From: Candidatus Pacearchaeota archaeon | GTDB taxonomy: Archaea > Nanobdellota > Nanobdellia > UBA10117 > JABICX01 | Assembly (NCBI GenBank): GCA_017608025.1 | Contig: JAFCGM010000004.1 | Location: 90,744 to 154,743, forward strand | Direction of reading: 5' to 3' | Length of the DNA stretch: 64,000 nt | Part shown: positions 1-64,000 of the stretch, piece by piece | Layout: each line of letters opens with the position of its first letter | Position numbering within the stretch: the stretch's first letter is position 1 | Translations under genes and position numbers: made by a program | Notes under the pieces: generated by a model | What the model was told of the DNA's origin: nothing | Database searches by the model: none | The model's input: only the letters and a program-made list of their open reading frames with translations

Positions 1-2345
1 CTCTTGCAGCAGCATTTTTTTTCTGGTTTACGCAAATACAAACTCATGGCCAAAACATAGGACTTGCAAATGAAGAAGAATTCATACAGCAAGGAACAAC
101 AACAATTGAAGTTATTGATGAAGTTGTTTACAACTCTCTTGCTGAAAAAAACCCGCTTGAAGATGCATTCATAACTGTTATTCTAAAAAACACAGGTTCA
201 AGAAAAATCAATTTTTCAGAAACAGAAAGCATTCAGCTAATCTTATATACTGAAAATGATGTTTTGTGTATCTCAAACATAACAGGAAACTGCCTTGACT
301 CAGCTTCAAGAACAATTGTTGGAGGAGAAAACAGCAGCATATATTATTCAGAAACATCTTCTTTTGATTCCAGCACAAAAATAAATGATGAAATAATTAC
401 TGCTTTAACAAATTACAATGATTATGTTCTTGCAGGAACAGCAACAAACAGCAGAATATTTCTTTCAAAAGATGGAATTAATTGGAAAGCAAAGCACTCT
501 TTTGGAAAAGGCGAAGTCTCTGAATTCCTAACTAACAGCAGCAGCATATATGGAATAGTTAATTTTGAAAACGGTGACAGCTCACTTGTTCTTTCTGAAG
601 ATTCTGGTTTTTCATGGGAAAAAATTTTCAATTTTTCAGAGGTTCATTTTTATGATTTAGAACTTTTCAACAATCAAATATTTCTTGTAGGAGAAAATGA
701 CACCAACGGAACAATTGTTAATGTTTCTGGAACCTCAAAAACAGAATGGTTTTTTGACAAAAAAATAGCATCAATTGGAAAAGTAAATGAAAAGCTTTAT
801 GCAGGAACTGGCGGAGGAAAAAACAACGGATACTTTTTAGTGTTTGATAGTGGAAATTGGGACAACTCTTACGGACCTTATGACTCAGAAATAACTGAAA
901 TAACTGAATATAAAAATAACATATATTTCTCAACAAAAAAAGAAAACGGAACTGGAAAAGTAAGAATGAACACAACAGGACCTTATTCTTTCAGTGAAAT
1001 AAACGGAATCAGCACAGAAATAAACGAAATCTCAAAAATAAAAGTAATTAACAATACTCTTTATGCAATTTCTTCAAACAACTCAGGAAACTCACATATA
1101 TATTATTTAAGTGGTTTTAGTTTCTACAAAAAAGATGAAATTCCCTTCTCTGTGTTAAATGACATTACTCATCTCAGTGGCTGTGACCAGTCTCTTGTTG
1201 AATGCTCGCAAGGATGTTCTGAAGGAGTTTTAGAGCCAGATGCAGTAAGGGAATTTAAATTTAGAACAGAAAACACAATTTGCGATATCTCAAGCAATGA
1301 ATCTCGCGATTTCAGCATAAAACTAAATATTGGAAAAGATGCGCAAATAATTAATGATTTTGAAAAATATTCTGTTGATGAAAAATTGAAAAACACCCCT
1401 TGCGAACTTTCATGGCCTCTTTGCAATGGAAAAGTATCTAACCCTCTTGCAACCTGTGAAGTTGTCAATGACCATTGCGAAGAAGTATTGCACTATCCTT
1501 GCAATGCCACAGCCTTTTCTGAAGCAAGTTGCTCAGATGCAAATGACGCTTGCCCTGATGGATATTACTGCAATGACACTGGTTCAACCTGTGAATGCGC
1601 GCCACTTAAAACTACTTGCTCGTCCCTGTCACCTCCAGACTGCTACAAAGGAACTTGCTCTGGATACAAAAACTGCACAGAACTTAATGGAGCTTGCGTG
1701 TGCCTTGACTGCTGGGAATCTTATGAAGCAACACCGCGATGCTCAGGAGGATGCTTATTAGGAAACAACTGCAATGAAGGTTCTTTTTCCTGTTATTGTG
1801 GTTCATATACACCACCACCAGATGAAATTTGCAATAATGACTTAGACGATGATTTAGACGGAAATACTGATTGTGCTGATTCTGAATGCACATATGATCC
1901 TGCCTGCTATGAGTATATATGCTATGACTCAATAGATAATGAATATCATTCTGACGGGCTTATAGACTGCAATGATCCTGACTGCAATCTTCAAATATGC
2001 AACCAAACCTGCGACATTGACAATCCAGAACTAATTCCTGACACAATAAACATATCAAAATGCACTCCTGAAAACAACTGTGCTTATTATGAAACACAGG
2101 ATTGCCCGCCAGAAGACCCAAACTGCATAATTGGAAATCCAATTGACAAATGCTCTGGAGAAATTTGCCACAACAATGCAGATGATGATTCAGACAGCTT
2201 TATAGATTGTGCAGACACAGAAGACTGCGAAGATCTTCTTTGCTGGTCTGACTGTAATGAAACAGCAGGAAAGCATGATTATTACTTCTGCTCTGGCGGA
2301 ACTTGCGGAGCAGGACATATTCAATTTGATGACCCTTCTTGCTGA
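1..2345 (+). CDS. Large secreted cysteine-rich surface protein, 5'-truncated by the window edge. The reading frame stays open from nt 3; the ORF-track start at 264 is an internal TTG. N-terminal repeat-rich (beta-propeller-like) region plus a C-terminal ~350 aa with >60 Cys and DDDxDxxxDC acidic motifs.
   Basis: No in-frame stop from nt 3 to 2345. C-terminal Cys-rich patterns (CxC, DCADSEC, DCADTEDC). It lies directly upstream of the pilus operon. Confidence 0.55.
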   Translation, partial: LAAAFFFWFTQIQTHGQNIGLANEEEFIQQGTTTIEVIDEVVYNSLAEKNPLEDAFITVILKNTGSRKINFSETESIQLILYTENDVLCISNITGNCLDSASRTIVGGENSSIYYSETSSFDSSTKINDEIITALTNYNDYVLAGTATNSRIFLSKDGINWKAKHSFGKGEVSEFLTNSSSIYGIVNFENGDSSLVLSEDSGFSWEKIFNFSEVHFYDLELFNNQIFLVGENDTNGTIVNVSGTSKTEWFFDKKIASIGKVNEKLYAGTGGGKNNGYFLVFDSGNWDNSYGPYDSEITEITEYKNNIYFSTKKENGTGKVRMNTTGPYSFSEINGISTEINEISKIKVINNTLYAISSNNSGNSHIYYLSGFSFYKKDEIPFSVLNDITHLSGCDQSLVECSQGCSEGVLEPDAVREFKFRTENTICDISSNESRDFSIKLNIGKDAQIINDFEKYSVDEKLKNTPCELSWPLCNGKVSNPLATCEVVNDHCEEVLHYPCNATAFSEASCSDANDACPDGYYCNDTGSTCECAPLKTTCSSLSPPDCYKGTCSGYKNCTELNGACVCLDCWESYEATPRCSGGCLLGNNCNEGSFSCYCGSYTPPPDEICNNDLDDDLDGNTDCADSECTYDPACYEYICYDSIDNEYHSDGLIDCNDPDCNLQICNQTCDIDNPELIPDTINISKCTPENNCAYYETQDCPPEDPNCIIGNPIDKCSGEICHNNADDDSDSFIDCADTEDCEDLLCWSDCNETAGKHDYYFCSGGTCGAGHIQFDDPSC

Positions 2346-2347
2346 AA

Positions 2348-2941
2348 ATGAAACAAACCGTTAAATCAAAAAAAGCAGCTTCAGAACTAATTGGATTTAT
2401 AGCAATAACAATGATTGCAGTAATTGTAATTGGAACAACTTTTTTCTGGACTCTGCAATTAATTGAAAAAAACAAACGATTCTCAACAGTTGAATATTCT
2501 GAAGAGCTTTCTATAAAAATATCAGAAAAACTTGAAAAAGTTCTTGAGCAAAGATCTCAAGAAAGCATGCGCCTTGAACTAAAGGAAGGGCAAATCCTTT
2601 CAGTTAAAAACAAATCTCTAATTATCTCAAACATGAATGCATTTTCAGATAGTTCCTTGTCTGGAACAAATTATCTCCGCGGGAATGAAGCAATCTGCAC
2701 ATCTGAAAATGTATCTCTCGGTCAGGAAAATATCTGCGTTGTTTCAAAATTCCTAAATCAATTTGAAATTTATTTTATAGACACTTATGACTCTTCAAAT
2801 AACATGCTTTACTCAGTTGAATTTAAGATTGGCAATGTTGGTTCAGCAACAAAAGGAACTCATTATCTAATAATGTCTTACTCTGGTCTTGAAGAATCTG
2901 GAGCAACAACAAAACAAACAATAAAAATAGACATTGAGTAA
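2348..2941 (+). CDS. Pilin-like protein with a class III (type IV prepilin-like) signal peptide.
   Basis: ATG at 2348, 2 nt after the upstream stop. N-terminus MKQTVKSKKAASELIGFIAITMIAVIV: short basic segment followed by a hydrophobic helix. Confidence 0.5.
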   Translation: MKQTVKSKKAASELIGFIAITMIAVIVIGTTFFWTLQLIEKNKRFSTVEYSEELSIKISEKLEKVLEQRSQESMRLELKEGQILSVKNKSLIISNMNAFSDSSLSGTNYLRGNEAICTSENVSLGQENICVVSKFLNQFEIYFIDTYDSSNNMLYSVEFKIGNVGSATKGTHYLIMSYSGLEESGATTKQTIKIDIE

Positions 2942-3191
2942 ATATGTGTTATCGAGCAAGGCGAAAATAGCACTAGCCTGGGTCCCTTGGCTAAAAGGAC
3001 TGCTATACAAATAGATATAGAATAATAAAACAATAATAATGTTTTCCGCGAGCGCTTTTTCCAAAAGGGCTCTGTGGAGTCCCTTAGCTAGAAAGACTGA
3101 AATAATATGTGTTATCGAGCCGAAGGCGAAGATAGCACCTCTGTGTGTCTCTTCAGAAGAAGGACTGCCATAAAAATAGATATAAAATAAA
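2942..3191 (+). repeat. Intergenic composite repeat between two pilin genes. Two ~90-bp sub-repeats (2942-3040 and 3105-3191) bracket a 60-bp core (3041-3100).
   Basis: Sub-repeats atatgtgttatcgagc...ggcgaa(a/g)atagcac...aaggactgc(t/c)ata(c/a)aaatagatata(g/a)aataa. The core tttccgcgagcgctttttccaaaagggctctgtggagtcccttagctagaaagactg is ~90% identical to 53235-53292. GC content is above that of the flanking DNA. Confidence 0.65.
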
Positions 3192-3635
3192 ATGAAAAAA
3201 GCAGCAACAAACATAATATCTTTCGGAGCCTTAACCCTAATTGGCTTACTAGTTGTTAGTATGGTTTTTGTAATTTCTGAAAACATTGTTGAAAATGCAA
3301 ACAAAGAAATATCAAAAGAATTTGCAGAGAATATTTTCCTTCTTGCTGAAAGCAAAATAATTGAAATCGAAACTCTTGTAAACTACTCTCATTCTGGAAA
3401 TGAAATTTCAATAGAAATAAAAGAAAAAATACCTGAAAAGCTTGGAAGAAACTCTTATACAATTCAAGGAAAAAACAACTCTCTTTTATTCAAAACTCAA
3501 AATTATGGATATTCTAAAATAAAAAACATTTCCTGGTCAGACATGAATATTCAAGGAATTTGCTATTCTGGAAACAAAGAAATATCTCTTTCATTTAATT
3601 CCAGCCAATCAAATAAAACAATCACGCTATGCTGA
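3192..3635 (+). CDS. Pilin-like protein with a class III signal peptide.
   Basis: N-terminus MKKAATNIISFGALTLIGLLVV. Confidence 0.5.
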   Translation: MKKAATNIISFGALTLIGLLVVSMVFVISENIVENANKEISKEFAENIFLLAESKIIEIETLVNYSHSGNEISIEIKEKIPEKLGRNSYTIQGKNNSLLFKTQNYGYSKIKNISWSDMNIQGICYSGNKEISLSFNSSQSNKTITLC

Positions 3636-3673
3636 ACTATATGTTTATAAACTAGTTTTGTTTACTTTAAGCT

Positions 3674-5440
3674 ATGGATTTGAGTACTAAAAAAAGGCTC
3701 AGAAATGTTCTCTCAAAAGTCAAGAAAATTTACTCCTCAAAAAAAAGCTTAAAAAACAAAAAAGAGTTAATTGAAGAAAAAAAGCAGGAAATTCCAGAAA
3801 ACCAATACAACTTTGACAGGATTGCCCGCCCAGAAGATTCTTTTGACCTCGATGTTCTTGATGTTGAAAGTGAAGAAAAAAGATTCTCTCTTCCAGACGA
3901 GCTCAACAAACCAGAACTTGTTAAAAGCGAAATCAGAGCTCAAATAAGAAACATAAATGAAACTTATCCAGTGGTTTTCTCTTACCAAAACAACCAAAAA
4001 ATTCCTATTGCAAAGGCAAACATTTTCTATGACCCAAATATCAACAGTATAAGATATAATTTAATTGAGCCTCACTTGACTAAAGAAGAAGAAGAAAAAG
4101 TTTTCAAAACTCTTGAAAAACTAAAAGACAGACTTGATGTAAATCTTGCTGATTTGAAAAACAAAAAAGAAGTTTATGACTATCTTAATTCAAAAATAGA
4201 AGACATTTGGAAAGTTCTTGAAATAAAGGCAACTCTTGAACAGAAAATAAAAATGAAATATTATCTTTTCAGAAACACAATCGGACTTGACAAAATAAAT
4301 GCTTTAATGGAAGACCCAAATATAGAAGATATTTCATGTGATGGAGTTGGACTTCCTGTTTATATCTTTCACAGAAATCCAATGTATGGTGAAATACCCA
4401 CAAACATAATTTTCAATGAAAAGGATGCTCTTGACAGCTTTGTAATGAAGCTTGCTCAAAAATGTCACAGAACAATCTCTGTTGCTTCACCTTTAATGGA
4501 CGGCTCTCTTGAAGACGGCTCTCGTGTGCAAATAACATATGGAACAGATATTGCAAGACGGGGCAGCAATTTCACAATAAGAAAATTCTTCAAAATTCCA
4601 TTAACTCCTGTTGATTTGATAAACCTTAACACCATAGACCCAATGATGCTTGCATATCTCTGGCTTGCAATTGAGAACCAAAAATCAATACTCATTGCTG
4701 GAAGCACAGCAACAGGAAAAACAACATTGCTCAATTCCCTGTCATTGTTTATTGAACCAAATCAGAAAATAGTTTCAATTGAAGACACAGCAGAACTTCG
4801 CTTACCGCATATAAATTGGATGCCTCAAGTAGCAAGAACTGGCTTCGGACCAAAAAAATACGGGGAAATAAGTCTTTACGATCTTTTAAAAGCAGCTCTT
4901 CGTCAGCGTCCAGATTATCTAATTGTAGGAGAAGTAAGGGGCAAGGAAGCTTCTGTGCTTTTTCAGGCAATGGCAACAGGTCATCCTGGACTTTCAACAC
5001 TTCACGCCGACTCAATAAATGCTGTAATTGACCGTCTTACAACAAGACCTATAAACCTTCCTGCAGCAATTCTACAAAACCTTGACATAATTATTTTCAT
5101 AACAAGAGTGAAAAAAGACAACAAAATAACAAGACGAGTTGAAAAGATAATTGAAGTTGAAAATTATGACTTCAGTAAAAACAAGCTTAATGTAAATGAA
5201 GTTTTTGTATGGATTCCCGCTAAAGACAAGTTCATGTCAAAAGAAAGCAGCATCTTAAAGCAAATAGCAGAAATAAATGGATGGTCTGAACAGCAGGTAA
5301 ACAATGAAATTCTTAGAAGAATGCATATCCTAATATGGATGTTAAAGAAAAAAATATATCATTTTGAAGATGTTTCACGAGTAATAAAAATGTACTACAC
5401 AAATCCTGAAAAATTATACGGAATAATGAATAATGGATAG
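3674..5440 (+). CDS. Type IV pilus/archaellum secretion ATPase (FlaI/TadA/VirB11 family).
   Basis: Walker A GSTATGKTTLLNS, Walker B DYLIVGEVRG, 588 aa. Sits in an operon with pilins and platform proteins. Confidence 0.85.
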   Translation: MDLSTKKRLRNVLSKVKKIYSSKKSLKNKKELIEEKKQEIPENQYNFDRIARPEDSFDLDVLDVESEEKRFSLPDELNKPELVKSEIRAQIRNINETYPVVFSYQNNQKIPIAKANIFYDPNINSIRYNLIEPHLTKEEEEKVFKTLEKLKDRLDVNLADLKNKKEVYDYLNSKIEDIWKVLEIKATLEQKIKMKYYLFRNTIGLDKINALMEDPNIEDISCDGVGLPVYIFHRNPMYGEIPTNIIFNEKDALDSFVMKLAQKCHRTISVASPLMDGSLEDGSRVQITYGTDIARRGSNFTIRKFFKIPLTPVDLINLNTIDPMMLAYLWLAIENQKSILIAGSTATGKTTLLNSLSLFIEPNQKIVSIEDTAELRLPHINWMPQVARTGFGPKKYGEISLYDLLKAALRQRPDYLIVGEVRGKEASVLFQAMATGHPGLSTLHADSINAVIDRLTTRPINLPAAILQNLDIIIFITRVKKDNKITRRVEKIIEVENYDFSKNKLNVNEVFVWIPAKDKFMSKESSILKQIAEINGWSEQQVNNEILRRMHILIWMLKKKIYHFEDVSRVIKMYYTNPEKLYGIMNNG

Positions 5441-6305
5441 AGTTTACGATATTTCATTTTCAATTTTCGGTAAGCTTACGCACATACTTGATTCTGTTTT
5501 TCTCCCTTTGAAAAAAAAACTGGTTTCAGCAGGAATGGATGTTGACTACAAAAAATATGCTTCTTTCATAATAATGGTTTTTGTGTTTTTTCTAATTATT
5601 TCATTAATAATTTCATTGTTTTTTATTTTCTTTTTTCTTAAAAACATATCAGAATATGCTCCAATAATTATATTTGGAAACATAATTGTCTCTCTCGGCT
5701 TTGCTTTGTTCGCCTATTACTACCCTTTTCTTGTCTCTAGCGACAGAAAATCAAGAATAGACAACCAGCTCCCTTTTGCTTCTCTTTACTTATCAACAAT
5801 TTCAAAATCAGGTTTCCCTGCCCATGAAATGTTTCGAATGCTTGGAAATTTCAAAAACTACAAAATAATAGCAGAAGAAGCCAAAAAAATAAGCAAGGAC
5901 ATAACTCTTCTTGGATTTGATTTGCCTGAAGCAATCAATCGGGCAATAAAGCGTTCTCCGTCAAAAGAATGGAACGAGCTTTTGTCTGGGATAAGAAATA
6001 CAGTAACTGTTGGTGGAGAGCTTGGAAAATTTTTAGAGGAAAAATCAATTGGTTTTATCCAAGATTACAAGCGCAAATTAAAAAAATTCAGTGAAACTGT
6101 TTCAGTTTTTATGAATGTTTACATAACAGTAATTATTGTTGGCATTGTTTTTTTCATTGTAATTTCCTCTTTGATGAGCACAATCGGAGGAATGTCAGTG
6201 GTTTTAATCAAAACAATGCAAATGGCTGTTGTGTTTTTCGGACTGCCGATTGTAACAGTTGGATTCATACTATTAGTTAAAAGCATGTCACCATGGTCAA
6301 AATAA
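5433..6305 (+). CDS. Type IV pilus platform membrane protein (TadB/FlaJ N-terminal-half-like, T2SSF-type).
   Basis: Polytopic membrane protein overlapping the ATPase gene stop by 8 nt. Its position downstream of the ATPase is typical of FlaJ/TadB. Confidence 0.55.
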   Translation: MDRVYDISFSIFGKLTHILDSVFLPLKKKLVSAGMDVDYKKYASFIIMVFVFFLIISLIISLFFIFFFLKNISEYAPIIIFGNIIVSLGFALFAYYYPFLVSSDRKSRIDNQLPFASLYLSTISKSGFPAHEMFRMLGNFKNYKIIAEEAKKISKDITLLGFDLPEAINRAIKRSPSKEWNELLSGIRNTVTVGGELGKFLEEKSIGFIQDYKRKLKKFSETVSVFMNVYITVIIVGIVFFIVISSLMSTIGGMSVVLIKTMQMAVVFFGLPIVTVGFILLVKSMSPWSK

Positions 6306-7456
6306 AAGAATTTTTGAAAATAAAGGAAATTGGAAAAAACAAAAAAAAGATACTTATCTTTATTCTAAGCATACCTATTCCTTTTCTTCTTTCATTTGCA
6401 GCATATCTTCTGAATGCAGAAACAACAACAATTATTGCAATTGCATCAATAGGAATTATTCTAATTTTCCTTCCTTTCCTAATTATGAGCTTTATTGAAT
6501 TTAAGGAAATATCCAATGCAGAAAAGCATTATCCTGCATTTCTCAGAGACCTTGCACAAAGCGTTTCATCAGGAATGACTCTTCCACAAGCAATTGCTAT
6601 AAGCGCTGAAAACAACTATGGAAAACTTAGCAAATACTTGAAAAAACTTGACATTTACTTGAGCTGGGACTTACCTTTTCCTGAAGCTTGGAATAAATTC
6701 ACAAAACTTCTTGAAAAAAGCAATTTAATTTCTCGCCTTAATAACTTGATTCTTGAAGCATTCACAACTGGCGGCGAACTAAAAACAACTCTAAATTCTC
6801 TTGGCGATGATGTGATTATGCTAAAAGACATGGAAGCTGAGAAAAAAGCAACAATGTATGAGCAAATAATAATAATGTATATTGTCTTTTTCATCTTCCT
6901 TGGAGTAATTGTAGGGCTTTTCAAAATTCTGTCTCCGATTTTGTTTATTCAGAAAATGGGAATTTTCAGTGGAATTGAACTTGGTTCTGCAACTTCAGAA
7001 TCAATTGGAATAAATTACTTCAAAAACCTATTTTTCATGATGGCGCTAATTGAAGGTATTTGCGCAGGATTCATAGCAGGCCAGATTTCAGAAGAAAAGT
7101 TAATTGCAGGATTCAAGCATGTAGTAATTATGGTCGCAGCATCAGTATTATTGTTTTTCATATTTATATTTCCTTCCCACTTGTCCCTTGAAGTATCTTT
7201 ATATCCTCCATCTGTTGAAATTGGAGAATCTGTAATAATTACAGGCTACGCAAGATATGAGACTGAGCCAGTATCAAACAACCCTATTGACATAGTTCTT
7301 CCTGATGGAACAATAAAACGGGAATATACAGACTCAAACGGAAAATTCTCAACAAATATAAAAGCGCCTACGCAAAAGGGAATACATAAAGTAATTGTTA
7401 CACTTACGTATAAAAAAGAAACAGTTCAGTCAGAACTGTCAATTAAAGTCACCTGA
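6293..7456 (+). CDS. Second pilus platform membrane protein (TadC/FlaJ C-terminal-half-like) with a C-terminal extracellular Ig-like/CARDB-like beta-sandwich domain.
   Basis: Multi-TM core. C-terminal ~90 aa soluble beta-rich tail (SVEIGESVIITGYARYETEPVSNNPIDIVLPDGT...). Overlaps the upstream gene by 13 nt. Confidence 0.55.
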   Translation: MVKIKEFLKIKEIGKNKKKILIFILSIPIPFLLSFAAYLLNAETTTIIAIASIGIILIFLPFLIMSFIEFKEISNAEKHYPAFLRDLAQSVSSGMTLPQAIAISAENNYGKLSKYLKKLDIYLSWDLPFPEAWNKFTKLLEKSNLISRLNNLILEAFTTGGELKTTLNSLGDDVIMLKDMEAEKKATMYEQIIIMYIVFFIFLGVIVGLFKILSPILFIQKMGIFSGIELGSATSESIGINYFKNLFFMMALIEGICAGFIAGQISEEKLIAGFKHVVIMVAASVLLFFIFIFPSHLSLEVSLYPPSVEIGESVIITGYARYETEPVSNNPIDIVLPDGTIKREYTDSNGKFSTNIKAPTQKGIHKVIVTLTYKKETVQSELSIKVT

Positions 7457-8286
7457 TGAAAGCGCAGTCAATATATGAATATATAGTAAGTTTTGCAGTT
7501 TTCCTAGTAATGGCTCTTTTCTTGTTTCAATTAATGCTTTCTCTCGGGCCAGAAAGCATTGCTATTTTTGAGAAAAACACTGCTTGCTTGCAGGCAAACC
7601 AAATTTTAGAATACTCTACAGAAAGCCGAAATACTGAAAAAATTAATCTTAATTTTGGAATAAACAAAATAAATTACTCAAAATGGGAAAGCATGTCTGA
7701 AACAGATTATATTGCTTTCAAAAACTCAAATGAAATATTTTTTCCATTCAAGCTCCAATACACAATTAAAGAGCTTCCTCTAAACAAAACAGATACAGAC
7801 ACAGAATATCCAAACGGAACAGCAGCAAAAATAATACGTATGTCAGGAAACCAAATAAAAGTTTATGCAAATGGGTCGGCAAAAGCCACTCTTAAATTGA
7901 TAATTAACACTTTTAATAAGTCCTCATCTGTCAATATTATTGAAAGCGGCTGCAATTCCGGCACTCTTGAAGCAGAGGATTCTGCATCTGCTGAAACTGG
8001 AAAAATGTCAATAACAATGAACTTAAATAAAACAGATTATGACTGCCTGATTTTTTCAGTTGATTCAAATGAAGAATATCTTTACTTTGAAACTCTTGAA
8101 TTCAGTGATTTAAAAGGTGAAAAAATGTTCCCAGTGTTCCTTGAAAACACTTTCAGATTAAACGGCAACTACGGTTCGCAGAACATTGAAAAGAAAAAGC
8201 AATGCAGCAAAGGAAAATATGTTATAATCCAGTCAACTGAAAATGAAAAATTCATTGCTTATATAGAGGCGAAAAGTTGGAATTAA
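7456..8286 (+). CDS. Pilin-like / pilus minor subunit candidate with a class III signal peptide.
   Basis: N-terminus MKAQSIYEYIVSFAVFLVMALFLF. Translationally coupled: ATGA overlap at 7453-7456. Confidence 0.4.
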   Translation: MKAQSIYEYIVSFAVFLVMALFLFQLMLSLGPESIAIFEKNTACLQANQILEYSTESRNTEKINLNFGINKINYSKWESMSETDYIAFKNSNEIFFPFKLQYTIKELPLNKTDTDTEYPNGTAAKIIRMSGNQIKVYANGSAKATLKLIINTFNKSSSVNIIESGCNSGTLEAEDSASAETGKMSITMNLNKTDYDCLIFSVDSNEEYLYFETLEFSDLKGEKMFPVFLENTFRLNGNYGSQNIEKKKQCSKGKYVIIQSTENEKFIAYIEAKSWN

Positions 8287-8687
8287 TAAAATCAAAAAAA
8301 TCTCTTATTTACATAATGGAAACAATGCTTTGTGCAGTGGCTTTTGCGCTTATATTATTCTACTTTTCAAACTCGTTCTCAAGCCTTGAACAAGATACTT
8401 CTGAAATTGATACAGATAGCTTAATATATTCTTTAATTAATACTCGGGAAGTAAATATTTCATCAATTCCCAACATAAAAACAAGTTCAGAAAGAATAAT
8501 GGGTACAAGCTTCGAACTTAAAATGTTTTTTATAAATTCAAGCTGCTACATACTAAACTCCACAGATAGTCTTATTCAGAACTCAAATTGCTCATACTCA
8601 TTCAACACAAACAAAAATGTATTTTCCGGAGAAGCAAAAATAAGCACAGGAGAAACAATAAAAATATTATTTTGGAGGAAAATGTGA
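8277..8687 (+). CDS. Pilin-like protein with a class III signal peptide.
   Basis: N-terminus MELIKSKKSLIYIMETMLCAVAFALILF. Overlaps the upstream gene. Confidence 0.4.
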   Translation: MELIKSKKSLIYIMETMLCAVAFALILFYFSNSFSSLEQDTSEIDTDSLIYSLINTREVNISSIPNIKTSSERIMGTSFELKMFFINSSCYILNSTDSLIQNSNCSYSFNTNKNVFSGEAKISTGETIKILFWRKM

Positions 8688-8933
8688 TGAATAATAATAT
8701 ATTATCGAGGAAACTTATTTTTTGATGAAACTTTTTCAAAAGTTTCCGAAGATAGCGCCAGAAGGAACTTAGTTCCGCCTTGGGCTTTAGCCCTAGCCGA
8801 TTTTGCGGCTGAGTGTGTCCCTTGGCTAAAAGGACTTGAAGGAAAGTGTAATGAAAAATAAGTGACCTTTATAACTAAAATTTGGTCGCTGTCGCACAGT
8901 CCGGGCGAAACGGACAGAGGAAAATGTGATGAA
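8675..8933 (+). mobile_element. 224-bp family element (8693-8916) inserted exactly at an overlapping stop/start junction between two pilin genes. It is flanked by a 17-bp direct duplication (ggaggaaaatgtgatgaa at 8675-8692; gaggaaaatgtgatgaa at 8917-8933).
   Basis: Each copy keeps one gene end intact: copy 1 gives ...KM-TGA for the upstream gene; copy 2 supplies GAGG plus the ATG for the downstream gene. The insert has the tttgatgaaactttttcaaaagtttccg, gaagatagcgcc and gtgtcccttggctaaaaggact motifs plus GC-rich hairpins. Confidence 0.6.
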
Positions 8934-9552
8934 AACAAAATCAAAAAAAGCAGAGTTTTTCATGATAAGCATAGCAATAATACTTCTTTTCATGCTAACT
9001 CTTTTGGGATTTCCAAAAAGCGCTGTGCAATCAACACATTTCTCTGAAATAAACTATAATTCTGAAATAATGAAATTAATTGAAGCAAAAAACTCAGGAA
9101 ACTTCTGGAACTACACTTGGCAAAGCCAAATGAAAATTTCCTCAGCTTCAAATGAAACTGGCCGCCTTAAAATAGAAAATTTTGAAATATCCTCAGGATT
9201 TGCTTGCGAAGAAGACATTGTAGTTCTAAATTCAGCAAAAAGTGAAATAGATTCTGATACTGTTTCTGTTGGAATAGGACTCTGCGATATTGCTTTTGAA
9301 ATTGAACCTAACAAAAAATATTACATAATTTATAACGCATTTTATCCATACACAGCATCTTACAGTCGAGCAATGCCTTCTGGCGAATTTAACAAAACGT
9401 ATACAGAAATTGCAGACAAAACACATAACTTCTGCATATATTCTAAAGAAAGCATAGGCTCAAAAGCAGATTTTAACTGCACAATTCTTGAACAAAATAA
9501 AATTAGTATTTCATATGAATCTCCGAAAATAATGTATTCTGGAGTTATATAA
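8929..9552 (+). CDS. Pilin-like protein with a class III signal peptide.
   Basis: ATG at 8929 preceded by GAGG at 8917-8920 (9 nt upstream). N-terminus MKTKSKKAEFFMISIAIILLFML. The ORF-track start at 8926 is GTG. Confidence 0.45.
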   Translation: MKTKSKKAEFFMISIAIILLFMLTLLGFPKSAVQSTHFSEINYNSEIMKLIEAKNSGNFWNYTWQSQMKISSASNETGRLKIENFEISSGFACEEDIVVLNSAKSEIDSDTVSVGIGLCDIAFEIEPNKKYYIIYNAFYPYTASYSRAMPSGEFNKTYTEIADKTHNFCIYSKESIGSKADFNCTILEQNKISISYESPKIMYSGVI

Positions 9553-9583
9553 ATCTTAAAATGCAAAACCTTCATTTAATATT

Positions 9584-11743
9584 ATGGACTTTTCCTCATT
9601 TGAAAAAAAAATTCACTCTGCGCTTTTTAAAGAAATAAAAAACCTTTCTCCTAGACCTTGTCAGAAAAAAGCATTAAAGCAAGGTCTTCTTGAAAAAAGC
9701 AATATTCTTGTTTGCAGCCCCACTGCCTCAGGAAAAACTCTTGTAGCTGAAATTGCTGCAATAAACTCAATTCTGAAAACAGGAAAAAAAGCCATTTACA
9801 TCGTCCCTCTAAAAAGCCTTGCATCAGAAAAATACGATGAATTTAAAGAAAAATATGAAAAAATAGGAATTAAAATAGGCATTTCAATCGGAGACCTTGA
9901 CTCAAAAGACCCTTGGCTGAAAAACAAGGACTTAATAATTGCAACATCTGAAAAAATGGATTCTCTAATTCGGCATAATGCATCATGGATTTCCCAAATA
10001 AACATTGCAGTAATTGATGAAATCCATTTAATGAATGATGAATCTCGCGGACCAACTTTAGAAGTGCTAATAACTGCCTTAAAAAAAAGAATAAAAAACA
10101 TTCAGGTAATTTCTTTGTCAGCAACAATTGGAAATCCTCGCGAGCTTGCAGACTGGCTAGATGCAGAGCTTGTCTATGATGAATGGCGTCCTGTAAAGCT
10201 TAGTCAAGCAGTATTTTTTGAAGACAAAATAACTTTGAAAAAGTCTCAGAAAATAAGTCTTGAAAAGGACGAGCTTTTTTCACTTGTAAAGTACTTCAAA
10301 GAAAAGGGTTTGCAAATGCTTGTTTTCTGTCCAACAAAAAAAACAGCAGAATCCTCTGCAGAAAAAGCAAGCGCAATCTTTAACTCAAACCTTGAAGACG
10401 AAAAATCAAAAATACTTTCCGCCCTGCCACAACCAACAAAACAATGCAAAAAACTGGCAAAATGCATTGAAAAAGGGGTAGCTTTTCATCATGCAGGTCT
10501 TGTAAATTCTCAAAAAAAACTAATTGAAAATTCCTTTAGAAAAAGAAAAGTCAAAGCAATTTTTTGCACACCTACTTTAGCAATGGGACTTAATCTTCCA
10601 GCAGACATTGTTATAATGAAATCTTTGAAAAGATTTTCAAAAAGATTTGGAAATGCATGGATTCCTGTGCTTGAATATCATCAAATGACTGGCAGAGCTG
10701 GAAGACCGCAGTCAAAATCAAAAGAAGGCCTCGCAGTATCAATTGCAAAAACAGAAGCAGAAAAGGAAATTATTGAAAAGAAATATATAAATGGAAAACC
10801 TGAACCTATTTTAAGTAAACTTGCAGTAGAGCCTATTTTACGGCAAGTTATTCTTGCCCTTGTAGCAAGCAACATTGTTGCAGACAGAAAAGGCCTTTTG
10901 AAGTTTTTTAAGAGCACTTTTTATGGCTTCCAATTCGGCGATGACTGGACATTTGAAGACAAAATCCTTTCTGTTCTCAAAACCCTGAAGCAGAATTCAT
11001 TTATAAAAGAAAAAAATCATTTGGAAGCGACAAAGCTTGGAAAGCGTGTTTCTCAGCTTTACATTGATCCTGAAACTGCAATAAAAATGATTAATGCATT
11101 GAAAATGGAAAAAGGAAATACTTTTACATTTTTGCAGTTGGTTTGCAACACTCTTGAAATGCGTCCACTTGTTCGAGCAAAAGCAAAAGATTTGGAAAAG
11201 ATAGAAGACCTTATTCTAATGCATAAAGAAAACTTATTGACAAATCTGCCAAATGAATGGGATTATAACTATGATTTTTTCATTGACTCAGTAAAAACCG
11301 CCAATCTTCTTTATGACTGGATTTCAGAAAAATCAGAAGAAGATATAATGCTTTTATATAGAATCCGTCCCGGAGAACTAAAATACAAAATTGATAACAG
11401 TAATTGGCTACTTTATGCAATGAGTGAATTGGCTAAAATAATAAACAAAAAAGATTCATACTCTAAAATAAACAAGCTTAGAATTCGAATTAAGAATGGA
11501 ATAAAAGAGGAACTTTTGCCTCTTGTTAAAATTCGTGGCATCGGCAGATTCAGGGCAAGGCTCCTTTACAACAATGGAATTAGAACAATTTCTGAAATAA
11601 AAAAAGCAGAGCCAGAAAAAATCGCCAGAATAATAAAATCTGTGGCAATTGCAAAAAAAATCAAGCAAGAAGTTGGCCAAAAAATAAAACATATCAATCC
11701 AGTTTCAATAAAAGAAGGGCAAGTAAAATTATCAGATTTCTGA
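9584..11743 (+). CDS. hel308: Hel308/Hjm (Ski2-like) DNA repair helicase.
   Basis: Walker A CSPTASGKT, DEIH box (VIDEIHLM), 719 aa, C-terminal HhH-like domain. Confidence 0.85.
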   Translation: MDFSSFEKKIHSALFKEIKNLSPRPCQKKALKQGLLEKSNILVCSPTASGKTLVAEIAAINSILKTGKKAIYIVPLKSLASEKYDEFKEKYEKIGIKIGISIGDLDSKDPWLKNKDLIIATSEKMDSLIRHNASWISQINIAVIDEIHLMNDESRGPTLEVLITALKKRIKNIQVISLSATIGNPRELADWLDAELVYDEWRPVKLSQAVFFEDKITLKKSQKISLEKDELFSLVKYFKEKGLQMLVFCPTKKTAESSAEKASAIFNSNLEDEKSKILSALPQPTKQCKKLAKCIEKGVAFHHAGLVNSQKKLIENSFRKRKVKAIFCTPTLAMGLNLPADIVIMKSLKRFSKRFGNAWIPVLEYHQMTGRAGRPQSKSKEGLAVSIAKTEAEKEIIEKKYINGKPEPILSKLAVEPILRQVILALVASNIVADRKGLLKFFKSTFYGFQFGDDWTFEDKILSVLKTLKQNSFIKEKNHLEATKLGKRVSQLYIDPETAIKMINALKMEKGNTFTFLQLVCNTLEMRPLVRAKAKDLEKIEDLILMHKENLLTNLPNEWDYNYDFFIDSVKTANLLYDWISEKSEEDIMLLYRIRPGELKYKIDNSNWLLYAMSELAKIINKKDSYSKINKLRIRIKNGIKEELLPLVKIRGIGRFRARLLYNNGIRTISEIKKAEPEKIARIIKSVAIAKKIKQEVGQKIKHINPVSIKEGQVKLSDF

Positions 11744-11761
11744 GTTGTGGAAAGAAAAGAT

Positions 11762-12469
11762 TTACTCAACTCTTCTAGCGAAAACCAAAAAAGCAGTATG
11801 ACCTAACTGCTGAAACTTTGGCCTTGCGATATCTCCTTTGACTTTCCACTCTTTAATTGGATTTTCAATAACATGCTCAATCAAAAATCCTTTTTCCTCT
11901 GCAAAATTAACAAACTTCACTACCTGAGTCATTTGCGGCAAATAAGCAACAGCATATCCACCAATTTTAACTCTTAAAATATCAACTTTCCACGGCTCAG
12001 GCAAATCCAATGCAAGCAAATCAATATTCCGCTCATTTAATTCACTATAAACATCTGCATTTTTTATCTGAACATTTTTTATTCCCAGCAGCTCAAAATT
12101 TTTCTTTGCAATTTTAATAAATTCCTTTCTTTTTTCATATGAAACAATTTTTTTGGGAAAAACAATTTTTGCAAGATAAGCAGCAAGCCACCCAGAGCCA
12201 GTTCCTGCATCAACAACCTTGGAATTCTTGCCAATTCCAGTAAAAGCAGCAATCAAAGCAGAATCTTTAAGAAGAACTGCTTGCGGCCCTCTTTTGCATT
12301 TATTCAAAATATCAGAAAAATTGGCATCAATCTGGTAAAAATCCTTTCCAAGATGGCTTTTTGTCTTGCCATTTTTAGAATCTACAGAAACTTCTCCATG
12401 CTTTGTTGAAAATTTTCCTTTTTTCTTAACTAAATATTTTTTCCCTAAAAAATCAATCAGCAATTTCAT
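11762..12469 (-). CDS. trmI: tRNA (adenine-N1)-methyltransferase TrmI/GCD14-like SAM-dependent methyltransferase.
   Basis: SAM motif VDAGTGSGWLAAYLA, ~235 aa. Confidence 0.65.
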   Translation of the reverse strand: MKLLIDFLGKKYLVKKKGKFSTKHGEVSVDSKNGKTKSHLGKDFYQIDANFSDILNKCKRGPQAVLLKDSALIAAFTGIGKNSKVVDAGTGSGWLAAYLAKIVFPKKIVSYEKRKEFIKIAKKNFELLGIKNVQIKNADVYSELNERNIDLLALDLPEPWKVDILRVKIGGYAVAYLPQMTQVVKFVNFAEEKGFLIEHVIENPIKEWKVKGDIARPKFQQLGHTAFLVFARRVE

Positions 12470-12774
12470 TTTCTTTTATTTCTAGAAAAAGTTCTTTCTT
12501 TCAAAAGAAACCTAGAAGCAATTATCCATGAAAAAAGGCCGATTAAAAGCAAAGCAGCAGACAAAGAAACAATTGAAGTACCACTGAAAAATGTTTGAAT
12601 TGATTTCTCTTCTGCATTTGAAAAAATCTCAACAGTAAAACCAAAAACAAAAATAATAATAAGAATCACTATTGAAATAACAGAAAAGAATTTTCTCTTT
12701 TTTGAAAAGTCCTTATCCATATCTATTAAAAAAAAATAAACAAATATAACCTTTATCCTAACAAACAAAAACAT
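12466..12774 (-). CDS. Small hypothetical membrane protein.
   Basis: ORF with two predicted TM helices and no recognisable motif. Confidence 0.3.
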   Translation of the reverse strand: MFLFVRIKVIFVYFFLIDMDKDFSKKRKFFSVISIVILIIIFVFGFTVEIFSNAEEKSIQTFFSGTSIVSLSAALLLIGLFSWIIASRFLLKERTFSRNKRK

Positions 12775-12788
12775 TTAAAACAATTCGC

Positions 12789-13676
12789 TTGTATTTTAAA
12801 AAAATGAATATATTAAACTCAATAAAAAATTTTTATGAAAAAAAATATAAGATTCTAGCAATAATTCCTCTTATAATTCTTTTAAGTTCAGTTGCATATC
12901 TTGGTTTTGTAAAAGCTTCAACTGGAGAATTTATTCAAAAAGATGTTTCTCTAAGCGGAGGAGTAATGATTACAATAAATACAAACGAAAATTTCAATGT
13001 AAAGGAACTCGAAGAACAATTTGAAAGCACAAAAGTTCGGCAAATAAAAGCAGCAGGAACAACAGAAATTCTAGGCTATTCTTTTGAATCAAACTACTAC
13101 TCTATTGAAGACCTTAAATCAAAAATCCACAAAACTACAAGCTTTGAATTTCAGGAAGGAAGCTATAGCATTGAGGAAACAAGCGCTTCATTAAGCTCTG
13201 CATTTTGGAGCAGCGCAATAAAAGCAATGATTTTCGCTTTTCTATTCATTTCAGTTGTTGTTTTTATATACTTTAGAAAAATTATACCTTCAGTAGCAAT
13301 TGTCCTCTCAGCTATTTCTGACATAATAATAACATTAACTGTGCTGAACATATTAAACATCTCTCTTTCAACAGCAGGAATTGCAGCAATTCTAATGTTA
13401 ATTGGTTATTCTGTTGACTCAAACATTCTCCTAACAACAAAAGTTGTAAAAAGAAAAAAAGATCTTTTTGAAAGCATTTTCACTGCAATGAAAACCGGCC
13501 TTACAATGCAAGCAACAACAATCGTGGCTCTGCTTTGTATCTTCCTTTTTTCTCCTGCAGAAATTTTGAAATCAATTACGCTAATCCTTATAATTGGAAT
13601 CCTTGTTGACTCAATAAACACTTGGATACAAAACGCCGGAATACTAAGCTGGTGGTCAAAAAAATGGGAAAAATAA
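12789..13676 (+). CDS. secF: Protein-export membrane protein SecF.
   Basis: N-terminal TM, periplasmic domain and C-terminal TM bundle. Lies directly upstream of and overlapping secD, the usual archaeal order. Confidence 0.75.
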   Translation: MYFKKMNILNSIKNFYEKKYKILAIIPLIILLSSVAYLGFVKASTGEFIQKDVSLSGGVMITINTNENFNVKELEEQFESTKVRQIKAAGTTEILGYSFESNYYSIEDLKSKIHKTTSFEFQEGSYSIEETSASLSSAFWSSAIKAMIFAFLFISVVVFIYFRKIIPSVAIVLSAISDIIITLTVLNILNISLSTAGIAAILMLIGYSVDSNILLTTKVVKRKKDLFESIFTAMKTGLTMQATTIVALLCIFLFSPAEILKSITLILIIGILVDSINTWIQNAGILSWWSKKWEK

Positions 13677-15232
13677 AGCAGATATTTTCATCATGGAAAA
13701 TCTGGCTCTTGCTAGCAGTACTGATACTTTCTATCTGGTCCATGTTTAACATAGAGGATTCAACAAACGGAAACATTGAAATAACCTATATTGAAAAAAA
13801 CTCAACATTTGAAGCAGCAGGATTGTCTTCTGGAAAAATAATAAATGAAATTAATAACCAAAAAATAGAAAACATCTCAGAGTTTAATAAAAAACTAAAT
13901 TCTTTTGAACCAAAAGACATAATCATAATAAAAACTCAGCAAGGATTAATTTTCAAAAAAACAGAAGAATACAAAGTTCTTGCTGAGAAAAACATGTCTT
14001 CTAAAATAAGAACAAAAGAAGTTGAATTTACAAAAATTCAAAAAGGCCTTGATTTAATTGGCGGCGCAAGAGTAATTTTAAAGCCAAATGAAAACATAAC
14101 TTCTCAGCAATTTTCAGACCTTCTGGCATTAATTGAAGAAAGAATGAACGTCTATGGCTTAAAAGACATAACCGTAAAATCTGTTACCGACATTTCAGGT
14201 CAAAAGTATGTTTTAATTGAAATCGCTGGTGCAAGCAGAGAAGAAGTAATTGACCTTGTGTCAAACCAAGGAAAGTTTGAAGCAAAAATAGCAAATAAAA
14301 CAATTTTTGTTGGTGGACAGGATATAAAATCAGTTTGCAGAGACACTTCTTGTTCAGGTGTTGCTCTGCAAAGTTGTGGTCAGTCTGAAACTGGGCAATG
14401 GTTCTGTCGCTACAATTTCAGAATAGACATAACTCCTAAAAGTGCTGAAAAATTTGCACAAGTTACATCCACAATTCCAATTGAATATGATTCTAAAACA
14501 GAAGAAAACTACCTTACAAAGCAAATTGACCTTTATCTTGACAATTCCCTTGTTGAATCCCTTAACATCGCTGCAGGACTAAAAGGTGAAGCAACAACTT
14601 CAATCACAATCTCTGGTCCAGGAATAGGCCAAACAAAGCAAGCAGCAATAAATGATGCAATTAATAAAATGAACAAAATGCAAACTCTGCTTATAACAGG
14701 CTCATTGCCAGTAAAGCTCGAAATTTCAAAAGTGGATATAATAAGTCCTTTATTAGGAAGCAATTTTCTTAAATATGCTTTCATATCTTTCGGAATTGCC
14801 CTTCTTGGTGTCGGAGCAGTAGTATTTTTGAGATTCAGAAAACTAAAGATAACAATACCAATTTTAATAACTGGAATTTCCGAAATCATAATCATCTTAG
14901 GAGTTGCATCTGTAATAAAATGGAATATTGACTTTGCAGCAATTGCCGGAATTCTCGCAACAATTGGAACAGGAGTAGATGATCAAATTGTCATAACTGA
15001 TGAAGTTTTAAGAGGTGAAATAGACTCCTCGTGGAAGCAAAAAATAAAAAACGCATTCTTCATTATAATGGCAGCATATTTCACAACTCTTGTTGCAATG
15101 GGCCCTCTTTACTTAATGGGCACAGGTCTTTTGAAAGGATTTGCAGTCACAACCATAATTGGAATCACTGCTGGCGTATTAATAACTCGGCCAGCATTTG
15201 CAAAAATAATTGAAATACTTCTGAAAGAATAA
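13622..15232 (+). CDS. secD: Protein-export membrane protein SecD. The true start is probably the ATG at 13664 (MGKIKQIF).
   Basis: Large periplasmic domain plus C-terminal 6-TM SecD/SecF fold (GTGVDDQIVITDE). 536 aa. Confidence 0.75.
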   Translation: MDTKRRNTKLVVKKMGKIKQIFSSWKIWLLLAVLILSIWSMFNIEDSTNGNIEITYIEKNSTFEAAGLSSGKIINEINNQKIENISEFNKKLNSFEPKDIIIIKTQQGLIFKKTEEYKVLAEKNMSSKIRTKEVEFTKIQKGLDLIGGARVILKPNENITSQQFSDLLALIEERMNVYGLKDITVKSVTDISGQKYVLIEIAGASREEVIDLVSNQGKFEAKIANKTIFVGGQDIKSVCRDTSCSGVALQSCGQSETGQWFCRYNFRIDITPKSAEKFAQVTSTIPIEYDSKTEENYLTKQIDLYLDNSLVESLNIAAGLKGEATTSITISGPGIGQTKQAAINDAINKMNKMQTLLITGSLPVKLEISKVDIISPLLGSNFLKYAFISFGIALLGVGAVVFLRFRKLKITIPILITGISEIIIILGVASVIKWNIDFAAIAGILATIGTGVDDQIVITDEVLRGEIDSSWKQKIKNAFFIIMAAYFTTLVAMGPLYLMGTGLLKGFAVTTIIGITAGVLITRPAFAKIIEILLKE

Positions 15233-15251
15233 GTTTTACATAAAAAAAAGA

Positions 15252-15259
15252 TTTATAAA
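15252..15259 (+). promoter_or_regulatory. Archaeal TATA box (TTTATAAA) with an A-rich BRE-like stretch upstream, 25-32 nt 5' of the tRNAi-Met.
   Basis: TTTATAAA at the expected about -27 position relative to the tRNA 5' end at 15284. Confidence 0.5.
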
Positions 15260-15283
15260 CCCAATTTTTTAATACAATTTATT

Positions 15284-15358
15284 AGCGGGATGGGGCAGTC
15301 TGGAGTGCCCGTCGGGCTCATAACCCGAAGGTCGAAGGTTCAAATCCTTCTCCCGCTA
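15284..15358 (+). tRNA. tRNA-Met (anticodon CAT), initiator-type.
   Basis: Cloverleaf: acceptor AGCGGGA/TCCCGCT, anticodon stem TCGGG/CCCGA with three G:C pairs, loop CTCATAA, T-arm GAAGG-TTCAAAT-CCTTC. A1:U72 pair, archaeal initiator signature. Confidence 0.85.
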
Positions 15359-15543
15359 CTTACAAGGAGAAATTCAATAAACCTTTTGGGTTGGAAAACA
15401 TCCCTGAAGGTTTTCCGCCAGAAACGAACGTAGTTCGTGCCTATGAAATAGTGCTTTTTTAAAAGGGCTGTTTAGGGTTGGAAGACCTTTTTCAAAGGGA
15501 TTCCGTTTGAATCCTTCTCCCGCTACTTACAAGGAGAAATTCA
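15343..15543 (+). mobile_element. 133-bp repeat element (15377-15509) inserted at the 3' end of tRNAi-Met, flanked by a 34-bp direct duplication of the tRNA 3' end plus downstream sequence (15343-15376 and 15510-15543).
   Basis: Exact direct repeat AATCCTTCTCCCGCTACTTACAAGGAGAAATTCA twice. The internal sequence shares a >50-nt near-identical core (GGTTTTCCGCCAGAAACGAACGTAGTTCGTGCCTATGAAATAGTGCTTTTT) with 35579-35632. Confidence 0.6.
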
Positions 15544-15556
15544 TCAAAAAAATAAA

Positions 15557-16207
15557 ATGAAAACATGCGGTGTTGATGAAGCTGGAAGAGGACCTATTAT
15601 CGGACCAATGGTTCTTGCAGGTGTTTGCGCTTCAGAAAAAAAACTAGAAGAATTAAAAAAGCTTCATATAAAAGATTCTAAATTACTAACTCCAAAACGG
15701 CGGGAAGAACTCTTCAAAAAGATAATTGCAAAATATAAATATGTAATTGTAAAAATATCTCCGCAAGAAATTGATTCTAACAACGCAAATGGAACAAATT
15801 TAAATCGCCTTGAAGCAAAAACTATTGCTCGAATAATTATGGAAATGAAACCTAACAAAGTAATTGTAGATTCTCCAGAACCTGCTGATGAGCAAAAATT
15901 TGGCCGAACAATAAAAGAACTATGTAAAAACTGCAAACCTAAAATTTCAAGTGAACATAAAGCAGATACAAACCACATTATTGTTGGTGCAGCCTCAATT
16001 CTAGCAAAAGTAACTCGCGACAAGGAAATTGAAAAAATAAAAAAAGAAACAAAAATAGATATTGGCTCAGGATACCCTTCAGATGAAATAACAATAAAAG
16101 CATTAAAAGAGCATTTAAGTGAACTTGAACCTTATATAAGAAAATGCTGGGCAACATACAAAAGACTCAAAGGTGAAAAGTTCCAAGCTAATTTAGAAGA
16201 TTTCTAG
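15557..16207 (+). CDS. rnhB: Ribonuclease HII.
   Basis: N-terminal GVDEAGRGPIIGPMV catalytic motif, 216 aa. Confidence 0.9.
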   Translation: MKTCGVDEAGRGPIIGPMVLAGVCASEKKLEELKKLHIKDSKLLTPKRREELFKKIIAKYKYVIVKISPQEIDSNNANGTNLNRLEAKTIARIIMEMKPNKVIVDSPEPADEQKFGRTIKELCKNCKPKISSEHKADTNHIIVGAASILAKVTRDKEIEKIKKETKIDIGSGYPSDEITIKALKEHLSELEPYIRKCWATYKRLKGEKFQANLEDF

Positions 16208-16364
16208 TTTGGGGTTGGAAGACCTTTTCTAAAGGGATTCCTGTGAAAAGTTCCAAGCTAATTTAGGAGATTTCTAATTCAGTGCACAACAATGCAAATG
16301 TTTGTGCGCTAAGCGTGGGTCCCTTCGCTTTAAGGACTTCCAAGCTAATTTAGGAGATTTCTAA
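16177..16364 (+). repeat. Three direct copies of the rnhB 3' end (ttccaagctaatttag[a/g]agatttcta[g/a]) at 16180-16207, 16248-16274 and 16339-16364, separated by two short hairpin elements (16208-16247; 16278-16338).
   Basis: Copy 1 ends in TAG; copies 2 and 3 are identical to each other and end in TAA. Inserts carry the family motifs tttggggttggaagaccttttctaaagggattcc and gtgggtcccttcgctttaaggact. Confidence 0.6.
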
Positions 16365-16756
16365 ACTTTCTCAAGAAGTTTATTAAGATAAGAAACAGTA
16401 ACATCTCGCATAAAGCGGATTATATCTATATTCTCTGGGTTATGCAGACGTATATTTTTCTTATCAACAACATATGTAAAATTAAAAGTATTAGTAATAA
16501 AATCAAAGGTTAAAATATCATGACAAGCAGTAATGCGCGATTCTAACGTCTCATCAGATTTACTCAAAAATAGCTGATAGATTAAACCACTATACGTTGA
16601 GATTTTATTATTTTTATAATCTCTAACAACATCCATAAAAATCTCGGGATCTTTTCTAATTTCAGCAGGCAATCCAAGAACCTCGTCTGGAATTGGAATT
16701 GCTCCAAACCCACATTTAGTTACTTCATAATCCTCAGGATTAAGATATTCAACCAT
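16361..16756 (-). CDS. Hypothetical protein (131 aa).
   Basis: ORF only. Its stop codon overlaps the last rnhB-tail repeat copy. Confidence 0.35.
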   Translation of the reverse strand: MVEYLNPEDYEVTKCGFGAIPIPDEVLGLPAEIRKDPEIFMDVVRDYKNNKISTYSGLIYQLFLSKSDETLESRITACHDILTFDFITNTFNFTYVVDKKNIRLHNPENIDIIRFMRDVTVSYLNKLLEKV

Positions 16757-16796
16757 AAATAAAATTCAATAAGCGTATTCTTAAACATTTGTATAA

Positions 16797-18107
16797 TCAC
16801 GGCGTCAACCTCTCAGTATCTCTTGGAAATAAAATTCCTTCTCTTATGTTTCCCAGACCGCAAATCATCATTGTAAGACGGTCAACTCCCAAACCAAAAC
16901 CTCCGTGAGGTGGCATTCCATATTTGAAAGGCATTAAATAATCCTTAAAATCTTTCGGATTCATTCCTTTTTCTTTTATTTGCTTTACAAGAACATCATA
17001 CCTGTGCTCTCTCTGGCTTCCAGTAAACATCTCTTGCCCTTTGTATTCCAAATCTCCTCCAAAACCAACTTTCTTATCCATCATCCAGTAAAATTTTCCC
17101 TCTTTCCTCGGAAGTTCAGAAATAAAATAAGCATCTGTCTTGTATTTGCTCTTCACAATATTTCCAAGAATTTTCTCCTTCTCCAAGTCAAGTTCTTCTC
17201 CTTTTTTCACTTTGACTCCAGACTTTTTAAGCAAATCAACTGCTTCTGAATGTTTTATTCTTGGAAATGGAAGTTTTGGAACATCAATCTTAACTCCTAG
17301 CTCCCTAAGTTCATTTTTGCATTCTCTCTTAACTTTCCTCAAAACATAAACCAGCATTCTTTCTCCAACAGAAAAAACATCTTCATACGAGTCTATAAAA
17401 GACATTTCAACATCCAAATGTGAGAACTCAGCAACATGCCTAATTGTATGTGATTTTTCAGCTCTGAAACTGGGACCTATTTCAAAAACTTTCTCAAACC
17501 CTGCAGCCATCATTATCTGCTTGTAAAGCTGCTGACTCTGAGACAAATAGGCTTTTTTATTAAAATAATCAAAAGCAAAAAGAGTTGCACCACCTTCTGC
17601 TCCAGACTCTGAAATTTTTGGGGTATGAACTTCAATAAAATCCTCTTTTCTGAAAAATTCTCTTAAAGCAGAAAAGATTTCCTGTCTTATCTTAAATATT
17701 GCAAGATTTCTCGAATTTCTTAAATCCAAAAACCTATTGTCAAGCCTTTTGCTAAACTCGGTTTCAATATTTTTATCGTGAATTGATATCGGCAATGGAG
17801 TTTTTGCCTTGTTTAAAATATCCATTTTAGAAACAACAACTTCATTTGCACCAGATTTGAGTTTTGATTTTTTAACTTCTCCTTCAACAAGAACAACTGA
17901 CTCAACAGTAAGATTTTTTATTTTTTCAAAATCTGGAAATTTTTTCTTCAAAAAAGTAAGCTGAATTTTACCTTCACGGTCTCTCAAAGTTATAAAAGAA
18001 AGCTTTCCTAAAAATTTTATTTTTTCAACCCAGCCAGCAAGAACAACATTTTTTCCAGACTGCATTTTCAAGGCTTTTCTTGTGCTTATTCTTTTGCTGA
18101 ATTTCAT
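16797..18107 (-). CDS. aspS: Aspartyl-tRNA synthetase, archaeal type (possibly non-discriminating Asp/Asn).
   Basis: N-terminal OB anticodon-binding domain, class II motifs (FRAE..., GGFGLGVDRL), C-terminal ...FPRDTERLTP. 436 aa. Confidence 0.8.
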   Translation of the reverse strand: MKFSKRISTRKALKMQSGKNVVLAGWVEKIKFLGKLSFITLRDREGKIQLTFLKKKFPDFEKIKNLTVESVVLVEGEVKKSKLKSGANEVVVSKMDILNKAKTPLPISIHDKNIETEFSKRLDNRFLDLRNSRNLAIFKIRQEIFSALREFFRKEDFIEVHTPKISESGAEGGATLFAFDYFNKKAYLSQSQQLYKQIMMAAGFEKVFEIGPSFRAEKSHTIRHVAEFSHLDVEMSFIDSYEDVFSVGERMLVYVLRKVKRECKNELRELGVKIDVPKLPFPRIKHSEAVDLLKKSGVKVKKGEELDLEKEKILGNIVKSKYKTDAYFISELPRKEGKFYWMMDKKVGFGGDLEYKGQEMFTGSQREHRYDVLVKQIKEKGMNPKDFKDYLMPFKYGMPPHGGFGLGVDRLTMMICGLGNIREGILFPRDTERLTP

Positions 18108-18157
18108 AATATTACTTTAAAATAAAGAAATAAAAGCATTGCTGTATTTGCTTGAAT

Positions 18158-18913
18158 TTATTGAAAATCTTGCTCTGAATTGCCTATTGCAGACAAGTCT
18201 GCCTCTTGCTGCTCTGGCTCAAAATTAACAATAATTCCATCATCTGTTATGTGCATTGGAATCAAATCTCTTTTTTGCTTTGTTCTTCTTATTTTCAAGA
18301 CCCGAATCATTCTGTCAGTATCTCCGCCCAACCCGCCATAATGCAATGTTGTAACTGAATCAGAAATAAACTCCTCAACACCAAACCTTGAAAGAGAGCC
18401 TCCGCCACTAGAATCAATTGAGCCAGACTCTGTAACTTCTGCAGTCAAAAGTGCTGTAACTCCTGTTTTCTTAACAACTCTCTGCATTTCAAAAAGAAAT
18501 TTTCTAACTTCATATGAATTTCCCATAGCCAATCCCAAAACAGAAGATGAATCAAAAACAACTCTTTTTGCTTGAAAGCTTCTTATTTCATCAATAAGGT
18601 TGTCTGAAAATTTCTTCAAATCATAAGGTGAATGAAAAATAATTTTAGCTCGATTTAATTTTTCAAGCTGTTCAAAATCCCAATTAAAACTTCTTGCATC
18701 TTCAATCAAATCCTCTTTTGTCTGCTCAAAGGAAATGTAAATGCCTCTGTCTCCGTAACTAATTGCGCCATAATAAATAAACTGAAGTGCAAAAATTGTT
18801 TTTCCAGTTCCAGGACCTCCGCTAATCATATTCAAACTACCAGGATAAAATCCCCCCTGAATTAAATTATCAAAACCAGGAACTCCAGTAGGAACTCTTC
18901 TAATATTATTCAT
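18158..18913 (-). CDS. KaiC-like / RecA-superfamily ATPase (archaeal RadA paralogue aRadC-type).
   Basis: Walker A GGPGTGKT, single KaiC-like domain, 251 aa. Confidence 0.7.
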   Translation of the reverse strand: MNNIRRVPTGVPGFDNLIQGGFYPGSLNMISGGPGTGKTIFALQFIYYGAISYGDRGIYISFEQTKEDLIEDARSFNWDFEQLEKLNRAKIIFHSPYDLKKFSDNLIDEIRSFQAKRVVFDSSSVLGLAMGNSYEVRKFLFEMQRVVKKTGVTALLTAEVTESGSIDSSGGGSLSRFGVEEFISDSVTTLHYGGLGGDTDRMIRVLKIRRTKQKRDLIPMHITDDGIIVNFEPEQQEADLSAIGNSEQDFQ

Positions 18914-18960
18914 ATTATCTATCTAGTTGTGTATATATTTAATAGTTTTGTTATAAATAT

Positions 18961-19038
18961 GTTTGGGGTGAAGAAGTGAACTCTTTATTACAATTCACGC
19001 CTGAACTTGTTCAGACCTTTTTGAAAGGGATTCAAGTA
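18961..19038 (+). repeat. Repeat-family element in the divergent promoter region: gtttggggtgaag...[two hairpins]...acctttttgaaagggattcaag.
   Basis: Shares the tttggggt(t)gaagacc...ttt(c/g)aaagggattc ends with elements at 15470-15505, 16208-16245 and 35640-35670. Internal inverted repeats gtgaa...ttcac and ctgaac...gttcag. Confidence 0.5.
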
Positions 19039-19085
19039 TCTAAAAAAACATAAACATTAAATCTAATAAGTTTTAGTTTTATATA

Positions 19086-19988
19086 ATGGTTTTAGAGTCA
19101 ATAATCCCAGTAAACATTGCTGAGGAAAGGCCGATTAAAATTCTTCCTACAAGTTTCATATATGCCACAATAGCCTTGTTCATTGCTTATTGGCTTTTCC
19201 CAACAGAAGCTAGCATGACTCTAATTTTTTTCACAGTAATGGCTTGCCTTCCTCTAATGCTTGGCCTAATCGGACTTGAAAAACTAAAAGCAGAAGCAAT
19301 TTTAAAGGAAATAGTTTTTGACTATGTATCTCAACCAAATAAAAAAACATCAAATCCTTTCAAAACCCACAAAAAATTCTTCCTGTTTATGACATACTTA
19401 ACAATTGGACTTGTTCTTGCATTCACTCTTTGGTATATTGTTCTGCCAACAAATATGGTAAATCTTCTTTTCAATTCCCAAATAAACACAATAAACACAA
19501 TAAACAGCAATGTGTCCCATCTAACTGGAAATGCAATAAACATTATATCTTATTTCAGCATAATACTTACAAACAATCTCAAGGTTTTGATTTTCTGTCT
19601 TCTCTTTTCTTTCATTTATGGAGCAGGAGCAATTTTCATTCTTGTTTGGAACGCCAGTGTTGTATCTATTGCAATTGGAAATTCAATTAGAGGTCTTTTA
19701 AGCAGTTACGCAGCAGCAACTGGAGCAAACACTCTTAGTCAGTATTTCTCTGCCTTCTCTCTTGGACTCTTGCGATATATTGTACATGGAATTCCTGAAA
19801 TCGGAGCATATTTTATTGGTGGGCTTGCTGGAGGAATGATTTCAATTGCAATTATAAAACACGAATTTATGAGTCCTAAATTCAAAATAATTTTAATGGA
19901 CGCCCTCCTGCTAATGCTAATTTCTGTCGGGCTTCTAATCCTTGCCGCACTTATAGAAACCTTTATCAGTCCACTAATTCCTATTTAA
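19086..19988 (+). CDS. SpoIIM-like (DUF95 family) polytopic membrane protein, paralogue 1.
   Basis: Multi-TM protein. Conserved core NNLKVLIFCLLFSFIYGAGAIFILVWNASVV is shared with the downstream paralogue. Confidence 0.5.
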   Translation: MVLESIIPVNIAEERPIKILPTSFIYATIALFIAYWLFPTEASMTLIFFTVMACLPLMLGLIGLEKLKAEAILKEIVFDYVSQPNKKTSNPFKTHKKFFLFMTYLTIGLVLAFTLWYIVLPTNMVNLLFNSQINTINTINSNVSHLTGNAINIISYFSIILTNNLKVLIFCLLFSFIYGAGAIFILVWNASVVSIAIGNSIRGLLSSYAAATGANTLSQYFSAFSLGLLRYIVHGIPEIGAYFIGGLAGGMISIAIIKHEFMSPKFKIILMDALLLMLISVGLLILAALIETFISPLIPI

Positions 19989-20331
19989 GTCATTGTTCTT
20001 TTGATGAAATTTTTTCAAAAAGTTTCCGCCAGCGCTTTTTCTAAAAGGGGCTTTTTTCTTTTCCGCAGCCGCTTTTTCTAAAAGGGGCTTTGGGGTTGGA
20101 AGACCTCTAAATTAGTTTTCTTTTTAGGACGGGTTTTTCTTTTTCTAAAAGAAAAAAGCATTTGGGAATGCAAACACTTTTCTAAAGGGTTTGCAGAGGC
20201 GTTCATCAGTCCGCTAATTCCTATTTAAGTCATTGTTCTTTTGATGAAATTTTTTTCCAAAATTTCAATTTTTTGCGAGCTTTGTTCTTGCTCTAAGAAA
20301 GCTTAAATAATACTCTTACTACAATTAATTT
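19965..20331 (+). repeat. Composite repeat element between the SpoIIM paralogues, flanked by a 52-bp direct duplication of the paralogue-1 3' end (19965-20016 and 20205-20258). It contains tandem ttccgc(c/a)agc(g/c)gctttttctaaaaggggct units and the terminal gggaatgcaaacacttttctaaagggtttgc hairpin.
   Basis: Direct repeats read directly from the sequence. The terminal hairpin GCAAAC...GTTTGC abuts the second target copy, as at the Hef and radA loci. Confidence 0.6.
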
Positions 20332-21174
20332 ATGGTTTTAGAATCAATAATTCCAATAAAAACAGCAGAAAAGCAACCAATAGAAATGCTGCCTCTGGCT
20401 TTTTTGTATGCTTCAATTGGAATTTTCATTGGATACTGGATTTTTCCAAATTACGCAAGCCTCTCTTCTGTTTTCTTCACAGTCCTTGCTCTAGTGCCTT
20501 TAATGGTAAGTTTCATAAAATTCGAGGAAAAAGATGTTTTCAAAAAGCAGGAAAAATGGCATCACAAAAAAGCAATTCCTTTTTTTTGCTTTATGTTTCT
20601 CGGCCTTGTTTTTGCTTATTCATTTTGGTTCATAGTGTTCCCTTCTTCTCTAATTGGAAGTGTTTTTGGAATTCAGCTTAACACAATAAATCAAATAAAC
20701 AGCCAAGTAACTGGAAATTCTGCAGCAGTATCGTTTTTTTCAGCAATTTTATCAAACAATCTCAAGGTTTTGATTTTCTGTCTTCTCTTTTCTTTCATTT
20801 ACGGAGCAGGAGCAATTTTCATTCTTGTTTGGAATGCAAGCGTGGTTTCAGCAGCAATTGGAAATGGAGCTAGAGCATTAATTTCAAAACTTGTAGAAAC
20901 AACAAACCTACCAGGAATTGCAGTGTATTTCTCTGCCTTCTCTCTTGGGTTACTTAGGTATATGTCTCATGGAATTTTCGAAATGATTGGCTATTTCCTA
21001 GGCGGGCTTGCTGGTGGACTGATTTCTGTTGCAATTCTCCGTCACGAATTTATGGATAATAATTTCAAAAAAGTAATGCTCGATTCATTAACCTTAACTC
21101 TTTTTTCAATAGCAGTTTTGATTCTGGCTGCAGTAATAGAAGTTACTTTCTCACCCTTAATTCCATTTAAATAA
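20332..21174 (+). CDS. SpoIIM-like (DUF95) membrane protein, paralogue 2.
   Basis: ~45% identical to 19086-19988 overall, but shares an 83-bp tract (20755-20837) with only 2 mismatches to 19572-19654. Confidence 0.5.
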   Translation: MVLESIIPIKTAEKQPIEMLPLAFLYASIGIFIGYWIFPNYASLSSVFFTVLALVPLMVSFIKFEEKDVFKKQEKWHHKKAIPFFCFMFLGLVFAYSFWFIVFPSSLIGSVFGIQLNTINQINSQVTGNSAAVSFFSAILSNNLKVLIFCLLFSFIYGAGAIFILVWNASVVSAAIGNGARALISKLVETTNLPGIAVYFSAFSLGLLRYMSHGIFEMIGYFLGGLAGGLISVAILRHEFMDNNFKKVMLDSLTLTLFSIAVLILAAVIEVTFSPLIPFK

Positions 21175-21205
21175 TCTTTTTATATGTAAAGCTAAAAATA
21201 AAGAA

Positions 21206-23782
21206 ATGGACGAACTTCCCGAACAAAATCAGGAAATAATTGAAAAAAGAAAGAAAAAAATATTAAATTTCCTAAAAAAATTCTCAAAAGGAAAAGATTT
21301 TCTTGAAAATCCATTTGTAAGCATTGGCGCAATAATTTTCACAATAATTTTAGGAGTTTACATTCGAATTCAAAATCTTCCGCATCTTGCAAACAAATAC
21401 CTTCTCGGTCTTGACCCTTACTTTTTCTTTCGCTATGCTCAAACTCTTTTTGAGAAAGGTACTCTTCCAGTAATTGACTATATGCGTTATTCTCCAGTAG
21501 GCTACCCAACTGCAAAATTTAGTGTTTTAACTCATTTATTTGTTTATTCTTACAAAATTGCAAACCTATTTTATCCAATGACACAAAAACAATGGCACAT
21601 AATTTATCCTCCAGTTATAACTGCAATCTCTTTTGTATTTTTCTTTCTAATGCTTGCAAAGCTTTTCAATAAAAAAACCGCAATAATTGGAACAGCCCTT
21701 TTAGCAACAATTCCTGCTTATATATATAGAACTGGTGCAGGATTTGCTGACCACGAAGCTTTTGCCATGCTTTTCATGTTTGCAGCAATGTATTTTTTTG
21801 TCCTTGCATTCAAATCACTAAAAGCAAAGAAAATAATTATTTTTTCAATAATGTCTACAATTTCCGCATCTCTTATGGCTGCTTCATGGGGTGGAGTAAA
21901 ATTCTTAACAGTTTCACTAGCAATATTTTTGTTTACTCTCTCTTTCCTCTCAACTCTAAGCAAAAAGCAAATTATTTCCAGCAGCATATTTATTTTACTT
22001 TTTATCCCGCTAAGTTCTCTCACAACAACACTTTCAATCAAAATTTCTGCTTTAACTTCAATAGATAATCTTATTCTTCTGGCAGCACTTGGCTTTGTAA
22101 TCATAACTCAATTTGTAAAGCAAACAAAAAATCCAAAAATCAAAGAATATTTGTCAAAAACAAAACTGCCTAATTCAATAAACGGAACAATAATTTATAT
22201 AATTTTCAGCATTCCTGTTTTATTAATTTCAATTATAACAGGCATTTTTAATCCGCAGACAATCATAGAAAACCTCTTTGGTGTTGGACTTTCAAGATTT
22301 CAGACAACTGTTTCTGAAAGTATGGTGCCGCAAATCAAAGCTTCATGGATGTCTTCTAGCGCTTTTGGAACAATAACTTTTCTTTTAATATTCATAAGCG
22401 CAGTTTTCCTGATATATTGCATTTTCAAAAACTCAAAAAGAAATGCAGTTGTTTTCAGTTCAATAACTTCAATTTTCTTTTTGATTTTCATCGGAAGCAA
22501 TTATTCTGGAGATTTCCAGAGAAAAGCAATTGGTTACTTTCTTGCCCACTCTTACATGTATTTATTAATATTACTCTTTGCAGGAGCTGCAGTTTATTAT
22601 GTTTACATTTACAAAAAAAGCAAATCAAACTTTGAAAAATTTTCACAAATAAAATGGCAGAACATATTTATTCTTTCCTTCTTTTTAGTAAGCCTTCTTG
22701 TCGCAAAAGGAAGCACTCGACTTTTATTTGCACTGGCTCCTTTTGCAATGATTGTAATTGCCTTTTTCTTCTCAAAACTTATTGAAAAATCTCTGGCAAA
22801 CAAAAAAATAATTTGGATTTCGTTTGTGGTTGGAATCCTCTTTATTATTATAATTATAAGCAATTCAAAAGCAAGTTACATACTTAATTCATACGCTGGT
22901 TCTGGCTATCCTGGCCAATGGGAGTCTTCAATGACTTTCTTAAGAGAAAACACTTCTGAAGATTCTGTAATTGCTCATTGGTGGGATTATGGCTACTGGA
23001 CACAAACAGAAGGTAAAAGAACAACAGTTGGAGATGGTGGAAATCTTATGGGATGGAACCATCAGCTTGGAAGATATGCTATGACTGGAAAAAACGAAAC
23101 AGAATATTTAGCATACTTAAAGACACACAAAGTCACTCATCTTCTTTACTCTGAAGAGGAAATTGGAAAATATCATGCTTTCTCATTTATTGGTTCTGAC
23201 GAAAACCTAGATAGGGAAAGTACAATTGGAATTTTCAGCTTAAGAGATGTAAAAGAAGTAAGAAACGGAACTCGTTATATATATCAAAGCGCATGGGGGC
23301 TTGACAAGGATTATGTAATCGGAAATACTGTTTTTGAGCAAGGTGCAGACGCTTTGCTTGGACTTTCATATGACTTAAGAAACAACAAGACAGAAAATCC
23401 ACTAGCATACTTGTACAGAAACGGGCAGCAATACTCTTTCCCTGCAGAATGCGTGTGCTATGACTCAAAATGCAGGCACTATGAATCTAAAGAAAATTCT
23501 TTCCCTGGCTGCTTTGTAATTGCTCCATTCTTTTCACAAGAAAATGTTAATGAACGAGGAACAGCATTTTATTTGTCTCCAAAAGTTAATGGAGGATTGT
23601 TTGCAGAACTTTATATAAAAAACCAAAAACTGCCATACTTCAATGAAGTTTACAACGACAAAACACCTCTCGGGCTTTACAATGGAAGGCTTATTGGTCC
23701 AATAAGAATTTGGGAAGTTTCATATCCTTCTTGGGTTAAGGAAGAACCTAACAAATACATTAAAAGAAGTGTGTATGGCTAA
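21206..23782 (+). CDS. aglB: Archaeal oligosaccharyltransferase AglB (STT3 family).
   Basis: 13-TM N-terminal domain followed by a periplasmic domain carrying the diagnostic WWDYGYW motif. 858 aa. Confidence 0.85.
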   Translation: MDELPEQNQEIIEKRKKKILNFLKKFSKGKDFLENPFVSIGAIIFTIILGVYIRIQNLPHLANKYLLGLDPYFFFRYAQTLFEKGTLPVIDYMRYSPVGYPTAKFSVLTHLFVYSYKIANLFYPMTQKQWHIIYPPVITAISFVFFFLMLAKLFNKKTAIIGTALLATIPAYIYRTGAGFADHEAFAMLFMFAAMYFFVLAFKSLKAKKIIIFSIMSTISASLMAASWGGVKFLTVSLAIFLFTLSFLSTLSKKQIISSSIFILLFIPLSSLTTTLSIKISALTSIDNLILLAALGFVIITQFVKQTKNPKIKEYLSKTKLPNSINGTIIYIIFSIPVLLISIITGIFNPQTIIENLFGVGLSRFQTTVSESMVPQIKASWMSSSAFGTITFLLIFISAVFLIYCIFKNSKRNAVVFSSITSIFFLIFIGSNYSGDFQRKAIGYFLAHSYMYLLILLFAGAAVYYVYIYKKSKSNFEKFSQIKWQNIFILSFFLVSLLVAKGSTRLLFALAPFAMIVIAFFFSKLIEKSLANKKIIWISFVVGILFIIIIISNSKASYILNSYAGSGYPGQWESSMTFLRENTSEDSVIAHWWDYGYWTQTEGKRTTVGDGGNLMGWNHQLGRYAMTGKNETEYLAYLKTHKVTHLLYSEEEIGKYHAFSFIGSDENLDRESTIGIFSLRDVKEVRNGTRYIYQSAWGLDKDYVIGNTVFEQGADALLGLSYDLRNNKTENPLAYLYRNGQQYSFPAECVCYDSKCRHYESKENSFPGCFVIAPFFSQENVNERGTAFYLSPKVNGGLFAELYIKNQKLPYFNEVYNDKTPLGLYNGRLIGPIRIWEVSYPSWVKEEPNKYIKRSVYG

Positions 23783-23822
23783 ATACAAAACCTTTTAAGC
23801 ATTTTTACTAATATGAAATATT

Positions 23823-24824
23823 ATGGCGGAAATATTAATCATAAGCGCATTAGTAAGTTTTTTAATCACTTTAGCATTCACACCAAGAACAATCTCTTTT
23901 TTTAATAAAATAGGTCTCTCTGCAAAAGACATTCACAAAAAAAACGCTCCGCTTATTGCTCGCGGAGCAGGAATACCAGTTATTGTCGGAATATTCGCAG
24001 CCATATCTGCTGTAATTTTCATTCAGACTTTTATTCTAAAAAACTCAGAGCCAGTAATATCGCTTCTAGCAGGTCTATTAACTCTTTTAATAATAACAAT
24101 TTCAGGATTTATAGATGACTTTGCATCAATAAAAGACAAGTCAGCATACAAGGAAAATGAAAATGGTCGTCTTCCTCAATGGATTAAAATGATAATTGTT
24201 ATTCCAGCAGCAATCCCTTTAATGGTCATATCTGCAGGAACTTCAACAATGAATGTTCCTTTGCTTGGGCAAGTAAATTTCGGAATTCTCTATCCGCTTT
24301 TTCTGGTTCCTCTTGCTATTTTCGGTGCAGCAAACATGGTTAATCTCCTTGAAGGTCTTAATGGAACAGCATCTGGTCTTGGAATTATTTACACTGGAAT
24401 GCTTGGACTTTATGCTGCAGTTCATGGAAGGTATATAGCAGCCATCTTCGCATTTTCAGTCTTTGGTTCACTGCTTGCAATTTGGAGATTCCACAAAGCA
24501 CCTGCAAAAATTCTTGCTGGAGACTCTCTAACTTACTTGCTCGGAGCATCCCTTGCAATAATCGCAATCCTGGGAAACATGGAAAAAGCAGCACTAATTG
24601 TATCTATTCCTTTTGTAATTGAATTCATATTGAAAATGCGCGGAAAACTAAAAAAAGAAACTCTTGGCTACTTGCTCCCAAATGGAAACATTAAGTCAAA
24701 ATATTCAAAAATCTATTCTCTTCCACACATCTGGATGATTAAAGGAGATTTCACAGAAAAGCAAATAGTTTATCTTCTTATGAGTCTTGAATTAATCTTT
24801 TCATTATTAATTTGGGTGGTATAA
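23823..24824 (+). CDS. Polyprenyl-phosphate N-acetylhexosamine-1-phosphate transferase (MraY/WecA family; AglH-like) that initiates the dolichol-linked glycan.
   Basis: Motifs DIHKKNAPLIARGAGIPV, ISGFIDDF, MVNLLEGLNGTASGL. Confidence 0.7.
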   Translation: MAEILIISALVSFLITLAFTPRTISFFNKIGLSAKDIHKKNAPLIARGAGIPVIVGIFAAISAVIFIQTFILKNSEPVISLLAGLLTLLIITISGFIDDFASIKDKSAYKENENGRLPQWIKMIIVIPAAIPLMVISAGTSTMNVPLLGQVNFGILYPLFLVPLAIFGAANMVNLLEGLNGTASGLGIIYTGMLGLYAAVHGRYIAAIFAFSVFGSLLAIWRFHKAPAKILAGDSLTYLLGASLAIIAILGNMEKAALIVSIPFVIEFILKMRGKLKKETLGYLLPNGNIKSKYSKIYSLPHIWMIKGDFTEKQIVYLLMSLELIFSLLIWVV

Positions 24825-25594
24825 TGGACTTATCTTTAATAATTCCAGCATATAATGAAGAAAAAACAATTGAAAAAGTTGTTATGAATTACTATAAATT
24901 ATTTAAAAAAAAGAAACTGGATTTTGAAATAATCCTTTCAGTTGACGGATGCAAAGACAGAACACCGCAAATAGCAAAAAAACTTGCAAAAAAACACAAG
25001 CAAATAAAAACAAATTTTTCCAAAGAAAAAAGAGGAAAAGGCGGCGGAGTGTTCAGCGCATTTCCAAAAGCTAAAGGAAAATTCATTGGAATAACAGATT
25101 CTGATGAATCTGTTTCTCCTGAGCAATTTTATGAAATGTTTTCTCAAAAGCAAAACGCAGATGTAGTCATTGGTTCTCGATGGCTTCCGCAATCAAAAAA
25201 CATTGGCTCTTCTCTTTTTAGAAAATTCCTTGGACGCGGATTCAACTATTACATACGGCTGCTGTTTTTCCTTCCTTACAGAGACACGCAATGCGGCTCA
25301 AAAATAATAAAAAGAAAATTAATAAAGCCAATACAAAATCAGTTAAGAATTACAGATTGGGCGTGGGATATAAATCTCCTCTATCTTCTGAAAAAGCAGG
25401 AAGCAAAAGTAATGGAATACCCAATTACTTGGATAAATTCAGACAGGAAAAGCAAATTCAATTACAAAAAAGCAGTGCTTCAAATGGCACTCTCAACTCT
25501 TCGACTTAGATTAATTTATTCTCCAATTTCAAGACTCAGAATTCCTGGACTGAGAAAAGTTAAAGGAAAAATATACTGCTTGCTTGAAAATTAA
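24812..25594 (+). CDS. Family 2 glycosyltransferase (dolichyl-phosphate sugar synthase-like).
   Basis: GT-A fold N-terminus (LIIPAYNEE, DGCKD). Overlaps the upstream gene. Confidence 0.65.
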   Translation: MGGIMDLSLIIPAYNEEKTIEKVVMNYYKLFKKKKLDFEIILSVDGCKDRTPQIAKKLAKKHKQIKTNFSKEKRGKGGGVFSAFPKAKGKFIGITDSDESVSPEQFYEMFSQKQNADVVIGSRWLPQSKNIGSSLFRKFLGRGFNYYIRLLFFLPYRDTQCGSKIIKRKLIKPIQNQLRITDWAWDINLLYLLKKQEAKVMEYPITWINSDRKSKFNYKKAVLQMALSTLRLRLIYSPISRLRIPGLRKVKGKIYCLLEN

Positions 25595-25628
25595 AAACAA
25601 TTTTAAAGCTTAAAAAAATAATCTTAAT

Positions 25629-26738
25629 ATGAAAATTCTTGTCCTTAACTGGAAATCCTGGAAGGATTCTGAAGCAGGTGGAGGAGAACATAATGCATAT
25701 TATCTTTCAAAATATCTTATTTCTAAAGGAAATCAAGTAACATATTTTTGTAGAAAAAGCAAATCTTCTGAGCAAAAAAACATCATCCCAAAAAAGGACA
25801 GGAAAAACAGCATAAAAATAATTGAAAAGGGAAACAAATTAACTGTTTACATCTGGGCGATACTCTACTACATTTTCAAATTAAGAAAAAACACTAATTT
25901 CATTGTAGAATACTGCAACGGAATTCCGTGGTTCACTCCGATTTTTTCAAGAAAACCAAAAATTCTGATTATGCACCATGTTCTGGGAAAACTCTGGTTT
26001 AAAATAAAAGAGCCAGGATTTCCGTTTTATTATTTAGGATATTTCATAGAAAATAAATTAATGCCCGTAATTTACAAAAAAACAAAAACAATAGCAGTTT
26101 CTCCCAGCACAAAAAAAGATTTAATTAAAATTGGTTTCAAGAAAAAAAATATAACAGTATCATATAGTGGAATTTCTGGAAAATTATCTAAAGGAATAAA
26201 AAGCAGAAAACCTCTAATTGTGTATGTTGGTAGAATAAAAAGTTACAAGAACATTGAAAAAATGATTGATGTTTGTAAAGAATTAAACATCTGCGGCGAG
26301 ATAATTGGCCAAGGAAATCACCTGCCAAAATTAAAAAAATACACTAAAAAAATAAAAGCAACAAATCTAATAAAATTCCGGGGATTTGTGTCTGAAAATG
26401 AAAAAATAAAAGCATTCCAAAAAGCTTGGATTTTCATAATGCCCTCTTTAAGAGAAGGATGGGGTCTAACTGCAATTGAGGCTAATAAATGCGGAACTCC
26501 AGTTATTGCATTCAATGTAAAGGGATTGAAAGATGCTATTAAAAACAATTATTCTGGATACCTATGCAAAAACTATAACCAAATAAAACAAAAAGCAAAA
26601 GAGATAATAAAAAATAAAAATCTGAGAAAAAAGCTAGAAAAAAGCTCAGAAAAATGGGCTTCTCAATTTAATTGGGAAAATTATTCAGAAAAAATTTACA
26701 ATGAGATTGAAAAAATTGCTAAGAAAAATAATAAGTAG
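25629..26738 (+). CDS. GT-B fold glycosyltransferase (GT4 family).
   Basis: C-terminal EGWGLTAIEANKCGTPVIA (E-X7-E) motif. Confidence 0.7.
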   Translation: MKILVLNWKSWKDSEAGGGEHNAYYLSKYLISKGNQVTYFCRKSKSSEQKNIIPKKDRKNSIKIIEKGNKLTVYIWAILYYIFKLRKNTNFIVEYCNGIPWFTPIFSRKPKILIMHHVLGKLWFKIKEPGFPFYYLGYFIENKLMPVIYKKTKTIAVSPSTKKDLIKIGFKKKNITVSYSGISGKLSKGIKSRKPLIVYVGRIKSYKNIEKMIDVCKELNICGEIIGQGNHLPKLKKYTKKIKATNLIKFRGFVSENEKIKAFQKAWIFIMPSLREGWGLTAIEANKCGTPVIAFNVKGLKDAIKNNYSGYLCKNYNQIKQKAKEIIKNKNLRKKLEKSSEKWASQFNWENYSEKIYNEIEKIAKKNNK

Positions 26739-27978
26739 TTATTCAGAACTGTTGAAAATGAGTTCTGTCTTCATTACAGGTATCTTTATCTTTAACTTTT
26801 TCAATTATTTGTTTCAGTTAGTATCTGCAAGATTTCTTGGTCCTGCATTTTACGGGGAAGTCGGAGCAATTCTTTCAATAATGTATTTGTTTACAATCCC
26901 CAGTGAAATAATAGGAACATCAATAATAACATTTGGTTCAAAATTGAAAGTTAAAAAGCAGTTCGGAAAATTGAAATCTTTTTTTAAGTTCTCAATAAAA
27001 ACCACAGCAATATTTTTCTCAGTATCCACATTAATCCTTCTTTTGCTAACTCCTTTAATTTCAAATTTCCTAAAGCTGTCATCTACTATACCTTTAATTA
27101 TATTCTTTATATTCATTTTAACAATGATTCCTACACTGACAAACCGCGCCTTTATGCAGACTTCATTGAAATTCACTTCCCTTAGTGTAAATATAGTAGC
27201 AGAATCTCTGCTTAAATTTTCCTTAGCTCTTTTGTTTCTCTTTTTGGGCTTTAAAATAACAGGAATCTTTGTTGCTGTTCTGATGGCAGGATTAATAACA
27301 GCAATCCTTTCCTTTATTCCAATAAGAAAAATATTTTCTTACAAAGCAAAGAAAATTAACACCAAAAAGATACTAACTTCATCAAAAAGCATTTCTCTAA
27401 TTTTAATTGGAATAACTGCAATGTACTCTGTAGATATTCTTCTTGCAAAGCATTTCCTTCTTCCAGAGCAAGCAGGATTTTATGCTGCTCTTTCATTGTT
27501 TGGAAAAACAATTTTCTTCGGTTCTTTTGCAGTAATAAAAGTCATGTTTGCGCAGCTCTTTGAAAAGAGCAAGTTAGAAAAAAGAAAGCTTGTTCTAAAA
27601 GCACTTTCACTGCTAATTCTTGGCTCAGCAATAGCTTTATTTGTCTTTTTGATTTTCCCAGCACAGCTTGTTACGCTCCTGCTCGGAAAAGAATATCTTC
27701 CAATGGCAAAATACCTTTTCAAATTCGGTCTTGCAATGACTTTGTTTTCAATATCATATTTAATAGCTCATTACAACATATCAAAGCAAAGCAAGAAAGG
27801 GACAATTATCTTCCCGGTTTTCGCACTTATTGAAATTATTTTAATAATCTTAATGAGTCAATCTCTAGCATCAATAACAAATGCTATTTTAATAACAATG
27901 TCTCTACTGTTTGTTGTAACAATAGTGTTGCCTGGAATAAAAAAAATAGGAGAAATACTGAAAAATGAAATTAGTTAG
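26701..27978 (+). CDS. Oligosaccharide flippase (Wzx/MOP superfamily). Probable true start at MSSVF (26758).
   Basis: ~12 TM helices, no soluble domain, in a glycosylation cluster. Confidence 0.55.
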   Translation: MRLKKLLRKIISSYSELLKMSSVFITGIFIFNFFNYLFQLVSARFLGPAFYGEVGAILSIMYLFTIPSEIIGTSIITFGSKLKVKKQFGKLKSFFKFSIKTTAIFFSVSTLILLLLTPLISNFLKLSSTIPLIIFFIFILTMIPTLTNRAFMQTSLKFTSLSVNIVAESLLKFSLALLFLFLGFKITGIFVAVLMAGLITAILSFIPIRKIFSYKAKKINTKKILTSSKSISLILIGITAMYSVDILLAKHFLLPEQAGFYAALSLFGKTIFFGSFAVIKVMFAQLFEKSKLEKRKLVLKALSLLILGSAIALFVFLIFPAQLVTLLLGKEYLPMAKYLFKFGLAMTLFSISYLIAHYNISKQSKKGTIIFPVFALIEIILIILMSQSLASITNAILITMSLLFVVTIVLPGIKKIGEILKNEIS

Positions 27979-28762
27979 TATAGTAATTCCAACATACAAC
28001 AATGAAGAAACAATAGAAAAATGCATAAAAACACTTAAGAATCAAACATATCTAAAAATAGAAATAATTGTTGTTGACAATCTAAGCAAAGACAAAACAC
28101 CGCAAATCTGCAAAAAATTCAAAGTAAAACTAATTTCAAAAAAATCAACAAGAACTCAAGCAAGGAACATTGGAATAAAAAAAGCTCGCGGAGATTTTAT
28201 TTTCAACATTGACTCTGACATGTACTTCCCAAAAAATTTAATTTCAGAATGCATCAAAAAAATTGAAAAATATGATGCTTTGTGTGTTGATGAAAAATCA
28301 ATAGGCACTGGATTCTGGTCAAAAGTTCGTTCATTTGAAAGATCTCTTTATTCTGGAAATGAAAATATAGATGCTGCTCGATTTGTAAAAAAGAACATAT
28401 TTACAAAAATAAACGGTTATGATGAAAAGTTAAATTTTGGCGAAGACTGGGACATACATTCTAGAATAAAAAAAGCAGGTTTCAAAATTGGTCGCCTAGA
28501 AAATCCAAAAATACTTCATGATGAAGGAAAATTAACATTAAAAAAAGCATACAAGTCAAAAAAATTCTACGGAAAATCTATGAAAAAATTCTTTGAAAAA
28601 AACCCGCAAAGAAAATCCCAAATCTACAGCGCAAAAAATATCATTGTAAATGTAATTCTTAAGAATTGGAAGAAAATAATTTTCCACCCAATTCTATTCA
28701 TAGCAGCAGCAATCCTGAAAACAACAGAATACATCGGCGCCTGGAGGGGAATAAAAAAATGA
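27965..28762 (+). CDS. Family 2 glycosyltransferase.
   Basis: N-terminus VSIVIPTYNNEETIEKCI, DSD motif. Confidence 0.7.
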   Translation: MKLVSIVIPTYNNEETIEKCIKTLKNQTYLKIEIIVVDNLSKDKTPQICKKFKVKLISKKSTRTQARNIGIKKARGDFIFNIDSDMYFPKNLISECIKKIEKYDALCVDEKSIGTGFWSKVRSFERSLYSGNENIDAARFVKKNIFTKINGYDEKLNFGEDWDIHSRIKKAGFKIGRLENPKILHDEGKLTLKKAYKSKKFYGKSMKKFFEKNPQRKSQIYSAKNIIVNVILKNWKKIIFHPILFIAAAILKTTEYIGAWRGIKK

Positions 28763-29844
28763 AAATTCTCATAATAAACAACGGCTATCTCTCAGGAATT
28801 AGTGGAGGAGACAAGCACATAATCAATGTTGCAAAAAACTGGGCAATAAAAAATTCAGTTGAATTTATAATCCCTGCTTCCGCAAAAAAATACCTAACAA
28901 AAAATCTAAAATCAAAAACCTATTCTGCAAAAATTCCAAAATCGCTGTTTTCAATTCTTCTGGAATATTTTAAGCGTGTAATAAAAGCAGGAAAAATAAC
29001 AAAAAAATCTCCTGCAGACATAGTAATTGCCTCCTCTCCTTTTTTATACGATGTTTTTCCGGCACTTGCCCACAAAAAGAAATTCAATTCGAAACTTATT
29101 ATTTACTTCCATCATGTAATTGGAAACAGAAAAGCAAAAACTCTTCGCCAAAAAATCCAATTCAAAATCTCAAAAGCAATGCAAGAACTATCCTTAAAAC
29201 TTTGCAGAAAAGCTGACTTAATTTTCACAGACAACGAAAATGAGAAGAACAAACTAAAGAAACACAATCTAAAAAACATCCATCTTCACCCAGAAATAAT
29301 AAATAAAGCAATATTTTCTGCAAAACCTAAAAACAAATTCGACGCAATTTTCATAGGCCGTCTTGTAAAACAAAAAGGAATCTTTGATATAATTGAAGCA
29401 GCAAAAAGCCTTAACATTTCAGTTGGAATTATTGGAGATGGAGAGGAAAAAGAAAACCTAATCAAAAAAATAAAATCAGAAAACCTTAAAACTAAAATAA
29501 AAATTCTGGGATTTGTTTCTGAAAAGGAAAAATTTTCTCTGCTAAAAGGCTGCAAATTCCTTTTATTTCCAAGTTATGAAGAAGGTTATGGACTTGCAAT
29601 TGCAGAAGCAATTGTCGCAAAAAAGCCAGTTCTTGCATACAACTTACCTCATTACAAGAGCACGTTCAATAATTCAATAATTATAGCACCAATCGGAAAT
29701 ACAAAGGAGTTAAAAAAGAATATAAAAAACCTAATGTCAGGAAAAATTAAAACAAAAGAAATCCTAAAAAAATACAAAAAAATAAAAATCTACAATGAAA
29801 AAGAAGCAGCAGATTTCGAACTTGAAAAGATAAAAGAAAATTAA
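28759..29844 (+). CDS. GT-B fold glycosyltransferase (GT4). Start taken as MKILIINN (ATGA overlap with the upstream stop) rather than the ORF-track TTG at 28666.
   Basis: C-terminal EEGYGLAIAEAIVAKKPVLA motif. Confidence 0.65.
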   Translation: MKILIINNGYLSGISGGDKHIINVAKNWAIKNSVEFIIPASAKKYLTKNLKSKTYSAKIPKSLFSILLEYFKRVIKAGKITKKSPADIVIASSPFLYDVFPALAHKKKFNSKLIIYFHHVIGNRKAKTLRQKIQFKISKAMQELSLKLCRKADLIFTDNENEKNKLKKHNLKNIHLHPEIINKAIFSAKPKNKFDAIFIGRLVKQKGIFDIIEAAKSLNISVGIIGDGEEKENLIKKIKSENLKTKIKILGFVSEKEKFSLLKGCKFLLFPSYEEGYGLAIAEAIVAKKPVLAYNLPHYKSTFNNSIIIAPIGNTKELKKNIKNLMSGKIKTKEILKKYKKIKIYNEKEAADFELEKIKEN

Positions 29845-31370
29845 TTATTATACTCAAAAACATAAATAATTGGCTGCCCGTTTCTCTTATAAACTTTAAC
29901 AGGAATAAAAACGCCTTGTTCTTGCTTTTTCTGGAAATATTCAATCTGCCACTGAGATTTTTCTCTCAATTCATAAAAAGTCAAAACAACAAATTTCGGA
30001 TTGTATTTTGCAAGTGCTTCATCAAACTCTGTAGTATTTTGCAAATCATTAATAGTTATTGTTTTTCTTTCAGAATAATAAACATTCTGAGGTAATGCGG
30101 CATTAAAAATAATGTCTTCTGGATTAGAATTTTCTTTAATCCATAAACTTGAATCTCTTGTTTCAGAATAAGTATCTGTTTTTAAATTAATTAAATTGTT
30201 TGCTTCTTGCAATTGAAAAAATCCTGCAAAAATCAAAACTCCTGCAATAAAAATAAAGCCAATTATTTTGCCAGATTTCTCAGGAGAAATAAACTCTTTA
30301 ATTTTTCTATAAATAAAATCCAAACCATATGCAAAAAATAAAGCTAAAATTGGAAAAACAACAATTAAATATCTATTATCTTCTGATCCTACATAAACAA
30401 GATAAACAAAAATTAAAGAAAAAGACAACATCAAAAGACAAATAAATTTAATTTTACTATTTTTCTTTATTAAATCATATCCTATAAAAAGCGAGAAAAG
30501 AGCAAGCATTAAACCAAATATAAAAAATAAAAAAAAATATTGTGGAAAATAACTAAACAAAAAACCAATATTATTTTTAATTACATACAAATAAGAATCT
30601 GGTCCTGGCGCGCCAATTCCTCCTTGCCCAGATAAAGACTTAAACATGCCTTCAAAAAAAGTACCATAATACAAAAACAAAGAAAGAAAATATATTCCAA
30701 ACCCAAAAATTCCAATTCCTCCAGCAATCCAAAAATCCTTATTTTTAAAAACATTAAGTCCTCTTGTTATTAAAAAGTAAATTATAACTGAAACAATTAA
30801 AATACCTGCACTAAATTTTACTAAAAACGCTATAACAAGCAAAAATGAAAGAATCCAAAGAAATTTCCCATTATCTGTTTTTTCATACTTAACTAAAACA
30901 AAAATACACAAAAGCCAAGCAAAAACACTTGGAACTTCCATAAAAATTCTTGTAACTGAAAAAATCTCAAGCCAGAAAACAGACATCAAAGCAGAGGCAA
31001 TCAAAGCAATTCTTTTGTTAAACATCTCTTTTCCTAAAAAGTAAATCAAAACAACAGACCCCATTGAAACCAAAACATTCAAAAACCGAATAAAGTTCTC
31101 TCCCAAGCCAACCCTAAAAATGCCTGCATGAATCAAATTGTAAAAACTAAACCTTATTGAATCAATTGTATATGGAACACCATAAGCAATATGCTTTGCA
31201 ATCGCAACATAATCTGCCTCATCCCACCAAAGCGGTTGGTTCAGAGTCCTGAAAAAATAAAACAGGCGTACTGCAAACGCAAAAATTAATATTGCAAGAA
31301 AAACCTTATTGTAATTATCTGACCAAAATGCTTTTGCACTATCTTGCAATTTTTCCAAATTAATCTTCAT
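29841..31370 (-). CDS. GT-C fold membrane glycosyltransferase (ArnT/PMT/GT39/GT83-like).
   Basis: 509 aa with >10 TM helices. First-loop acidic motif PLWWDEADY typical of GT-C enzymes. Confidence 0.5.
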   Translation of the reverse strand: MKINLEKLQDSAKAFWSDNYNKVFLAILIFAFAVRLFYFFRTLNQPLWWDEADYVAIAKHIAYGVPYTIDSIRFSFYNLIHAGIFRVGLGENFIRFLNVLVSMGSVVLIYFLGKEMFNKRIALIASALMSVFWLEIFSVTRIFMEVPSVFAWLLCIFVLVKYEKTDNGKFLWILSFLLVIAFLVKFSAGILIVSVIIYFLITRGLNVFKNKDFWIAGGIGIFGFGIYFLSLFLYYGTFFEGMFKSLSGQGGIGAPGPDSYLYVIKNNIGFLFSYFPQYFFLFFIFGLMLALFSLFIGYDLIKKNSKIKFICLLMLSFSLIFVYLVYVGSEDNRYLIVVFPILALFFAYGLDFIYRKIKEFISPEKSGKIIGFIFIAGVLIFAGFFQLQEANNLINLKTDTYSETRDSSLWIKENSNPEDIIFNAALPQNVYYSERKTITINDLQNTTEFDEALAKYNPKFVVLTFYELREKSQWQIEYFQKKQEQGVFIPVKVYKRNGQPIIYVFEYNN

Positions 31371-31415
31371 ACCAAAACAAAGAACTTATTAATTTATAAG
31401 AATTTATCTATTAAT

Positions 31416-31988
31416 ATGAAATCTTCAAAAAAACTACATTTAGGATGTGGAATAGATATAAAAAAAGATTATATTAACGTTGACATTGTAAAAAACAAAG
31501 GAGTTGACAAAGTAATTGATTTAAATAAATATCCTTGGCCTTTCAAAGAAGACCAATTTAATGAAATAATTATTAATCATACATTAGAACACCTTGACGA
31601 TGTTATAAAAGCACTAAACGAAATGTGGAGAATAACAAAAAAAGGTGGAAAAATCGAAATTAGTGTCCCGTATTTCGCATCCGCACTCACATTCAGAGAC
31701 TTAACACACAAACATGTATTTACATATACTTCTTTTGACAATTGGGACATAAAGAATTTCAAAAAAGGAATTTACGTAACACATATGAATAAAAAAATGA
31801 GATTCAAAATCGAAAAACGAAGAATTAACTTTTTTGGGAAAAATAGAGGAATTATTAGCATAATCACTAACATTCTTACAATTATTCCTGATTTCCTAAT
31901 AAACCTCGCACCAAAAATCTATGAAAGATTTTTCTTTTTTTACTTTCCAGCTACAAGCATAGAATATATACTCGAAGTTGTAAAATAA
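31416..31988 (+). CDS. Class I SAM-dependent methyltransferase (Methyltransf_11-like).
   Basis: LHLGCG motif I and EHL motif. The ATG at 31416 is in-frame inside the ORF-track TTG-start ORF. Confidence 0.55.
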   Translation: MKSSKKLHLGCGIDIKKDYINVDIVKNKGVDKVIDLNKYPWPFKEDQFNEIIINHTLEHLDDVIKALNEMWRITKKGGKIEISVPYFASALTFRDLTHKHVFTYTSFDNWDIKNFKKGIYVTHMNKKMRFKIEKRRINFFGKNRGIISIITNILTIIPDFLINLAPKIYERFFFFYFPATSIEYILEVVK

Positions 31989-31989
31989 T

Positions 31990-32904
31990 TTACTTTGTGC
32001 TCTCAATCCTTTCCCAATTGTCTGTGTATTTCTTTCTTCGTATTTTTGTGTCATAAAAAACCAAAATCCAGATCAAAAGTCGAAATCCAAAAAGCAAAAA
32101 TGTCCAGAAAAGCTCTTTCAAATTCCTTACATATCTCAATGCTCTAAAGCTTCCATATTTAACTTCATTCCAAAATGACTTCATCCTCGGAACCCTTAAA
32201 ATATCAACATATCTTTCCAAAGTCTCGTGCGCCTTTGCAGTCCTCCTTCTTTGCTTTATCCAATCCCCAAGCGTCTCTGGATTTTTGACATAAACTTTAG
32301 CATTCGGAGCATAATCAATTTTCCATCCTTTTTCATAAAACAAATACGGAATTACTGAATCTTCTGCAACATCAAGCGGGATCTTATCCACAATTCCTTT
32401 CCTAAAACCAAACAAATACCCTGAACACTCTAAAAAACCTTTTTTTGCCTGCCTTCTTCTTTGCTCATGCGCACCAGCCTCAAAAAGCAGCCAGGACCAG
32501 TATCCTAACATCGTCTTTCTTGAATCCTGTGGAATCGGCCTTCCTGAAACAACACCTACATTTTTCTTTTGAAATTCTTTAATAAGCTCGTTAATTGCAT
32601 TCTTGCCTAAGTAAACATCTCCGTCAGTAAAAATCCAAAAATCTCCTTTAAGTTTTTTGAAAATCAAATTCAAAGCATAAGATTTTCCTTTGCCAGGGTC
32701 TTTGAAATACTTAACTTGATTATGCTTCTTCTCATATTTTTTAATTATATCTGAGGTTTCTTTATCTGGCGCAGCAACAATTAATTCATACTCATCTTTA
32801 ATTTTCTGATTAATAATAGACTTAATAGCCTTACCAATTGTTTTCGGCTCTTTAAAAGCAGTAATTACAATTGAAAGCTTAATTTTCTGAGACTTCATCT
32901 TCAA
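31990..32904 (-). CDS. Family 2 glycosyltransferase.
   Basis: LSIVITAFKEPKTI and FTDGD (DXD) motifs. Confidence 0.7.
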   Translation of the reverse strand: MKMKSQKIKLSIVITAFKEPKTIGKAIKSIINQKIKDEYELIVAAPDKETSDIIKKYEKKHNQVKYFKDPGKGKSYALNLIFKKLKGDFWIFTDGDVYLGKNAINELIKEFQKKNVGVVSGRPIPQDSRKTMLGYWSWLLFEAGAHEQRRRQAKKGFLECSGYLFGFRKGIVDKIPLDVAEDSVIPYLFYEKGWKIDYAPNAKVYVKNPETLGDWIKQRRRTAKAHETLERYVDILRVPRMKSFWNEVKYGSFRALRYVRNLKELFWTFLLFGFRLLIWILVFYDTKIRRKKYTDNWERIESTK

Positions 32905-33508
32905 TTATTTCTGCTAAGGTATGGTATATTAATAAATGTGCCTCTTGAATTCTTGGTGTTGAATTTGAAAGAACAACTATATTCAAATCAGTAAATTCTT
33001 TTAGTTTTCCTCCATCTCTTCCAAGCAAACCAATTATTTTAATTCCTTTTTCTTTTGCCAGTTTAGCAGCACTTAATAAATTTGCAGAATTTCCACTTGT
33101 AGATATCAAAAACAAAATATCTCCTTCTTTTCCAATAGCTTCAAGTTCTCTTGAAAACTGCTCATCATAATTTATGTCATTAGACCAAGCAGAAACAACT
33201 GCAGGATTTGTTCCAAGAGCAACTGCTGAAATCGCTTTTCTCTTCTTGTTGAAAAAAGAATTAACCAGTTCAGCAGTAAAATGTTGCGCATCTGCCATTG
33301 AACCGCCGTTTCCAGCAGTAATAATTTTATTACCTCTTTTAACACAGGAAATCATTTCTTCTGCAGCCTCACAAATATTTAACTTTGAATCAGAAATGAG
33401 ATTGATTACTTCCTTGTGTTCTTTCATATTTATTAAAAATTTTTCAATTATTTTCATTTTTTCCCCTCCAATAATCCAAAGAATCCTTGATTGTTTGGTC
33501 AATTCCAA
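32879..33508 (-). CDS. gmhA: Sedoheptulose-7-phosphate isomerase GmhA (SIS domain). Probable true start MKIIEKF (33457).
   Basis: ITAGNGGSMADAQHFTAEL and LISTSGNS SIS motifs. Confidence 0.75.
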   Translation of the reverse strand: MELTKQSRILWIIGGEKMKIIEKFLINMKEHKEVINLISDSKLNICEAAEEMISCVKRGNKIITAGNGGSMADAQHFTAELVNSFFNKKRKAISAVALGTNPAVVSAWSNDINYDEQFSRELEAIGKEGDILFLISTSGNSANLLSAAKLAKEKGIKIIGLLGRDGGKLKEFTDLNIVVLSNSTPRIQEAHLLIYHTLAEIIEDEVSEN

Positions 33509-34418
33509 TCTCTGGTTTCCATCCAGTTTCCTTAATAAGCTTTGAATTGTCTCCTAGAATTATTGGTTCATCACTAGGCCTTAATTTTTCCTTGTCCATC
33601 TCAACTTTGATTTCATTTTTTGAAATTGAAATCAGTTTGTCTAAAATATATTGAATTTTAATTGCCTTGCTTGAGCAGAAATTGTAAACCTCTCCATACT
33701 TCGCCTTTTCAGTTGCCAGCCAGAAACTACGAATCTGGTCGCGAACATCAGTTATATCTCTTTCTGCTTCTAAATTTCCAACTTTAATTACTGCCTCTTG
33801 CTCTCCAGCCTCAATCTTCGCAACTTGAGATGAAAAATCAGCAAGAGCATCTCCAACTTTTCTTGGCCCTGTTGTATTAAAAATTCTTGCAGCAATAGTT
33901 CTTATTCCAAAATTCTTGAAATACTGGTATGTCAAATTCTCCTGTGCAACTTTTGAAATCCCATATGGATGCAATGGCTTAAGAATATGTGTTTCCTTAA
34001 CTGGAACTTCTTCTGGAGTAACTAATCCATATTCAGCTGAAGAGCATGCAACAAAAACAATTGGATTTAATTTTAATTTCTTGACAGCTTCAAAAATATT
34101 TATTGTTCCATTAACATTAATATCTATTGTAAGCCTTGGCTTTTTCCAGGAAACTGTTGGATAAGACTGTGCAGCAAGATGAAAAATTTTGTCAGGCATT
34201 GCTTTTTTAATTGCTAAAAAAACATCCTCTTTTTTTCTGACATCGCACTCAATCATTTCCTCTGTCTTATCTGAATACTCTGAAATGTCAACTGTAGGAT
34301 TGTAATATGTTCCGTAAATTTTTACATCAGGATAATTTTCAGCAACAAATTCAATCAAATGGCTTCCAATAAATCCTCCTGCACCTGTAATCAAAACATT
34401 CATTCTCTTGCCCTCCAA
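33444..34418 (-). CDS. GDP-sugar 4,6-dehydratase (Gmd/DmhA-like SDR).
   Basis: GAGGFIGSHL Rossmann motif, YGISK catalytic YxxxK, Gmd-like FNTTGPRKVGD...GNLEAERD segment. Confidence 0.7.
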   Translation of the reverse strand: MEGKRMNVLITGAGGFIGSHLIEFVAENYPDVKIYGTYYNPTVDISEYSDKTEEMIECDVRKKEDVFLAIKKAMPDKIFHLAAQSYPTVSWKKPRLTIDINVNGTINIFEAVKKLKLNPIVFVACSSAEYGLVTPEEVPVKETHILKPLHPYGISKVAQENLTYQYFKNFGIRTIAARIFNTTGPRKVGDALADFSSQVAKIEAGEQEAVIKVGNLEAERDITDVRDQIRSFWLATEKAKYGEVYNFCSSKAIKIQYILDKLISISKNEIKVEMDKEKLRPSDEPIILGDNSKLIKETGWKPEIGIDQTIKDSLDYWRGKNENN

Positions 34419-35443
34419 GTGTAAATGCCCCTGTCTTCAAACCGAACAGGAAGTTTCGAAATTGTTGTTTCATAATCAATTGCAACTTTTTGTAATTCCT
34501 TTAGCAAAGTTAATTTCTGAATCGGCTCTTTAACAATGAAATACATAAATCCTCCTCCGCCAGCACCAGAAACCTTTCCGCCAATAGCACCATTTTTCTT
34601 TGCAGTATCATATATTTTATCTAAAAATTCATTTGTAACTCCATCAGAAACTTTTCTTTTCTCCTGCCAGGAAAGGTCAATATATCTAGCAAATTCATCA
34701 ATGTCTTCTTTCTCCAATGCCTCTTTCATCTTGTAAGCATACTCTTTTATTTTATGAAGACATTCCACATTTTGCTTTTTCTCCAAATTCTTCTTAAGCT
34801 CATCCTGAAGTTTTCCAGAAACCCGCACTTTTCCAGTAAAGCACAAAAGAATTCTTGCCTGTAACTCATTTTTAAAACTATTGGAAACTCTAAGAGGAGA
34901 GACATGAACACTTCCGTCTTTTCTATATTCAATCCAATTAAACCCTCCAAAAGAAGATGCAAACTGATCCTGATAACCTCCTTGAATTCCAAGCTCTTTT
35001 CTTTCAATTTCATAAGCAAGATTTGCAATATCATATTTTGTAGATGCTAAATTCAAAGGAGAAGCAATTCCTCTACCGGTTCCATCCCAAATTACGCCAA
35101 TCAAAGCCACATTAACAGCAGAAGAAGTTCCTAACCCAGAACCTGGCGGAGCTTCGCAATGAATGCAAAATTCTCCGCCAATAGGAACTTTTAGTTTTTT
35201 AAGAGTCGTTTCAATTAAATTCGTATTTTCATAAAGTGAAAGGTTTTCAATTTTCTTTTTAAGCTGAACATCTGGCGCATTAATTTTTGTAATGCTGTTA
35301 TTCTGCTTTTTCCATGTAGCATATGCATACACATTAATTGCAGCACTTAAAGTAACTCCGCCAAATTCTGTGCAATAAGGAACAACATCTGTTCCTCCTC
35401 CGCCAAAACCTAAACGAAGAGGTGCTCGACTTCTTATAATCAT
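34400..35443 (-). CDS. GHMP-family sugar kinase, D-glycero-D-manno-heptose-7-phosphate kinase (HddA)-like.
   Basis: RAPLRLGFGGGGTD N-terminus and PPGSGLGTSSA ATP-binding motif. Located next to gmhA. Confidence 0.7.
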   Translation of the reverse strand: MIIRSRAPLRLGFGGGGTDVVPYCTEFGGVTLSAAINVYAYATWKKQNNSITKINAPDVQLKKKIENLSLYENTNLIETTLKKLKVPIGGEFCIHCEAPPGSGLGTSSAVNVALIGVIWDGTGRGIASPLNLASTKYDIANLAYEIERKELGIQGGYQDQFASSFGGFNWIEYRKDGSVHVSPLRVSNSFKNELQARILLCFTGKVRVSGKLQDELKKNLEKKQNVECLHKIKEYAYKMKEALEKEDIDEFARYIDLSWQEKRKVSDGVTNEFLDKIYDTAKKNGAIGGKVSGAGGGGFMYFIVKEPIQKLTLLKELQKVAIDYETTISKLPVRFEDRGIYTWRARE

Positions 35444-35557
35444 GTTAAGTATGAAAAAGTAATACCTATTTAAAAAGATTGTTGTTTTTTGGCAGACGAA
35501 AAGCAGATACTTTTATAAAGTAATACTTTTTCATAATATCAATGAAAAATAAATTTA

Positions 35558-35674
35558 GTGTGGAGGTTCTTTTCTAAAGGTTTTCCGCCAGAAACGAACG
35601 TAGTTCGTGCCTATGAAATAGTGCTTTTTCTAAAAGAGCTGTTTGAGGTGAAGACCTTTTCCAAAGGGATTCAA
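35558..35674 (+). repeat. Repeat-family element covering the 5' leader of the next gene.
   Basis: Contains the ~53-nt core shared with 15403-15455 and an end gaggtgaagaccttttccaaagggattcaa. The ORF-track start at 35558 lies inside it. Confidence 0.6.
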
Positions 35675-36409
35675 ATGAAGAAAAAGATTGCAATTGCCCT
35701 AAGTGCTGAAATCCTTGATGAAGTGGATTTTATTTCAAAAAAAGAAAGTCTATCAAGAAGCCAGGAAATTGAAAAACTCATCTTAGAAGGACTGAAAAAA
35801 ACTGAAGTGAAAACTGCGGTATTGCTAATACACAAAAATAAAAAAGAAGTTTTATTCAAAAACAGCAACGAACTGCTAAAGAAGCAATATGAATTTCTTA
35901 AAAAAAACCGAATTCAAAATATAATATTCGTTTCTGAATTCAAAGAAAGTGAAAAGCGAAAAATAGAGCAAATTTTTCAAGAAATTAACTTAAAAATAAT
36001 ATCTGACAAATCAAATGGCACTGCTCAAGCTCTGAAAAAAGCAAATAAACACATCTTTTCAGATTTCATACTAATTAACGCAGACACGTACAATGAATTT
36101 GACTTAAAAAAAATGATTTCATTCCACAAAGAAACAAAAACAACAGCAACTCTTGGCCTTATAAACAGTGATTCTCCAGAAAAATATGGCTCAGTAATTC
36201 TAGATGGAACAAAAATAATAAAATTCAGTGAAAAAGCAAAACCTCTTTCAAATATAATCAGCGCAGGAATTTATATATTAAAGCCCAAAATCTTTGCAAG
36301 CATCAAAAATAAAAAATCTCTTGAAAAAGAAATCTTTCCAGAACTCGCTGAATCGCGAGAAATTCGCGGATTTTTTACTTTCGGCCAATACCAACATTTC
36401 GGAAACTAA
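35675..36409 (+). CDS. Sugar-phosphate nucleotidyltransferase (HddC/RmlA-fold) with an atypical N-terminus: an RHH-like segment replaces the canonical GGxGTRL loop.
   Basis: GTAQAL, LINADTY, YGSVILD and ISAGIYIL motifs of the NTP_transferase family. Start at ATG 35675 (MKKKIAIALSAEILDEVD...). Confidence 0.5.
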   Translation: MKKKIAIALSAEILDEVDFISKKESLSRSQEIEKLILEGLKKTEVKTAVLLIHKNKKEVLFKNSNELLKKQYEFLKKNRIQNIIFVSEFKESEKRKIEQIFQEINLKIISDKSNGTAQALKKANKHIFSDFILINADTYNEFDLKKMISFHKETKTTATLGLINSDSPEKYGSVILDGTKIIKFSEKAKPLSNIISAGIYILKPKIFASIKNKKSLEKEIFPELAESREIRGFFTFGQYQHFGN

Positions 36410-37886
36410 AAATTCTTTTTCTTATTTTATATAGAATTTCCAAATCTTTTTTTTCTAATGCCTTTGTAACATACAAAAGCAAAGCATAAATAACACAAAA
36501 CAAAACTCCAAGAAAAAGCAAAACAAAAACACTGCTCGCATTAGTCATTTCCTTTACAAAGTAAACAATTCCAAAAGGAACTAAAGCAGAAATAAAAATA
36601 AGCACATACCTAAAATTAAAAAAGCGAATTTTTGGAACAAACTTCTTAACAAAAATCAAAGACAAAATCATAATAATAAAATACGCAAACGAAGTTGAAA
36701 TTGCTCCGCCAACAATTCCGTATTTTTGAATCAAAAAGTAATTTAAGATTACATTAAAAAAAGTTGCAGTCATAGCAATAATTAAAACATACTTGCTTTT
36801 GCCAAGCATTTTAAGAATATTTAGGTTTGGAAAACTCATGTTGTACAAAAAAAATCCTGCTGCCAAAACTGAAAGAGAAATTGCTCCGCCAACATATTCA
36901 TTTCCAAACATTATGCTTAGAATTTGACTTGAAAACAAAACAAAAATCAAAGTCAATGGAAAAATAAACAGCAAAATCCATTTACTAACTACTTTGTAAA
37001 TCCCGGAAATAGACTTGTTCTTTGAAAATCTCTCTGTTATTAATGGAAAAAACATCGACATAAGCGCCATCGGAAAAAGATTAATCAACGCTGCTGTGGG
37101 AAGCGCAGCATTGTAAATTCCAGTAGCTTCAGAAGAAATAAAATGCCCAATCATCAAAACATCGATCTTTCCAATAATAATATTTAAAATTCCAAAAAGC
37201 AATAATGGAAATGAATAAGAAAAAATCCTACCAAAAAAATGAGTCTTTTTCTTGAAAATATTTGAATTTTTAAAAAGAAAATACATTAAAACTAAAGCTG
37301 AAACAAAAACAGACAACAAATAAGCAATTGCTGCCCCGAAAACACCATATGAAAAAAAGAAAACAAAAGCAATTGCAAAAACAAATTTTACTCCATGCCA
37401 AACAAACTCAGAAACAAATGAAGAAATTGGAGCTTTTTTCAATCCAAACAAACTCCTTGAAAAAACTTTCATCAAAACTAAAAACGGCAAAGATAAAACA
37501 ACAATCCTAAGAACAGGAATCAAAAGAGGTTCATTAAACAAAAAGGAAATCTGAGGTGAAAAAGAAAAAAGTACAACAGTGAAAATAATACTTAAGGAAA
37601 AAGAAATCAGTGCTGTATCAAAAATAACTCCTCTAATCCTCTCTTTGTTTTTCTTTCCATTATAATATGCAACAAATCGTTCTGCTCCTTCTTGAAGTCC
37701 TAAAAGAGAAAGCAAAAGTAAAAACTCCATAATCGCAAATGAAATTGACAAAACACCATACTCTCTTGTTCCAATCCTTGCTACAAAAAGAGTAAACAAA
37801 TATGAAAATAATTTACCAAAAACCAAGGAAACAAATACAAGCAAAGTTCCTTTTGCAATAAAGCTTGCGTCTTTTGAGCTGCTCAT
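36375..37886 (-). CDS. Polysaccharide/oligosaccharide flippase (MOP/Wzx-like).
   Basis: 503 aa, ~14 TM helices. Confidence 0.55.
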   Translation of the reverse strand: MSSSKDASFIAKGTLLVFVSLVFGKLFSYLFTLFVARIGTREYGVLSISFAIMEFLLLLSLLGLQEGAERFVAYYNGKKNKERIRGVIFDTALISFSLSIIFTVVLFSFSPQISFLFNEPLLIPVLRIVVLSLPFLVLMKVFSRSLFGLKKAPISSFVSEFVWHGVKFVFAIAFVFFFSYGVFGAAIAYLLSVFVSALVLMYFLFKNSNIFKKKTHFFGRIFSYSFPLLLFGILNIIIGKIDVLMIGHFISSEATGIYNAALPTAALINLFPMALMSMFFPLITERFSKNKSISGIYKVVSKWILLFIFPLTLIFVLFSSQILSIMFGNEYVGGAISLSVLAAGFFLYNMSFPNLNILKMLGKSKYVLIIAMTATFFNVILNYFLIQKYGIVGGAISTSFAYFIIMILSLIFVKKFVPKIRFFNFRYVLIFISALVPFGIVYFVKEMTNASSVFVLLFLGVLFCVIYALLLYVTKALEKKDLEILYKIRKRIFSFRNVGIGRK

Positions 37887-38015
37887 GAATTACTAAACCT
37901 TCTGAAATATAAAACATTAGTGGATACTGGACAACCAACTGAGAGCTTTTTATTTCAAAATATAGAACTTACCATATAAACCTTTAAATTCAAAATTTGG
38001 AAAAGTATAACAGAG

Positions 38016-39023
38016 TTGTTCAAAATGCTTAAAGTTCCAATAAATGAAATAATAGAAAAAATTTCAGAAGCCAGCGGCCTTTCTGACGCAGAAATAAAAA
38101 AGAAAATACAAGAAAAAATGAATTCCTTAGAAGGCCTTGTTTCAGAAGAAGGAGCAGCACACATAATTGCTCATGAACTTGGAATAGAACTTTTCAAAAC
38201 AAGCTATGAAAAGGAAGTTAAAATAAAAGAGCTTCCAATTGGATTAAGAAAATTCGAAATAGTTGGTGTAATAACTAATGTTTTTAATGTGAAGACTTTC
38301 AAAAAGCAAAATAAAACTGGAAAAGTTGCATCATTTATTCTAGAAGATGAAACAGCAAGAATAAGAGTAACTCTTTGGAATGAAGCTACAGATCTTGTTG
38401 AAACAGGAAAAATAGCAGAAGGAAAAACAATCAAAATAAAAAATGGACTAGTAAAAATAAACAAATACCAAGGACGTGAAAACAAGGAAATTCACACAAC
38501 ATCTGGAACGAAAATTGAGTTTGATGTTGAAGAAAAAATAGAAATTCATGACAGAACAAAAGCTCCTGCATATGAATTTAAAAATATAAATCAAACAAAA
38601 GCAGGAGATTTAGTTAAAATAAGAGGAACAGTTGTTTCTGTTTTCATGCCCAAACTTTATTTTGCTTGCCCTGAGTGTAACAAAAAAATAGAAGTTGAAA
38701 ATGAAAAAGGAATTTGCAAAGACCATGGTGATGTTAAGCCAAAGAAAACAGCTCTTTTCTCTTTTGTTGTTGATGATGGAACTGACAACATTCGTTGCGT
38801 GTCATTCCGTGAAACAGCAGAATCAATATTGAACATGTCACCAGAAGATATTGAAGTTGCTCAGGAAGAAAATATTAATCAAAGAATATTAGGAGATGAA
38901 GTGGAAATTGTCGGAAGAGTTAATGAAAACAAGCAGTCTGGAAAAAAAGAAATACTCCTCTCAGGAGTTAACAAAAATTTAAATCCAGTTCAAATTGCAA
39001 AAAGCATATTAGGTGATAATTAA
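38016..39023 (+). CDS. rpa: Replication protein A (ssDNA-binding) with an OB fold and a C4 zinc ribbon.
   Basis: RPA-like N-terminus (...[16 protein letters not shown]), OB domain, [21 protein letters not shown] zinc finger. Confidence 0.65.
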
Positions 39024-40099
39024 TGGCAAAAAAAACAAAACCTGAAAAAAAAGAGGAAAAAATTTCAGAAGAAATTGCAGAAAACAATCCAGAAGAAAAA
39101 GCAAAACAAAAAAAAGAATCTGATGAAATAAAAGAAAAAGAAAAAGTAGCTACAATGAAAATCGAGGACTTACCTGGAGTTGGTCCGGCAACTGTTGAAA
39201 AGCTAAAGGAAGCAGGTTATTTAGACTTAATGAGTCTAGCAGCAGCCCCTTCTCGTGAACTTGCAGACATAGCAGGAATGACTGAATCTGGAGCAGGAAA
39301 AGTTATTGTTGCTGCAAGAAAAGCTCTTAAAATTGATTTCATGACAGGAGATGAATTATCTTCAAAAAGAAAAAGTATTGAAAGAATATCAACTGGAAGC
39401 CAGGAATTTAACAAGCTTATTGGTGGGGGAATTGAAACACAAGGTCTGTTTGAATGCTTTGGTGAATATGGTTCTGGAAAATCCCAACTAGCAATGCAGT
39501 TGGCAGTTATGGCTCAGCTTCCAAAAGAAAACGGAGGTCTCAACAGTGATGTAATTTACATTGACACAGAAAACACATTCCGGCCAGAAAGAATAAAGCA
39601 AATAGCAGAAGCGCAAGGCCTTGACTCTAAAAAAGTATTGAAAAGAATAATGGTAGCTCGGGCATTCACATCAGATCATCAAATGCTGCTTGCAGAAAAA
39701 ATTGACAGTATGATTCGTGAAAAGAATATACACGTAAGGCTTGTAATAGTAGATTCCTTAACTTCATTATTCAGAACAGAATATTCTGGAAGAGGAACTC
39801 TCGCCACAAGACAGCAAAAACTTAATCGACATCTTCACACTCTGCAGAGAATCGCAGACATACACAACATAGCAGTTTACGTAACAAACCAAGTAATGGC
39901 TCGGCCAGACATTTTCTTTGGAAACCCAACAGCAGCAATAGGAGGTCATGTTCTAGGGCATGCCTGCCAGTTCAGAGTTTACCTTAGAAAAAGCAAAGGA
40001 GACAAAAGAATCGCCCGCTTAATAGACTCTCCATATTTACCAGAAGGCGAAGCAATCTTCAGAGTAACTGAAAAAGGAATTGAAGATATTAAGTCCTAA
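39023..40099 (+). CDS. radA: DNA repair and recombination protein RadA, with a Lys/Glu-rich N-terminal extension or an alternative start at 39155.
   Basis: HhH ([13 protein letters not shown]), Walker [10 protein letters not shown], RecA core. 358 aa. Confidence 0.9.
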
Positions 40100-40440
40100 C
40101 TTGTGTTAAGCAATCACTTTTTTGATGAAACTTTTTCTAAAATTTCAATTTTTTGCAAGCTTTCTTTCTAAGAAAGCTTTGGGAATGAAAACACTTTTTA
40201 AAGGGTTTTCTGTAACTGAAAAAGGAATTGAAGATGTTAAGTCTTAATTACAGGTATCGTATTTTGTTTACCTGTTGAAAGTGCCAGCTGATTTTGCAGC
40301 TGGAAGATGTTAAGTCTTAATTACAGGTATCGTATTTTGTTTACCTGTTGAAAGTGCCAGCTGATTTTGCAGCTGGAAGATGCTAAATCCTAACTTATAT
40401 TAAGCAATCCATTTTTTTAATGAAACTTTTTCTAAAAGAG
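40066..40440 (+). repeat. Nested/tandem array downstream of radA: four direct copies of the radA 3' end (40066-40099, 40214-40247, 40303-40320, 40376-40393). They are separated by a ~95-bp family element and by two copies of a 55-bp two-hairpin module (40248-40302 and 40321-40375; period 73 bp).
   Basis: Copies ...gaagat(a/g)ttaagtc(c/t)taa. Module ttaCAGGTAtcgtattttgttTACCTGttgaaagtgcCAGCTGattttgCAGCTG with two perfect stems. Confidence 0.65.
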
Positions 40441-40473
40441 AATCTTTTTATTTTTCTCTGAGTTTATTAGTTC

Positions 40474-41349
40474 ATGTTCATAATTTACATCTTAACTGCA
40501 ATAGCTGTTATATATACTTTAGTCGGAGCTTACACAGACATACGCTGGCGTATTTTTCCTGACTATTTAAGCTATTCTTTAATTCTTTTCGGCCTCTTTG
40601 GAAATCTTTTCTTGTCAATAGAAACAGGAAATAGTGCTTTTTTCGCAAATTCAGTGCTTTTCCTTATTCTTGCCTTTTCAATTGGATATTTTCTGTCTTA
40701 CTTTGGTTTGTGGGGAATGGGTGATACAAAAATACTGGCTGGTTTTGCTGCGGTTTTTTCAATCTGGCCGTCTTTCCAGTCATTTCCATTATTTCAAGCC
40801 CCATGGCCTTTTGTAGTAACAATTTGGCTTAATGCTGTATTGCTTGCGCCTTTCCTTGCTGTTGCTTTCATGACTTTCCATATAATAAAAAACAGAAAAA
40901 AGCTTCTGATATTAATAAGAAAAAAATTCCAAAAATACAGAAAAGTAACATATATATTTGCAGCTTCTCTCGTGCTTTTTTCAATAATTTATTTTACGAC
41001 TCCTGTGTATGGTTTGTATTTTTTGGTTTTATGGGCGTTTGCAATTCTTTTCACATACTTTTCAATCCTTGCAAAGATAATGGATTCAAATATCTATGAA
41101 CTGAAAAAACCGTCTGAATTAATTGAAGGAGACTATCCTATCGAACTGAAATTAAAAATACCTGGAAAGCTAAAAAAATGGGGTCTTGAAAAAAATCAAA
41201 TAAATTACATAAAAAGTCACACAAAAAAGCAACTTAAAATAAAAAGAGGATTTCCAATGATTGTAGCATATGCATTTTCCTTGTTGATTTCCTTATTTTC
41301 AGGAGACCTTACCTACAAAATAATTTATTCTTTAATTCATATAATTTAA
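40474..41349 (+). CDS. Type IV prepilin/preflagellin peptidase (A24 family, PibD/FlaK-like).
   Basis: Catalytic Asp motifs YTDIRWRIFPD and WGMGDTKIL in a polytopic membrane protein. Confidence 0.65.
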   Translation: MFIIYILTAIAVIYTLVGAYTDIRWRIFPDYLSYSLILFGLFGNLFLSIETGNSAFFANSVLFLILAFSIGYFLSYFGLWGMGDTKILAGFAAVFSIWPSFQSFPLFQAPWPFVVTIWLNAVLLAPFLAVAFMTFHIIKNRKKLLILIRKKFQKYRKVTYIFAASLVLFSIIYFTTPVYGLYFLVLWAFAILFTYFSILAKIMDSNIYELKKPSELIEGDYPIELKLKIPGKLKKWGLEKNQINYIKSHTKKQLKIKRGFPMIVAYAFSLLISLFSGDLTYKIIYSLIHII

Positions 41350-41414
41350 AGTAAGTATCACAAAATATAAATACCAGTAAATAGATATATGAATATAAAA
41401 AAGAGGTTAAAAGC

Positions 41415-41708
41415 ATGCTAGCACCAATACAATATGTATTCCTAGGAGTAATTGGTTTTGCTGCGTTGATGTGGGCTCTTTCAAGTATGGGTGTGATTGA
41501 AGCGCGTGACCACGAACTCTACAACCAAAGAAAAAGGCATTTGCGGATGGCTGAAAACACAATTGAAAGAACATACTATTATTTGAAACATATTCCAAAA
41601 GAATCACGTTCAGATGTTTTCAAGCATCTTGATCGCGGACTTTTAAGTTATGCCTATACCAACGCAAAAACTAAACATGACGTTTACAACTTTTTCAAAA
41701 GTATGTAA
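41415..41708 (+). CDS. Hypothetical protein with an N-terminal TM anchor.
   Basis: ORF only. Confidence 0.3.
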   Translation: MLAPIQYVFLGVIGFAALMWALSSMGVIEARDHELYNQRKRHLRMAENTIERTYYYLKHIPKESRSDVFKHLDRGLLSYAYTNAKTKHDVYNFFKSM

Positions 41709-41738
41709 GCGCCACTTTTTATTGTTTTTATTTAAATA

Positions 41739-42431
41739 TTAAGGAAGAATTCTTTTTGCTTTTAGTTTGTTCCTAAACTCTTCACTGAAAATACCAGTTA
41801 CTTTATTTTCTTTTTTCTCAGAAGCATTTGTTTTTTTGTCAGCATCGGGCTTATTTGCGCTCCCTTCTGGCGCTTGCAACACTTGCTGTTCTGTCTCAGT
41901 TTTGTTTTTTGGTTTAAAATAAACTCTTTTCATTCCCTCTGAAATTGCCTCTGAAATAGTCTTCATTTCTTCATCTGTAACCTCTTTAATTCGCTCTTTA
42001 AAGTCTGTTGCTAAGTCGTTTTTCATTGTTGGAATAATGTGAATATGAACATGAGGCACAGCTTGACCAGCGCTTGAACCATTCCTTTGTGTAATCAAAA
42101 TTCCTGTTGCATTCATTAATTCAAAAACAACTGGAGCAATTCTCTTTGCAATAACAAACAAATGAGAAACAATCTCATCTGGAGTTTGAGTAATTAAGGA
42201 GTAATGCTTCTTAGGAACAACAAGAACATGACCTTTGTTTATTGGCTGAATATCTAAAAAAGCAATAACATAATTATCTTCATAGACTTTGTAACTTGGA
42301 ACATCTCCTTTGACAATCTTGCAGAAAAGGCACTGCTTCTGAATTAATTCATTAATCTCTTCCGGAGACATTTGCTTAAGCTTCTCCTCGTACGCTTTCC
42401 TTTGCTCAAAAGTCATTTCTTGCTCTGCCAT
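41739..42431 (-). CDS. HIT-family (HINT-like) nucleotide hydrolase with a Lys-rich C-terminal tail.
   Basis: HVHIHIIP histidine triad. Confidence 0.8.
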   Translation of the reverse strand: MAEQEMTFEQRKAYEEKLKQMSPEEINELIQKQCLFCKIVKGDVPSYKVYEDNYVIAFLDIQPINKGHVLVVPKKHYSLITQTPDEIVSHLFVIAKRIAPVVFELMNATGILITQRNGSSAGQAVPHVHIHIIPTMKNDLATDFKERIKEVTDEEMKTISEAISEGMKRVYFKPKNKTETEQQVLQAPEGSANKPDADKKTNASEKKENKVTGIFSEEFRNKLKAKRILP

Positions 42432-42470
42432 GTTAATATCTAAAAAATAAAGATTTTAAGTGTTTTTATT

Positions 42471-43946
42471 TCAAATTCTAAACTTAACCACAATCTTAGG
42501 ACCATCTTCAGAATCCTGAATCTCATATCCTTTTGAAGCCAGCTCATCTCTAATTTTGTCTGCCTTTTCCCAGTCTTTGTTTTTTCTTGCTTTTTCTCTC
42601 TCATCAACTTTATTTAAAATCTCTTTTGGAATTTCTTCCTTATAATCCAAAACACCTAAAACAGAATCAAATTTCTCAAGTTCCTGAAGCAAAATTTTTG
42701 CTCCTTTTTTGCTCAGCTCCTTTTTTGAAATAAGCTTATTTCCTTCAGAAATCATCTCAAAAATAAAAGCAATTCCTTTTGAAATATTAAGGTCGTTGTC
42801 CATTGCTTTTTCAAATTCCTTTCTTGTGTTTTTTGAAAGAACTACTCCGTCATTCTTGCCATTGCTATTGTAATTTTCCAAATCTTTCTTAAAGGAAAGA
42901 ATCTTCTGCAAGGCTTTGTTTGAAGCCTGAAATGAATCAAATGTAAAATTAAATGGTTTCCGATAATGCTTTGAAAGCAGAAAAAATCTGAACTGTTGTG
43001 GAGTAAACCCTCTCTTGTATATATCTTCTGGAGTGTAAAAATTACCTGTCCTTTTGCTCATCTTCTCTCCTTCAACAAACAAGTGCCTTACATGCATCCA
43101 AAAATTTGAAAAATCTTTTCCAGTAGCGCCTTTTGTCTGGGCAATCTCTGCCTCATGATGTGGAAATATATTATCTTCTCCGCCAGTGTGAATATCAATT
43201 GTCTCAAATTTTTTTGGATAAAATTTTCCTTTTGAAAAGCAGTTTGACAAATATTTCATTGCCATAACCGAACATTCAATATGCCATCCAGGATACCCGT
43301 GGTCATTCCATGGAGACGACCACCACATTAAATGATCTGGATCATTAACCCACAGCGAAAAATCATAAAAATGCCTCTTTTCTTTGTTTGAATCTACATC
43401 CCGTCCAGACTTGCCTTCCTCAAGTTTTTCAATAGTATTTCCTGAAAGCTTTCCATACTCTGGAAATTTTGAAATATCATAATAAACGCTTCCATTAACT
43501 TCATAAGCAAGTTTCTTTTTAAGCAAAACAGAAATAACTTGCTGCATTTCCTTTATATGGTCTGTTGCTCTTGGTCGATGATATGGCTTTTTAAGATTAA
43601 GCTTTTCGCATTCCTTTTCAAATGCATTTTCATAAAACCGAGCAATTTCTTCTGGAGAAATTTTTTCTTTCTTGGCTTTTTTCTGAATCTTGTCTTCTCC
43701 TTTTTCCAAATCATCATCAGACAAATGCCCTACATCAGTAATATTCATAACCTGCTTAACTTCAAAACCCTTATATTCCAAATACCGTCGCAAAACATCT
43801 GCAAAAACAAAGCTACGAAAATTGCCAATATGCGCATAATCATAAACTGTTGGTCCGCAATTGTACATTCTCACAACGTTTCCCTTAACTGGTTTGAAAT
43901 TCTCAAGTTTTTTAGAATAAGTATTGTAAAACCTAAGACTCATCAT
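42471..43946 (-). CDS. cysS: Cysteinyl-tRNA synthetase.
   Basis: HIGN (HIGH) and KMSKR (KMSKS) motifs, 491 aa. Confidence 0.9.
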   Translation of the reverse strand: MMSLRFYNTYSKKLENFKPVKGNVVRMYNCGPTVYDYAHIGNFRSFVFADVLRRYLEYKGFEVKQVMNITDVGHLSDDDLEKGEDKIQKKAKKEKISPEEIARFYENAFEKECEKLNLKKPYHRPRATDHIKEMQQVISVLLKKKLAYEVNGSVYYDISKFPEYGKLSGNTIEKLEEGKSGRDVDSNKEKRHFYDFSLWVNDPDHLMWWSSPWNDHGYPGWHIECSVMAMKYLSNCFSKGKFYPKKFETIDIHTGGEDNIFPHHEAEIAQTKGATGKDFSNFWMHVRHLFVEGEKMSKRTGNFYTPEDIYKRGFTPQQFRFFLLSKHYRKPFNFTFDSFQASNKALQKILSFKKDLENYNSNGKNDGVVLSKNTRKEFEKAMDNDLNISKGIAFIFEMISEGNKLISKKELSKKGAKILLQELEKFDSVLGVLDYKEEIPKEILNKVDEREKARKNKDWEKADKIRDELASKGYEIQDSEDGPKIVVKFRI

Positions 43947-44112
43947 TTTCCTCCTTTATATTTTCAACACTATTTTTTGGATGAAACTTTTTTTCAAAAC
44001 CCAAAACAGGAATATCAAAATCAACTGACAACTCAATATCCTTTTTTAAAAAACTCAAAAAATCTTCTTGATTAACAAACTCTTTTTTCAAAAGTTCTAA
44101 ATCACAAAAAAA

Positions 44113-44185
44113 GCACGGGGCGGGATTTGAACCCGCAATCTTACGGGCTGCAACCGTACGCCTTACCGGATTTGGCCACCCGTGC
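44113..44185 (-). tRNA. tRNA-Cys (anticodon GCA).
   Basis: Minus-strand cloverleaf GCACGGG-TG-GCC..GGC-G-TACGG-TTGCAGC-CCGTA-AGATT-GCGGG-TTCAAAT-CCCGC-CCCGTGC. 73 nt, directly upstream of cysS on the same strand. Confidence 0.85.
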
Positions 44186-44212
44186 AATTCTTGCCAAATT
44201 TCCTCCTTGTAC

Positions 44213-44219
44213 TTTAAAA
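44213..44219 (-). promoter_or_regulatory. TATA-like box (minus-strand TTTTAAA) about 28-34 nt upstream of tRNA-Cys.
   Basis: AT-rich box at the archaeal TATA distance from the mature tRNA 5' end. Confidence 0.35.
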
Positions 44220-44286
44220 CTAAATTGTTTTCCTCAGCAAAATTCAAGAACTCGTTATCTATCTTTAAATTCTTAAGCTGTACAGG

Positions 44287-44543
44287 GATGCTCACCCTTA
44301 CATTCCATTTTAATTTACCTTGATTTTCCGTGAACACTTTTCTTAAAAGGGTTCTTGTTTTTTTGATGAAACTTTTTCTAAAAGTTTCCGTGAACACTTT
44401 TCTTAAAAGGGTTCTTGTTTTTTTGATGAAACTTTTTCTAAAAGTTTCCGTGAACACTTTTGCAGGCATCGTATTTTATTCGCCTGCTCAGAGTGCCAGC
44501 TGATCTCTCAGCTGTGGTGCTCACCCTTACATTCCATTTTAAT
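44287..44543 (+). repeat. Repeat locus upstream of tRNA-Cys. 25-bp direct repeats (44290-44314 and 44519-44543) flank two and a fraction tandem 60-bp units (44325-44384, 44385-44444) plus one 52-bp two-hairpin module (44462-44513).
   Basis: Unit tttccgtgaacacttttcttaaaagggttcttgtttttttgatgaaactttttctaaaag. Module GCAGGCatcgtattttattcGCCTGCtcagagtgcCAGCTGatctctCAGCTG. Confidence 0.65.
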
Positions 44544-44599
44544 CTCAGATATTTATTTATATTAAATCTTGCCTTTTAAAAACCTTTGGGTGATCGTAA

Positions 44600-44914
44600 T
44601 CAAAAAAAAGAGCTTGCTCTCCTTAATATCAAGTAAAGTGAAATAGCAATCAGCAATGCTGGCCAGAAAACTTGTTCAGAGACATAACCCAAATTCTTCA
44701 AAAGCCAAAACAAGGCAATTATAAGCAAAATTGACGGTATAAATCCAACTCCTCTTCCTCTAAAAAGATGCGTGTATCTCATAACTGGAACATTTTTCGG
44801 AATTTTAATTGAAACACCAGGAAACCGAATATCTTCATCAAACTCCTGCCAGTTTGCATCAATATCTCTTTTTTTATTTGTCTTTCTTTTTTTAAGCTTT
44901 TTATTAAATACCAT
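44600..44914 (-). CDS. Hypothetical small membrane protein with a basic N-terminus and two TM helices.
   Basis: ORF only. Confidence 0.3.
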   Translation of the reverse strand: MVFNKKLKKRKTNKKRDIDANWQEFDEDIRFPGVSIKIPKNVPVMRYTHLFRGRGVGFIPSILLIIALFWLLKNLGYVSEQVFWPALLIAISLYLILRRASSFF

Positions 44915-44984
44915 AAGAATAAAACTAAACTAAAGTTTTTAAAAATTTCTAAACAAAAAATTTAAAATCAAGAAACTATTAACT

Positions 44985-45308
44985 ATGTTAAAAATGGAAT
45001 TTCCCTGTGAAATTGTTGCTAACAAAATCCTACCTTCAGTTAAATGCGAACTTGCAAAAACCCTAAAGAAAAAAGGCGTGACTCAAAGAAAAATAGCGCA
45101 GTATCTTAACCTTACAGAAGCTGCAGTTTCTCAATATTTGTCTGGAAAAAGAGCAAAAGACTATAAAATACCTGAAAAAATAAAGCCAATGTTTGAGCTT
45201 GTTGCAAAAGCAATTTTTAAAAAACAAAGCAAAGATGTAATGGTTTTTGGAATAAGTGAAATATGCAAAGCAATTAGAAAACTAGAAAATATTGACTTTA
45301 AATGTTAA
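44985..45308 (+). CDS. HTH-type transcriptional regulator (small).
   Basis: Helix-turn-helix GVTQRKIAQYLNLTEAAVSQYLSGKR. Confidence 0.45.
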   Translation: MLKMEFPCEIVANKILPSVKCELAKTLKKKGVTQRKIAQYLNLTEAAVSQYLSGKRAKDYKIPEKIKPMFELVAKAIFKKQSKDVMVFGISEICKAIRKLENIDFKC

Positions 45309-45351
45309 TTTTTTGATAAAAATTTCAATAAAACAGCTTCACTTTAAAAAT

Positions 45352-45774
45352 TCACAAAAAGAAGATTATAACAAAAACCAGAATTATAAATATTATTCTC
45401 TCAATTAATCCACCGCTTTTAATTCCCCAACTAAGTCTATATCTTATTGGATAAATTGGATGTATTCCGTGCAAAGTAATCATGTCTCCTAAAAGATGTG
45501 TAAAGTAACCTATAGAAAATGCAATTAAAAACGGAAAAGCAGGCTTTATTACAAACGCCAAAATCAACGCCAGAACAGGAAGGTAAATTGTATGCGTTAT
45601 TCCTCGGTGTTGAAATACGTTAAATCTATGGTCAATATCTGGAAATGCAGTTCCAATAATCAAACCAATTGAAAACAAAAATTTTGAAAAAATATCTGCA
45701 ATAGCTAATGGAAAAATCCTAATGAATATCATTCCAAAAATTAATCCTAAAAGCAAATGTGTTTTTCCATTCAT
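45352..45774 (-). CDS. Membrane-bound metal-dependent hydrolase-like protein (DUF457/YdjM-like).
   Basis: His-rich motifs (PDIDHR, RGITH, HLLGD) in a 4-TM protein. Confidence 0.4.
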   Translation of the reverse strand: MNGKTHLLLGLIFGMIFIRIFPLAIADIFSKFLFSIGLIIGTAFPDIDHRFNVFQHRGITHTIYLPVLALILAFVIKPAFPFLIAFSIGYFTHLLGDMITLHGIHPIYPIRYRLSWGIKSGGLIERIIFIILVFVIIFFL

Positions 45775-46007
45775 TTTTTATTTCGCCGGATGCTTTTAGT
45801 TGTAGCAAGCATCTCTGGTGCTCTCTCAAGAGCAAACTCTTCAGCAAGCGCTTCAAAACCATATTTAAGGAAAAGCTTAACAACATTCCTTGCCGACTCT
45901 TTTTCTTGTTCAGAGCGTATCTTTCTCATATACTCTGCCTTTTTCTGCTTAACATAACTGCGTTGATTATATTCTTTCATGTACTGTTTTTTTCCTTCTG
46001 AAACCAT
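45771..46007 (-). CDS. Small basic hypothetical protein.
   Basis: ORF only, Lys/Arg-rich. Confidence 0.25.
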   Translation of the reverse strand: MVSEGKKQYMKEYNQRSYVKQKKAEYMRKIRSEQEKESARNVVKLFLKYGFEALAEEFALERAPEMLATTKSIRRNKK

Positions 46008-46097
46008 TTCATCTGCAACTTCTCATAACCACTCTTCATTCCTTTCTAAAGAAAGGATATCTATTATATTCTCTCTTAAATAAACTATTTAATAGTT

Positions 46098-46814
46098 ATG
46101 ATTAAAGAAAAAATCATGCCAAAATTGAAAACAGGAGCAAAACCTCTTGATGTAATGCTTAATGGCGGAATAGAAAATGGAATTATAAGCACAGTCTATG
46201 GTCCAGCTGGCTCTGGAAAAACAAACATAGGGCTAATTGCAGCAGCAAATGCTGAAAAAGAAGGTAATGTTATTTTTATAGATACTGAAAGCTCTTTTTC
46301 TATGGAAAGATATTATCAAATTTCTGGAAAAAGAAAACTGGATAACATAGAGCTTATTGAACCAGTTGAATTTGAAGAGCAAAAAAAAGTTATAAGAAAT
46401 TTAAGGGAAAAAGTAAATGAAAAAGAAATAAAATTAATTGTTATTGACTCCTTAACTATGCTCTACAGATTGGAGCGTTCAGAAAATCATGAAGAAGTGA
46501 ATTTGGAACTAACAAAACAGCTCTCGATTTTGTCATCAATTGCAAGAAAAAAGAACATAGCAATTCTTGTAACAAACCAAGTTTATTCTGATTTTGAGAA
46601 AAAAGGTTCAATTAAAATGGTTGGTGGGGACATCTTAAAATATTGGAGTAAATGCATTGTCCGTCTTGACAAAAAAGAAGGACTTAGTAACATACGAAAA
46701 GCCACTTTAGTGAAGCACCGCTCTTTACCTGAAAATCGTAGTTTTTATTTCAAAATTACGCAATTTGGAATTGAAGAAACTCAGCCAGAAAAAAAGAAAA
46801 TTAATCTTTTTTAG
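46098..46814 (+). CDS. radB: DNA repair protein RadB.
   Basis: Walker A GPAGSGKTN, RecA core without an N-terminal HhH, 238 aa. Confidence 0.8.
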   Translation: MIKEKIMPKLKTGAKPLDVMLNGGIENGIISTVYGPAGSGKTNIGLIAAANAEKEGNVIFIDTESSFSMERYYQISGKRKLDNIELIEPVEFEEQKKVIRNLREKVNEKEIKLIVIDSLTMLYRLERSENHEEVNLELTKQLSILSSIARKKNIAILVTNQVYSDFEKKGSIKMVGGDILKYWSKCIVRLDKKEGLSNIRKATLVKHRSLPENRSFYFKITQFGIEETQPEKKKINLF

Positions 46815-48888
46815 ATTTCTTGATTGTCTTTTTCTTTGATTTTAATTTAGTGTATTCTTCTTTTGTTTTGCAGTTTGGATTTGGGCACAAAAACCATGGC
46901 TTTCTTCCTGAAGAGAATATCGCAATCTTCCTTGCACCACATTCTTTGCAGTTATTGTCAAGAAAAACTAGTTTTCCCTTTTGAGGCAGAGGCCAGCAGT
47001 TCATGCATTTTGGATATGCATTGCAAGCCAAAAACCGTTTTTTTGTCTTTTTGGAAAACCTAATAACCATTTTTCCTTTATTGCATTTTAAACAAGTCAT
47101 AAGCTCTGTTTCTGCTTTTCTAACATCCTTAAATGCCTCAAACAATTCATGACCTAATTTTAATTCATGCTTTGATATATCTTTGTAAATTTCCGTAACA
47201 ATTTTTTTAGCTTGCTCAAGCACTTTCTCGGGTTTGCTTTTTTTCTCCCTAATTTTATCCATTTGAATTTCAAAATCTCTTGTCAAATTCTCATCAAGAA
47301 CTGTTGGAGCATATTTTTTAAGTAATGAAAAAACTTTTAATCCAAGTTCTGTAACTTCAATCTCTCTTCCCACAATATATTTTCTGTCAAAAAGAATATC
47401 AACAATTGAAGACCTTGTCGCTTTTGTTCCCAAATTTCTTTTTTCAAGTTCCCGCACAATTGAAGCTTGCGAATACCTCTTTGGTGGTTGTGTCTCCTTA
47501 TTCTCAACAAAAGGTTTTTGTGAAAATTCCTCTCCTTTTTCAACTTTTGGAACCTCGCCTTCTTTTCTTTTTGAATATGGTAAATACCATTTCATCCATC
47601 CAAGTTTGGTTGTTCTTGTTGCTGAAGCAGAAAAATCCATGCCGTTTATGTCAAAAACAATTTTAGCAGTTGTTCTCTCTCCTGCTTCTCCAAAAACAGC
47701 AAAAAATCTCTTAACAATCAAATCATAAAGTTTTGCATCATCTTTATTAAGCGATTTCGGCGCATGCCCTGTGGGATATATTGCTGGGTGAGCAGAGTCT
47801 TCTTTCTTTCCTTGGTTAGGTTTAAGCTCTGTCTTTAAAACTTCCTTAACAATGTCAAAATATTTGCTTTGCTTTGCCAGATTTTGAAGAATTTTTTTAA
47901 ATCCGAGCTTATATGGAAGCTTCTGGCTGCTTGTTCTTGGATATGAAATATATGCTTTTGTGTAAAGATTTTGAGCAATCTGCAAGGTTTTTTTCGGACT
48001 GAATCCAAAAACACGATATGCTTCAAGCTGAAGAGACGTTAAATCAAAAGGAAGCGGCGGCAATACTTTCTTTGGAATATCTTTTGTATCAGAAACAACT
48101 GCTTTTTTTCTTTTTGCCTTCTCAAAAAGATTTTGGGCTTTTTCCTTATCTCGCAGCTCGTTTCCAGAATATTCTGCTTCAAGCTCATCATTTTTTATTT
48201 TTATTATTGACTTCAAAAGCCAAAATGGCTCTGGCTTGAATTTCTTTATTTCCTGCTCTCTTTCTGACAACAAAGCAAGAGCAGGACCCTGAACTCTACC
48301 AATGCTCAAAACAACTCTTTTGTTTTCAGCGCTTGCAACTGCCTTGCTCAGTGCTTGTGAAAGATTCACACCATAATACCAGTCAAGATAATGCCTTGTT
48401 TCTCCTGCATTTGCTTGCCCCCAGTCAAGAGACTTGCTGCGATTTTTATAAGCTTCAACTAAATCAAAAACAGTAAGTGTTGAGAATTTCATTCTTGAAG
48501 CATCTTTTTTTCCAAAAATATATTTCATAACATTAAGTCCAATTACTTCTCCCTCAATATCATAATCTGTAGCAATAACTAATGAATCCGCTTTTTTTGA
48601 TATTTTCTCAAGAGCGCTAAAATATTTTTTTGAAAATTTGTCTGAAGAAGACATATATGTTGGCTTCCAATCCAAATCAAAGCAAGGATATTCTGCCCCG
48701 CGCTTTTTTGCCAAAGTAAACAAATGACCTACAGCATTTGCTACAATTAAGTCCTGTTTTGAATTTGTATAATAATAAACAGAACCGATTTTTTTCCGAA
48801 TTTTTGCACCAAGAGCATATGCAATTTTGCTTGCAGCACTTGGCTTTTCAGCAAGCACAACCTGCGCCATTACTTGCCTAACAATCAC
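46801..48888 (-). CDS. topA: DNA topoisomerase I (type IA, archaeal Topo III-like) with C-terminal zinc ribbons.
   Basis: Toprim N-terminus VVLAEKPSAASKIA, ~695 aa. C-terminal CxxC...CxxC fingers (CLKCNKGKM..., CKECGARK..., CPNPNC). Confidence 0.85.
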   Translation of the reverse strand: MIVRQVMAQVVLAEKPSAASKIAYALGAKIRKKIGSVYYYTNSKQDLIVANAVGHLFTLAKKRGAEYPCFDLDWKPTYMSSSDKFSKKYFSALEKISKKADSLVIATDYDIEGEVIGLNVMKYIFGKKDASRMKFSTLTVFDLVEAYKNRSKSLDWGQANAGETRHYLDWYYGVNLSQALSKAVASAENKRVVLSIGRVQGPALALLSEREQEIKKFKPEPFWLLKSIIKIKNDELEAEYSGNELRDKEKAQNLFEKAKRKKAVVSDTKDIPKKVLPPLPFDLTSLQLEAYRVFGFSPKKTLQIAQNLYTKAYISYPRTSSQKLPYKLGFKKILQNLAKQSKYFDIVKEVLKTELKPNQGKKEDSAHPAIYPTGHAPKSLNKDDAKLYDLIVKRFFAVFGEAGERTTAKIVFDINGMDFSASATRTTKLGWMKWYLPYSKRKEGEVPKVEKGEEFSQKPFVENKETQPPKRYSQASIVRELEKRNLGTKATRSSIVDILFDRKYIVGREIEVTELGLKVFSLLKKYAPTVLDENLTRDFEIQMDKIREKKSKPEKVLEQAKKIVTEIYKDISKHELKLGHELFEAFKDVRKAETELMTCLKCNKGKMVIRFSKKTKKRFLACNAYPKCMNCWPLPQKGKLVFLDNNCKECGARKIAIFSSGRKPWFLCPNPNCKTKEEYTKLKSKKKTIKKSKKD

Positions 48889-49053
48889 AACATTTAAAAT
48901 AGTTTTGAAAAGGAATTACGGAAATCCATTAAAAACAGTTTACTAGACTAAATATCAAAACTAATCTTTTTTGATTCAAAATGCTTTAGTAACTCTACAT
49001 CTTTGTCTTCAAAAAAGTTGTTAAGCAGAACAAAATGTTTTTGAAAAAGGCAG

Positions 49054-49656
49054 TTATACTTCAACAATCACACCATCTTTTCCAGCACAGATAAGTCTTG
49101 TGTCTCCAACTTTATCTTCAATTCCATGCCCTTCATGAATGTGGGAAAAAATCGCAACATCAGGCTTAAACTTATCAATGGCTTCTTTAACTGCCTTGCT
49201 CCCTTCAAATCCAGATATTTTCTCAACCAAAGATTTTGAAGGATGCACATGCGTTATCATTATTTTGCTTTTCTTTTTCTTTATTTTATCAAAACTTTTT
49301 GAAAGCATGCTAAGCATTTCTTTCTCAGCGTTCATTGTTACTGGTCCAATGTTTGCTCCGCCAGCTCCAAACAATCCCACTTCTCCAAAATCAGCATAAT
49401 ATCCATTTAATGAAAAAACACCATAATTCTCAATTGCAAATTTAATTGTTGAAAGAGATTCATGATTTCCTGGAATAATAAAAATCTTCTTGCCTGCTTG
49501 CTTCAATTTCTTGAAACTACCTTTTGAAAGATAGTCAAAATTTGTAAAATCACCAGAAAGCACAATAGCATCAACATTTTCCTTTTCTGCTTTTTCAGCA
49601 AGACGCTCAATCGCCCTTAAATCAGAATGAACGTCTCCTGCTACTAAGAATTTCAT
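49054..49656 (-). CDS. Metallophosphoesterase (calcineurin-like, YfcE/MJ0936 family).
   Basis: GDVHSD, GDFTN, GNHE, HVHP motifs. Confidence 0.75.
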   Translation of the reverse strand: MKFLVAGDVHSDLRAIERLAEKAEKENVDAIVLSGDFTNFDYLSKGSFKKLKQAGKKIFIIPGNHESLSTIKFAIENYGVFSLNGYYADFGEVGLFGAGGANIGPVTMNAEKEMLSMLSKSFDKIKKKKSKIMITHVHPSKSLVEKISGFEGSKAVKEAIDKFKPDVAIFSHIHEGHGIEDKVGDTRLICAGKDGVIVEV

Positions 49657-49994
49657 TATAAAAATGCATCCAAAGAGAAGTCCTCTGCATTTACTTCTTC
49701 CGTATTGCTTTTTAAAAAAGAATACTCTTCAATCATTGCATTAATTTGCTCTTCTAAAAAACTATGCTCTGAACTAATGCTTGCTCTTACTATTGTAGTA
49801 TTTGTATTTGAATCCCAATAAACACTCAAATGAGTGTCTGCAAAATCCCAATAATGCATTTGAGGAAGAACTTTGCTTTTAGTATAACAAATCATTGGAA
49901 GCATTCCTTTAATTCTTGACACTATTTTATCAATATATTCTGGAAGCTCTTCATCAATTTCTACCATTTTAAACCGCGATATAAAAAATAACAA
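49656..49994 (-). CDS. Hypothetical protein.
   Basis: ORF only. Confidence 0.3.
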   Translation of the reverse strand: MLFFISRFKMVEIDEELPEYIDKIVSRIKGMLPMICYTKSKVLPQMHYWDFADTHLSVYWDSNTNTTIVRASISSEHSFLEEQINAMIEEYSFLKSNTEEVNAEDFSLDAFL

Positions 49995-50012
49995 AAAATC
50001 CTTTTAAAAACA

Positions 50013-51296
50013 TTACTTTTTTGCTTTTATCTTCCGAAATCCAGTGTATTTCCACAAGCATCCAGGAATTTTAATGCTGCCGTCTTTTTGTTGATGATTT
50101 TCAAGCAATGCAGGCAAAGCTCGTGAAGTTGCAACCATTGTATTATTCAGCATGTGAACGTATTTTTTCTCATTCCTATCCAAATATCTTGTTTTTGTCT
50201 TAACTGCCTGGTAGCTTCTGCAGTTGCTGCATGAAGTGACTTCTCGATAAGCTCCTTTCTTATTGTTTTGTCCTGGAAACCATGCCTCAATATCATATTG
50301 TAAGCTTTGTTTATCTCCCAAATCACCTGAACAAATATTGACAACTTGAAAAGGAATTCCCAAATCTTTGAAAAATTTCTCAGTGATTTTCTGCAAAATG
50401 TTAAAAAATTTATCTGAATCTTTTGGTTCGCAAAGAACAACTTGTTCTGCCTTATTGAATTGATGCATCCTCATTGTTCCTTTGTCATCCTTGCCATGCG
50501 TTCCTGCCTCCATTCTAAAGCATGGGCTTATTCCTCCATACTTAATTGGCAAATCCTTTTTTTGTAGTGTCTCATTTGCATGCAAGTTAACCAAAGGTAG
50601 CTCAGAACTTCCAATTAAATACAAATCTTCATTTTCAACTTTGTAAATTGTATCTTCAAAATCACTTAAATTAACTGCATTACCAATATACTTTTTCTTC
50701 ATCATCAGTGGTGGCCAAACCATTTTAAAGCCATTTTTAACCAAAATCTCAATTGCATACATTTGCATTGCCCAATCAAGAACAACTGCCTCATTCTTAA
50801 AATAAACAAACCTCGCGCCAGAAACCTCAGCACCTTTGTCAAAGTCAAACAAGTCAAGAGTTTTTCCAAGTTCAATATGGTCTTTGTGCTTGAAGCGAAA
50901 TTTCTTTGCTTTTCCAACTTTCTTTAAAACAACATTATCTCGCGCATCTTTGCCTTTTGGAACTGAATTGTCAAGCAAGTTTCCAACTTTTCTTCTATAA
51001 AAATCTCTTAGTTTCAGAAAATCATCTGACTCTTTCTGAGCATCATTTATTCTTGCAGAAACTTTCCGCATTTCTTGAATCTGCAATTCAGCCTTTTTTC
51101 CCTGGCTTCGAAGCTTTGCAACTTCCTTGTTCAGCTCGTTTCTCCTAGCCCTAAGCTCCTCAACTTCCTTTAATGAATTTCTCCACTTTTTATCATACAA
51201 AGCAACATTTCTTGCATTTGAAATAGGCTTTCCCCGTTTCCTTTCGCTTTCTTCAACTTCTTTAAGATGCTCTCTAAAATATCTTATTTCCAGCAT
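50013..51296 (-). CDS. serS: Seryl-tRNA synthetase.
   Basis: N-terminal coiled-coil arm and class II core. 427 aa. Confidence 0.9.
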   Translation of the reverse strand: MLEIRYFREHLKEVEESERKRGKPISNARNVALYDKKWRNSLKEVEELRARRNELNKEVAKLRSQGKKAELQIQEMRKVSARINDAQKESDDFLKLRDFYRRKVGNLLDNSVPKGKDARDNVVLKKVGKAKKFRFKHKDHIELGKTLDLFDFDKGAEVSGARFVYFKNEAVVLDWAMQMYAIEILVKNGFKMVWPPLMMKKKYIGNAVNLSDFEDTIYKVENEDLYLIGSSELPLVNLHANETLQKKDLPIKYGGISPCFRMEAGTHGKDDKGTMRMHQFNKAEQVVLCEPKDSDKFFNILQKITEKFFKDLGIPFQVVNICSGDLGDKQSLQYDIEAWFPGQNNKKGAYREVTSCSNCRSYQAVKTKTRYLDRNEKKYVHMLNNTMVATSRALPALLENHQQKDGSIKIPGCLWKYTGFRKIKAKK

Positions 51297-51356
51297 AATT
51301 AAAAATACGCATACAGATTTAAAAAAGTATTTATCTGCAAAAATTTAATTATTAGC

Positions 51357-52373
51357 ATGCTGCTTATAGATGGCTCCAAAGGCGAAGGCGGAGGGCAAAT
51401 TCTCCGAACGGCTTTGTCTCTTAGTGCAATAACGGGCAAGCCATTTAAAATCAAAAACATCCGTACAAACCGCCCAGAAAAAGGGCTTCGCCCGCAACAT
51501 CTTTCATGCATAAATGCTTGCGCAGAAATCTGCAATGCAGACGTAACTGGAGCAAAAATTGGCTCAAAAGAGCTTTCTTTTTTCCCTAAAAAAATTCAGT
51601 CAAAAAAATATAACTTCAAATTTAACATTGGAACTGCTGGCTCAACACCTTTGCTTTTGCAAACAATAATTCCAATCCTTGCCTTTTCCCCTTCAGTTTC
51701 AAAAGTGGAAGTAACTGGTGGGACAGATATTCCTTTCTCTCCAACAATACACTATCTTCGCCACGTATTCTGCGACTTTCTTCAAAGAATAGGTCTTAAC
51801 ACTCACTTGCACATTTTGTATCATGGTTTTTACCCAAAAGGACTAGGAAAAGTGAAAGTGATTATTTATCCATGGAAAAACAAATATCCTCTTAAAATAA
51901 AAAAAAGAGGAAAAGCAGAAAGAATCGACACAATAAGCATTGCCTCATTTAATTTAAAAAAAAGAGATGTTGCCAGACGGCAAACATATGGATTTGAACA
52001 GGAAATTAAAATAACTGGAGACTCAACAAATCAATATGTGCCTTCTGCTTCGCCAGGAACTTCTTTTCACGCTCATGCTCATTTTGAAAACACAAAACTC
52101 GGCTCTTGCGAAGTTGGAAGAAAAAACATTTCTGCAGAGCAGGTTGGAAGAAACGCAGGCCTTAAACTATTAAAAGAAATAAAATCTTCAGCAACTATTG
52201 ACAAAAGAATGGCTGACCAAATTCTATTGTATCTTGCTTTCAGCGGAGGAGAATTTATAATAAGCAAAAAAACAAACCATTTCATAACAAACAAGAAGAT
52301 TATTCAAAAGTTCTTAAATTGTAAAATAAGTGAAAAAAATAATATAATTAAAATTACACGTTATAATACATAA
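51357..52373 (+). CDS. rtcA: RNA 3'-terminal phosphate cyclase RtcA.
   Basis: N-terminus IDGSKGEGGGQILRTALSLSAITGKPFKIKNIR and overall RtcA architecture. 338 aa. No rtcB is adjacent. Confidence 0.85.
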   Translation: MLLIDGSKGEGGGQILRTALSLSAITGKPFKIKNIRTNRPEKGLRPQHLSCINACAEICNADVTGAKIGSKELSFFPKKIQSKKYNFKFNIGTAGSTPLLLQTIIPILAFSPSVSKVEVTGGTDIPFSPTIHYLRHVFCDFLQRIGLNTHLHILYHGFYPKGLGKVKVIIYPWKNKYPLKIKKRGKAERIDTISIASFNLKKRDVARRQTYGFEQEIKITGDSTNQYVPSASPGTSFHAHAHFENTKLGSCEVGRKNISAEQVGRNAGLKLLKEIKSSATIDKRMADQILLYLAFSGGEFIISKKTNHFITNKKIIQKFLNCKISEKNNIIKITRYNT

Positions 52374-52532
52374 AATTTATTTTTAAGCGACTTTTCATTC
52401 CCAATGTTTATCGCCAGAAGCAAACTTAATTTGCGCCTAAGCTATGCTTAGTAGGGATCTCTTCGCTAGAAAAACACAAACAAAGAAATCATTGAAAAAT
52501 TTCTTAATTGCAAAATCATTGAAAAAAACAAA

Positions 52533-52739
52533 TTAATTATAATCTTTCCTTCTAGAATTTAATTCCACATTTTTACCAATAAAAACAATGCCGTCCTTCA
52601 TCATCTGGTCCTTGCCTTCTTCAGCCATTATCAAAAGATATGCTGCATGCTCAAAAAAAGCGTCAAAATCCTTATACCTGCCTTCTTCAATAAACTTCTT
52701 AATCTTATCTTTTTTCTCTTTTGAAATTTTTATTTCCAT
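52533..52739 (-). CDS. Small ribbon-helix-helix (CopG/Arc-like) DNA-binding protein candidate.
   Basis: Beta-alpha-alpha pattern MEIKISKEKKDKIKKFIEEGRYKDFDAFFEHAAYLLI. 68 aa. Confidence 0.4.
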   Translation of the reverse strand: MEIKISKEKKDKIKKFIEEGRYKDFDAFFEHAAYLLIMAEEGKDQMMKDGIVFIGKNVELNSRRKDYN

Positions 52740-52835
52740 TACTCCTCCATTGCACTGCGCGTAAACGTATGTGCAATCAAATTGCGAGCTTTTTCGAAAG
52801 CTCTGAAATTTTTATTTCCGTTTTATTCCTGCTCC
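52740..52835 (+). repeat. Direct duplication of the RHH gene 5' end (gaaatttttatttcc[a/g]tt...tcctcc) at 52722-52750 and 52803-52835.
   Basis: Read directly. The second copy lacks the start codon. Confidence 0.5.
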
Positions 52836-52993
52836 TTATCAACAAGAACAATAACTCGTTTTCCAATTAATTTTTTCGGAAGTGTGATTTTTCCAGATGA
52901 AGCATTGTTTTTAATAACATATCTTGTTAAAATTTGGTTAAAGTTTATTGGCTTCAACTTAACACTTCCCCGAACTTTCGCATTAATTCCCAT
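52823..52993 (-). CDS. 56-aa AbrB/MazE/SpoVT-like swapped-hairpin DNA-binding protein. Not in the supplied ORF track because it is under 60 aa.
   Basis: Translation MGINAKVRGSVKLKPINFNQILTRYVIKNNASSGKITLPKKLIGKRVIVLVDKEQE. The GKITLPKKL..GKRV motif resembles the AbrB swapped hairpin. ATG at 52991-52993 (rc), TAA at 52823-52825 (rc). Confidence 0.35.
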   Translation of the reverse strand: MGINAKVRGSVKLKPINFNQILTRYVIKNNASSGKITLPKKLIGKRVIVLVDKEQE

Positions 52994-53359
52994 TAAATTA
53001 ATTCCTCATCTTTCTAATTTGTTTCTTTGGGCAACTTGCACTTTCTTTTCTAAAGAAAGGGCAGAGCATTAATTCCCATTAAATTAATTCCTCGTCTCTC
53101 TAATTTGTTTCTTTGGGCAACTTGCACTTTCTTTTCTAAAGAAAGGGCAGAGCATAACTTTTATAGTCTAATTAAAGACTACAATATTTAAAAACCTTAT
53201 GTGCATCCTTGCTCTACACGATCATATTCGTCATTTTCCGCAAGCGCTTTTTCCAAAAGGGCTCCATGAGTCCCTTGGCTAGAAGGACTATAACCAGAAT
53301 TAAACCGTTGTGTGAAGCTCTGCTTTACACGACCAGCCTGTGTCCCTTGGCTAGAAGGA
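52979..53359 (+). repeat. Two tandem 87-bp units (52979-53065 and 53066-53152), each beginning with a copy of the AbrB-like gene start. These are followed by a ~120-bp GC-richer family element (53235-53359) carrying two gtcccttggctagaaggacta hairpin motifs.
   Basis: Tandem units are near-identical. The 53235-53292 segment is ~90% identical to 3041-3100. Confidence 0.6.
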
Positions 53360-55201
53360 CTATTTAATCTTCTTTAAAATAGCGTGATTTCCCTTCCAGT
53401 TAATTGCTTCTTTAAGAACATCCTTAAGCGTGGTTGCAGGAATAATTTTTATTTTGTTTTTCAAATTAGAACTTAAAATAATATCTTTTTCATTTGCAGC
53501 GGGAACAATAACTTTCTTCATTCCTGCCTCAATAGCAGCCTCAACTTTTTGAGTTACACCACCAACAGGAAGAACATCTCCTCTAACAGACAAACTTCCA
53601 GTCATTGCTACTTCCTGATTTATTGGCAAGTTCTTTATTGCAGAAATAATGCATGTTGCAACAGATATGCTCGCACTATCACCTTCAACACCTTCATATG
53701 TTTGGAGAAATTGAACATAAACATCATATTTCTTCAAATCTTCATTAAACCATTTCTTAACAATTGCAGAAACATTTGTAATTGCTTCTTTTGCAATTTT
53801 TCCAAGTTGGCCTGTAGCAACAATTTTCCTGTCTTTTTTTGATTCAGATGGAACTACTTCTCCATCAATTGGCAAAACAATTCCTGAAAAATTGCCATTG
53901 CTTCCAATAACAGCAAGACCATTAACTCGCCCAACAAACTCTCCTTTTGACTTTATAACATTGTAAGCTTTCTTGTCATTAATAACTCTATCAGCAAGCT
54001 GCTGCTCCAAACCTCTAGAAAGCTTTCTTGCATCAATAACATCTTTCTCTGTAACAACTTTATGATCTCGTTCATTTGCTAAATCTCCTGCTGCTCTTAC
54101 AAGCCCTCCCAAATCTCTCAATCTTAAAGTTAGTTTTTTCTTTTTTCCAGACATTCTTCTTGCAACAGAAATAACTTCTTCAACTGCTTTTTTAGTGAAA
54201 TGCGGAATCTTGCCATCCTTAACAACTTCTTGTGCAACAAACCTTACCAGTTTGTCTCGGTTTTCTTTGTTATCTTCCATATAATCATTCATATAAATTT
54301 CATAACCATATCCCTTAAGCCGCGACCTTAAAGCAGGATGTATGTTTTTAACAGTTTCAAGATTTCCTGCTGCAATTAAAACAAAATCACAAGGAACTTG
54401 TTTAGTTTTAACTAATGCTCCTGCGCTTCTCTCAGACTGGCCTGTAATTGAAAATTTCTTTTCCTGCATTGCAGTCAAAAGCTCTTGTTGAGACTTTGGC
54501 TCAAGTGTTGAAACTTCATCAATAAACAAAACTCCGCCATTTGCTTTATGAATCATTCCTGCTTCAACTCTCAAATGCGCTGGAGTTGCAAGCCCGCCAG
54601 ACTGAAAAGGGTCGTGTCTTACATCTCCAAGCAAAGCACCAGCTTTTGCTCCAGTAGCATCAACAAAAGGTGCTTTTTTTGCTCCAGAATTATTAACAAT
54701 AAGCTTTGGCTCAACAATTTTTTTATTTTTTTGCGGCATGCTAAGTGAAAGCATAATTATTCCAAAAAAAATAAACCCTCCAATTAAAGAAGCAGCAGCC
54801 ATCACATCTCCGTACTGGCTCCGAATAAACCAAGGAATCATCAATACAATAAATCCCAAAACCAAATAAAGCAGTTTCCTACTCTTCATAAAGCTCTGTG
54901 CTTTAATCTTTGCAGAGTTAACAAAAGAACTTCCCTGACCTGCTTTTACCTCACTAATTATTGGCTCATTTTCATCTTCTTCATTTGGAAAAACAAGTAT
55001 ATCTCTCAATAAGCTTTTTGGCAAAAGCTCTGAAAGCGCCTGCCCAATCATTGATTTTCCCGTCCCTGGAGTTCCAATAAGAAAAACATGACGTCTTTGC
55101 TTCGCTGCCTTCTTAATTATGTTTACAGCTTCATCCTGCCCAATAATCTGGTCAACAATTTTGCTCGGGACTTTAATTTCTTTAGTGGTTTTGAATTTCA
55201 T
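53360..55201 (-). CDS. lonB: Archaeal membrane-bound Lon protease (LonB).
   Basis: AAA+ Walker A GTPGTGKSM with two TM helices inserted in the ATPase domain. C-terminal Lon protease domain with catalytic Ser (VGGVTQK...). 613 aa. Confidence 0.9.
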   Translation of the reverse strand: MKFKTTKEIKVPSKIVDQIIGQDEAVNIIKKAAKQRRHVFLIGTPGTGKSMIGQALSELLPKSLLRDILVFPNEEDENEPIISEVKAGQGSSFVNSAKIKAQSFMKSRKLLYLVLGFIVLMIPWFIRSQYGDVMAAASLIGGFIFFGIIMLSLSMPQKNKKIVEPKLIVNNSGAKKAPFVDATGAKAGALLGDVRHDPFQSGGLATPAHLRVEAGMIHKANGGVLFIDEVSTLEPKSQQELLTAMQEKKFSITGQSERSAGALVKTKQVPCDFVLIAAGNLETVKNIHPALRSRLKGYGYEIYMNDYMEDNKENRDKLVRFVAQEVVKDGKIPHFTKKAVEEVISVARRMSGKKKKLTLRLRDLGGLVRAAGDLANERDHKVVTEKDVIDARKLSRGLEQQLADRVINDKKAYNVIKSKGEFVGRVNGLAVIGSNGNFSGIVLPIDGEVVPSESKKDRKIVATGQLGKIAKEAITNVSAIVKKWFNEDLKKYDVYVQFLQTYEGVEGDSASISVATCIISAIKNLPINQEVAMTGSLSVRGDVLPVGGVTQKVEAAIEAGMKKVIVPAANEKDIILSSNLKNKIKIIPATTLKDVLKEAINWKGNHAILKKIK

Positions 55202-55261
55202 TTTGCCAAATAATATAAATACAATAATTAATAAAACTTATATTGTTTTTGTGTAGAAAAA

Positions 55262-55531
55262 TCACTCTGTTGTAGTATCTGTAATGTTTGCTGTAGCGTT
55301 TTCAATTATCATTATTTGACCAATTGCCCGTACAAGTTGGTGTGGAATTTGAACTCCCTTTGCAGAAGGAAGTGATTTTTTAAGAAGAGAATTGCTATTT
55401 GTGGTTCTTACTCTCCATCCAACAACCTTGTTTGTTGAAACAATAGCATCCTCTATTTCGCCGAAAAATTCGCCATCAATAGTATAAACTCTCAAACCAT
55501 TAACTTCACTAATATTTTTAAGATTTAACAT
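55262..55531 (-). CDS. PRC-barrel domain protein.
   Basis: LRVYTIDGEFFGEIEDAIVSTNKVVGWRV pattern. 89 aa. Confidence 0.55.
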   Translation of the reverse strand: MLNLKNISEVNGLRVYTIDGEFFGEIEDAIVSTNKVVGWRVRTTNSNSLLKKSLPSAKGVQIPHQLVRAIGQIMIIENATANITDTTTE

Positions 55532-55581
55532 TAAGCATCACCGTCTTAAAAAATACACATCATACTACAATAAAAAGATTT

Positions 55582-55770
55582 CTAAAATATAACGTATGCT
55601 TCTTAAATTATATTTCTTTTAGTGCAGGTTTTCTTTGTAAAAGAAAAAGTGCAAAGGTCTCTAAAATATAACGTATGCTTCTTAAATTATATTTTTTTCT
55701 TTGTAAAAGAAAAAGTGCAAAGGTCTCTAAAATATAACGTATGCTTCTTAAATTATATTTCTTTTAATAC
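55582..55770 (+). repeat. Three tandem direct repeats (79, 66 and a partial ~45 bp) upstream of the TraB-family gene.
   Basis: Unit ctaaaatataacgtatgcttcttaaattatattt(c)tttt...ctttgtaaaagaaaaagtgcaaaggtct. Units begin at 55582, 55661 and 55727. Confidence 0.7.
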
Positions 55771-55828
55771 AGAAGTGAACTTTTGTTTTAATTTGCGACT
55801 GAATTTAGTTCAGGTTTTCTCAAAAACA

Positions 55829-55836
55829 TTTATAAG
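55829..55836 (+). promoter_or_regulatory. Candidate TATA box (TTTATAAG) 22-29 nt upstream of the TraB-family gene start.
   Basis: AT-rich box at the archaeal promoter distance. Confidence 0.3.
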
Positions 55837-55857
55837 CCTAAAGCAAAAGTTCTTCTT

Positions 55858-56514
55858 ATGTCTCTCAAAATACTTGGCTCATCGCACATATCAGGAAAAT
55901 TCGCAAGCAAGGTTTATGACACAATAATCGTTGAAGAACCAGAAATTGTTGCAGTTGAATTAGACTTAGCTCGCGCCCGCGCTTTATTTTCAAAACAAAA
56001 ACAAAAAATTTCATTTAAAACAATAAGGAATTTCGGCCTTTTTGGGTTCTTTTTTGCACTTATTGGATCTAAAATACAGAAATATTTAGGTAAAAAAGTT
56101 GGTTTTGAACCTGGAATTGACATGAAAAAGGCAATTATTGCAGCAAAAAAAGTAAATTCAAAAATAATTCTCATTGACCAGCCAATGAGTAAAACACTTC
56201 AAAAACTTTCCAAAATTAGTTTTAAAGAAAAAGTAAAACTTTTCTTTTATTTAATTTGGCCATTTCAAAAAAAAGCTAAAATGTCTTTTGATTTGTCTTC
56301 TGTGCCAAATGAAAAAACAATTAATAAAATAATAAAAGATTTTAAAGAAAAATTTCCTGGAATTTATTCGGTGCTTATTAAAGAAAGAAATGATTTTATT
56401 GCAAAAAACTTAATTGATTTAAAAAGAAAATTTGAAAATTTAAACATTGTAGCTGTTTTGGGAGCAGGACATGTTTCTGAAGTAAAAAAATTAATTAAAA
56501 ATTTTGAAGAATAA
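55858..56514 (+). CDS. TraB/PrgY-family protein (Tiki/TraB fold).
   Basis: N-terminus ILGSSHISGKFASKV, GHVSEV near the C-terminus. 218 aa. Confidence 0.6.
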   Translation: MSLKILGSSHISGKFASKVYDTIIVEEPEIVAVELDLARARALFSKQKQKISFKTIRNFGLFGFFFALIGSKIQKYLGKKVGFEPGIDMKKAIIAAKKVNSKIILIDQPMSKTLQKLSKISFKEKVKLFFYLIWPFQKKAKMSFDLSSVPNEKTINKIIKDFKEKFPGIYSVLIKERNDFIAKNLIDLKRKFENLNIVAVLGAGHVSEVKKLIKNFEE

Positions 56515-56526
56515 TTAAAAATATTT

Positions 56527-56818
56527 TTAAAAAAATTATTTTAATATAATATTTTTTTAAATATAAATTAAAACAAAAAAAAGCATTTTTTAACTGAAAT
56601 ATGCAAAAAAAATAGCAAAAATTAAATAAAAAATTAAATAAAAATTATTTTTTATTAAATTAAAACAAAAAATAAGTAAATTTAATGAAAAATCATAAAA
56701 AATACATAAAAATCATGAAAAAAAGATTTAAAAAAATTATTTTAATATAATATTTTTTTAAATATAAATTAAAGCAAAAAAAGCAAGAGATAAGTTTTTA
56801 TGTTCTGAAATATACAAA
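56527..56818 (+). repeat. Extremely AT-rich (>90% AT) intergenic region containing a ~200-bp tandem duplication. The 59-bp near-identical cores are at 56527-56585 and 56727-56785, with weaker similarity continuing about 30 bp beyond each.
   Basis: tttaaaaaaattattttaatataatatttttttaaatataaattaaa(a/g)caaaaaa(a)agca occurs twice, 200 bp apart. Confidence 0.7.
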
Positions 56819-56823
56819 TTATC

Positions 56824-57672
56824 ATGAATAAAGATGAAATAATTGATATTATTTTAGTAACAATTATTCTCGGATTTTGCTTCAGTTTTAGAAATTGGAG
56901 TGGAAATATTGTCTTTTACAAAGATGTTGCCGGCATAACAAACTTATTAATTACTTGTTTAGTAGTACTTATTGCTGTTTTAATACATGAAGCAAGTCAT
57001 TATTTTGTAGCAAAGAAATATTTTGCAGAAGTAAAAACAAAAACATGGAAAGCTTTTCTTGTTCTCGCACTCTTAAGCACATTCATAACAAATGGATATT
57101 TTGTTTTTGCAGCAGTTTGGTCAATTGCTATTATAAAAAGTCCTTTGTTTTCAATTGGAGAAAAAAGAACATTTCTTGGCCCGAGAAAACGGGCGAAAAT
57201 TGCTTTAATTGGACCTCTAATAAACTTTGCCTTAGGAATTATTGGTTTTTTGTTTTTTGTAAAAACTGGAAGCTTCTTTGCAAAAAAGCTTGTAGAAGTT
57301 AATCTTTATCTGGCAGTGTTCAATTTGTTCCCTTTTTTCAGGTTTATTTATTTAACATTTAATATCCCTATGCTTCGTGACAACAAATACAAGCAAAACT
57401 ATTGGCAGAAATATGTTCATAAAATGCTTTCAGGATTCAAAAGCACAAGAAACCCTCCAGAAGGTCATGTTACATTTAATGAAGGAGAAATGGTGTTTTT
57501 CGGCTCCAGACCATATTGGTTCTTTTTCTTTCCCTTAATTTTAACATCATCAATAATGATATTCTTGACTTCAAAAATCTTTATAAGTCTTCTAATTGGT
57601 CTTTTAATAGCTAGCATGTCTTGGCTCATTGAGCATTATTTTGTTGAAATACATGTAAAGCCAGAAACCTAA
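56824..57672 (+). CDS. Site-2-protease-like (M50 family) membrane metalloprotease homologue, possibly degenerate.
   Basis: HEASHY (HExxH) in a TM helix. The second zinc-ligand region reads NLFPFFRF rather than the canonical NxxPxxxxDG. Confidence 0.45.
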   Translation: MNKDEIIDIILVTIILGFCFSFRNWSGNIVFYKDVAGITNLLITCLVVLIAVLIHEASHYFVAKKYFAEVKTKTWKAFLVLALLSTFITNGYFVFAAVWSIAIIKSPLFSIGEKRTFLGPRKRAKIALIGPLINFALGIIGFLFFVKTGSFFAKKLVEVNLYLAVFNLFPFFRFIYLTFNIPMLRDNKYKQNYWQKYVHKMLSGFKSTRNPPEGHVTFNEGEMVFFGSRPYWFFFFPLILTSSIMIFLTSKIFISLLIGLLIASMSWLIEHYFVEIHVKPET

Positions 57673-57673
57673 A

Positions 57674-59872
57674 ATGCAATTCTTAAAGCAAAAGCTAAAT
57701 TTAAGAGTGTATCAGCAAACAATATTAAACACAGCTCTTAGCAAAAATACTCTTTGCGTAATCCCTACTGGTCTTGGAAAAACCTACATAGCAATAGCTC
57801 TAATTGGCTTAAAATTAAAAGAAAAAAAAGCAATTTTTCTTGCTCCAACTAAGCCTCTTGTAACGCAGCACTTTAACACCTTTAAGCAGTTTTTTGATTC
57901 TGAACCCGAAGAAATAATTGAAGTTTCTGGAACAGTTCCTTCAAAAAAAAGAAAAGAAATGTATAAAAAAGCAAAAATAATTTTTGCAACCCCACAAACA
58001 ATTGAAAATGACATAATTACAAAAAGAATACTTCCTGAGGAATTTTCAATAGCAATATTTGATGAAGCTCATCGCGCAGTAGGAGACTATGCATATGTTT
58101 TCCTTGCAAAGCAATTCAAAGAAAGTAGAATTCTAGCATTAACAGCTTCTCCCGGTCATGAAATTGAAAAAATAAATGAAATAAAAAATAACCTGTTTAT
58201 TCAAGAAATTGAAAAAAGAACACAAAAAGACAAAGATGTTAAAGAATATGTAAAGGAAATTAAATTTCAGTACAAAAAAGTTGAGCTTCCAAAACTTATG
58301 AAAGCAATACAAAAACACCTTAAAATGGCAATGAAAGAATATCTTGTCCAACTAAAGGAATTAGATATTATTGACTCAACCAGCTTGTCAAAATTCAGCA
58401 GAAAAAACCTTCTAAATCTTCAAACTAAACTTCGTACGCAAATAAGCACAGGAGATTTTGAAATAATGCGCGCCCTATCAATAACAGCAAGACTAATAAA
58501 AATAAATTATGCCCTTCATCTTCTTGAATCTGAATCGCTGAATGCCTTGAATGATTATTTAAAGTCAATTTGGAAAGATTCAAAAACAACAAAAACAAAA
58601 GCAGTAAAAGCTCTTGTCCAAAATTTCCATATTCGTGCAGCATACAGGCTTTCTCAAGAATGTAAAGAAAAGAAAATAGAGCACCCAAAAATGCTTGAAC
58701 TGAAAAAAACAATTAAACAGGAATTGAAAAAAAATCCCAACTCAAAAATACTAATTTTCACTGAATACCGAAGCAATGTTGAGCAAATTGTACAAGAATT
58801 ATCTGAATTTAAAATTCATCAGTTTGTTGGCCAATCCTCTTTAAAGAAAAAAGGAATGTCGCAAAAAGAGCAGATTAAAGCAATAGAAGATTTAAAAACA
58901 GGAAAAGTTAATGTTCTTGTCTGCACTTCTGTAGCTGAAGAAGGCCTTGACATTCCAAAAGTGGATTTAATTGTTCTTTATTCTCCAATTCCTTCTGCTA
59001 TTAGGTCAATACAAAGAAAAGGAAGAACTGGCAGACAGGAAGTTGGAAATCTTGTAGTCCTTTTAACAAAAGACACAAAAGATGAAACTTATCATTGGAT
59101 TTCTGTAAATCGGGAAAGGAAAATGAATCAAGTGCTTACAAACATGTCACAGTCAAAAAGCAAGCTAATAACTCTTGACTCCTTTCAAAACAAAAGCAAA
59201 GAAAAGCAAACTGTTGAAAATAGGGAAGAAATAAAAGTATATTGTGATTGCCGCGAATCAGGAATATTAAAATATCTCATAGAGCACGGCGTTACAGTTC
59301 TTCCAAAAAAACTAGAAGTTGCAGACTTCATTCTCTCTGATGATATTGCAGTTGAAAGAAAGGAAGTAGAAGATTTTACTTCTTCTTTAATTGACCAACG
59401 CCTTTTTAACCAAGCAACTGAACTAAAACGAAACTTCGAAAAACCGCTTTTTATTATTGAAGGAGACTTATCAGAAATTTTCTTTTCAAGAAACATAAAT
59501 CCTGATGCTCTCCGCTCAGCAATGATCTCTTTGCTTGTTGATTATCAAATACCTTTTTTATTCAGTTCAAACAAGCAGGAAACTGCAAAATACCTTTACC
59601 TCATAGCTAAAAGAGAACAAATTGAAAAGAAAAAATTAATTTCCTTACGCGGCTCCAAAAGATTAACTTCAATTCCAGAAATGCAGCAATTCTTTATTGA
59701 AGGTTTGCCTTTAATTGGTCCTGCTCTTACAAAAAAGCTCCTAAAGCACTTCAAAACACCAAAAGCTTTGTTAAATGCCTCAAAAGAAGAGCTTCAAAAT
59801 GTTAAAAACCTCGGCCCAAAAAAAGCAGAAAAAATCAAAATGATTCTTGAAGAAATATATGATGAAGAATGA
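57674..59872 (+). CDS. hef: Hef (helicase-associated endonuclease for fork-structured DNA; XPF/FANCM homologue).
   Basis: SF2 helicase motifs (GLGKT, DEAH), XPF nuclease ERK motif (AVERKEVEDF), C-terminal HhH2. 732 aa. Confidence 0.85.
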   Translation: MQFLKQKLNLRVYQQTILNTALSKNTLCVIPTGLGKTYIAIALIGLKLKEKKAIFLAPTKPLVTQHFNTFKQFFDSEPEEIIEVSGTVPSKKRKEMYKKAKIIFATPQTIENDIITKRILPEEFSIAIFDEAHRAVGDYAYVFLAKQFKESRILALTASPGHEIEKINEIKNNLFIQEIEKRTQKDKDVKEYVKEIKFQYKKVELPKLMKAIQKHLKMAMKEYLVQLKELDIIDSTSLSKFSRKNLLNLQTKLRTQISTGDFEIMRALSITARLIKINYALHLLESESLNALNDYLKSIWKDSKTTKTKAVKALVQNFHIRAAYRLSQECKEKKIEHPKMLELKKTIKQELKKNPNSKILIFTEYRSNVEQIVQELSEFKIHQFVGQSSLKKKGMSQKEQIKAIEDLKTGKVNVLVCTSVAEEGLDIPKVDLIVLYSPIPSAIRSIQRKGRTGRQEVGNLVVLLTKDTKDETYHWISVNRERKMNQVLTNMSQSKSKLITLDSFQNKSKEKQTVENREEIKVYCDCRESGILKYLIEHGVTVLPKKLEVADFILSDDIAVERKEVEDFTSSLIDQRLFNQATELKRNFEKPLFIIEGDLSEIFFSRNINPDALRSAMISLLVDYQIPFLFSSNKQETAKYLYLIAKREQIEKKKLISLRGSKRLTSIPEMQQFFIEGLPLIGPALTKKLLKHFKTPKALLNASKEELQNVKNLGPKKAEKIKMILEEIYDEE

Positions 59873-59955
59873 TTTGGGGATGCAAACACTTTTTCAAAGG
59901 GTTTGCTGCTGAAAAAATCAAAATGATTCTTGAAGAAGAATTTAGTGAGGAGTAA
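59825..59955 (+). mobile_element. 35-bp hairpin element (59873-59907, tttggggatGCAAACactttttcaaaggGTTTGCtgct) inserted at the Hef 3' end with a ~48-bp duplication of the gene tail (59825-59872 and 59908-59955).
   Basis: Copy 1 encodes ...AEKIKMILEEIYDEE*. Copy 2 encodes ...AEKIKMILEEEFSEE*. The first 30 bp are identical and the ends have diverged. Confidence 0.55.
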
Positions 59956-60154
59956 TTAATTGTATGCAAATTTGTTACACTGCTTTATTAAAAGGACTTT
60001 AACAATAAAATATATTCAAAGAATAATAATAAATTTTATTAATTATATAAAAGGGTTCTTATTGGAAAATAGTCAAAAAATAGACTATAATAAGCCTTAA
60101 TTTTTTATGATATTTTCAGTAAAAAACAAAATACTCAAAAGAACTGCTTTTTTC

Positions 60155-60988
60155 TTAAATTGTTTGAATAATTAAGCTTACTATAAATCCTACTAAAGAA
60201 CCAAAAGCAATTGGTGGAAGTGCTGGAAGTGCCTGCCTTTGCGACTGTTTTAATAATAAGTAAAAAATAACAATAAGACCAAAAACTGCTCCAAACACAA
60301 CAAACATAGAAGTCATTAAGCTAATTTTAAGGCAAGAAACTGCAAAAATAAGTGGAAAAACCAAATCTCCTGTTCCAAGAACAAGAACATCTCTTCCAAT
60401 ATGAATTTTTTTTGTTTTATTTAAAAAATTCTTAAAATTAAAAGGAACAATTAAAGCAAGAAAAACTCCTTTGTTTGAAAGCTGTTTAAACATTTTAACC
60501 ATATGCCTTGTCTTATAAACTGCAAAAACATCATAAATTGAAAGAACTGCAAAAAGAATTAAGACACTCCCAACTGTTAAAGACAATCCAAGCTGAGCTC
60601 CAACACCTGCAATTGCAAAAAGGATTGCTATATCGTGCATAAAAACTCTGTCAATTAAAATCCAAAGAACAATAAATAACACAGAAAAGAAAAACGAAAT
60701 CTTGTTTGAAAAGAAAATCTGCGCAGAATAATTAACTCCTGTGAAAATTAAAATAATAAATGCTATTTTAAAAATAATTCCTGTTTTAATATATTTCATT
60801 GAAAAAATAATAAATAAGGTCATTACTATAAACGCAATAATAAACCAAAAAATTGAAAGCTGTGGAAAAGAAACATACTCGCCGCTAATCATAAAATTCA
60901 GAGCAATAAAAATTCCAAAAAACTGAATTATTAAGAAAAAAATAATTTCTAAAAATAATAATTTTAGCTTCTGAATATTAAACATCAT
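60155..60988 (-). CDS. Presenilin / signal-peptide-peptidase homologue (A22 family intramembrane aspartyl protease).
   Basis: YD (SIYDVFAV), GxGD (LGTGDLVFP) and PAL (RQALPALPP) motifs in the correct order in a 9-TM protein. Confidence 0.6.
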   Translation of the reverse strand: MMFNIQKLKLLFLEIIFFLIIQFFGIFIALNFMISGEYVSFPQLSIFWFIIAFIVMTLFIIFSMKYIKTGIIFKIAFIILIFTGVNYSAQIFFSNKISFFFSVLFIVLWILIDRVFMHDIAILFAIAGVGAQLGLSLTVGSVLILFAVLSIYDVFAVYKTRHMVKMFKQLSNKGVFLALIVPFNFKNFLNKTKKIHIGRDVLVLGTGDLVFPLIFAVSCLKISLMTSMFVVFGAVFGLIVIFYLLLKQSQRQALPALPPIAFGSLVGFIVSLIIQTI

Positions 60989-61051
60989 TATTTATTTCCT
61001 TCAATGTATTATATACATTTCCTTTAATTTTTTTAATATATTTAAAAATCT

Positions 61052-62443
61052 TCAGCTGAAATCGAGAATAGAAACTTTACCTGTTTTCAAATTAAGTATT
61101 GGAACTTTTCCTGGTTCGGGGTGATGCCCGACTTTCTCTTGAAACTCTGTTTTTGCCTGCCAGCAGGAACTGCATATAGTATGAATTCCCTTGTATTTTC
61201 CAACAGCAACTTTGTGTATGTGCCCTGTTGCAAGAACATGAGGAATATTTTTTATAATCAATGGGTCTTCTTTCATCGGAAAGCAAAGAGTGGATCCATA
61301 GCAAGGAGCTAAATGTCTTCTTTTAAGCAAAAATTTCATTATTTCGTCTGCCTTATCATATCCTCCAGCAAGTCTTAAAAATTCAACTTTGTCAACAAAA
61401 TAATCAAAGCTATATCCATGATAAATCAAAACTTTTAGTCCGCAGTATTTAGGATTTTTATGAAGCTTTAAAAGGCATGGATTTGGAACAAGAAAAACAT
61501 TGCTAAATTCTGTTAAGATTTTTGCATATTTTTCTGAAAAAACCTGCGGCTCTTCAATAGTAAGTCCATCATGATTTCCTGGACAGAGAATTATTTTTTT
61601 GTCTTTTGGAATTTTTGAAATATATTCTGAAAATTTTTCAAATTGCTTTTCCAAATCTTTTATAATTAACTCATCTTCCTGACCAGGATATACTCCAACG
61701 CCATCAACAAGATCACCAATAAAAAAAATATACTTCACTTTTTCAGCAATTTTTCTCTGGTTTTCATCACCAATTTCCCCTGAAAGCCACTTAATAAATG
61801 TATTAAATTTTTTCTCAAGAAACATATTTGAACCAATATGAACATCACTTGAAAAAACAATATAAACCTCTTCGTCTGTTTTTGGAAAGGGCGTCATAGG
61901 AATATCTGGCCAAATAATATCTTTTATAAAAAAAATGTCTTTTGAAAATCTACCTTTTAAAGCAATTACTTCATCAAATGAAACATATTTTATTTTCTCC
62001 AAAACTTCTGAATTGTTTTTTGAAGCAATTGCTGTGTATTTGCCAGACAAATCCTCAATTTCTAAAATATAAGAACCAGTATTAAGTAAGTTAATGTCAA
62101 AAACCATTGCAATAATAGTAACTTCTTCTTGCATTTGCTTTGCGCGTGAAATAGATACTGCATCCTGAACTTCAGGCCGCTGCATTAAAATTCTTTTTAT
62201 CGTGTTATATCTTGCTCTGAAACTCTCAACAAAATCAGAGGATTTTATTTTCTTTGGTATAAAACTTTTTTTATTTAAAACTTCAACATTTGGCTCAAAA
62301 CTCTTATTAAGAAATTCTTTTTTATTTTTAAAAACATTAACATCATAATCACACTGCGTTAATATTTGTATATTTTGCTTATTAGGTAAAATATTTTCTT
62401 TCATTAAAATTGAAATTGCTTTCAAATCTTGTTCTGTTGCCAT
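61052..62443 (-). CDS. DNA polymerase D small (exonuclease) subunit DP1.
   Basis: Calcineurin-like phosphoesterase motifs (GDLVDG, GNHD), N-terminal OB region, 463 aa. Confidence 0.8.
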   Translation of the reverse strand: MATEQDLKAISILMKENILPNKQNIQILTQCDYDVNVFKNKKEFLNKSFEPNVEVLNKKSFIPKKIKSSDFVESFRARYNTIKRILMQRPEVQDAVSISRAKQMQEEVTIIAMVFDINLLNTGSYILEIEDLSGKYTAIASKNNSEVLEKIKYVSFDEVIALKGRFSKDIFFIKDIIWPDIPMTPFPKTDEEVYIVFSSDVHIGSNMFLEKKFNTFIKWLSGEIGDENQRKIAEKVKYIFFIGDLVDGVGVYPGQEDELIIKDLEKQFEKFSEYISKIPKDKKIILCPGNHDGLTIEEPQVFSEKYAKILTEFSNVFLVPNPCLLKLHKNPKYCGLKVLIYHGYSFDYFVDKVEFLRLAGGYDKADEIMKFLLKRRHLAPCYGSTLCFPMKEDPLIIKNIPHVLATGHIHKVAVGKYKGIHTICSSCWQAKTEFQEKVGHHPEPGKVPILNLKTGKVSILDFS

Positions 62444-62494
62444 TTTTGGAAAAGCCTGTTATTTTTCTGAAATAAAGGAATTTGCTTGAAGTTT

Positions 62495-64000
62495 TTAATT
62501 GAAAAGCAAGTCATAAAGGCTCGTCTTAACTCTGTCAATTAAATCAAAAGGAATGGAAATATAAACTTCTCTTGTTCTTCCATATCTTCCTTTTGAAATA
62601 AGTTTTGTATTAATTAATCCAAGCATTCCTAATTCAGACAGCAAATCTGAAATTCTTCTTTGAGTTAAAATTCGATTTCCTGTCTGGTCGCAAAGCTCTT
62701 TGTATTTATCAAATATTTCTCCAGTCTCTGTTATTGAACCTTCTTTTTTATTTTCAATAACTAGCAAAATTGAATATAAAACCATTTGAGATTGCTTTGG
62801 CTGAGTCTCAATTATTTCCATTATGCGATTTCTTTCAATTTTTTCTTCAGCTAAATCAATGTGCTTCTCTTCAATAACAGCATCACCATGCCTCTCAGCA
62901 AGTTCTGCAGAAACTCTTAGTAAATCCAAGGCTCTTCTTGCATCTCCGTGCTCTCTAGCTGCATATGCAGCGCATTTTGCAAGCACAGATGTTGAAACAA
63001 CTCCTTTTTTAAAAGCATCTTTTGACCTTTCAAGCAAAATATCTTTTATTTCAAGAGCATTGTATGGTGGAAAAACAAGCTCTTCTTCTCCTAAAGAAGA
63101 CTTAACTCTTGGATCTAAATCCTCAACAAAACGAACATCATTTGAAATTCCAATTATTGAAACTTGTGAATTTTTAAGTTCAGCATTTATTCTTGTTAAA
63201 GTATAAAGAATCTCATCTCCTGCTTTCTTAACAAGTCTGTCAACTTCATCTAATACTAAAATAACAATTTGATTTTCAATATCAAGTTTTTTAAGGAAAA
63301 TATTGTAAACTTCGTCTGTTGGAAGGCCAGTCATTGGAACTTCCTCTCCAATTTCTCTTGCTAATTGAGCAATAACTCGATATTCCGTATCTGCAACTTT
63401 TTTCAATTTACAATTAATATAAATTATTTTCAAAGAAAGATTTCTTTTTAAAGATATTTTTTTTAATTTACTTAAAACATGTTGAACACATAAAGTCTTT
63501 CCCGTACCTGTTTTACCATATATAAATAAATTTGAAGGTTGCTCTTCTCGTAATGCTGGAGCTAAAATTGAAGCTAATTGTTTTATTTGTGTATTTCTAT
63601 GAGGAATTGTGTTTGGTAAATATCGAATCCGTAAAACATCTTTATTTTGAAAAATTGATTCTTTGCTTAAATAATCAGAAAAAAATTCATCTAATTCAGA
63701 CTCTGCTCCATTATCTTCCAAATCAATTTCATTAACTCTTTTCTCTTCTTCAGCTAATATTGTTTTTTGCTTTTCAAAATTATCTATATTAAAAAGAAAA
63801 ACCAACTCTTCATCATCAACAAAACAAATATTATTATAAAAATAAGAAAAATTCTTTTTTTCTATAGTAATTTCTTTATTAATTTGAATATATTTTTCTC
63901 TATCTTTAATTTCTTCAATATCTATTTTTTTTCGTTCTTCATTCAAAAATGAAGTTAAAAAAGAATCTTTAACCATATTGCTTCCACTGGAAAAATTCAT
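62495..64000 (-). CDS. orc1: Orc1/Cdc6 replication initiator with a ~110-aa acidic N-terminal extension. Its start is at or beyond the window edge.
   Basis: AAA+ Walker A GKTGTGKT, Walker B LVLDEVD, C-terminal winged helix. Confidence 0.85.
   Translation of the reverse strand: MNFSSGSNMVKDSFLTSFLNEERKKIDIEEIKDREKYIQINKEITIEKKNFSYFYNNICFVDDEELVFLFNIDNFEKQKTILAEEEKRVNEIDLEDNGAESELDEFFSDYLSKESIFQNKDVLRIRYLPNTIPHRNTQIKQLASILAPALREEQPSNLFIYGKTGTGKTLCVQHVLSKLKKISLKRNLSLKIIYINCKLKKVADTEYRVIAQLAREIGEEVPMTGLPTDEVYNIFLKKLDIENQIVILVLDEVDRLVKKAGDEILYTLTRINAELKNSQVSIIGISNDVRFVEDLDPRVKSSLGEEELVFPPYNALEIKDILLERSKDAFKKGVVSTSVLAKCAAYAAREHGDARRALDLLRVSAELAERHGDAVIEEKHIDLAEEKIERNRIMEIIETQPKQSQMVLYSILLVIENKKEGSITETGEIFDKYKELCDQTGNRILTQRRISDLLSELGMLGLINTKLISKGRYGRTREVYISIPFDLIDRVKTSLYDLLFN

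What the first reader, a model, noticed from the sequence alone, without database searches (positions are those of the whole stretch)
44287..44543. 60-bp tandem repeats plus a two-hairpin module bracketed by 25-bp direct repeats between tRNA-Cys and a small membrane-protein gene
gctcacccttacattccattttaat occurs at 44290-44314 and 44519-44543. Between them are 2.3 tandem copies of a 60-bp unit combining family modules (a) and ttccgtgaacacttttcttaaaagggttcttg, then the two-hairpin module. Here the duplicated target is not an annotated gene end. It may mark the end of an unannotated small gene or ncRNA. The supplied ORF 43933..44469 (minus strand) is a translation artefact of these repeats.
Basis: seen in the sequence. 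Interest (0 to 1): 0.5.

Follow-up and report, generated by a model that had tools for sequence, protein, structure and literature searches.

The report
Hairpin-repeat insert upstream of tRNA-Cys
A 203-base cluster of small hairpin-forming repeats was inserted just upstream of the cysteine tRNA gene of a Woesearchaeota-like archaeon, copying 26 bases of the target. It is one of a dozen same-strand clusters in this window that duplicate the gene ends or starts they interrupt.

Summary
An exact 26-nt direct repeat (44289-44314 / 44518-44543) brackets a 10-nt linker, a perfect 60-nt x 2.3 tandem array and a two-hairpin module.

The array unit combines two hairpin modules, which I call A and B. 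They recur at 6 and 8 other places in the window. The two-hairpin module (E) recurs at the radA 3' end.

Three related genomes (L086, L081, L083) carry the repeated 26-mer only once, with no insert. The window therefore has a lineage-specific insertion plus target duplication, followed by a slippage expansion.

The duplicated target is not the end of a plus-strand gene. It is the 5' part of a conserved block about 100 nt upstream of tRNA-Cys on the minus strand. That block can be read as a tiny Cys-containing ORF (MExKGxYPC).

The 178-aa ORF is an artefact that runs through the tRNA.

Twelve intergenic regions share these modules, always in the same orientation, often bracketed by 17-42 nt exact (up to about 77 nt imperfect) duplications of local sequence. 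The window has no transposase.

My best reading is a REP/BIME-like hairpin repeat system that spreads by replication-linked template switching. A trans-acting transposase is not excluded.

The parts
44289..44314 (.). Direct repeat copy 1 (26 nt). It is contiguous with the native sequence on the tRNA-Cys side.
   Evidence: Exact repeat. Colinear with L086, L081 and L083 on its left side.
44315..44324 (+). 10-nt linker TTACCTTGAT of unknown origin. It may be a remnant of a two-hairpin module (compare TTTACCTGTTGA at 40269-40280).
   Evidence: Reading. The resemblance is weak.
44325..44461 (+). Perfect tandem array, 60 nt x 2.3, in the order A-B-A-B-A'. A is TTTCCG plus a mismatched hairpin (44325-44354 and 44385-44414; truncated third copy 44445-44461). 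B is a T-run plus a 9-bp hairpin (stems 44368-44376/44380-44388 and 44428-44436/44440-44448).
44462..44487 (+). Two-hairpin module (E), hairpin 1: GCAGGC / loop ATCGTATTTTATTC / GCCTGC.
   Evidence: Four distinct copies (window and L088) are 100% paired, and 2 of 6 pairs show compensatory changes.
44496..44517 (+). Two-hairpin module (E), hairpin 2: CCAGCTGA / TCTC / TCAGCTG TGG.
44518..44543 (.). Direct repeat copy 2 (26 nt). It is contiguous with the native sequence on the side of the TATA-like box and the membrane-protein gene.
44273..44308 (-). Conserved block and putative micro-ORF ATGGAATGTAAGGGTGAGCATCCCTGTACAGCTTAA (MECKGEHPCTA*). Its first 20 nt, plus 6 nt upstream of the ATG, form the direct repeat.
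   Evidence: The motif ARRGTGRNNATCCCTG is found once upstream of tRNA-Cys in the window, L081, L083 and L086, and in none of 87 other loci.
44508..44537 (-). Truncated duplicate of the micro-ORF, created by the duplication (MECKGEHHS*). It runs into hairpin 2 of the E module.
   Evidence: Sequence. This is an inference.
44553..44566 (-). TATA-like box TTTAATATAAATAA, 16-29 nt upstream of the ATG in repeat copy 2. Comparable boxes sit about 25-35 nt upstream of the conserved ATG in L086, L081 and L083.
   Evidence: Reading. This is an inference; no archaeal promoter tool was available.
44112..44185 (-). tRNA-Cys (GCA), followed by cysS (42471-43946, -).
43933..44469 (-). 178-aa ORF, a spurious reading frame.
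40212..40394 (+). Sister locus at the radA 3' end: a copy of the gene end, then the two-hairpin module repeated 2.2 times (73-nt period), then another copy of the gene end.
   Evidence: The site is empty in L086 and filled in L088.

Best explanation
The region is a recent, lineage-specific insertion of a mosaic of small hairpin-forming interspersed repeats into the leader or promoter-proximal region of the tRNA-Cys-cysS unit.

The ancestral sequence was TATA-like box ... ATTAAAATGGAATGTAAGGGTGAGCA-TCCCTG ... tRNA-Cys, read on the minus strand. A 203-nt block (linker, A-B modules, two-hairpin module) now sits between two copies of a 26-nt slice of that sequence. The A-B part then expanded from 1.3 to 2.3 copies by slipped-strand mispairing between its 17-nt terminal repeats TTTCCGTGAACACTTTT.

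The modules belong to a non-autonomous family that is strictly oriented on one strand. The family has colonised at least 12 intergenic regions of this window.

The mechanism I think most likely is replication-linked template switching at hairpins. A nascent strand leaves its template, copies hairpin modules from another locus of the same polarity, and returns upstream of its departure point. This would produce a templated insertion flanked by a duplication of variable length.

Insertions are retained where the duplication regenerates the interrupted gene end, gene start or tRNA end.

Shown: the anatomy, the family, the shared orientation, the single-copy uninterrupted target in relatives, and hairpin covariation. 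Inferred: the order of events and the template-switch mechanism.
For: Insertion and duplication:
- The 26-mer is single-copy and uninterrupted in L086, L081 and L083.
- The window sequence, with the insert and one repeat copy removed, aligns colinearly with these three.

Recency:
- The two repeat copies are 26/26 identical and the array is 100% identical.

Family:
- 33 of 33 meaningful HSPs between different intergenic regions are +/+. They link 12 regions (2942-60154) whose flanking genes are arranged +/+, +/-, -/+ and -/-.
- Modules B (8/8), C (6/6), clear full A copies (6/6; the relaxed A pattern also gave weak or in-gene hits on both strands) and E (3/3) are all on the plus strand.

Variable duplications:
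- 25 local exact repeats of at least 17 nt lie within 800 nt of each other, against 0.02 in simulations. Lengths are 17, 17, 34, 42, 24, 26 and 27 nt, plus an imperfect pair of about 77 nt at radA.
- The duplications cover a tRNA-Met 3' end, a stop/SD/start junction and gene 3' ends.
- The inserts share no common termini or terminal inverted repeats, and each is a different mosaic.

No mobility enzyme:
- About 55 window ORFs are housekeeping genes. None is a transposase, integrase, reverse transcriptase or Cas1.

Same signature in independent assemblies:
- L088 has E and A modules at the radA end with a 13-nt repeat of the gene end, plus a nested 14-nt repeat around an extra hairpin.
- L086 has an empty radA site with a 35-nt spacer and almost no modules in 20 kb.

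Hairpins are selected:
- There are compensatory changes in E hairpin 1 and in the outer stems of A and D modules, with an invariant R.G mismatch.

One replication domain:
- GC skew is mostly negative, so the cumulative skew falls across the window. An orc1/cdc6 gene lies at the right edge.
Against: - No donor copy identical to the insert is available, and the junctions show at most 6 nt of possible microhomology (AGCTGT). The template-switch step is therefore not demonstrated.
- Only 64 kb of a 193-kb contig could be read, so a trans-acting transposase elsewhere in the genome cannot be excluded.
- Shared orientation would also follow from ssDNA transposition.
- Some modules are old: an A hairpin next to tRNA-Cys is shared by L081 and L086, and E at radA is shared with L088.
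- Module B occurs verbatim in four IMG/VR contigs. This hints that at least B has a conserved function rather than being purely selfish.
- The closest relatives are only 76-83% identical in protein, so no true empty allele at population level was seen.
Confidence: 0.5

Rival explanations
1. The modules are non-autonomous transposable elements moved in trans by an enzyme encoded outside the window. One candidate is a DDE transposase that makes long, variable staggered cuts (IS1634/IS1549-like). Another is a Y1 (RAYT/TnpA-like) ssDNA transposase acting at the replication fork.
For: Dispersed copies are flanked by duplications, and sites are empty in relatives. IS1634 and IS1549 make direct repeats of 8-514 bp (PMC2266710). 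Module A has a conserved unpaired head (TTTCCG) plus an imperfect hairpin, like a REP element. Strict strand bias fits ssDNA transposition. BIMEs next to rayt genes capture gene 3' ends (PMC2817692).
Against: The inserts have no terminal inverted repeats and no shared termini. Every insert is a different mosaic with filler bases at its junctions. IS200/IS605-type and REP elements make no target duplication. No transposase was found among about 55 ORFs. Duplications reach about 77 nt and include whole modules.
Confidence: 0.25
2. The structure is a functional cis-regulatory or non-coding RNA of the tRNA-Cys-cysS unit, for example a leader, a processing signal or an sRNA. On this reading it is not a selfish or mutational insert.
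For: It lies in the putative 5' leader. The hairpins are stable and their stems covary. On the minus-strand transcript the insert carries no T-run of 5 or more, so read-through to the tRNA would be possible.
Against: The insert is absent from the same site in three relatives. The same modules occur in 11 other unrelated intergenic regions, always on the plus strand and so antisense to the genes here. No Rfam family matches. The 100%-identical repeats indicate a very recent event.
Confidence: 0.08
3. This is the first reader's reading: the duplicated 25-mer marks the 3' end of an unannotated plus-strand small gene or ncRNA that the element targets.
For: At other loci the duplicated segment does contain a gene or tRNA 3' end.
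Against: No plus-strand ORF is possible there: there is a stop 15 codons upstream and no start codon. The conserved block extends beyond the repeat on the tRNA side and is cut by the repeat edge. At 8675/8917 and 35553 the duplicated segment contains a gene start, so 'gene end' is not the common denominator.
Confidence: 0.03
4. The repeats are an assembly artefact, or the 178-aa ORF is a real repeat-containing protein.
For: The source is a metagenome assembly. Gene callers annotated the equivalent ORF in L081 and L086.
Against: The same kinds of structure occur in four independent assemblies. The ORF contains a complete tRNA on the same strand, has no family hit and is not conserved in frame. 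Codon-position differences upstream of the tRNA, counted by hand, are 10/7/14, which is not a clear coding pattern.
Confidence: 0.03

Closest known systems
REP elements and bacterial interspersed mosaic elements (BIMEs), thought to be mobilised by RAYT (Y1) transposases
   Same: Short imperfect extragenic palindromes with a conserved non-palindromic head. They combine into mosaic clusters with variable tandem copy number, are lineage-specific, show compensatory stem changes, and occasionally capture a neighbouring gene's 3' end (PMC2817692). REP-like sequences have been reported in archaea (PMC12306157).
   Different: REPs in BIMEs alternate in orientation, whereas here all modules face the same way. 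REPs and BIMEs have no flanking target duplication. No RAYT gene was seen in the window. The hairpins here are AT-rich with T/A-tract cores.
IS1634 / IS1549 (IS1634 family)
   Same: They generate long target duplications of variable length, 8-514 bp (PMC2266710).
   Different: They are 1.5-2 kb autonomous insertion sequences with a DDE transposase and terminal repeats. Here the inserts are 56-240 nt, non-coding, without common ends.
Repetitive hairpin-forming elements and double-hairpin elements of mitochondrial genomes (Allomyces, sponges, yeast GC clusters)
   Same: Small mobile hairpin or double-hairpin units that invade intergenic regions of compact genomes. They are present or absent between close relatives, and their mechanism is unknown (PMC2800124; Paquin et al. 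2000 as cited in PMC3787672).
   Different: Those occur in organelles. Allomyces double-hairpin elements lack flanking duplications. No sequence similarity to them was tested or expected.
MITEs
   Same: Short, non-coding, intergenic elements in multiple copies, flanked by duplicated target sequence.
   Different: Here there are no terminal inverted repeats, the duplication length is not fixed (17 to about 77 nt) and the composition is a variable mosaic.
Slippage, flap-ligation and template-switch duplications (rad27/FEN1-type duplications, FoSTeS/MMBIR templated insertions); from my own knowledge
   Same: Tandem duplications bounded by short repeats, duplications with inserted templated sequence at the junction, strand asymmetry, and stimulation by hairpins.
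   Different: These are described as mutational processes in yeast, human and bacteria. They are not described as the spreading mode of a repeat family in archaea.
Leader-peptide attenuation (trpL/hisL type); relevant only to the duplicated target
   Same: A tiny ORF containing the cognate codon (Cys) lies upstream of tRNA-Cys and cysS and is conserved in four genomes.
   Different: No terminator/antiterminator pair was found. It is an archaeal system, and there is only one invariant Cys codon.

Membership tests
REP/BIME | Many copies of a 20-40 nt imperfect palindrome confined to extragenic DNA | tested here: met
   Modules A, B, C, D and E total about 30 clear copies, all intergenic.
REP/BIME | REPs within a cluster alternate in orientation (inverted pairs) | tested here: not met
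   All 33 HSPs between loci are +/+, and no inverted copies were found.
REP/BIME | A cognate RAYT (Y1 transposase) gene flanked by the REPs | tested here: inconclusive
   None among about 55 ORFs of the 64-kb window. The rest of the genome could not be fetched.
MITE | Terminal inverted repeats | tested here: not met
   The ends of the insert (TTACCTTGAT... / ...CAGCTGTGG) are not inverted repeats. The other inserts also share no termini.
MITE | Target-site duplication of fixed, family-specific length | tested here: not met
   Exact lengths are 17, 17, 24, 26, 27, 34 and 42 nt, plus an imperfect pair of about 77 nt.
IS200/IS605-derived elements (PATE-like) | Subterminal hairpins, insertion 3' of a short target, no target duplication, and TnpA/TnpB in the genome | tested here: not met
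   Hairpins and strand bias are present, but a 26-nt duplication flanks the insert. No TnpA or TnpB in the window.
IS1634-type elements | Long, variable-length direct repeats at insertion | tested here: met
   compared with PMC2266710.
IS1634-type elements | A DDE transposase and conserved element ends | tested here: not met
   No transposase in the window and no conserved ends. The rest of the genome was not searched.
Slipped-strand tandem expansion | Head-to-tail identical units whose array begins and ends in the same short repeat (X-Y-X-Y-X) | tested here: met
   60 nt x 2.3 at 100% identity. The 17-nt TTTCCGTGAACACTTTT occurs at 44325, 44385 and 44445.
Any curated RNA family (Rfam 15), including C/D-box sRNA | Covariance-model match at the gathering score | tested here: not met
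   Only the two tRNAs pass. The best other hit is U5 at 24 bits against a threshold of 40. By eye, UGAUGA is present but no properly spaced CUGA boxes.
Leader-peptide attenuator (for the duplicated target) | A short upstream ORF enriched in the cognate codon, plus mutually exclusive terminator/antiterminator structures | tested here: inconclusive
   The micro-ORF with an invariant Pro-Cys is present in 4 of 4 genomes. No T-run terminator follows it.
Integrative element at a tRNA gene (att duplication) | A direct repeat overlapping the tRNA 3' end, and an integrase gene within the insert | tested here: not met
   The repeat lies about 100 nt upstream of the tRNA-Cys 5' end. The 203-nt insert is non-coding.

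The most novel reading that the evidence does not exclude
The modules are a previously undescribed kind of mobile element in DPANN archaea: hairpin elements specific to one replication strand. They insert with long, variable target duplications (17 to about 77 nt) and so rebuild the gene ends, gene starts and tRNA ends that they split. This would let them invade a streamlined genome. They would be driven either by an unknown enzyme or by the replication machinery itself. A secondary possibility is that the duplicated target is a Cys-sensing leader micro-ORF (MExKGxYPC) for the tRNA-Cys-cysS unit.
Probability: 0.2. Interest if true: 0.75.

Novelty: new variant of a known kind. Interest (0 to 1): 0.5.

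Why it matters
DPANN archaea have very small, tightly packed genomes. In this window, however, about a third of the intergenic regions of 40 nt or more (12 of 33) carry proliferating hairpin modules.

These modules differ from REP/BIME elements and MITEs in three ways: strict shared orientation, no terminal inverted repeats, and long variable duplications of the flank. If the process is replication-linked, these genomes offer a natural record of template switching at hairpins in archaea.

There are practical consequences for annotation. The repeats create spurious ORFs: the same tRNA-spanning ORF was called as a gene in L081 and L086, and in L083 the gene call next to tRNA-Cys starts inside the tRNA. 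They also create relic gene ends and alternative C-termini.

The duplicated target also exposes a conserved, unannotated element upstream of tRNA-Cys and cysS that is worth testing as a regulatory micro-ORF.

Tried and rejected
- Source contig. Exact look-ups of CysRS and RadA from the window, and of P0001, failed. The rest of the genome therefore could not be searched.
- Genome collection scan with CysRS. It returned only relatives at 51% identity or less, plus one short fragment at 58%, with no synteny.
- Metagenome scan for the two-hairpin module. My pattern (ATCGTATTTT...AGTGCCAGCTGA) was too strict. The single hit, L085, was a chance match inside a coding region. L088 later showed that related modules have ATCGCATTTT or ATCGTTTTTT.
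- Viral contig scans for modules E and A found nothing.
- More distant cysS loci (L084, L089, L090, L056, L017) lack the tRNA-Cys-upstream arrangement and were uninformative.
- The 178-aa ORF as a real protein: rejected.
- Diversity-generating-retroelement-style A-to-N mutagenesis between gene-end copies: rejected. The differences are ordinary transitions in both directions.
- C/D-box sRNA reading of the UGAUGA in module B: rejected. There are no correctly spaced CUGA boxes and no Rfam hit.
- Modules as gene-oriented terminators: rejected as a general explanation. In convergent and -/- regions they are still on the plus strand. Some A copies are nevertheless followed by T-runs.
- A TTAC target of the IS608 type: rejected. 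TTAC belongs to the insert and is absent from the uninterrupted target sequence.
- dif/Xer-type or att-type site: rejected. The 26-mer is not palindromic and there is no integrase.

Full report
**Observation**

- The 25-mer occurs exactly twice in the window and never in 100 shuffles. The exact repeat is 26 nt long, at 44289-44314 and 44518-44543.
- Between the two copies lie three parts:
  - a 10-nt linker (TTACCTTGAT);
  - a perfect tandem array at 44325-44461, period 60, 2.3 copies, 100% identity;
  - a two-hairpin module at 44462-44517.
- Folded as single-stranded DNA, the whole unit is far more structured than shuffles: z = -6.7, with 0 of 200 shuffles as stable.
- tRNA-Cys lies at 44112-44185 on the minus strand. 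cysS follows at 42471-43946 (-).
- A real LiaF-TM-like 104-aa gene lies at 44600-44914 (-).

**Organism and context**

- The window encodes RPA, RadA, RadB, a topoisomerase, Hef, Hel308, LonB, the PolD small subunit and Orc1/Cdc6. GC content is about 33%.
- The nearest named RadA relatives are Woesearchaeota, so this is a DPANN archaeon.
- No transposase, integrase, reverse transcriptase or Cas1 was found among about 55 ORFs.
- The source genome could not be fetched. It is absent from the genome and metagenome DNA collections.

**The parts belong to dispersed families**

- The 60-nt unit is two modules:
  - B = TTTTTTGATGAAACTTTT-TCT-AAAAGTTTC, a perfect 9-bp hairpin;
  - A = TTTCCG plus the hairpin GAACACTTTT..AAAAGGGTTC, with one A.G mismatch.
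- B occurs 8 times and A occurs 6 times in full in the window. The B-A junction recurs at 8737 and 20017.
- The two-hairpin module (E) recurs twice at the radA 3' end.
- Further families are C, D and G (my labels), plus a 125-nt composite found at 15385 and 35553.
- I compared all 33 intergenic regions of at least 40 nt against each other without prior assumptions. This gave 33 significant matches between different loci, linking 12 regions between 2.9 and 60.2 kb. Every match is plus/plus.
- The single minus match is AT-rich low-complexity sequence.
- The flanking genes of these 12 regions are in all four arrangements. The shared orientation is therefore not tied to transcription.
- GC skew is negative across most of the window, so the cumulative skew falls from end to end, and orc1/cdc6 sits at the right edge. 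The window is thus probably one replication domain.

**Hairpins are maintained**

- E hairpin 1 is fully paired in four distinct copies (window and L088). Two of its six pairs changed on both sides.
- The outer stems of A and D covary (G-C, A-T, C-G) around an invariant R.G mismatch.
- That mismatch makes the plus-strand form 2-2.7 kcal/mol more stable as ssDNA than its complement.

**Flanking duplications are the rule**

- The window holds 25 exact local repeats of at least 17 nt within 800 nt of each other. Simulated sequence gives 0.02. Nearly all lie in the hairpin-bearing intergenic regions.
- The repeats that bracket hairpin mosaics cover:
  - the last 17 nt of tRNA-Met plus 17 nt downstream (34 nt);
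  - a junction of stop codon, Shine-Dalgarno sequence and start codon between two genes (17 nt);
  - the 3' ends of radA (24 nt, nested within an imperfect duplication of about 77 nt), a SpoIIM-like gene (42 nt) and hef (27 nt, followed by two different C-terminal tails).
- The upstream copy always completes the upstream gene. The downstream copy supplies the beginning of what follows.
- The inserts have no terminal inverted repeats and no shared termini. Each is a different mosaic, with a few filler bases at the junctions.

**Comparative evidence for insertion at this locus**

- L086 (RadA 79% identical) is syntenic from RPA to tRNA-Cys. Upstream of its tRNA-Cys the sequence ATTAAAATGGAACTGAAAGGTGATTATCCCTGTAGA occurs once, uninterrupted.
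- L081 (CysRS 76%) and L083 (CysRS 62%) also carry the block once.
- The motif ARRGTGRNNATCCCTG occurs only there in these loci and in the window. It is absent from 87 other fetched loci.
- After removing 44315-44543, the window sequence aligns colinearly with all three relatives.
- The window therefore carries a derived insertion with a 26-nt duplication. Because both the repeat and the array are 100% identical, the event is recent.
- The array ends in the same 17-mer with which it begins. This is the signature of slippage expanding an X-Y-X structure.

**Sister locus at radA**

- In L086 radA is followed by a 35-nt spacer with no modules.
- In L088 (RadA 83%) the same site holds E1-A-E1-E2 modules between two copies of the gene end (13 nt). 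It also has a nested 14-nt repeat around an extra hairpin inside E2.
- In the window the radA site shows three layers: an old outer duplication, an E insertion with an 18-nt imperfect repeat, and a perfect 73-nt tandem duplication.
- L086 has almost none of the modules in 20 kb. The families therefore expanded in a sub-lineage.

**What the duplicated target is**

- It is not the end of a plus-strand gene. That frame has a stop at 44266-44268 and no start codon.
- On the minus strand the repeat spans positions -6 to +20 around a conserved ATG.
- From that ATG all four genomes have a short ORF:

| Genome | Peptide |
|---|---|
| window | MECKGEHPCTA |
| L086 | MELKGDYPCRALKKEHSEKNQ |
| L081 | MEQKGGYPCRTLFEKKRSRKN |
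| L083 | MKSDYPCCH |

- Pro-Cys is invariant. A TATA-like box lies about 25-35 nt upstream, which is compatible with a leaderless or short-leader transcript (the promoter reading is an inference).
- The left edge of the repeat cuts this conserved block. The duplication is therefore an arbitrary slice of it.
- The upstream copy now encodes a truncated MECKGEHHS.
- Whether the block is a micro-ORF, a protein-binding site or a transcript 5' end is untested. I found no terminator-like structure that would make it a classical attenuator.

**The 178-aa ORF**

- It is translated from the repeats, repeat copy 1 and the entire tRNA-Cys.
- It has no Pfam match.
- Its similarity to the L081 counterpart is mostly the tRNA.
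- The frame is closed in L083, and in L086 it has a stop just upstream of where the called ORF starts.
- The same spurious ORF was called as a gene in L081 and L086, and in L083 the adjacent gene call (3318-4007) starts inside the tRNA.

**Mechanism**

- Several features argue against a conventional transposase:
  - the duplications are variable and sometimes very long;
  - the ends are imprecise and contain filler bases;
  - each insert is a different mosaic;
  - the nested X-insert-X structures occur even inside modules;
  - many perfect tandem duplications sit at the same sites.
- They fit replication-associated template switching and slippage at hairpins, which would also preserve polarity.
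- This step is inferred, not shown.
- A trans-acting enzyme encoded outside the window remains a serious rival. Candidates are an IS1634-like DDE transposase, which gives 8-514 bp repeats (PMC2266710), or a RAYT-like Y1 enzyme (PMC2817692).
- Module B occurs verbatim in four IMG/VR contigs. At least that hairpin may therefore have a conserved function.

**Comparison with known elements and verdict**

- The closest known kinds are:
  - REP/BIME elements, which share the mosaic of imperfect palindromes and the capture of gene ends, but alternate in orientation and make no duplication;
  - mitochondrial repetitive or double-hairpin elements (PMC2800124);
  - IS1634-type long duplications.
- The locus fails the defining tests for MITEs, IS200/IS605 derivatives, att-site integrations and every Rfam family.
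- I rate it a new variant of a known kind, namely interspersed hairpin repeats. Interest is moderate.

Noticed in passing
window 44273-44308 (-); L086 14337-14372 (-); L081 ~2905-2940; L083 ~3222-3250: A conserved block about 80-140 nt upstream of tRNA-Cys in four genomes. It can be read as a micro-ORF MExKGxYPC with an invariant Pro-Cys, and a TATA-like box lies about 25-35 nt upstream. It may be a leader peptide or micropeptide of the tRNA-Cys-cysS unit.
   Followed up: partly
window 40064-40440: The radA 3' end is present in four copies of different ages (IKS*, VKS* twice, AKS*). They are interleaved with modules B, G, D and E. The site is empty in L086 and filled in L088.
   Followed up: yes
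window 15343-15376 / 15510-15543; also 35553-35673: A 34-nt exact duplication of the tRNA-Met 3' end plus downstream sequence brackets a 133-nt hairpin composite. Most of this composite (about 125 nt) recurs at about 90% identity at the start of the NTP-transferase gene, where the ORF finder reads through it.
   Followed up: partly
window 8675-8691 / 8917-8933: A 17-nt duplication contains the Shine-Dalgarno sequence, the stop codon of one gene and the overlapping start codon of the next. It flanks a 225-nt hairpin mosaic that now separates two formerly overlapping genes.
   Followed up: partly
window 59828-59854 / 59911-59937: The hef 3' end is duplicated around a D-type hairpin. The first 27 nt are identical, but the two C-terminal tails are divergent though similar (IYDEE* and EFSEE*). 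This suggests replacement of a gene end, with the old end left behind as a relic.
   Followed up: partly
window 52980-53155 and 55629-55765: Two further near-perfect tandem duplications (86 nt x 2.0 and 66 nt x 2.1) lie in intergenic regions. The first overlaps a dubious 96-aa ORF (52782-53072).
   Followed up: no
window 56487-56782: A very AT-rich stretch (GC about 0.26 in the 2-kb bin) has 92-98-nt repeats and a 47-nt exact repeat 201 nt apart. It lies between a TraB-family gene and an M50 peptidase gene, 6 kb from orc1/cdc6 (62495-64000). No sustained GC-skew sign change occurs there (the 56-58 kb bin is near zero), so an origin role is unsupported.
   Followed up: no
L091 3319-3374, L092 4383-4410, L093 11204-11231, L094 1624-1651 (IMG/VR contigs): Module B (TTTTGATGAAACTTTTT(C)TAAAAGTTTC) occurs almost verbatim in four 'viral' contigs, in tandem in L091. 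In L092 at least, it lies between a stop codon and the next start. It may be a broadly conserved hairpin signal in this group of organisms or their viruses.
   Followed up: partly
L081 2925-3425; L086 13926-14357; L083 3318-4007: Public gene calls in three relatives run through or start inside tRNA-Cys on the same strand. This is a systematic annotation artefact of the purine-rich strand.
   Followed up: partly
L081 1650-2861; L083 3395-4007: Gene content around tRNA-Cys varies. L081 has a class-V aminotransferase between the membrane-protein gene and the tRNA, which the window lacks. L083 has a Ser-hydrolase gene between the tRNA and cysS.
   Followed up: no
window 19086-19988 and 20332-21174: Tandem paralogous SpoIIM-like genes (74-89% nucleotide identity in places) are separated by a 343-nt hairpin mosaic.
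   Followed up: no
L086 1354-1509: A 71-nt exact tandem repeat lies immediately upstream of a Cdc6-like gene in the relative. It could be origin repeats.
   Followed up: no

What the first reader, a model, noticed from the sequence alone, without database searches (positions are those of the whole stretch)
52533..53359. Pair of tiny DNA-binding proteins (RHH-like plus an unannotated 56-aa AbrB-like ORF) whose 5' ends are each duplicated, followed by 87-bp tandem repeats, upstream of lonB
On the minus strand there is a 68-aa ribbon-helix-helix-like ORF (52533-52739). There is also a 56-aa ORF (52823-52993) with an AbrB/MazE swapped-hairpin-like motif (GKITLPKKLIGKRV). The latter falls below the ORF-track cutoff and is instead overlapped by a probably spurious 96-aa plus-strand ORF. 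The start region of each small gene is directly duplicated once: 52722-52750 vs 52803-52835, and 52979-53013 vs 53066-53100. This is the 5'-end counterpart of the 3'-end duplications seen elsewhere. The region ends in a family element (53235-53359) abutting the lonB stop. Two antitoxin-fold DNA binders with no toxin partner, embedded in repeats, could be the regulators or recognition factors for the element family. Alternatively they could be a minimal regulatory module for lonB.
Basis: partly seen in the sequence, partly recalled or inferred. Interest (0 to 1): 0.55.

Follow-up and report, generated by a model that had tools for sequence, protein, structure and literature searches.

The report
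Two small genes peppered by hairpin inserts
Two real, conserved small genes for likely DNA-binding proteins sit just after the Lon protease gene of a tiny archaeon, and their "duplicated starts" are scars left by small hairpin DNA elements that copy a stretch of host sequence wherever they land in this genome.

Summary
ORF-A (52533-52739, 68 aa) and ORF-B (52823-52993, 56 aa) are both genuine genes under purifying selection. Both are conserved in related Woesearchaeota contigs. The overlapping 96-aa plus-strand ORF is spurious.

- **ORF-B** belongs to the DUF2080 family. An AbrB-like fold is plausible but unproven.
- **ORF-A** has ribbon-helix-helix (RHH) topology. Relatives at 33-40% identity also lie after lonB, once overlapping its stop codon, and once coupled to hsp20.
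- **Position.** The genes lie downstream of lonB on the same strand, not upstream.

The "duplicated 5' ends" and the tandem repeat (86 bp, not 87) share one structure. A host segment X is repeated on both sides of a hairpin-bearing insert E, giving X(EX)n.

Sister contigs show the empty site (ORF-B stop overlapping the ORF-A start) and a single-insert form. The rtcA tail is duplicated in the same way.

The habit is genome-wide:
- 48 short-range repeats in the window, against 2-8 in shuffles. They include a tRNA 3' end and several gene tails.
- Nearly all modules lie in one orientation.
- A hairpin always abuts the right-hand X copy.

Nothing ties the two proteins to these elements beyond DUF2080's usual place next to TnpB genes. 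How the inserts arise is unknown.

The parts
53360..55201 (-). lonB (archaeal LonB protease, 613 aa). It is transcribed towards the two small genes.
   Evidence: Pfam hits Lon_C and LonB_AAA-LID. Synteny PRC-LonB-small genes-rtcA in L001, L005, L008 and L021.
53234..53363 (+). Composite hairpin element directly after, and overlapping, the lonB stop. It comprises the module GCGCTTTTTCCAAAAGGGC (53234-53264) plus two copies of GTCCCTTGGCTAGAAGGACTAT (53270-53291 and 53342-53363).
   Evidence: 53234-53291 is about 90% identical to 3042-3100. The element is absent from the lonB/ORF-B spacer of L008 and L001.
53164..53194 (-). Inferred ancestral ORF-B promoter. It has a TATA-like box TTTTTAAATATT (53183-53194) and an inverted repeat TAGTCT-N6-AGACTA (53164-53181).
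   Evidence: Read from the sequence. The homologous TTTAAATAGTCT...AGACTA in L001 lies directly before the ATG, and lies upstream of the array in L008. The function is inferred.
53152..53165 (-). Outermost, degenerate copy of X (CTATAAAAGTTATGC). It is what remains of the original ORF-B start.
   Evidence: Comparison with L001 (ACTAATGGGAGTTAATGC) and with the intact first X copies of L008 and L015. This is an inference.
53066..53151 (-). Distal 86-bp unit, made of insert E1 plus X. It contains a decoy start at 53077-53079 that opens a 9-codon ORF (MGINALPFL*, 53050-53079).
52980..53065 (-). Proximal 86-bp unit. E1 (52994-53065) carries the hairpin CTTTCTTT-AGA-AAAGAAAG and a GAGGA Shine-Dalgarno-like motif. 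X (52980-52993) is the functional first 14 nt of ORF-B.
   Evidence: Homologous E1 lies at the same position in L008 (2 inserts) and L015 (1 insert), and is absent in L001 and L005.
52823..52993 (-). ORF-B, a 56-aa DUF2080-family protein.
52804..52835 (-). Upstream, inactive copy of the ORF-B-tail/ORF-A-head junction (X). Its core is 52804-52822, with ATG changed to ACG.
   Evidence: The empty site in L008 has the ORF-B stop overlapping the ORF-A start as TAATG.
52741..52803 (-). Insert E2 (63 nt). It carries the hairpins GAGCTTT-CGAA-AAAGCTC and TTGCAC...GTGCAA, and GGAGGAG just before the ORF-A ATG.
   Evidence: Homologous E2 lies at the same junction in L015.
52533..52739 (-). ORF-A, a 68-aa RHH-like protein. 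Its functional start lies in the downstream X copy (52722-52740).
52475..52563 (+). Old copy of the rtcA 3' tail. It still reads TNKEIIEKFLNCKIIEKNKLIIIFPSRI* and overlaps the 3' end of ORF-A.
   Evidence: It is 91% identical to the rtcA tail of L008, which overlaps ORF-A there.
52374..52474 (+). Insert E3, made of hairpin modules (CGCCAGAAGCAAACTTAATTTGCGCC and others). It lies between the new and old rtcA tails.
   Evidence: It resembles modules at 8750 and 15415.
51357..52373 (+). rtcA (RNA 3'-phosphate cyclase), convergent with ORF-A. Its present tail (52286-52373) is the newer copy of X.
52782..53072 (+). 96-aa plus-strand ORF. It is spurious.
   Evidence: It has no family hit. The frame is broken by stop codons in L008, L005 and L001.

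Best explanation
The region holds two genuine small genes in a Woesearchaeota-type (DPANN archaeal) genome.

**ORF-A** is a ribbon-helix-helix protein. It is an old companion of lonB: in more distant relatives it is translationally coupled to lonB, or to hsp20. It is most likely a dimeric DNA-binding regulator tied to the protein-quality-control genes. That role is inferred.

**ORF-B** is a DUF2080-family mini-protein with its own TATA-type promoter. It was inserted between lonB and ORF-A in this lineage. In the closest relative its stop codon overlaps the ORF-A start, so the two form a compact bicistron.

**The inserts.** In the window's genome this compact locus has been invaded at four boundaries:
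- after the lonB stop;
- 14 nt into ORF-B;
- at the ORF-B/ORF-A junction;
- in the overlapping tails of ORF-A and rtcA.

The invaders are short mosaic elements built from GC-clamped CTTTT-loop-AAAAG hairpins. At the last three boundaries a stretch of host sequence (X, here 14 to about 90 nt) is copied on both sides of the insert; after the lonB stop the repeated 22-nt segment is itself a hairpin module.

Because both copies survive, the upstream gene keeps its end and the downstream gene keeps its start. No gene is broken. The redundant copy then decays: ATG has become ACG, and ATGGG has become TAAAAG.

Recombination between the X copies then expands the structure to X-E-X-E-X (the 86-bp tandem repeat) or removes it precisely.

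The "duplicated 5' ends" are therefore insertion footprints of a genome-wide repeat family. They are not a feature of the two proteins.

**What is shown:** the anatomy, the empty and filled sites, and the genome-wide pattern.
**What is inferred:** the protein functions and the way the duplications arise.
For: **The genes are real**
- Substitutions are biased to third codon positions and to synonymous changes.
- Orthologues occur in five contigs.

**ORF-B is DUF2080**
-.

**ORF-A is RHH-like**
-.

**ORF-A is linked to lonB**
- L021 has PRC-LonB-RHH with an ATGA overlap, convergent with rtcA, and has no DUF2080 gene.
- L020 has LonB, then three ABC-transporter genes, then RHH overlapping hsp20.

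**Empty versus filled sites**
- L008 has TAATG at the ORF-B/ORF-A junction and an rtcA/ORF-A tail overlap. The window has X-E-X at both places.
- L015 has a single E1 insert flanked by ATGGGTGT(A/T)AATGC, and a homologous E2. L008 has two E1 inserts. L001 and L005 have none, with the TATA box about 30 nt before the ATG.

**The pattern is genome-wide**
- 48 short-range repeats against 2-8 in shuffles.
- Copies of a tRNA-Met 3' end and of several gene tails.
- Dispersed module copies at 90-100% identity.
- About 30 intergenic module copies all in plus orientation.
- A stable hairpin 0-5 nt before the right-hand X copy in at least 10 cases.
- Hairpin stems are kept through compensatory differences.
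Against: - No enzyme that could move the modules was found in the window. tblastn and phmmer with TnpA and TnpB queries found nothing. The rest of the genome is unseen.
- X lengths from 14 to about 90 nt fit no fixed-stagger transposase.
- The RHH assignment rests on a model built from two sequences and on non-significant structure matches.
- The ORF-B fold is unknown.
- Only five related contigs exist, all short. Insertion cannot therefore be fully separated from ancestral presence followed by precise loss.
- One distant ORF-A relative (L024) is not next to lonB.
Confidence: 0.62

Rival explanations
1. There is no mobile element. Hairpin-forming terminator-like sequences stall replication and cause local slippage or template switching. 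This makes tandem duplications of whatever lies next to them. The modules resemble each other because they are functional signals under similar selection, or are homogenised by gene conversion.
For: - Several arrays are exact tandem duplications of about 2 copies, at 40230, 44325, 52980 and 55629.
- X length is highly variable.
- A hairpin always abuts one X copy, as expected if the hairpin sets the break point.
- No transposase was found.
Against: - Simple slippage gives X-E-X-E, not X-E-X. Yet X-E-X occurs at the tRNA-Met site, at 59828 and in L015.
- The empty sites contain no E at all, so E came from elsewhere.
- Identical 40-61-nt modules lie 20 kb apart.
Confidence: 0.22
2. ORF-B, perhaps together with ORF-A, is a surviving accessory gene of an IS200/IS605-type (TnpB-associated) element. 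It binds the hairpin modules and controls or directs their spread.
For: - Canonical DUF2080 genes lie immediately upstream of TnpB-family genes on haloarchaeal plasmids.
- IS200/IS605 elements have hairpin ends and insert in a strand-specific way. Here the modules share one orientation.
- ORF-B is a lineage-specific insertion between lonB and the RHH gene.
- A more distant relative lies near an IS6-like transposase fragment.
Against: - There is one copy per genome, and it is syntenic.
- It is present in L001 and L005, which show no duplications in 17 kb.
- No TnpA or TnpB was found in the window.
- IS200/IS605 transposition makes no target duplication.
- There is no binding evidence.
Confidence: 0.08
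3. The repeated promoter-proximal units are a selected regulatory device. They would provide multiple operators, or decoy start codons with hairpins, to tune ORF-B/ORF-A expression.
For: - The array sits between the TATA box and the gene in three lineages.
- It always supplies a Shine-Dalgarno-like motif before the functional ATG.
- Its hairpin is maintained.
Against: - Copy number and sequence differ between lineages.
- The array is absent in L001 and L005.
- The same architecture occurs at unrelated gene tails and at a tRNA.
- The decoy peptides are not conserved.
Confidence: 0.08

Closest known systems
DUF2080 family transposase-associated protein (Pfam PF09853, NCBIfam NF033496)
   Same: Same size (45-57 aa) and same core motif G-x-[SG]-[GA]-[KH]-[IV]-x-[LV]-P-K-x-[LW]-x-G-x-x-V. 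The HMM score is above the NCBIfam cutoff.
   Different: It is not followed by a TnpB-type gene. It sits in a conserved chromosomal locus between lonB and an RHH gene, and is followed by variable cargo in relatives.
Ribbon-helix-helix regulators and antitoxins (CopG/ParD/MazE9 type)
   Same: A short N-terminal strand-forming segment followed by two helices. The best structural matches are RHH antitoxins. The protein is small.
   Different: There is no Pfam RHH hit for the protein itself. There is no toxin partner. The conserved neighbours are lonB and hsp20 rather than a toxin gene.
REP/BIME mosaic elements and MITEs of bacteria
   Same: Short GC-clamped palindromes of several sub-types combined as mosaics. 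They are confined to intergenic space at gene ends and occur as many dispersed copies.
   Different: The inserts are flanked by long, variable copies of host sequence (14 to about 90 nt). There are no terminal inverted repeats. The hairpin lies at one end only. Almost all copies share one orientation.
IS1634/IS1549 insertion sequences
   Same: They produce long direct repeats of variable length on insertion (8-514 bp, mechanism unknown; PMC2266710).
   Different: Those are 1.5-2 kb elements that encode a DDE transposase. Here the inserts are 33-225 nt and non-coding, and no such transposase has been seen.
MIRU-type intergenic tandem repeats of mycobacteria (from my own knowledge)
   Same: Tandem units of 40-100 bp lie between genes of an operon, and their ends overlap stop and start codons.
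   Different: MIRUs are not built around a family of hairpins. They are not described as X-E-X target duplications.

Membership tests
DUF2080 (PF09853 / NF033496) | Profile score at or above the curated cutoff | tested here: met
   NCBIfam scores 24.3 against a cutoff of 22. Pfam scores 21.2 against 21.5 for the window protein, just below. The orthologue P0004 carries a precomputed PF09853 hit. Relatives P0007 and P0008 score 28.6 and 31.7, above the cutoff, and 6 of 6 members hit the family.
DUF2080 (PF09853 / NF033496) | Gene lies directly upstream of a transposase (TnpB-type) gene | tested here: not met
   Haloarchaeal members precede TnpB-family genes. Here the next gene is ORF-A. In relatives it is an unrelated 486-aa protein or an acyltransferase. 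No TnpB was found in the window.
AbrB/MazE/SpoVT swapped-hairpin fold | Sequence-profile or structural similarity to AbrB-type domains | tested here: inconclusive
   hhalign gives 21% probability, aligned in the expected register (GKITLPKKL to GRVVIPIEL). The AF2 model has pLDDT 56.7, and Foldseek gives no meaningful hit.
Ribbon-helix-helix superfamily | Strand-helix-helix topology in about 45 residues | tested here: met
   In the AF2 model residues 1-6 are extended, with helices at 7-18 and 25-48. pLDDT is 91-95 over residues 11-30.
Ribbon-helix-helix superfamily | Significant match to an RHH profile or solved RHH structure | tested here: inconclusive
Ribbon-helix-helix superfamily | Dimerisation and DNA binding through the paired N-terminal strands | not testable with these tools
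   This needs a multimer model or an experiment.
Type II toxin-antitoxin module | Adjacent toxin gene in the same operon | tested here: not met
   There is no further ORF between lonB and rtcA in the window or in L008.
MITE | Terminal inverted repeats and a short target duplication of fixed length | tested here: not met
   The hairpin is at one end of the insert only. The flanking copies are 14 to about 90 nt and variable.
REP/BIME-like palindromic elements | Dispersed short palindromes in intergenic regions, combined as mosaics | tested here: met
REP/BIME-like palindromic elements | Cognate Y1 (RAYT/TnpA-like) transposase in the genome | tested here: inconclusive
   None was detected in the 64-kb window. 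The rest of the genome is not available.
IS200/IS605-derived hairpin elements | Strand-specific orientation and no target duplication | tested here: not met
   The orientation bias is present. However, long target duplications are the rule here.

The most novel reading that the evidence does not exclude
The hairpin modules would represent an undescribed way of adding DNA to a genome. They are short non-coding hairpin units that enter gene boundaries in one strand orientation. The 3' side of the hairpin is joined directly to a re-copied stretch of 14-90 nt of host sequence.

One possible route is that the hairpin acts as an unremoved primer on the lagging strand, followed by ligation of a displaced flap. 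This is my speculation.

Because the target is duplicated, overlapping or abutting genes are separated without damage. The insert can be lost precisely, or amplified, by recombination between the copies.

Probability: 0.3. Interest if true: 0.7.

Novelty: new variant of a known kind. Interest (0 to 1): 0.45.

Why it matters
- **For annotation.** Duplicated gene starts and ends in these small archaeal genomes are insertion scars. The short antisense ORFs over them are artefacts.
- **For biology.** The locus gives a clean set of empty, single and double states for a hairpin repeat family with unusually long, variable target duplications that spare the flanking genes. A mechanism of this kind has no accepted explanation, even for IS1634.
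- **A testable lead.** A small RHH protein is persistently linked to lonB and hsp20 in DPANN archaea, where regulators of protein quality control are unknown.

Tried and rejected
- **PDB sequence searches.** Both protein profiles gave nothing relevant.
- **ORF-B structure.** The AF2 model was too poor to use.
- **Fold library.** The afdb50 library was not available.
- **Collection scans for ORF-B relatives.** The genome and metagenome scans returned only the already known L001/L002 locus. The viral scan returned none.
- **Rfam.** Only two tRNAs were found in the window, so the hairpin modules match no known RNA family.
- **RNA fold of the lonB-to-ORF-B spacer.** It is not unusually stable (z = -1.6).
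- **L001 cargo gene.** The 486-aa protein after ORF-B in L001 is not a recognisable transposase.
- **Literature.** Searches for Woesearchaeota hairpin repeats and for PF09853 found nothing. Filee et al. 2007 is not held.
- **Rejected: assembly artefact.** The same architecture, with diverged sequence and decayed copies, occurs in three independent assemblies.
- **Rejected: diversity-generating retroelement repeats.** The copies are short and near-identical, with too few differences to show the adenine-specific substitutions such elements make.
- **Rejected: integrase att sites.** The inserts are only 33-225 nt and are built from the same modules at many different targets.

Full report
**Setting.** The window is AT-rich (about 33% GC) with uniformly negative GC skew. 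Around the finding the genes are:
- seryl-tRNA synthetase, 50013-51296 (-);
- RNA 3'-phosphate cyclase rtcA, 51357-52373 (+);
- the two small ORFs (-);
- archaeal lonB, 53360-55201 (-);
- a PRC-barrel gene, 55262-55531 (-).

The nearest named relative of the locus is a Candidatus Woesearchaeota MAG. Both small ORFs are transcribed in the same direction as lonB and lie after it. The title's "upstream of lonB" is therefore wrong in the transcriptional sense.

**Are the ORFs real?** Yes.
- Identical proteins are already held by NCBI and JGI (P0001 and P0005, on a 193-kb contig).
- ORF-B has orthologues at 82-96% identity in four other contigs. ORF-A has orthologues at 62-75% in three.
- Between the window and L008, ORF-B differs at 27 nucleotides. 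Twenty of these are at third codon positions, giving 23 synonymous and 1 non-synonymous codon changes. ORF-A shows the same bias.
- The 96-aa plus-strand ORF has no family hit. Its frame is interrupted by stop codons in L008, L005 and L001. It is an artefact of the AT-rich antisense strand.

**What are the proteins?**

*ORF-B.*
- It scores above the curated cutoff of NCBIfam NF033496, "DUF2080 family transposase-associated protein" (24.3 against 22).
- It scores just under the Pfam PF09853 cutoff (21.2 against 21.5).
- All six members of its small family hit PF09853, up to E = 1e-7.
Compare GNSAHVTVPKRWRGADV in haloarchaeal members.
- Whether this is an AbrB-type fold remains open. The AF2 model is unreliable (pLDDT 56.7).

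*ORF-A.*
- It has no Pfam hit.
- Its AF2 model (pLDDT 74.5, and above 90 over residues 11-30) shows an extended N-terminus followed by helices at 7-18 and 25-48. That is the ribbon-helix-helix topology.
- Distant relatives give sub-threshold RHH_8, RHH_1 and RHH_7 hits.
- I rate the RHH assignment at about 0.75.

There is no toxin gene.

**Context in relatives.** The block PRC-lonB ... rtcA-serS is conserved.
- In L021 (LonB 63% identical), an ORF-A relative overlaps the lonB stop (ATGA) and converges on rtcA. There is no DUF2080 gene.
- In L020, an ORF-A relative lies after lonB plus three ABC-transporter genes. Its stop overlaps the start of an hsp20 gene.
- One other relative (L024) is elsewhere.

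ORF-A is therefore an old neighbour of lonB and of protein-quality-control genes. ORF-B, which has its own TATA-type promoter, is a later insertion between them.
- In L001 and L005, further cargo follows ORF-B: a 486-aa protein with no recognisable family, and an acyltransferase.
- In L008, the ORF-B stop overlaps the ORF-A start (TAATG). The ORF-A stop overlaps the rtcA stop.

**The duplications.** Read in the gene direction, the window has the following order.
1. A TATA box (53183-53194) and the inverted repeat TAGTCT-N6-AGACTA.
2. A decayed remnant of the original start (..AAAAGTTATGC).
3. Two 86-nt units, each made of an insert E1 (72 nt) plus X = ATGGGAATTAATGC.
4. The last X forms codons 1-5 of ORF-B.

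Sister contigs show the other states:
- L015 shows the simple form: promoter, ATGGGTGTAAATGC, one homologous E1 (77 nt), ATGGGTGTTAATGC, then the gene.
- L008 has three X copies and two E1 inserts (unit 135 nt).
- L001 and L005 have no insert, and the TATA box lies about 30 nt before the ATG.

The junction lies at the same nucleotide in all three filled lineages. E1 always begins with a hairpin (CTTTCTTT-AGA-AAAGAAAG and variants, with the C-G pair shifted in both arms) and ends with a Shine-Dalgarno-like motif.

The other two boundaries follow the same plan.
- **ORF-B/ORF-A junction.** The window has X (AACGGAAATAAAAATTTCA), then E2 (63 nt, two hairpins), then X (AATGGAAATAAAAATTTCA). L015 has a homologous E2, and L008 has the empty site.
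- **rtcA tail.** The old tail (52475-52563) is 91% identical to the rtcA tail of L008 and still overlaps the ORF-A end. It is separated by about 100 nt of hairpin modules from the present tail (52286-52373), which is 81% identical to the L008 tail.

After the lonB stop lies a composite of two module types. It is about 90% identical to a copy at 3042-3100.

**Genome-wide pattern.**
- The window holds 48 direct repeats of at least 12 nt at spacings of 20-300 nt, against 2-8 in shuffles.
- Examples:
  - the last 17 nt of tRNA-Met plus 17 nt downstream (15343-15376) are copied 167 nt away, across a 133-nt hairpin mosaic;
  - the tail of gene 57674-59872 is copied, with the old C-terminus (EFSEE*) left behind a new one (IYDEE*);
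  - the tail of gene 39023-40099 is present four times;
  - at 16173-16366, three copies of one gene tail are separated by two different modules.
- Module copies at 90-100% identity lie tens of kilobases apart.
- About 30 intergenic copies of six module types are all in plus orientation, whatever the direction of the neighbouring genes. The array at 55629 appears by eye to be an exception.
- In plus orientation, a stable hairpin ends 0-5 nt before the right-hand X copy in at least 10 cases. None abuts the left-hand copy.
- Stems differ between sub-families in a compensatory way.
- L001 (11.5 kb) and L005 (6 kb) contain no such repeats, although they carry both small genes.

**Interpretation.** The simplest account has three parts.
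- Hairpin-bearing modules are added at gene boundaries together with a duplication of the target.
- The duplication keeps both neighbouring genes intact.
- Recombination between the X copies then expands or deletes the insert. This explains arrays of "n plus a fraction" copies and the empty site in L008.

The enzyme and mechanism are unknown.
- Variable 14-90-nt duplications fit no fixed-stagger transposase.
- The only precedent I found is IS1634/IS1549, with direct repeats of 8-514 bp and no mechanistic model (PMC2266710).
- The single orientation and the hairpin-to-X junction suggest a strand-specific, possibly replication-coupled process. That is speculation.

**Link between the proteins and the repeats.** It is weak. 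Canonical DUF2080 genes on haloarchaeal plasmids lie directly upstream of TnpB-family genes of the hairpin-ended IS200/IS605 group. That is suggestive. Against it:
- no TnpA or TnpB is detectable in the window;
- the gene is single-copy and syntenic;
- it occurs in lineages without the duplications.

**Verdict.** These are two ordinary but real small DNA-binding-type genes. One belongs to a known family of unknown function. The other is an RHH protein with a conserved link to lonB. The eye-catching duplications belong to a genome-wide hairpin repeat family. The manner in which that family inserts is the most interesting and least explained part of the finding.

Noticed in passing
window 15343-15376 and 15510-15543: The last 17 nt of tRNA-Met plus 17 nt downstream are repeated exactly, 167 nt away. 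The two copies flank a 133-nt mosaic of hairpin modules.
   Followed up: partly
window 59828-59937: The tail of gene 57674-59872 is duplicated (27 nt) around a 56-nt hairpin insert. The gene now ends IYDEE*, and the old ending EFSEE* lies downstream.
   Followed up: partly
window 40064-40440: The last codons and stop of gene 39023-40099 (GAAGATnTTAAGTCyTAA) occur four times. They are separated by different hairpin modules, including an exact 73-bp tandem repeat.
   Followed up: partly
window 16173-16366: Three copies of the tail of gene 15557-16207 are separated by two different hairpin modules. This implies repeated insertion at one target.
   Followed up: partly
whole window, e.g. 3042, 8718, 15415, 20023, 35585, 40118, 44359, 53234: About 30 intergenic copies of six hairpin module types all lie in plus orientation, regardless of gene direction. 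Cumulative GC skew falls monotonically across the window.
   Followed up: partly
window 15404-15464 and 35574-35634: A 61-nt intergenic segment is repeated at 95% identity 20 kb apart. This is evidence that the modules are copied between loci.
   Followed up: no
window 55574-55764: A promoter-like 41-46-nt segment containing TTAAATTATAT is present three times. The copies are separated by an E1-like hairpin in the opposite orientation, between the divergent PRC-barrel and TraB-like genes.
   Followed up: partly
window 56487-56782: A very AT-rich (about 26% GC) intergenic stretch with degenerate 92-nt repeats. It might be an origin-like or promoter region.
   Followed up: no
window 19086-19988 and 20332-21174: Adjacent paralogous genes: 123-146-nt segments at 74-89% identity, 1183 nt apart. 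The tail of the first plus its terminator hairpin is duplicated between them.
   Followed up: no
L021 3001-3183; L020 3001-3195: Distant relatives of ORF-A overlap the lonB stop (L021) or overlap the start of an hsp20 gene (L020). This hints at a conserved RHH partner of protein-quality-control genes in DPANN archaea.
   Followed up: partly
L016 2998-4899; L017 2995-4871; L018 2992-4439: On haloarchaeal plasmids, DUF2080 genes lie immediately upstream of genes annotated "transposase". Those genes are TnpB/Cas12f-like RNA-guided nuclease homologues.
   Followed up: yes
L001 5560-5700: GC-rich hairpins of a different sequence (GCATCAGTGCCCAGACTGATGC, GCGCCCTTTTGGGCGC, GCGACTGCTTCGGCAGTCGC) follow ORF-B in the Woesearchaeota MAG. 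They have no flanking duplications.
   Followed up: no

What the first reader, a model, noticed from the sequence alone, without database searches (positions are those of the whole stretch)
59825..59955. Hef C-terminus rewritten by a 35-bp hairpin insertion with ~48-bp tail duplication: two alternative C-terminal peptides
The 35-bp element tttggggatGCAAACactttttcaaaggGTTTGCtgct sits between two copies of the last ~48 bp of hef. The in-gene copy ends ...EEIYDEE-TGA. The downstream ghost copy ends ...EEEFSEE-TAA. The first 30 bp are identical and the last 18 bp are ~65% identical. So either the insertion captured the ancestral tail and the gene copy then diverged, or the element carries its own variant tail. 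This shows the elements can alter protein C-termini (here the HhH2 tail of a fork-repair nuclease). The duplication is longer than the element.
Basis: seen in the sequence. Interest (0 to 1): 0.55.

Follow-up and report, generated by a model that had tools for sequence, protein, structure and literature searches.

The report
Mobile hairpin duplicates Hef gene tail
A 35-base hairpin element, one of a family found across many archaeal phyla, has inserted right after the stop codon of a DNA-repair gene and duplicated the gene's last ~50 bases, so the gene now ends in a changed five-residue tail while an unused copy of the older tail sits just downstream.

Summary
The window comes from a Woesearchaeota-like (DPANN) archaeon. 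Its hef gene (57674-59872) ends ...EEIYDEE-TGA. A 35-nt hairpin element (E, 59873-59907) follows, then a second copy of the last 48-50 nt of hef ending ...EEEFSEE-TAA.

The ghost copy resembles the ancestral tail: the closest ortholog ends DEEFSEN and the wider family ends EE(F/Y)K.

The case is not isolated. E or a sister element sits between duplicated 3' ends of RNase HII, RadA, a SpoIIM-like gene and tRNA-Met in the same window. E occurs in about 90 distinct places in public archaeal contigs (Woese-, Pace-, Iain-, Alti-archaeota, Thermoplasmata). There it lies either inside tRNA introns (mostly antisense) or between locus-specific direct repeats of 16-100 bp.

A perfect 30-bp duplication straddling a stop/start overlap (L083) and an empty RadA site in a relative (L089) show these are true, long, variable target-site duplications.

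Comparison of RNase HII loci shows the copies undergo gene conversion. That explains the identical first 30 nt and the diverged last 18 nt at hef.

The integrating enzyme is unknown. Only the in-gene tail is translated: the ghost is out of frame. The family looks undescribed, a REP/MITE-like element with unusually long duplications.

The parts
57674..59872 (+). hef gene (732 aa: helicase + ERCC4 nuclease + HhH2), ending ...KIKMILEEIYDEE-TGA
   Evidence: ORF. Pfam domains. 100% match to P0001 and Woesearchaeota orthologs.
59825..59872 (+). Upstream (in-gene) copy of the duplicated target. It encodes residues 718-732 plus the stop. The next 2 nt (TT) may also belong to the duplication.
   Evidence: (family D1).
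59873..59907 (+). Element E, a 35-nt miniature hairpin element: TTTGGGGAT + stem-loop (59882-59906) + T
   Evidence: Covariance-model hit of 52 bits, E = 5.6e-15. Hairpin energy. A second near-identical copy lies at 20161-20194.
59908..59957 (+). Downstream ghost copy of the hef tail (AEKIKMILEEEFSEE-TAA + TT). It is out of frame with hef and ancestral-like.
   Evidence: The tail of the closest ortholog is DEEFSEN.
16173..16366 (+). RNase HII tail present three times: T1 16173-16207 (in-gene), E 16208-16242, T2 16243-16277, a different hairpin insert 16278-16335, T3 16336-16364
   Evidence: (D9).
15338..15548 (+). tRNA-Met (15284-15359): its 3' end plus trailer is duplicated (15338-15381 and 15505-15548) around a 123-nt composite insert that ends in E (15471-15504)
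   Evidence: (D11).
19955..20266 (+). SpoIIM-like gene tail plus 3' flank duplicated (19955-20026 and 20195-20266) around a multi-module insert that ends in E (20161-20194)
   Evidence: (D7).
40064..40393 (+). RadA tail present four times: T1 40064-40099 (in-gene, EDIKS*), E 40178-40210, T2 40212-40247 (EDVKS*), B-type double hairpin 40248-40302, T3 40303-40320, B-type 40321-40375, T4 40376-40393 (EDAKS*)
   Evidence: (D6, D12).
44289..44543 (+). A 26-nt sequence (44289-44314 and 44518-44543), read on the + strand as a coding tail ...AHPYIPF*, is duplicated around E-like tandem units (44325-44457) and a B-type element (44458-44517). No supporting + strand ORF was confirmed.
   Evidence: (D2, D15).

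Best explanation
The 35-nt hairpin is one copy of a family of miniature, non-autonomous mobile elements (here called E). Its consensus is TTTGGGG-WT, then a 10-bp stem with a conserved A.G mismatch, then the loop-proximal core CCTTTT-YY-AAAGG.

E integrated immediately after the hef stop codon. The integration duplicated about 48-50 bp of target, giving X-T-E-T-Y. The upstream copy stayed joined to the gene body and is the translated tail. The downstream copy became an untranslated ghost that still carries the older tail (EFSEE-like).

Afterwards the two copies exchanged sequence by gene conversion over their first ~30 nt. The last 18 nt drifted apart, mostly in the gene copy. This gave Hef a new terminal pentapeptide (IYDEE) that lies just beyond the Pfam HHH_5 match (residues 677-726).

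Shown here:
- family membership of the hairpin;
- locus-specific duplications at many sites and in many phyla;
- a true target-site duplication with both flanks native;
- an empty site in a relative;
- gene conversion between the copies;
- the ancestral-like state of the ghost.

Inferred (about 40% for this sub-step): integration proceeds at two nicks 16-100 bp apart. The element's 3' ends, or a copy of the element, then prime fill-in across the single-stranded target. Few-nucleotide microhomology guides the junctions: TT at the left junction of hef and RNase HII, and the element tail GTTAG against tRNA T-loop GTTCG in the Alti/Iainarchaeota subfamily. The enzyme acts in trans and is not identified.
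For: 1. Same architecture at five or more loci in the window: RNase HII, RadA, the SpoIIM-like gene, tRNA-Met and hef.
2. E is a family. There are 6 strong and 7 weaker covariance-model hits in the window and 110 hits in 87 fetched loci. Exact-pattern scans found 38 genome loci and 45 metagenome loci, almost all archaeal, and none in viral contigs.
3. The hairpin is kept by compensatory changes: pair 11-33 is CG 13 / GC 8 / AU 1, and pair 14-30 is CG 19 / AU 3 / UA 3. No shuffle out of 500 reached the observed covariation score.
4. About 30 of about 66 distinct non-intron instances have a direct repeat of the upstream sequence starting 0-8 nt after the hairpin, with alignment score >= 32. Reverse-complement controls never exceeded 27.
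5. L083 has a perfect 30-bp duplication across an ATGA stop/start overlap. The right copy finishes one gene and the left copy starts the next, so both flanks are native.
6. Empty site: RadA in L089/L090 is followed by a 35-nt spacer, against 374 nt of inserts and tail copies in the window.
7. The ghost is ancestral-like. Of 9 hef differences, 5 agree with the L001 ortholog on the ghost side and 1 on the gene side. None of 119 homologs ends IYDEE. The same direction is seen in RadA: EDA in orthologs and in ghost T4, V in T2/T3, I in the gene; and L088 has GIEDA in the ghost against GLEDA in the gene.
8. Gene conversion: the window and L085 share E at the same RNase HII position. Each genome's two copies share 4 lineage-specific substitutions. 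The L085 ghost keeps LDEF, whereas both genes have LEDF.
Against: - No transposase, reverse transcriptase, integrase or Cas1 was found. Only 10 window ORFs were scanned, and all were housekeeping genes.
- E's outer termini are not inverted repeats, and duplication length is not fixed (16-100 bp), unlike ordinary DDE transposition.
- E copies in tRNA introns show no flanking duplication. Either there are two modes of insertion, or selection has erased the duplications there.
- No strain close enough exists in the databases to show an empty hef site. The nearest Hef is 76% identical, and an assembly gap follows it.
- The excess of derived changes in the gene copy (about 8 to 1-2 over four loci) is only suggestive. 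It could also reflect error-prone synthesis at insertion rather than later drift.
Confidence: 0.8

Rival explanations
1. There is no mobile element. A resident terminator-like hairpin provoked replication slippage or unequal crossing-over, and that tandemly duplicated the tail.
For: The window holds several perfect tandem duplications of 60-86-nt hairpin-containing units: 40230-40375, 44325-44444, 52980-53151 and 55629-55760. Arrays (T-E)n-T exist in L005, L006 and L068.
Against: A tandem duplication of [tail+hairpin] would give two hairpins and would end in a hairpin. The observed order is T-E-T-Y with one E. The same E sequence lies between unrelated, locus-specific repeats at many loci and in several phyla. 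L083 and the empty RadA site show insertion. Slippage probably does expand arrays after the first insertion.
Confidence: 0.07
2. This is the scar of a site-specific integrative element. Such elements carry their own copy of the target gene's 3' end, as islands that target tRNA genes do. The in-gene tail would then be the foreign copy and the ghost the original. Alternatively, a [tail+E] circle from another strain integrated by homologous recombination.
For: The in-gene copy is the derived one and the ghost is ancestral-like. tRNA 3' ends are among the duplicated targets. A crossover in the identical 30 nt would give exactly the pattern of an identical 5' part and a foreign 3' part.
Against: The insert is only 35 nt and no integrase was found. 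The duplicated segment differs at every locus, so a dedicated attP for each target would be needed. A donor allele divergent enough to differ at 8 of 18 tail positions should also differ at synonymous sites in the adjacent 27 nt, and these are identical. In L083 both flanks are native. Spread between strains by recombination of excised T-E circles is not excluded as a secondary route.
Confidence: 0.08
3. This is an RNA-level device. The element plus the first tail is an archaeal bulge-helix-bulge intron (E does sit in tRNA introns elsewhere), so splicing would join the gene body to the ghost tail. Or the two copies are the variable and template repeats of a diversity-generating retroelement.
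For: E lies in canonical-position introns of at least 23 tRNA genes. Diversity-generating retroelements are common in DPANN archaea (background knowledge), and they pair a 3' gene repeat with a nearby hairpin.
Against: The region 59800-59990 folds no better than shuffles (z = -1.1) and shows no bulge-helix-bulge motif. Most intron copies are antisense to the tRNA (20 of 23), so E is tolerated in introns rather than forming the splice signal. The differences between the copies are not confined to adenines of the ghost. The repeat is 48 nt, not about 100-150 nt. tRNA ends and gene starts are duplicated in the same way.
Confidence: 0.03

Closest known systems
IS1634 / IS1549 (IS1634 family of insertion sequences)
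   Same: Insertion produces long direct repeats of the target whose length varies from copy to copy. Lengths of 8-514 bp are reported, and no mechanism had been proposed (PMC2266710).
   Different: Those are 1.5-2 kb bacterial elements with terminal inverted repeats and their own DDE transposase. E is 34-43 nt, archaeal, has no terminal inverted repeats at its outer ends, and has no known partner.
REP / BIME elements of bacteria (mobilised by RAYT transposases)
   Same: They are extragenic palindromes of about 35 nt. They sit at gene 3' ends, occur in many copies, and often form tandem or mosaic clusters with other small modules. They may have roles in termination or mRNA stability (background knowledge).
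   Different: REPs are not known to create target duplications and are lineage-specific. E is nearly identical across archaeal phyla, lacks the REP 5' GTAG signature, and is flanked by 16-100-bp duplications.
Classical prokaryotic MITEs
   Same: They are small, non-coding and multi-copy, and they depend on an enzyme acting in trans. Very high MITE densities have been reported for Ca. Altiarchaeum and for a Woesearchaea genome (PMC11602168).
   Different: MITEs are defined by terminal inverted repeats and short, fixed duplications of 2-10 bp. E fails both criteria.
Integrative elements that duplicate tRNA or gene 3' ends (att sites); casposon and CRISPR Cas1 integration
   Same: These leave direct repeats of a gene's 3' end on both sides of the insert, and tRNA genes are favoured targets. 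In CRISPR adaptation an insert of about 35 bp goes in with duplication of about 30-37 bp. Repeated insertions build arrays (background knowledge).
   Different: There the repeat length is fixed by the enzyme or by a pre-existing attP copy. Here it varies widely and is always made from the local sequence. No integrase or Cas1 was seen.
Transposon-derived introns (introner elements) and the 'tRNA intron transposition' proposed for Thermoproteales
   Same: A small repeated element is found inside introns of many different tRNA genes.
   Different: Here the element is mostly antisense within introns that carry their own splice-motif flanks. It appears to colonise introns as safe sites rather than to create them. 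This point was only partly examined.

Membership tests
Classical MITE | Terminal inverted repeats at the two ends of the element | tested here: not met
   The palindrome is internal (columns 10-34 of alignment A1). The 5' end TTTGGGGWT has no inverted counterpart at the 3' end.
Classical MITE | Short target-site duplication of fixed length (2-10 bp) | tested here: not met
   Duplications range from 16 to about 100 bp and vary between copies.
Classical MITE | Small, non-coding, multi-copy, with filled and empty sites | tested here: met
   There are 13 covariance-model hits in the window and 110 in the loci. RadA has an empty site in L089 and a filled one in the window.
REP/BIME | Extragenic palindrome of about 35 nt in clusters at gene ends | tested here: met
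   Tandem E arrays lie between convergent genes in L024, L036, L041 and L081.
REP/BIME | Associated RAYT (IS200/IS605-like) transposase, and no target duplication | tested here: not met
   Long duplications are present. No such gene was found among the 10 ORFs scanned. The whole genome could not be examined.
IS1634-type long-repeat transposition | Long, variable-length direct repeats on insertion | tested here: met
.
IS1634-type long-repeat transposition | DDE transposase of the IS1634 family acting on terminal inverted repeats | not testable with these tools
   No partner gene lies in the window. Only fragments of the source genome and its relatives are available.
Diversity-generating retroelement (variable/template repeat pair) | Mismatches confined to adenines of the template copy, and a reverse transcriptase nearby | tested here: not met
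   Differences include G/A, T/A and A/G in both directions. The neighbouring ORFs are a peptidase, a signal-peptide peptidase and the PolD small subunit.
Archaeal bulge-helix-bulge intron | Splice motif formed by the exon-intron junctions | tested here: not met
   The fold of 59800-59990 has z = -1.1 and no such motif. No Rfam match was found.
Integrase-mediated att duplication | Integrase gene, or a large element, between the repeats; repeat supplied by the element | tested here: not met
   The insert is 35 nt. The repeats are locus-specific and of variable length.

The most novel reading that the evidence does not exclude
E is an undescribed, cross-phylum archaeal mobile hairpin. It integrates by a target-primed or microhomology-primed copying mechanism that makes 16-100-bp duplications. 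These long duplications would let it land on stop codons, on gene overlaps and in tRNA genes without killing them. It also colonises tRNA introns. The ghost copies would then form a dated fossil record of earlier gene ends, and recombination between the copies could switch protein C-termini back and forth.
Probability: 0.35. Interest if true: 0.8.

Novelty: new variant of a known kind. Interest (0 to 1): 0.62.

Why it matters
For Hef itself the effect is small. Five residues beyond the Pfam HHH_5 match are changed and the gene is intact.

The wider point is that a 34-nt hairpin, almost identical from Thermoplasmata to DPANN archaea, spreads with duplications long enough to preserve whatever it lands on: coding tails, overlapping stop/start signals and tRNA ends.

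- That would explain how streamlined genomes with spacers of 0-60 nt tolerate dense repeat invasion.
- It gives a simple way to recover ancestral gene ends from ghost copies.
- It creates direct repeats that can recombine, by gene conversion or precise excision, and so change protein C-termini.
- It links small mobile elements to tRNA introns in archaea.
- The enzyme responsible is unknown and would be worth finding. Long variable duplications have no accepted mechanism even for the bacterial IS1634 family.

Tried and rejected
- Rfam at gathering thresholds over the whole window, and at E <= 10 around the site, found only the two tRNAs and noise.
- Bacterial-type terminator scan at the site: none.
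- RNA fold of the whole tail-hairpin-tail region, looking for an intron-like structure: not better than shuffles.
- Viral contig scan for E: no hit.
- Full-text search for six E-derived strings found no paper. Searches for archaeal MITEs or tRNA-intron transposition found nothing describing this element.
- Exact look-up of the window's Hef protein, to find sister strains: not on record. No empty hef site could therefore be shown.
- The idea that the ghost always lies on the hairpin's 3' side was rejected by L083, where the right-hand copy is the functional one.
- The idea that E sits in sense orientation downstream of genes as a terminator holds in the window: all 13 hits are on the + strand, and 6 of 8 loci lie after + genes. 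A crude ORF-context count over other genomes does not support it: 22 against 17. It is left as a hypothesis.
- A C-box/D-box reading of ATGATGA...CTGA around the element was rejected. Rfam C/D-box scores are far below threshold, and the motif is absent at the other loci.
- E-proximal hypermutation as the sole cause of the diverged 18 nt was not needed once gene conversion was shown. It is kept only as an alternative.
Full report
**Observation**

The sequence is as described. hef (57674-59872, 732 aa) ends ...GCAGAAAAAATCAAAATGATTCTTGAAGAAATATATGATGAAGAATGA. Then come 35 nt, TTTGGGGATGCAAACACTTTTTCAAAGGGTTTGCT. Then GCTGAAAAAATCAAAATGATTCTTGAAGAAGAATTTAGTGAGGAGTAA.

The repeat finder reports a 50-nt direct repeat at 82% identity and spacing 83. 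The exact core is 27 nt, whereas the longest local exact repeat in 30 Markov simulations of the window was 15 nt. One of the first 30 positions differs and 8 of the last 18 do.

The 35-mer folds into a stable hairpin (DNA -8.4 kcal/mol, z = -5.1). Pfam confirms a full Hef: helicase, ERCC4 and HhH at residues 677-726. The duplicated segment encodes residues 718-732. The residues that differ (728-732) lie just past the Pfam HHH_5 match.

The ghost is 83 nt downstream, so it is out of frame. Read-through of the TGA would meet another stop after 17 codons and would not give the ghost peptide.

**Organism, and which tail is older**

The best Hef homologs are from Woesearchaeota and other DPANN archaea. 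The nearest (P0002, 76% identical, contig L001) ends ...KIKMILDEEFSEN. The wider family ends (I/L)(F/L)(D/E)EE(F/Y)K.... None of 119 homologs ends IYDEE.

At the DNA level, 5 of the 9 differences between the two copies agree with L001 on the ghost side, 1 agrees on the gene side, and 3 agree with neither. The ghost therefore preserves the older tail and the translated tail is the derived one.

**The same thing elsewhere in the window**

A whole-window repeat scan and direct reading show the same architecture at other genes.

- RNase HII: tail, stop, E (16208-16242), tail again, a different hairpin, and the tail a third time.
- tRNA-Met: the 3' end plus trailer, a 123-nt composite ending in E, and the 3' end plus trailer again.
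- A SpoIIM-like gene: a 72-nt duplication around a multi-module insert ending in E.
- RadA: four tail copies separated by E and by a second ('B-type') double hairpin.

The window contains 17 exact direct repeats of >= 20 nt within 300 nt, against none in simulations. The genome is otherwise compact, and its large intergenic gaps are the ones filled with these modules. The genes affected are ordinary housekeeping genes.

**The element family**

An exact pattern derived from the window copies found 38 stretches in one-genome-per-species archaeal and bacterial contigs and 45 in metagenome contigs. It found none in viral contigs.

The hosts are Woese-, Pace-, Iain- and Alti-archaeota, Thermoplasmata/Thermoplasmatota and one Methanobacteriota MAG. 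Of the two contigs labelled bacterial, one is a weak partial match. The other has the same E-flanking sequence as an archaeal contig over the ~170 nt compared.

An alignment of 36 distinct copies shows the following:

- an invariant TTTGGGG-type leader;
- a 10-bp stem with a conserved A.G mismatch;
- a conserved loop-proximal core;
- two stem positions that change on both sides while keeping pairing, with no shuffle out of 500 reaching the observed covariation.

A covariance model built from the alignment finds 13 copies in the window at E < 0.01, all on the + strand. It finds 110 copies in the 87 fetched loci. Rfam has no such family. No paper in the searchable library contains the sequence.

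**Two kinds of location**

ARAGORN places at least 23 distinct copies inside canonical-position introns of tRNA genes (Met, Glu, Arg, Ser, Thr, Leu, Val). Twenty are antisense to the tRNA and three are sense. These intron copies show no flanking duplication. The intron ends that pair with the anticodon loop are specific to each tRNA, so E appears to sit inside pre-existing introns.

Among the roughly 66 other distinct copies, about 30 are followed, 0-8 nt after the hairpin, by a copy of sequence lying 0-223 nt upstream of the element. Alignment scores are 32-180, while the reverse-complement control never exceeded 27.

The duplicated sequences are always local. They include tRNA 3' ends (sense), tRNA 5' ends (antisense), protein-coding tails (L044, L050) and intergenic DNA. 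Lengths run from 16 to about 100 bp. Recent, perfect examples are 28, 28, 30 and 39 bp.

**These are true target-site duplications**

In L083 a perfect 30-bp repeat flanks E. The repeat contains the ATGA overlap between the stop of a CBS-domain gene and the start of the next gene. The right-hand copy completes the first gene and the left-hand copy starts the second. Both flanks are therefore native, and the structure is X-T-E-T-Y.

In a relative (L089/L090, RadA 79% identical), RadA is followed by a 35-nt spacer and the same downstream peptidase gene. That is an empty site, compared with 374 nt in the window. Another relative (L088) has its own, different set of modules between two RadA tails.

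The RNase HII tail carries E in the window and in L085, a B-type element in L087, and nothing in L086. Arrays of the form (T-E)n-T occur (L005, L006/L060, L051/L068, against one unit in L023). That is what unequal recombination between the duplicated copies would produce.

**Why the first 30 nt are identical and the last 18 are not**

The RNase HII comparison is informative. The window and L085 (83% identical protein) have E at the same nucleotide.

- Both genes end LEDF.
- The L085 ghost ends LDEF, as do both copies in the more distant L087 and its protein P0124.

So the ghost was made before the LDEF-to-LEDF change, which itself predates the split of the two lineages. Yet within each genome the two copies share four lineage-specific substitutions in their first 25 nt. 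The copies have therefore been homogenised by gene conversion in the centre and 5' part, while the 3' end escaped. In the window lineage the conversion extended further.

The hef pattern fits the same history: 27-30 identical nt followed by 8 differences in 18 nt (p of about 0.002 for such clustering). It indicates an old duplication, a recently converted 5' part, and independent drift at the end.

In RadA the rightmost ghost has EDA as in orthologs, the middle ghosts have EDV, and the gene has EDI. In L088 the ghost has the consensus GIEDA and the gene has GLEDA. Over four loci the derived states fall mostly in the gene copy. This could be drift in an unconstrained tail, or errors made when the copy was synthesised. 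I cannot separate the two.

**How it most likely works**

Shown:
- E is a repeated element that arrives at a site;
- the target is duplicated over a long and variable distance;
- genes at the site stay intact because each keeps one copy;
- the copies later recombine.

Inferred: the enzyme acts in trans, since nothing is encoded in 35 nt and none was seen among the neighbouring genes.

The variable length argues against a fixed-stagger transposase or a ruler-type Cas1 integrase. The junctions often show a few shared nucleotides. At the left junction of hef and RNase HII there is TT. In the Alti/Iainarchaeota subfamily the element's 3' tail GGYGTTAG lies against the tRNA T-loop GGTTCGA. Modules are concatenated end to end without target between them.

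I therefore favour two nicks at variable distance with priming from the element's ends, or a copy-in by template switching. I give this about 40%. A DDE enzyme of the IS1634 kind gets about 25%, and the remainder is unknown.

A terminator role for sense-oriented E would explain several things: the T-runs on the sense strand, the antisense bias inside tRNA introns, and the antisense copy inside the L083 operon. A crude context count in other genomes did not confirm it.

**Comparison with known systems**

Long variable direct repeats are documented for the bacterial IS1634/IS1549 elements, with no accepted mechanism (PMC2266710). REP/BIME elements resemble E in size, palindromy, location and clustering, but they make no duplications. 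MITEs are defined by terminal inverted repeats and 2-10-bp duplications (PMC11602168), and E fails both. The same paper reports the highest archaeal MITE densities in Ca. Altiarchaeum and a Woesearchaea genome, which is consistent with what is seen here. Integrase att sites, casposon or CRISPR integration, diversity-generating retroelements and archaeal introns were each considered and fail at least one defining feature (see the membership table).

**Verdict**

The hairpin did lead to a rewritten Hef C-terminus. However, the duplicated tail is a target-site duplication and not cargo. Only one tail is expressed. The change to the protein is minor.

The more interesting result is the element family itself: near-identical across archaeal phyla, resident in tRNA introns, and integrating with duplications of 16-100 bp. 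It appears undescribed in the sources I could search. I rate it a new variant of a known kind (REP/MITE-like mobile hairpins), interest 0.62, with the enzyme and mechanism still open.

Noticed in passing
window 39023-40393: RadA has four copies of its tail. The residue before the final KS runs A (rightmost ghost, as in orthologs), then V (two middle ghosts), then I (gene). This looks like a chronological record of tail states. All window copies also carry a 2-residue extension (KS) that most orthologs lack.
   Followed up: partly
hef 59870-59872, RNase HII 16205-16207, and loci L044, L050, L087, L088: In 6 of 8 duplicated coding tails the gene copy ends in TGA or TAG while the ghost ends in TAA. 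Window-wide stop usage is TAA 34, TGA 15, TAG 7, which gives p of about 0.04. The cause is unknown.
   Followed up: partly
window, all E hits (15384, 15471, 16208, 19013, 20089, 20161, 35642, 40178, 44332-44422, 59873): All 13 covariance-model hits with E < 0.01 lie on the + strand, at 8 independent loci. This could reflect the direction of replication or of transcription.
   Followed up: partly
L085 about 400-765: In a relative, tRNA-Met is interrupted at the anticodon loop by about 370 nt that contain a small ORF (MKKISKREGLMLYWCEGDKYTCPGKYK...). The window's tRNA-Met has no intron. This may be an intron-borne gene.
   Followed up: no
window 40248-40302, 40321-40375, 44458-44517; L087 3654-3718; L088 1800-1970: A second ('B-type') family of double-hairpin elements (...ACAGGTatcgtattttgtttACCTGT...CCAGCTGattttGCAGCTG) is also followed directly by a copy of the upstream gene tail. 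The long-duplication behaviour is therefore not specific to one element sequence.
   Followed up: partly
window 2979-3003, 3076-3100, 8820-8845, 53267-53291, 53339-53363: Another dispersed hairpin repeat (GTCCCTTGGCTAGAAGGAC) often lies next to TTTCCGCNAGCGCTTTTTCCAAAAGGGC modules. A 30-nt repeat tgtgttatcgagc..ggcgaa.atagcac occurs at 2946 and 3107.
   Followed up: no
window 52980-53151, 55629-55760, 44325-44444, 56487-56782: Perfect or near-perfect tandem duplications of 86-, 66- and 60-nt hairpin-containing units, and a set of very AT-rich ~95-nt repeats, lie in intergenic DNA. They indicate frequent recent local duplication.
   Followed up: no
window 15400-15504 and 35575-35673: A composite of about 100 nt made of several modules ending in E is shared by two loci. 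One copy lies after tRNA-Met. The other lies immediately upstream of the ATG at 35675, without a detectable duplication.
   Followed up: no
L044 and L050 (Woesearchaeota metagenome contigs): Two orthologous small genes (...ITENGMEALARKRI* and ...ITERGMEVLGKHEI*) each carry E plus a ghost tail at the same place. Within each genome the two copies are far more alike than the orthologs are to each other. This again suggests concerted evolution or recurrent insertion at the same site.
   Followed up: partly
L038 (labelled Planctomycetales MAG) compared with L025 (uncultured archaeon): The two loci have identical sequence in the ~170 nt compared around E and the same order of four tRNA genes (Phe, Lys, Lys, Met) with the same spacing. 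The bacterial label is therefore probably a binning error.
   Followed up: no
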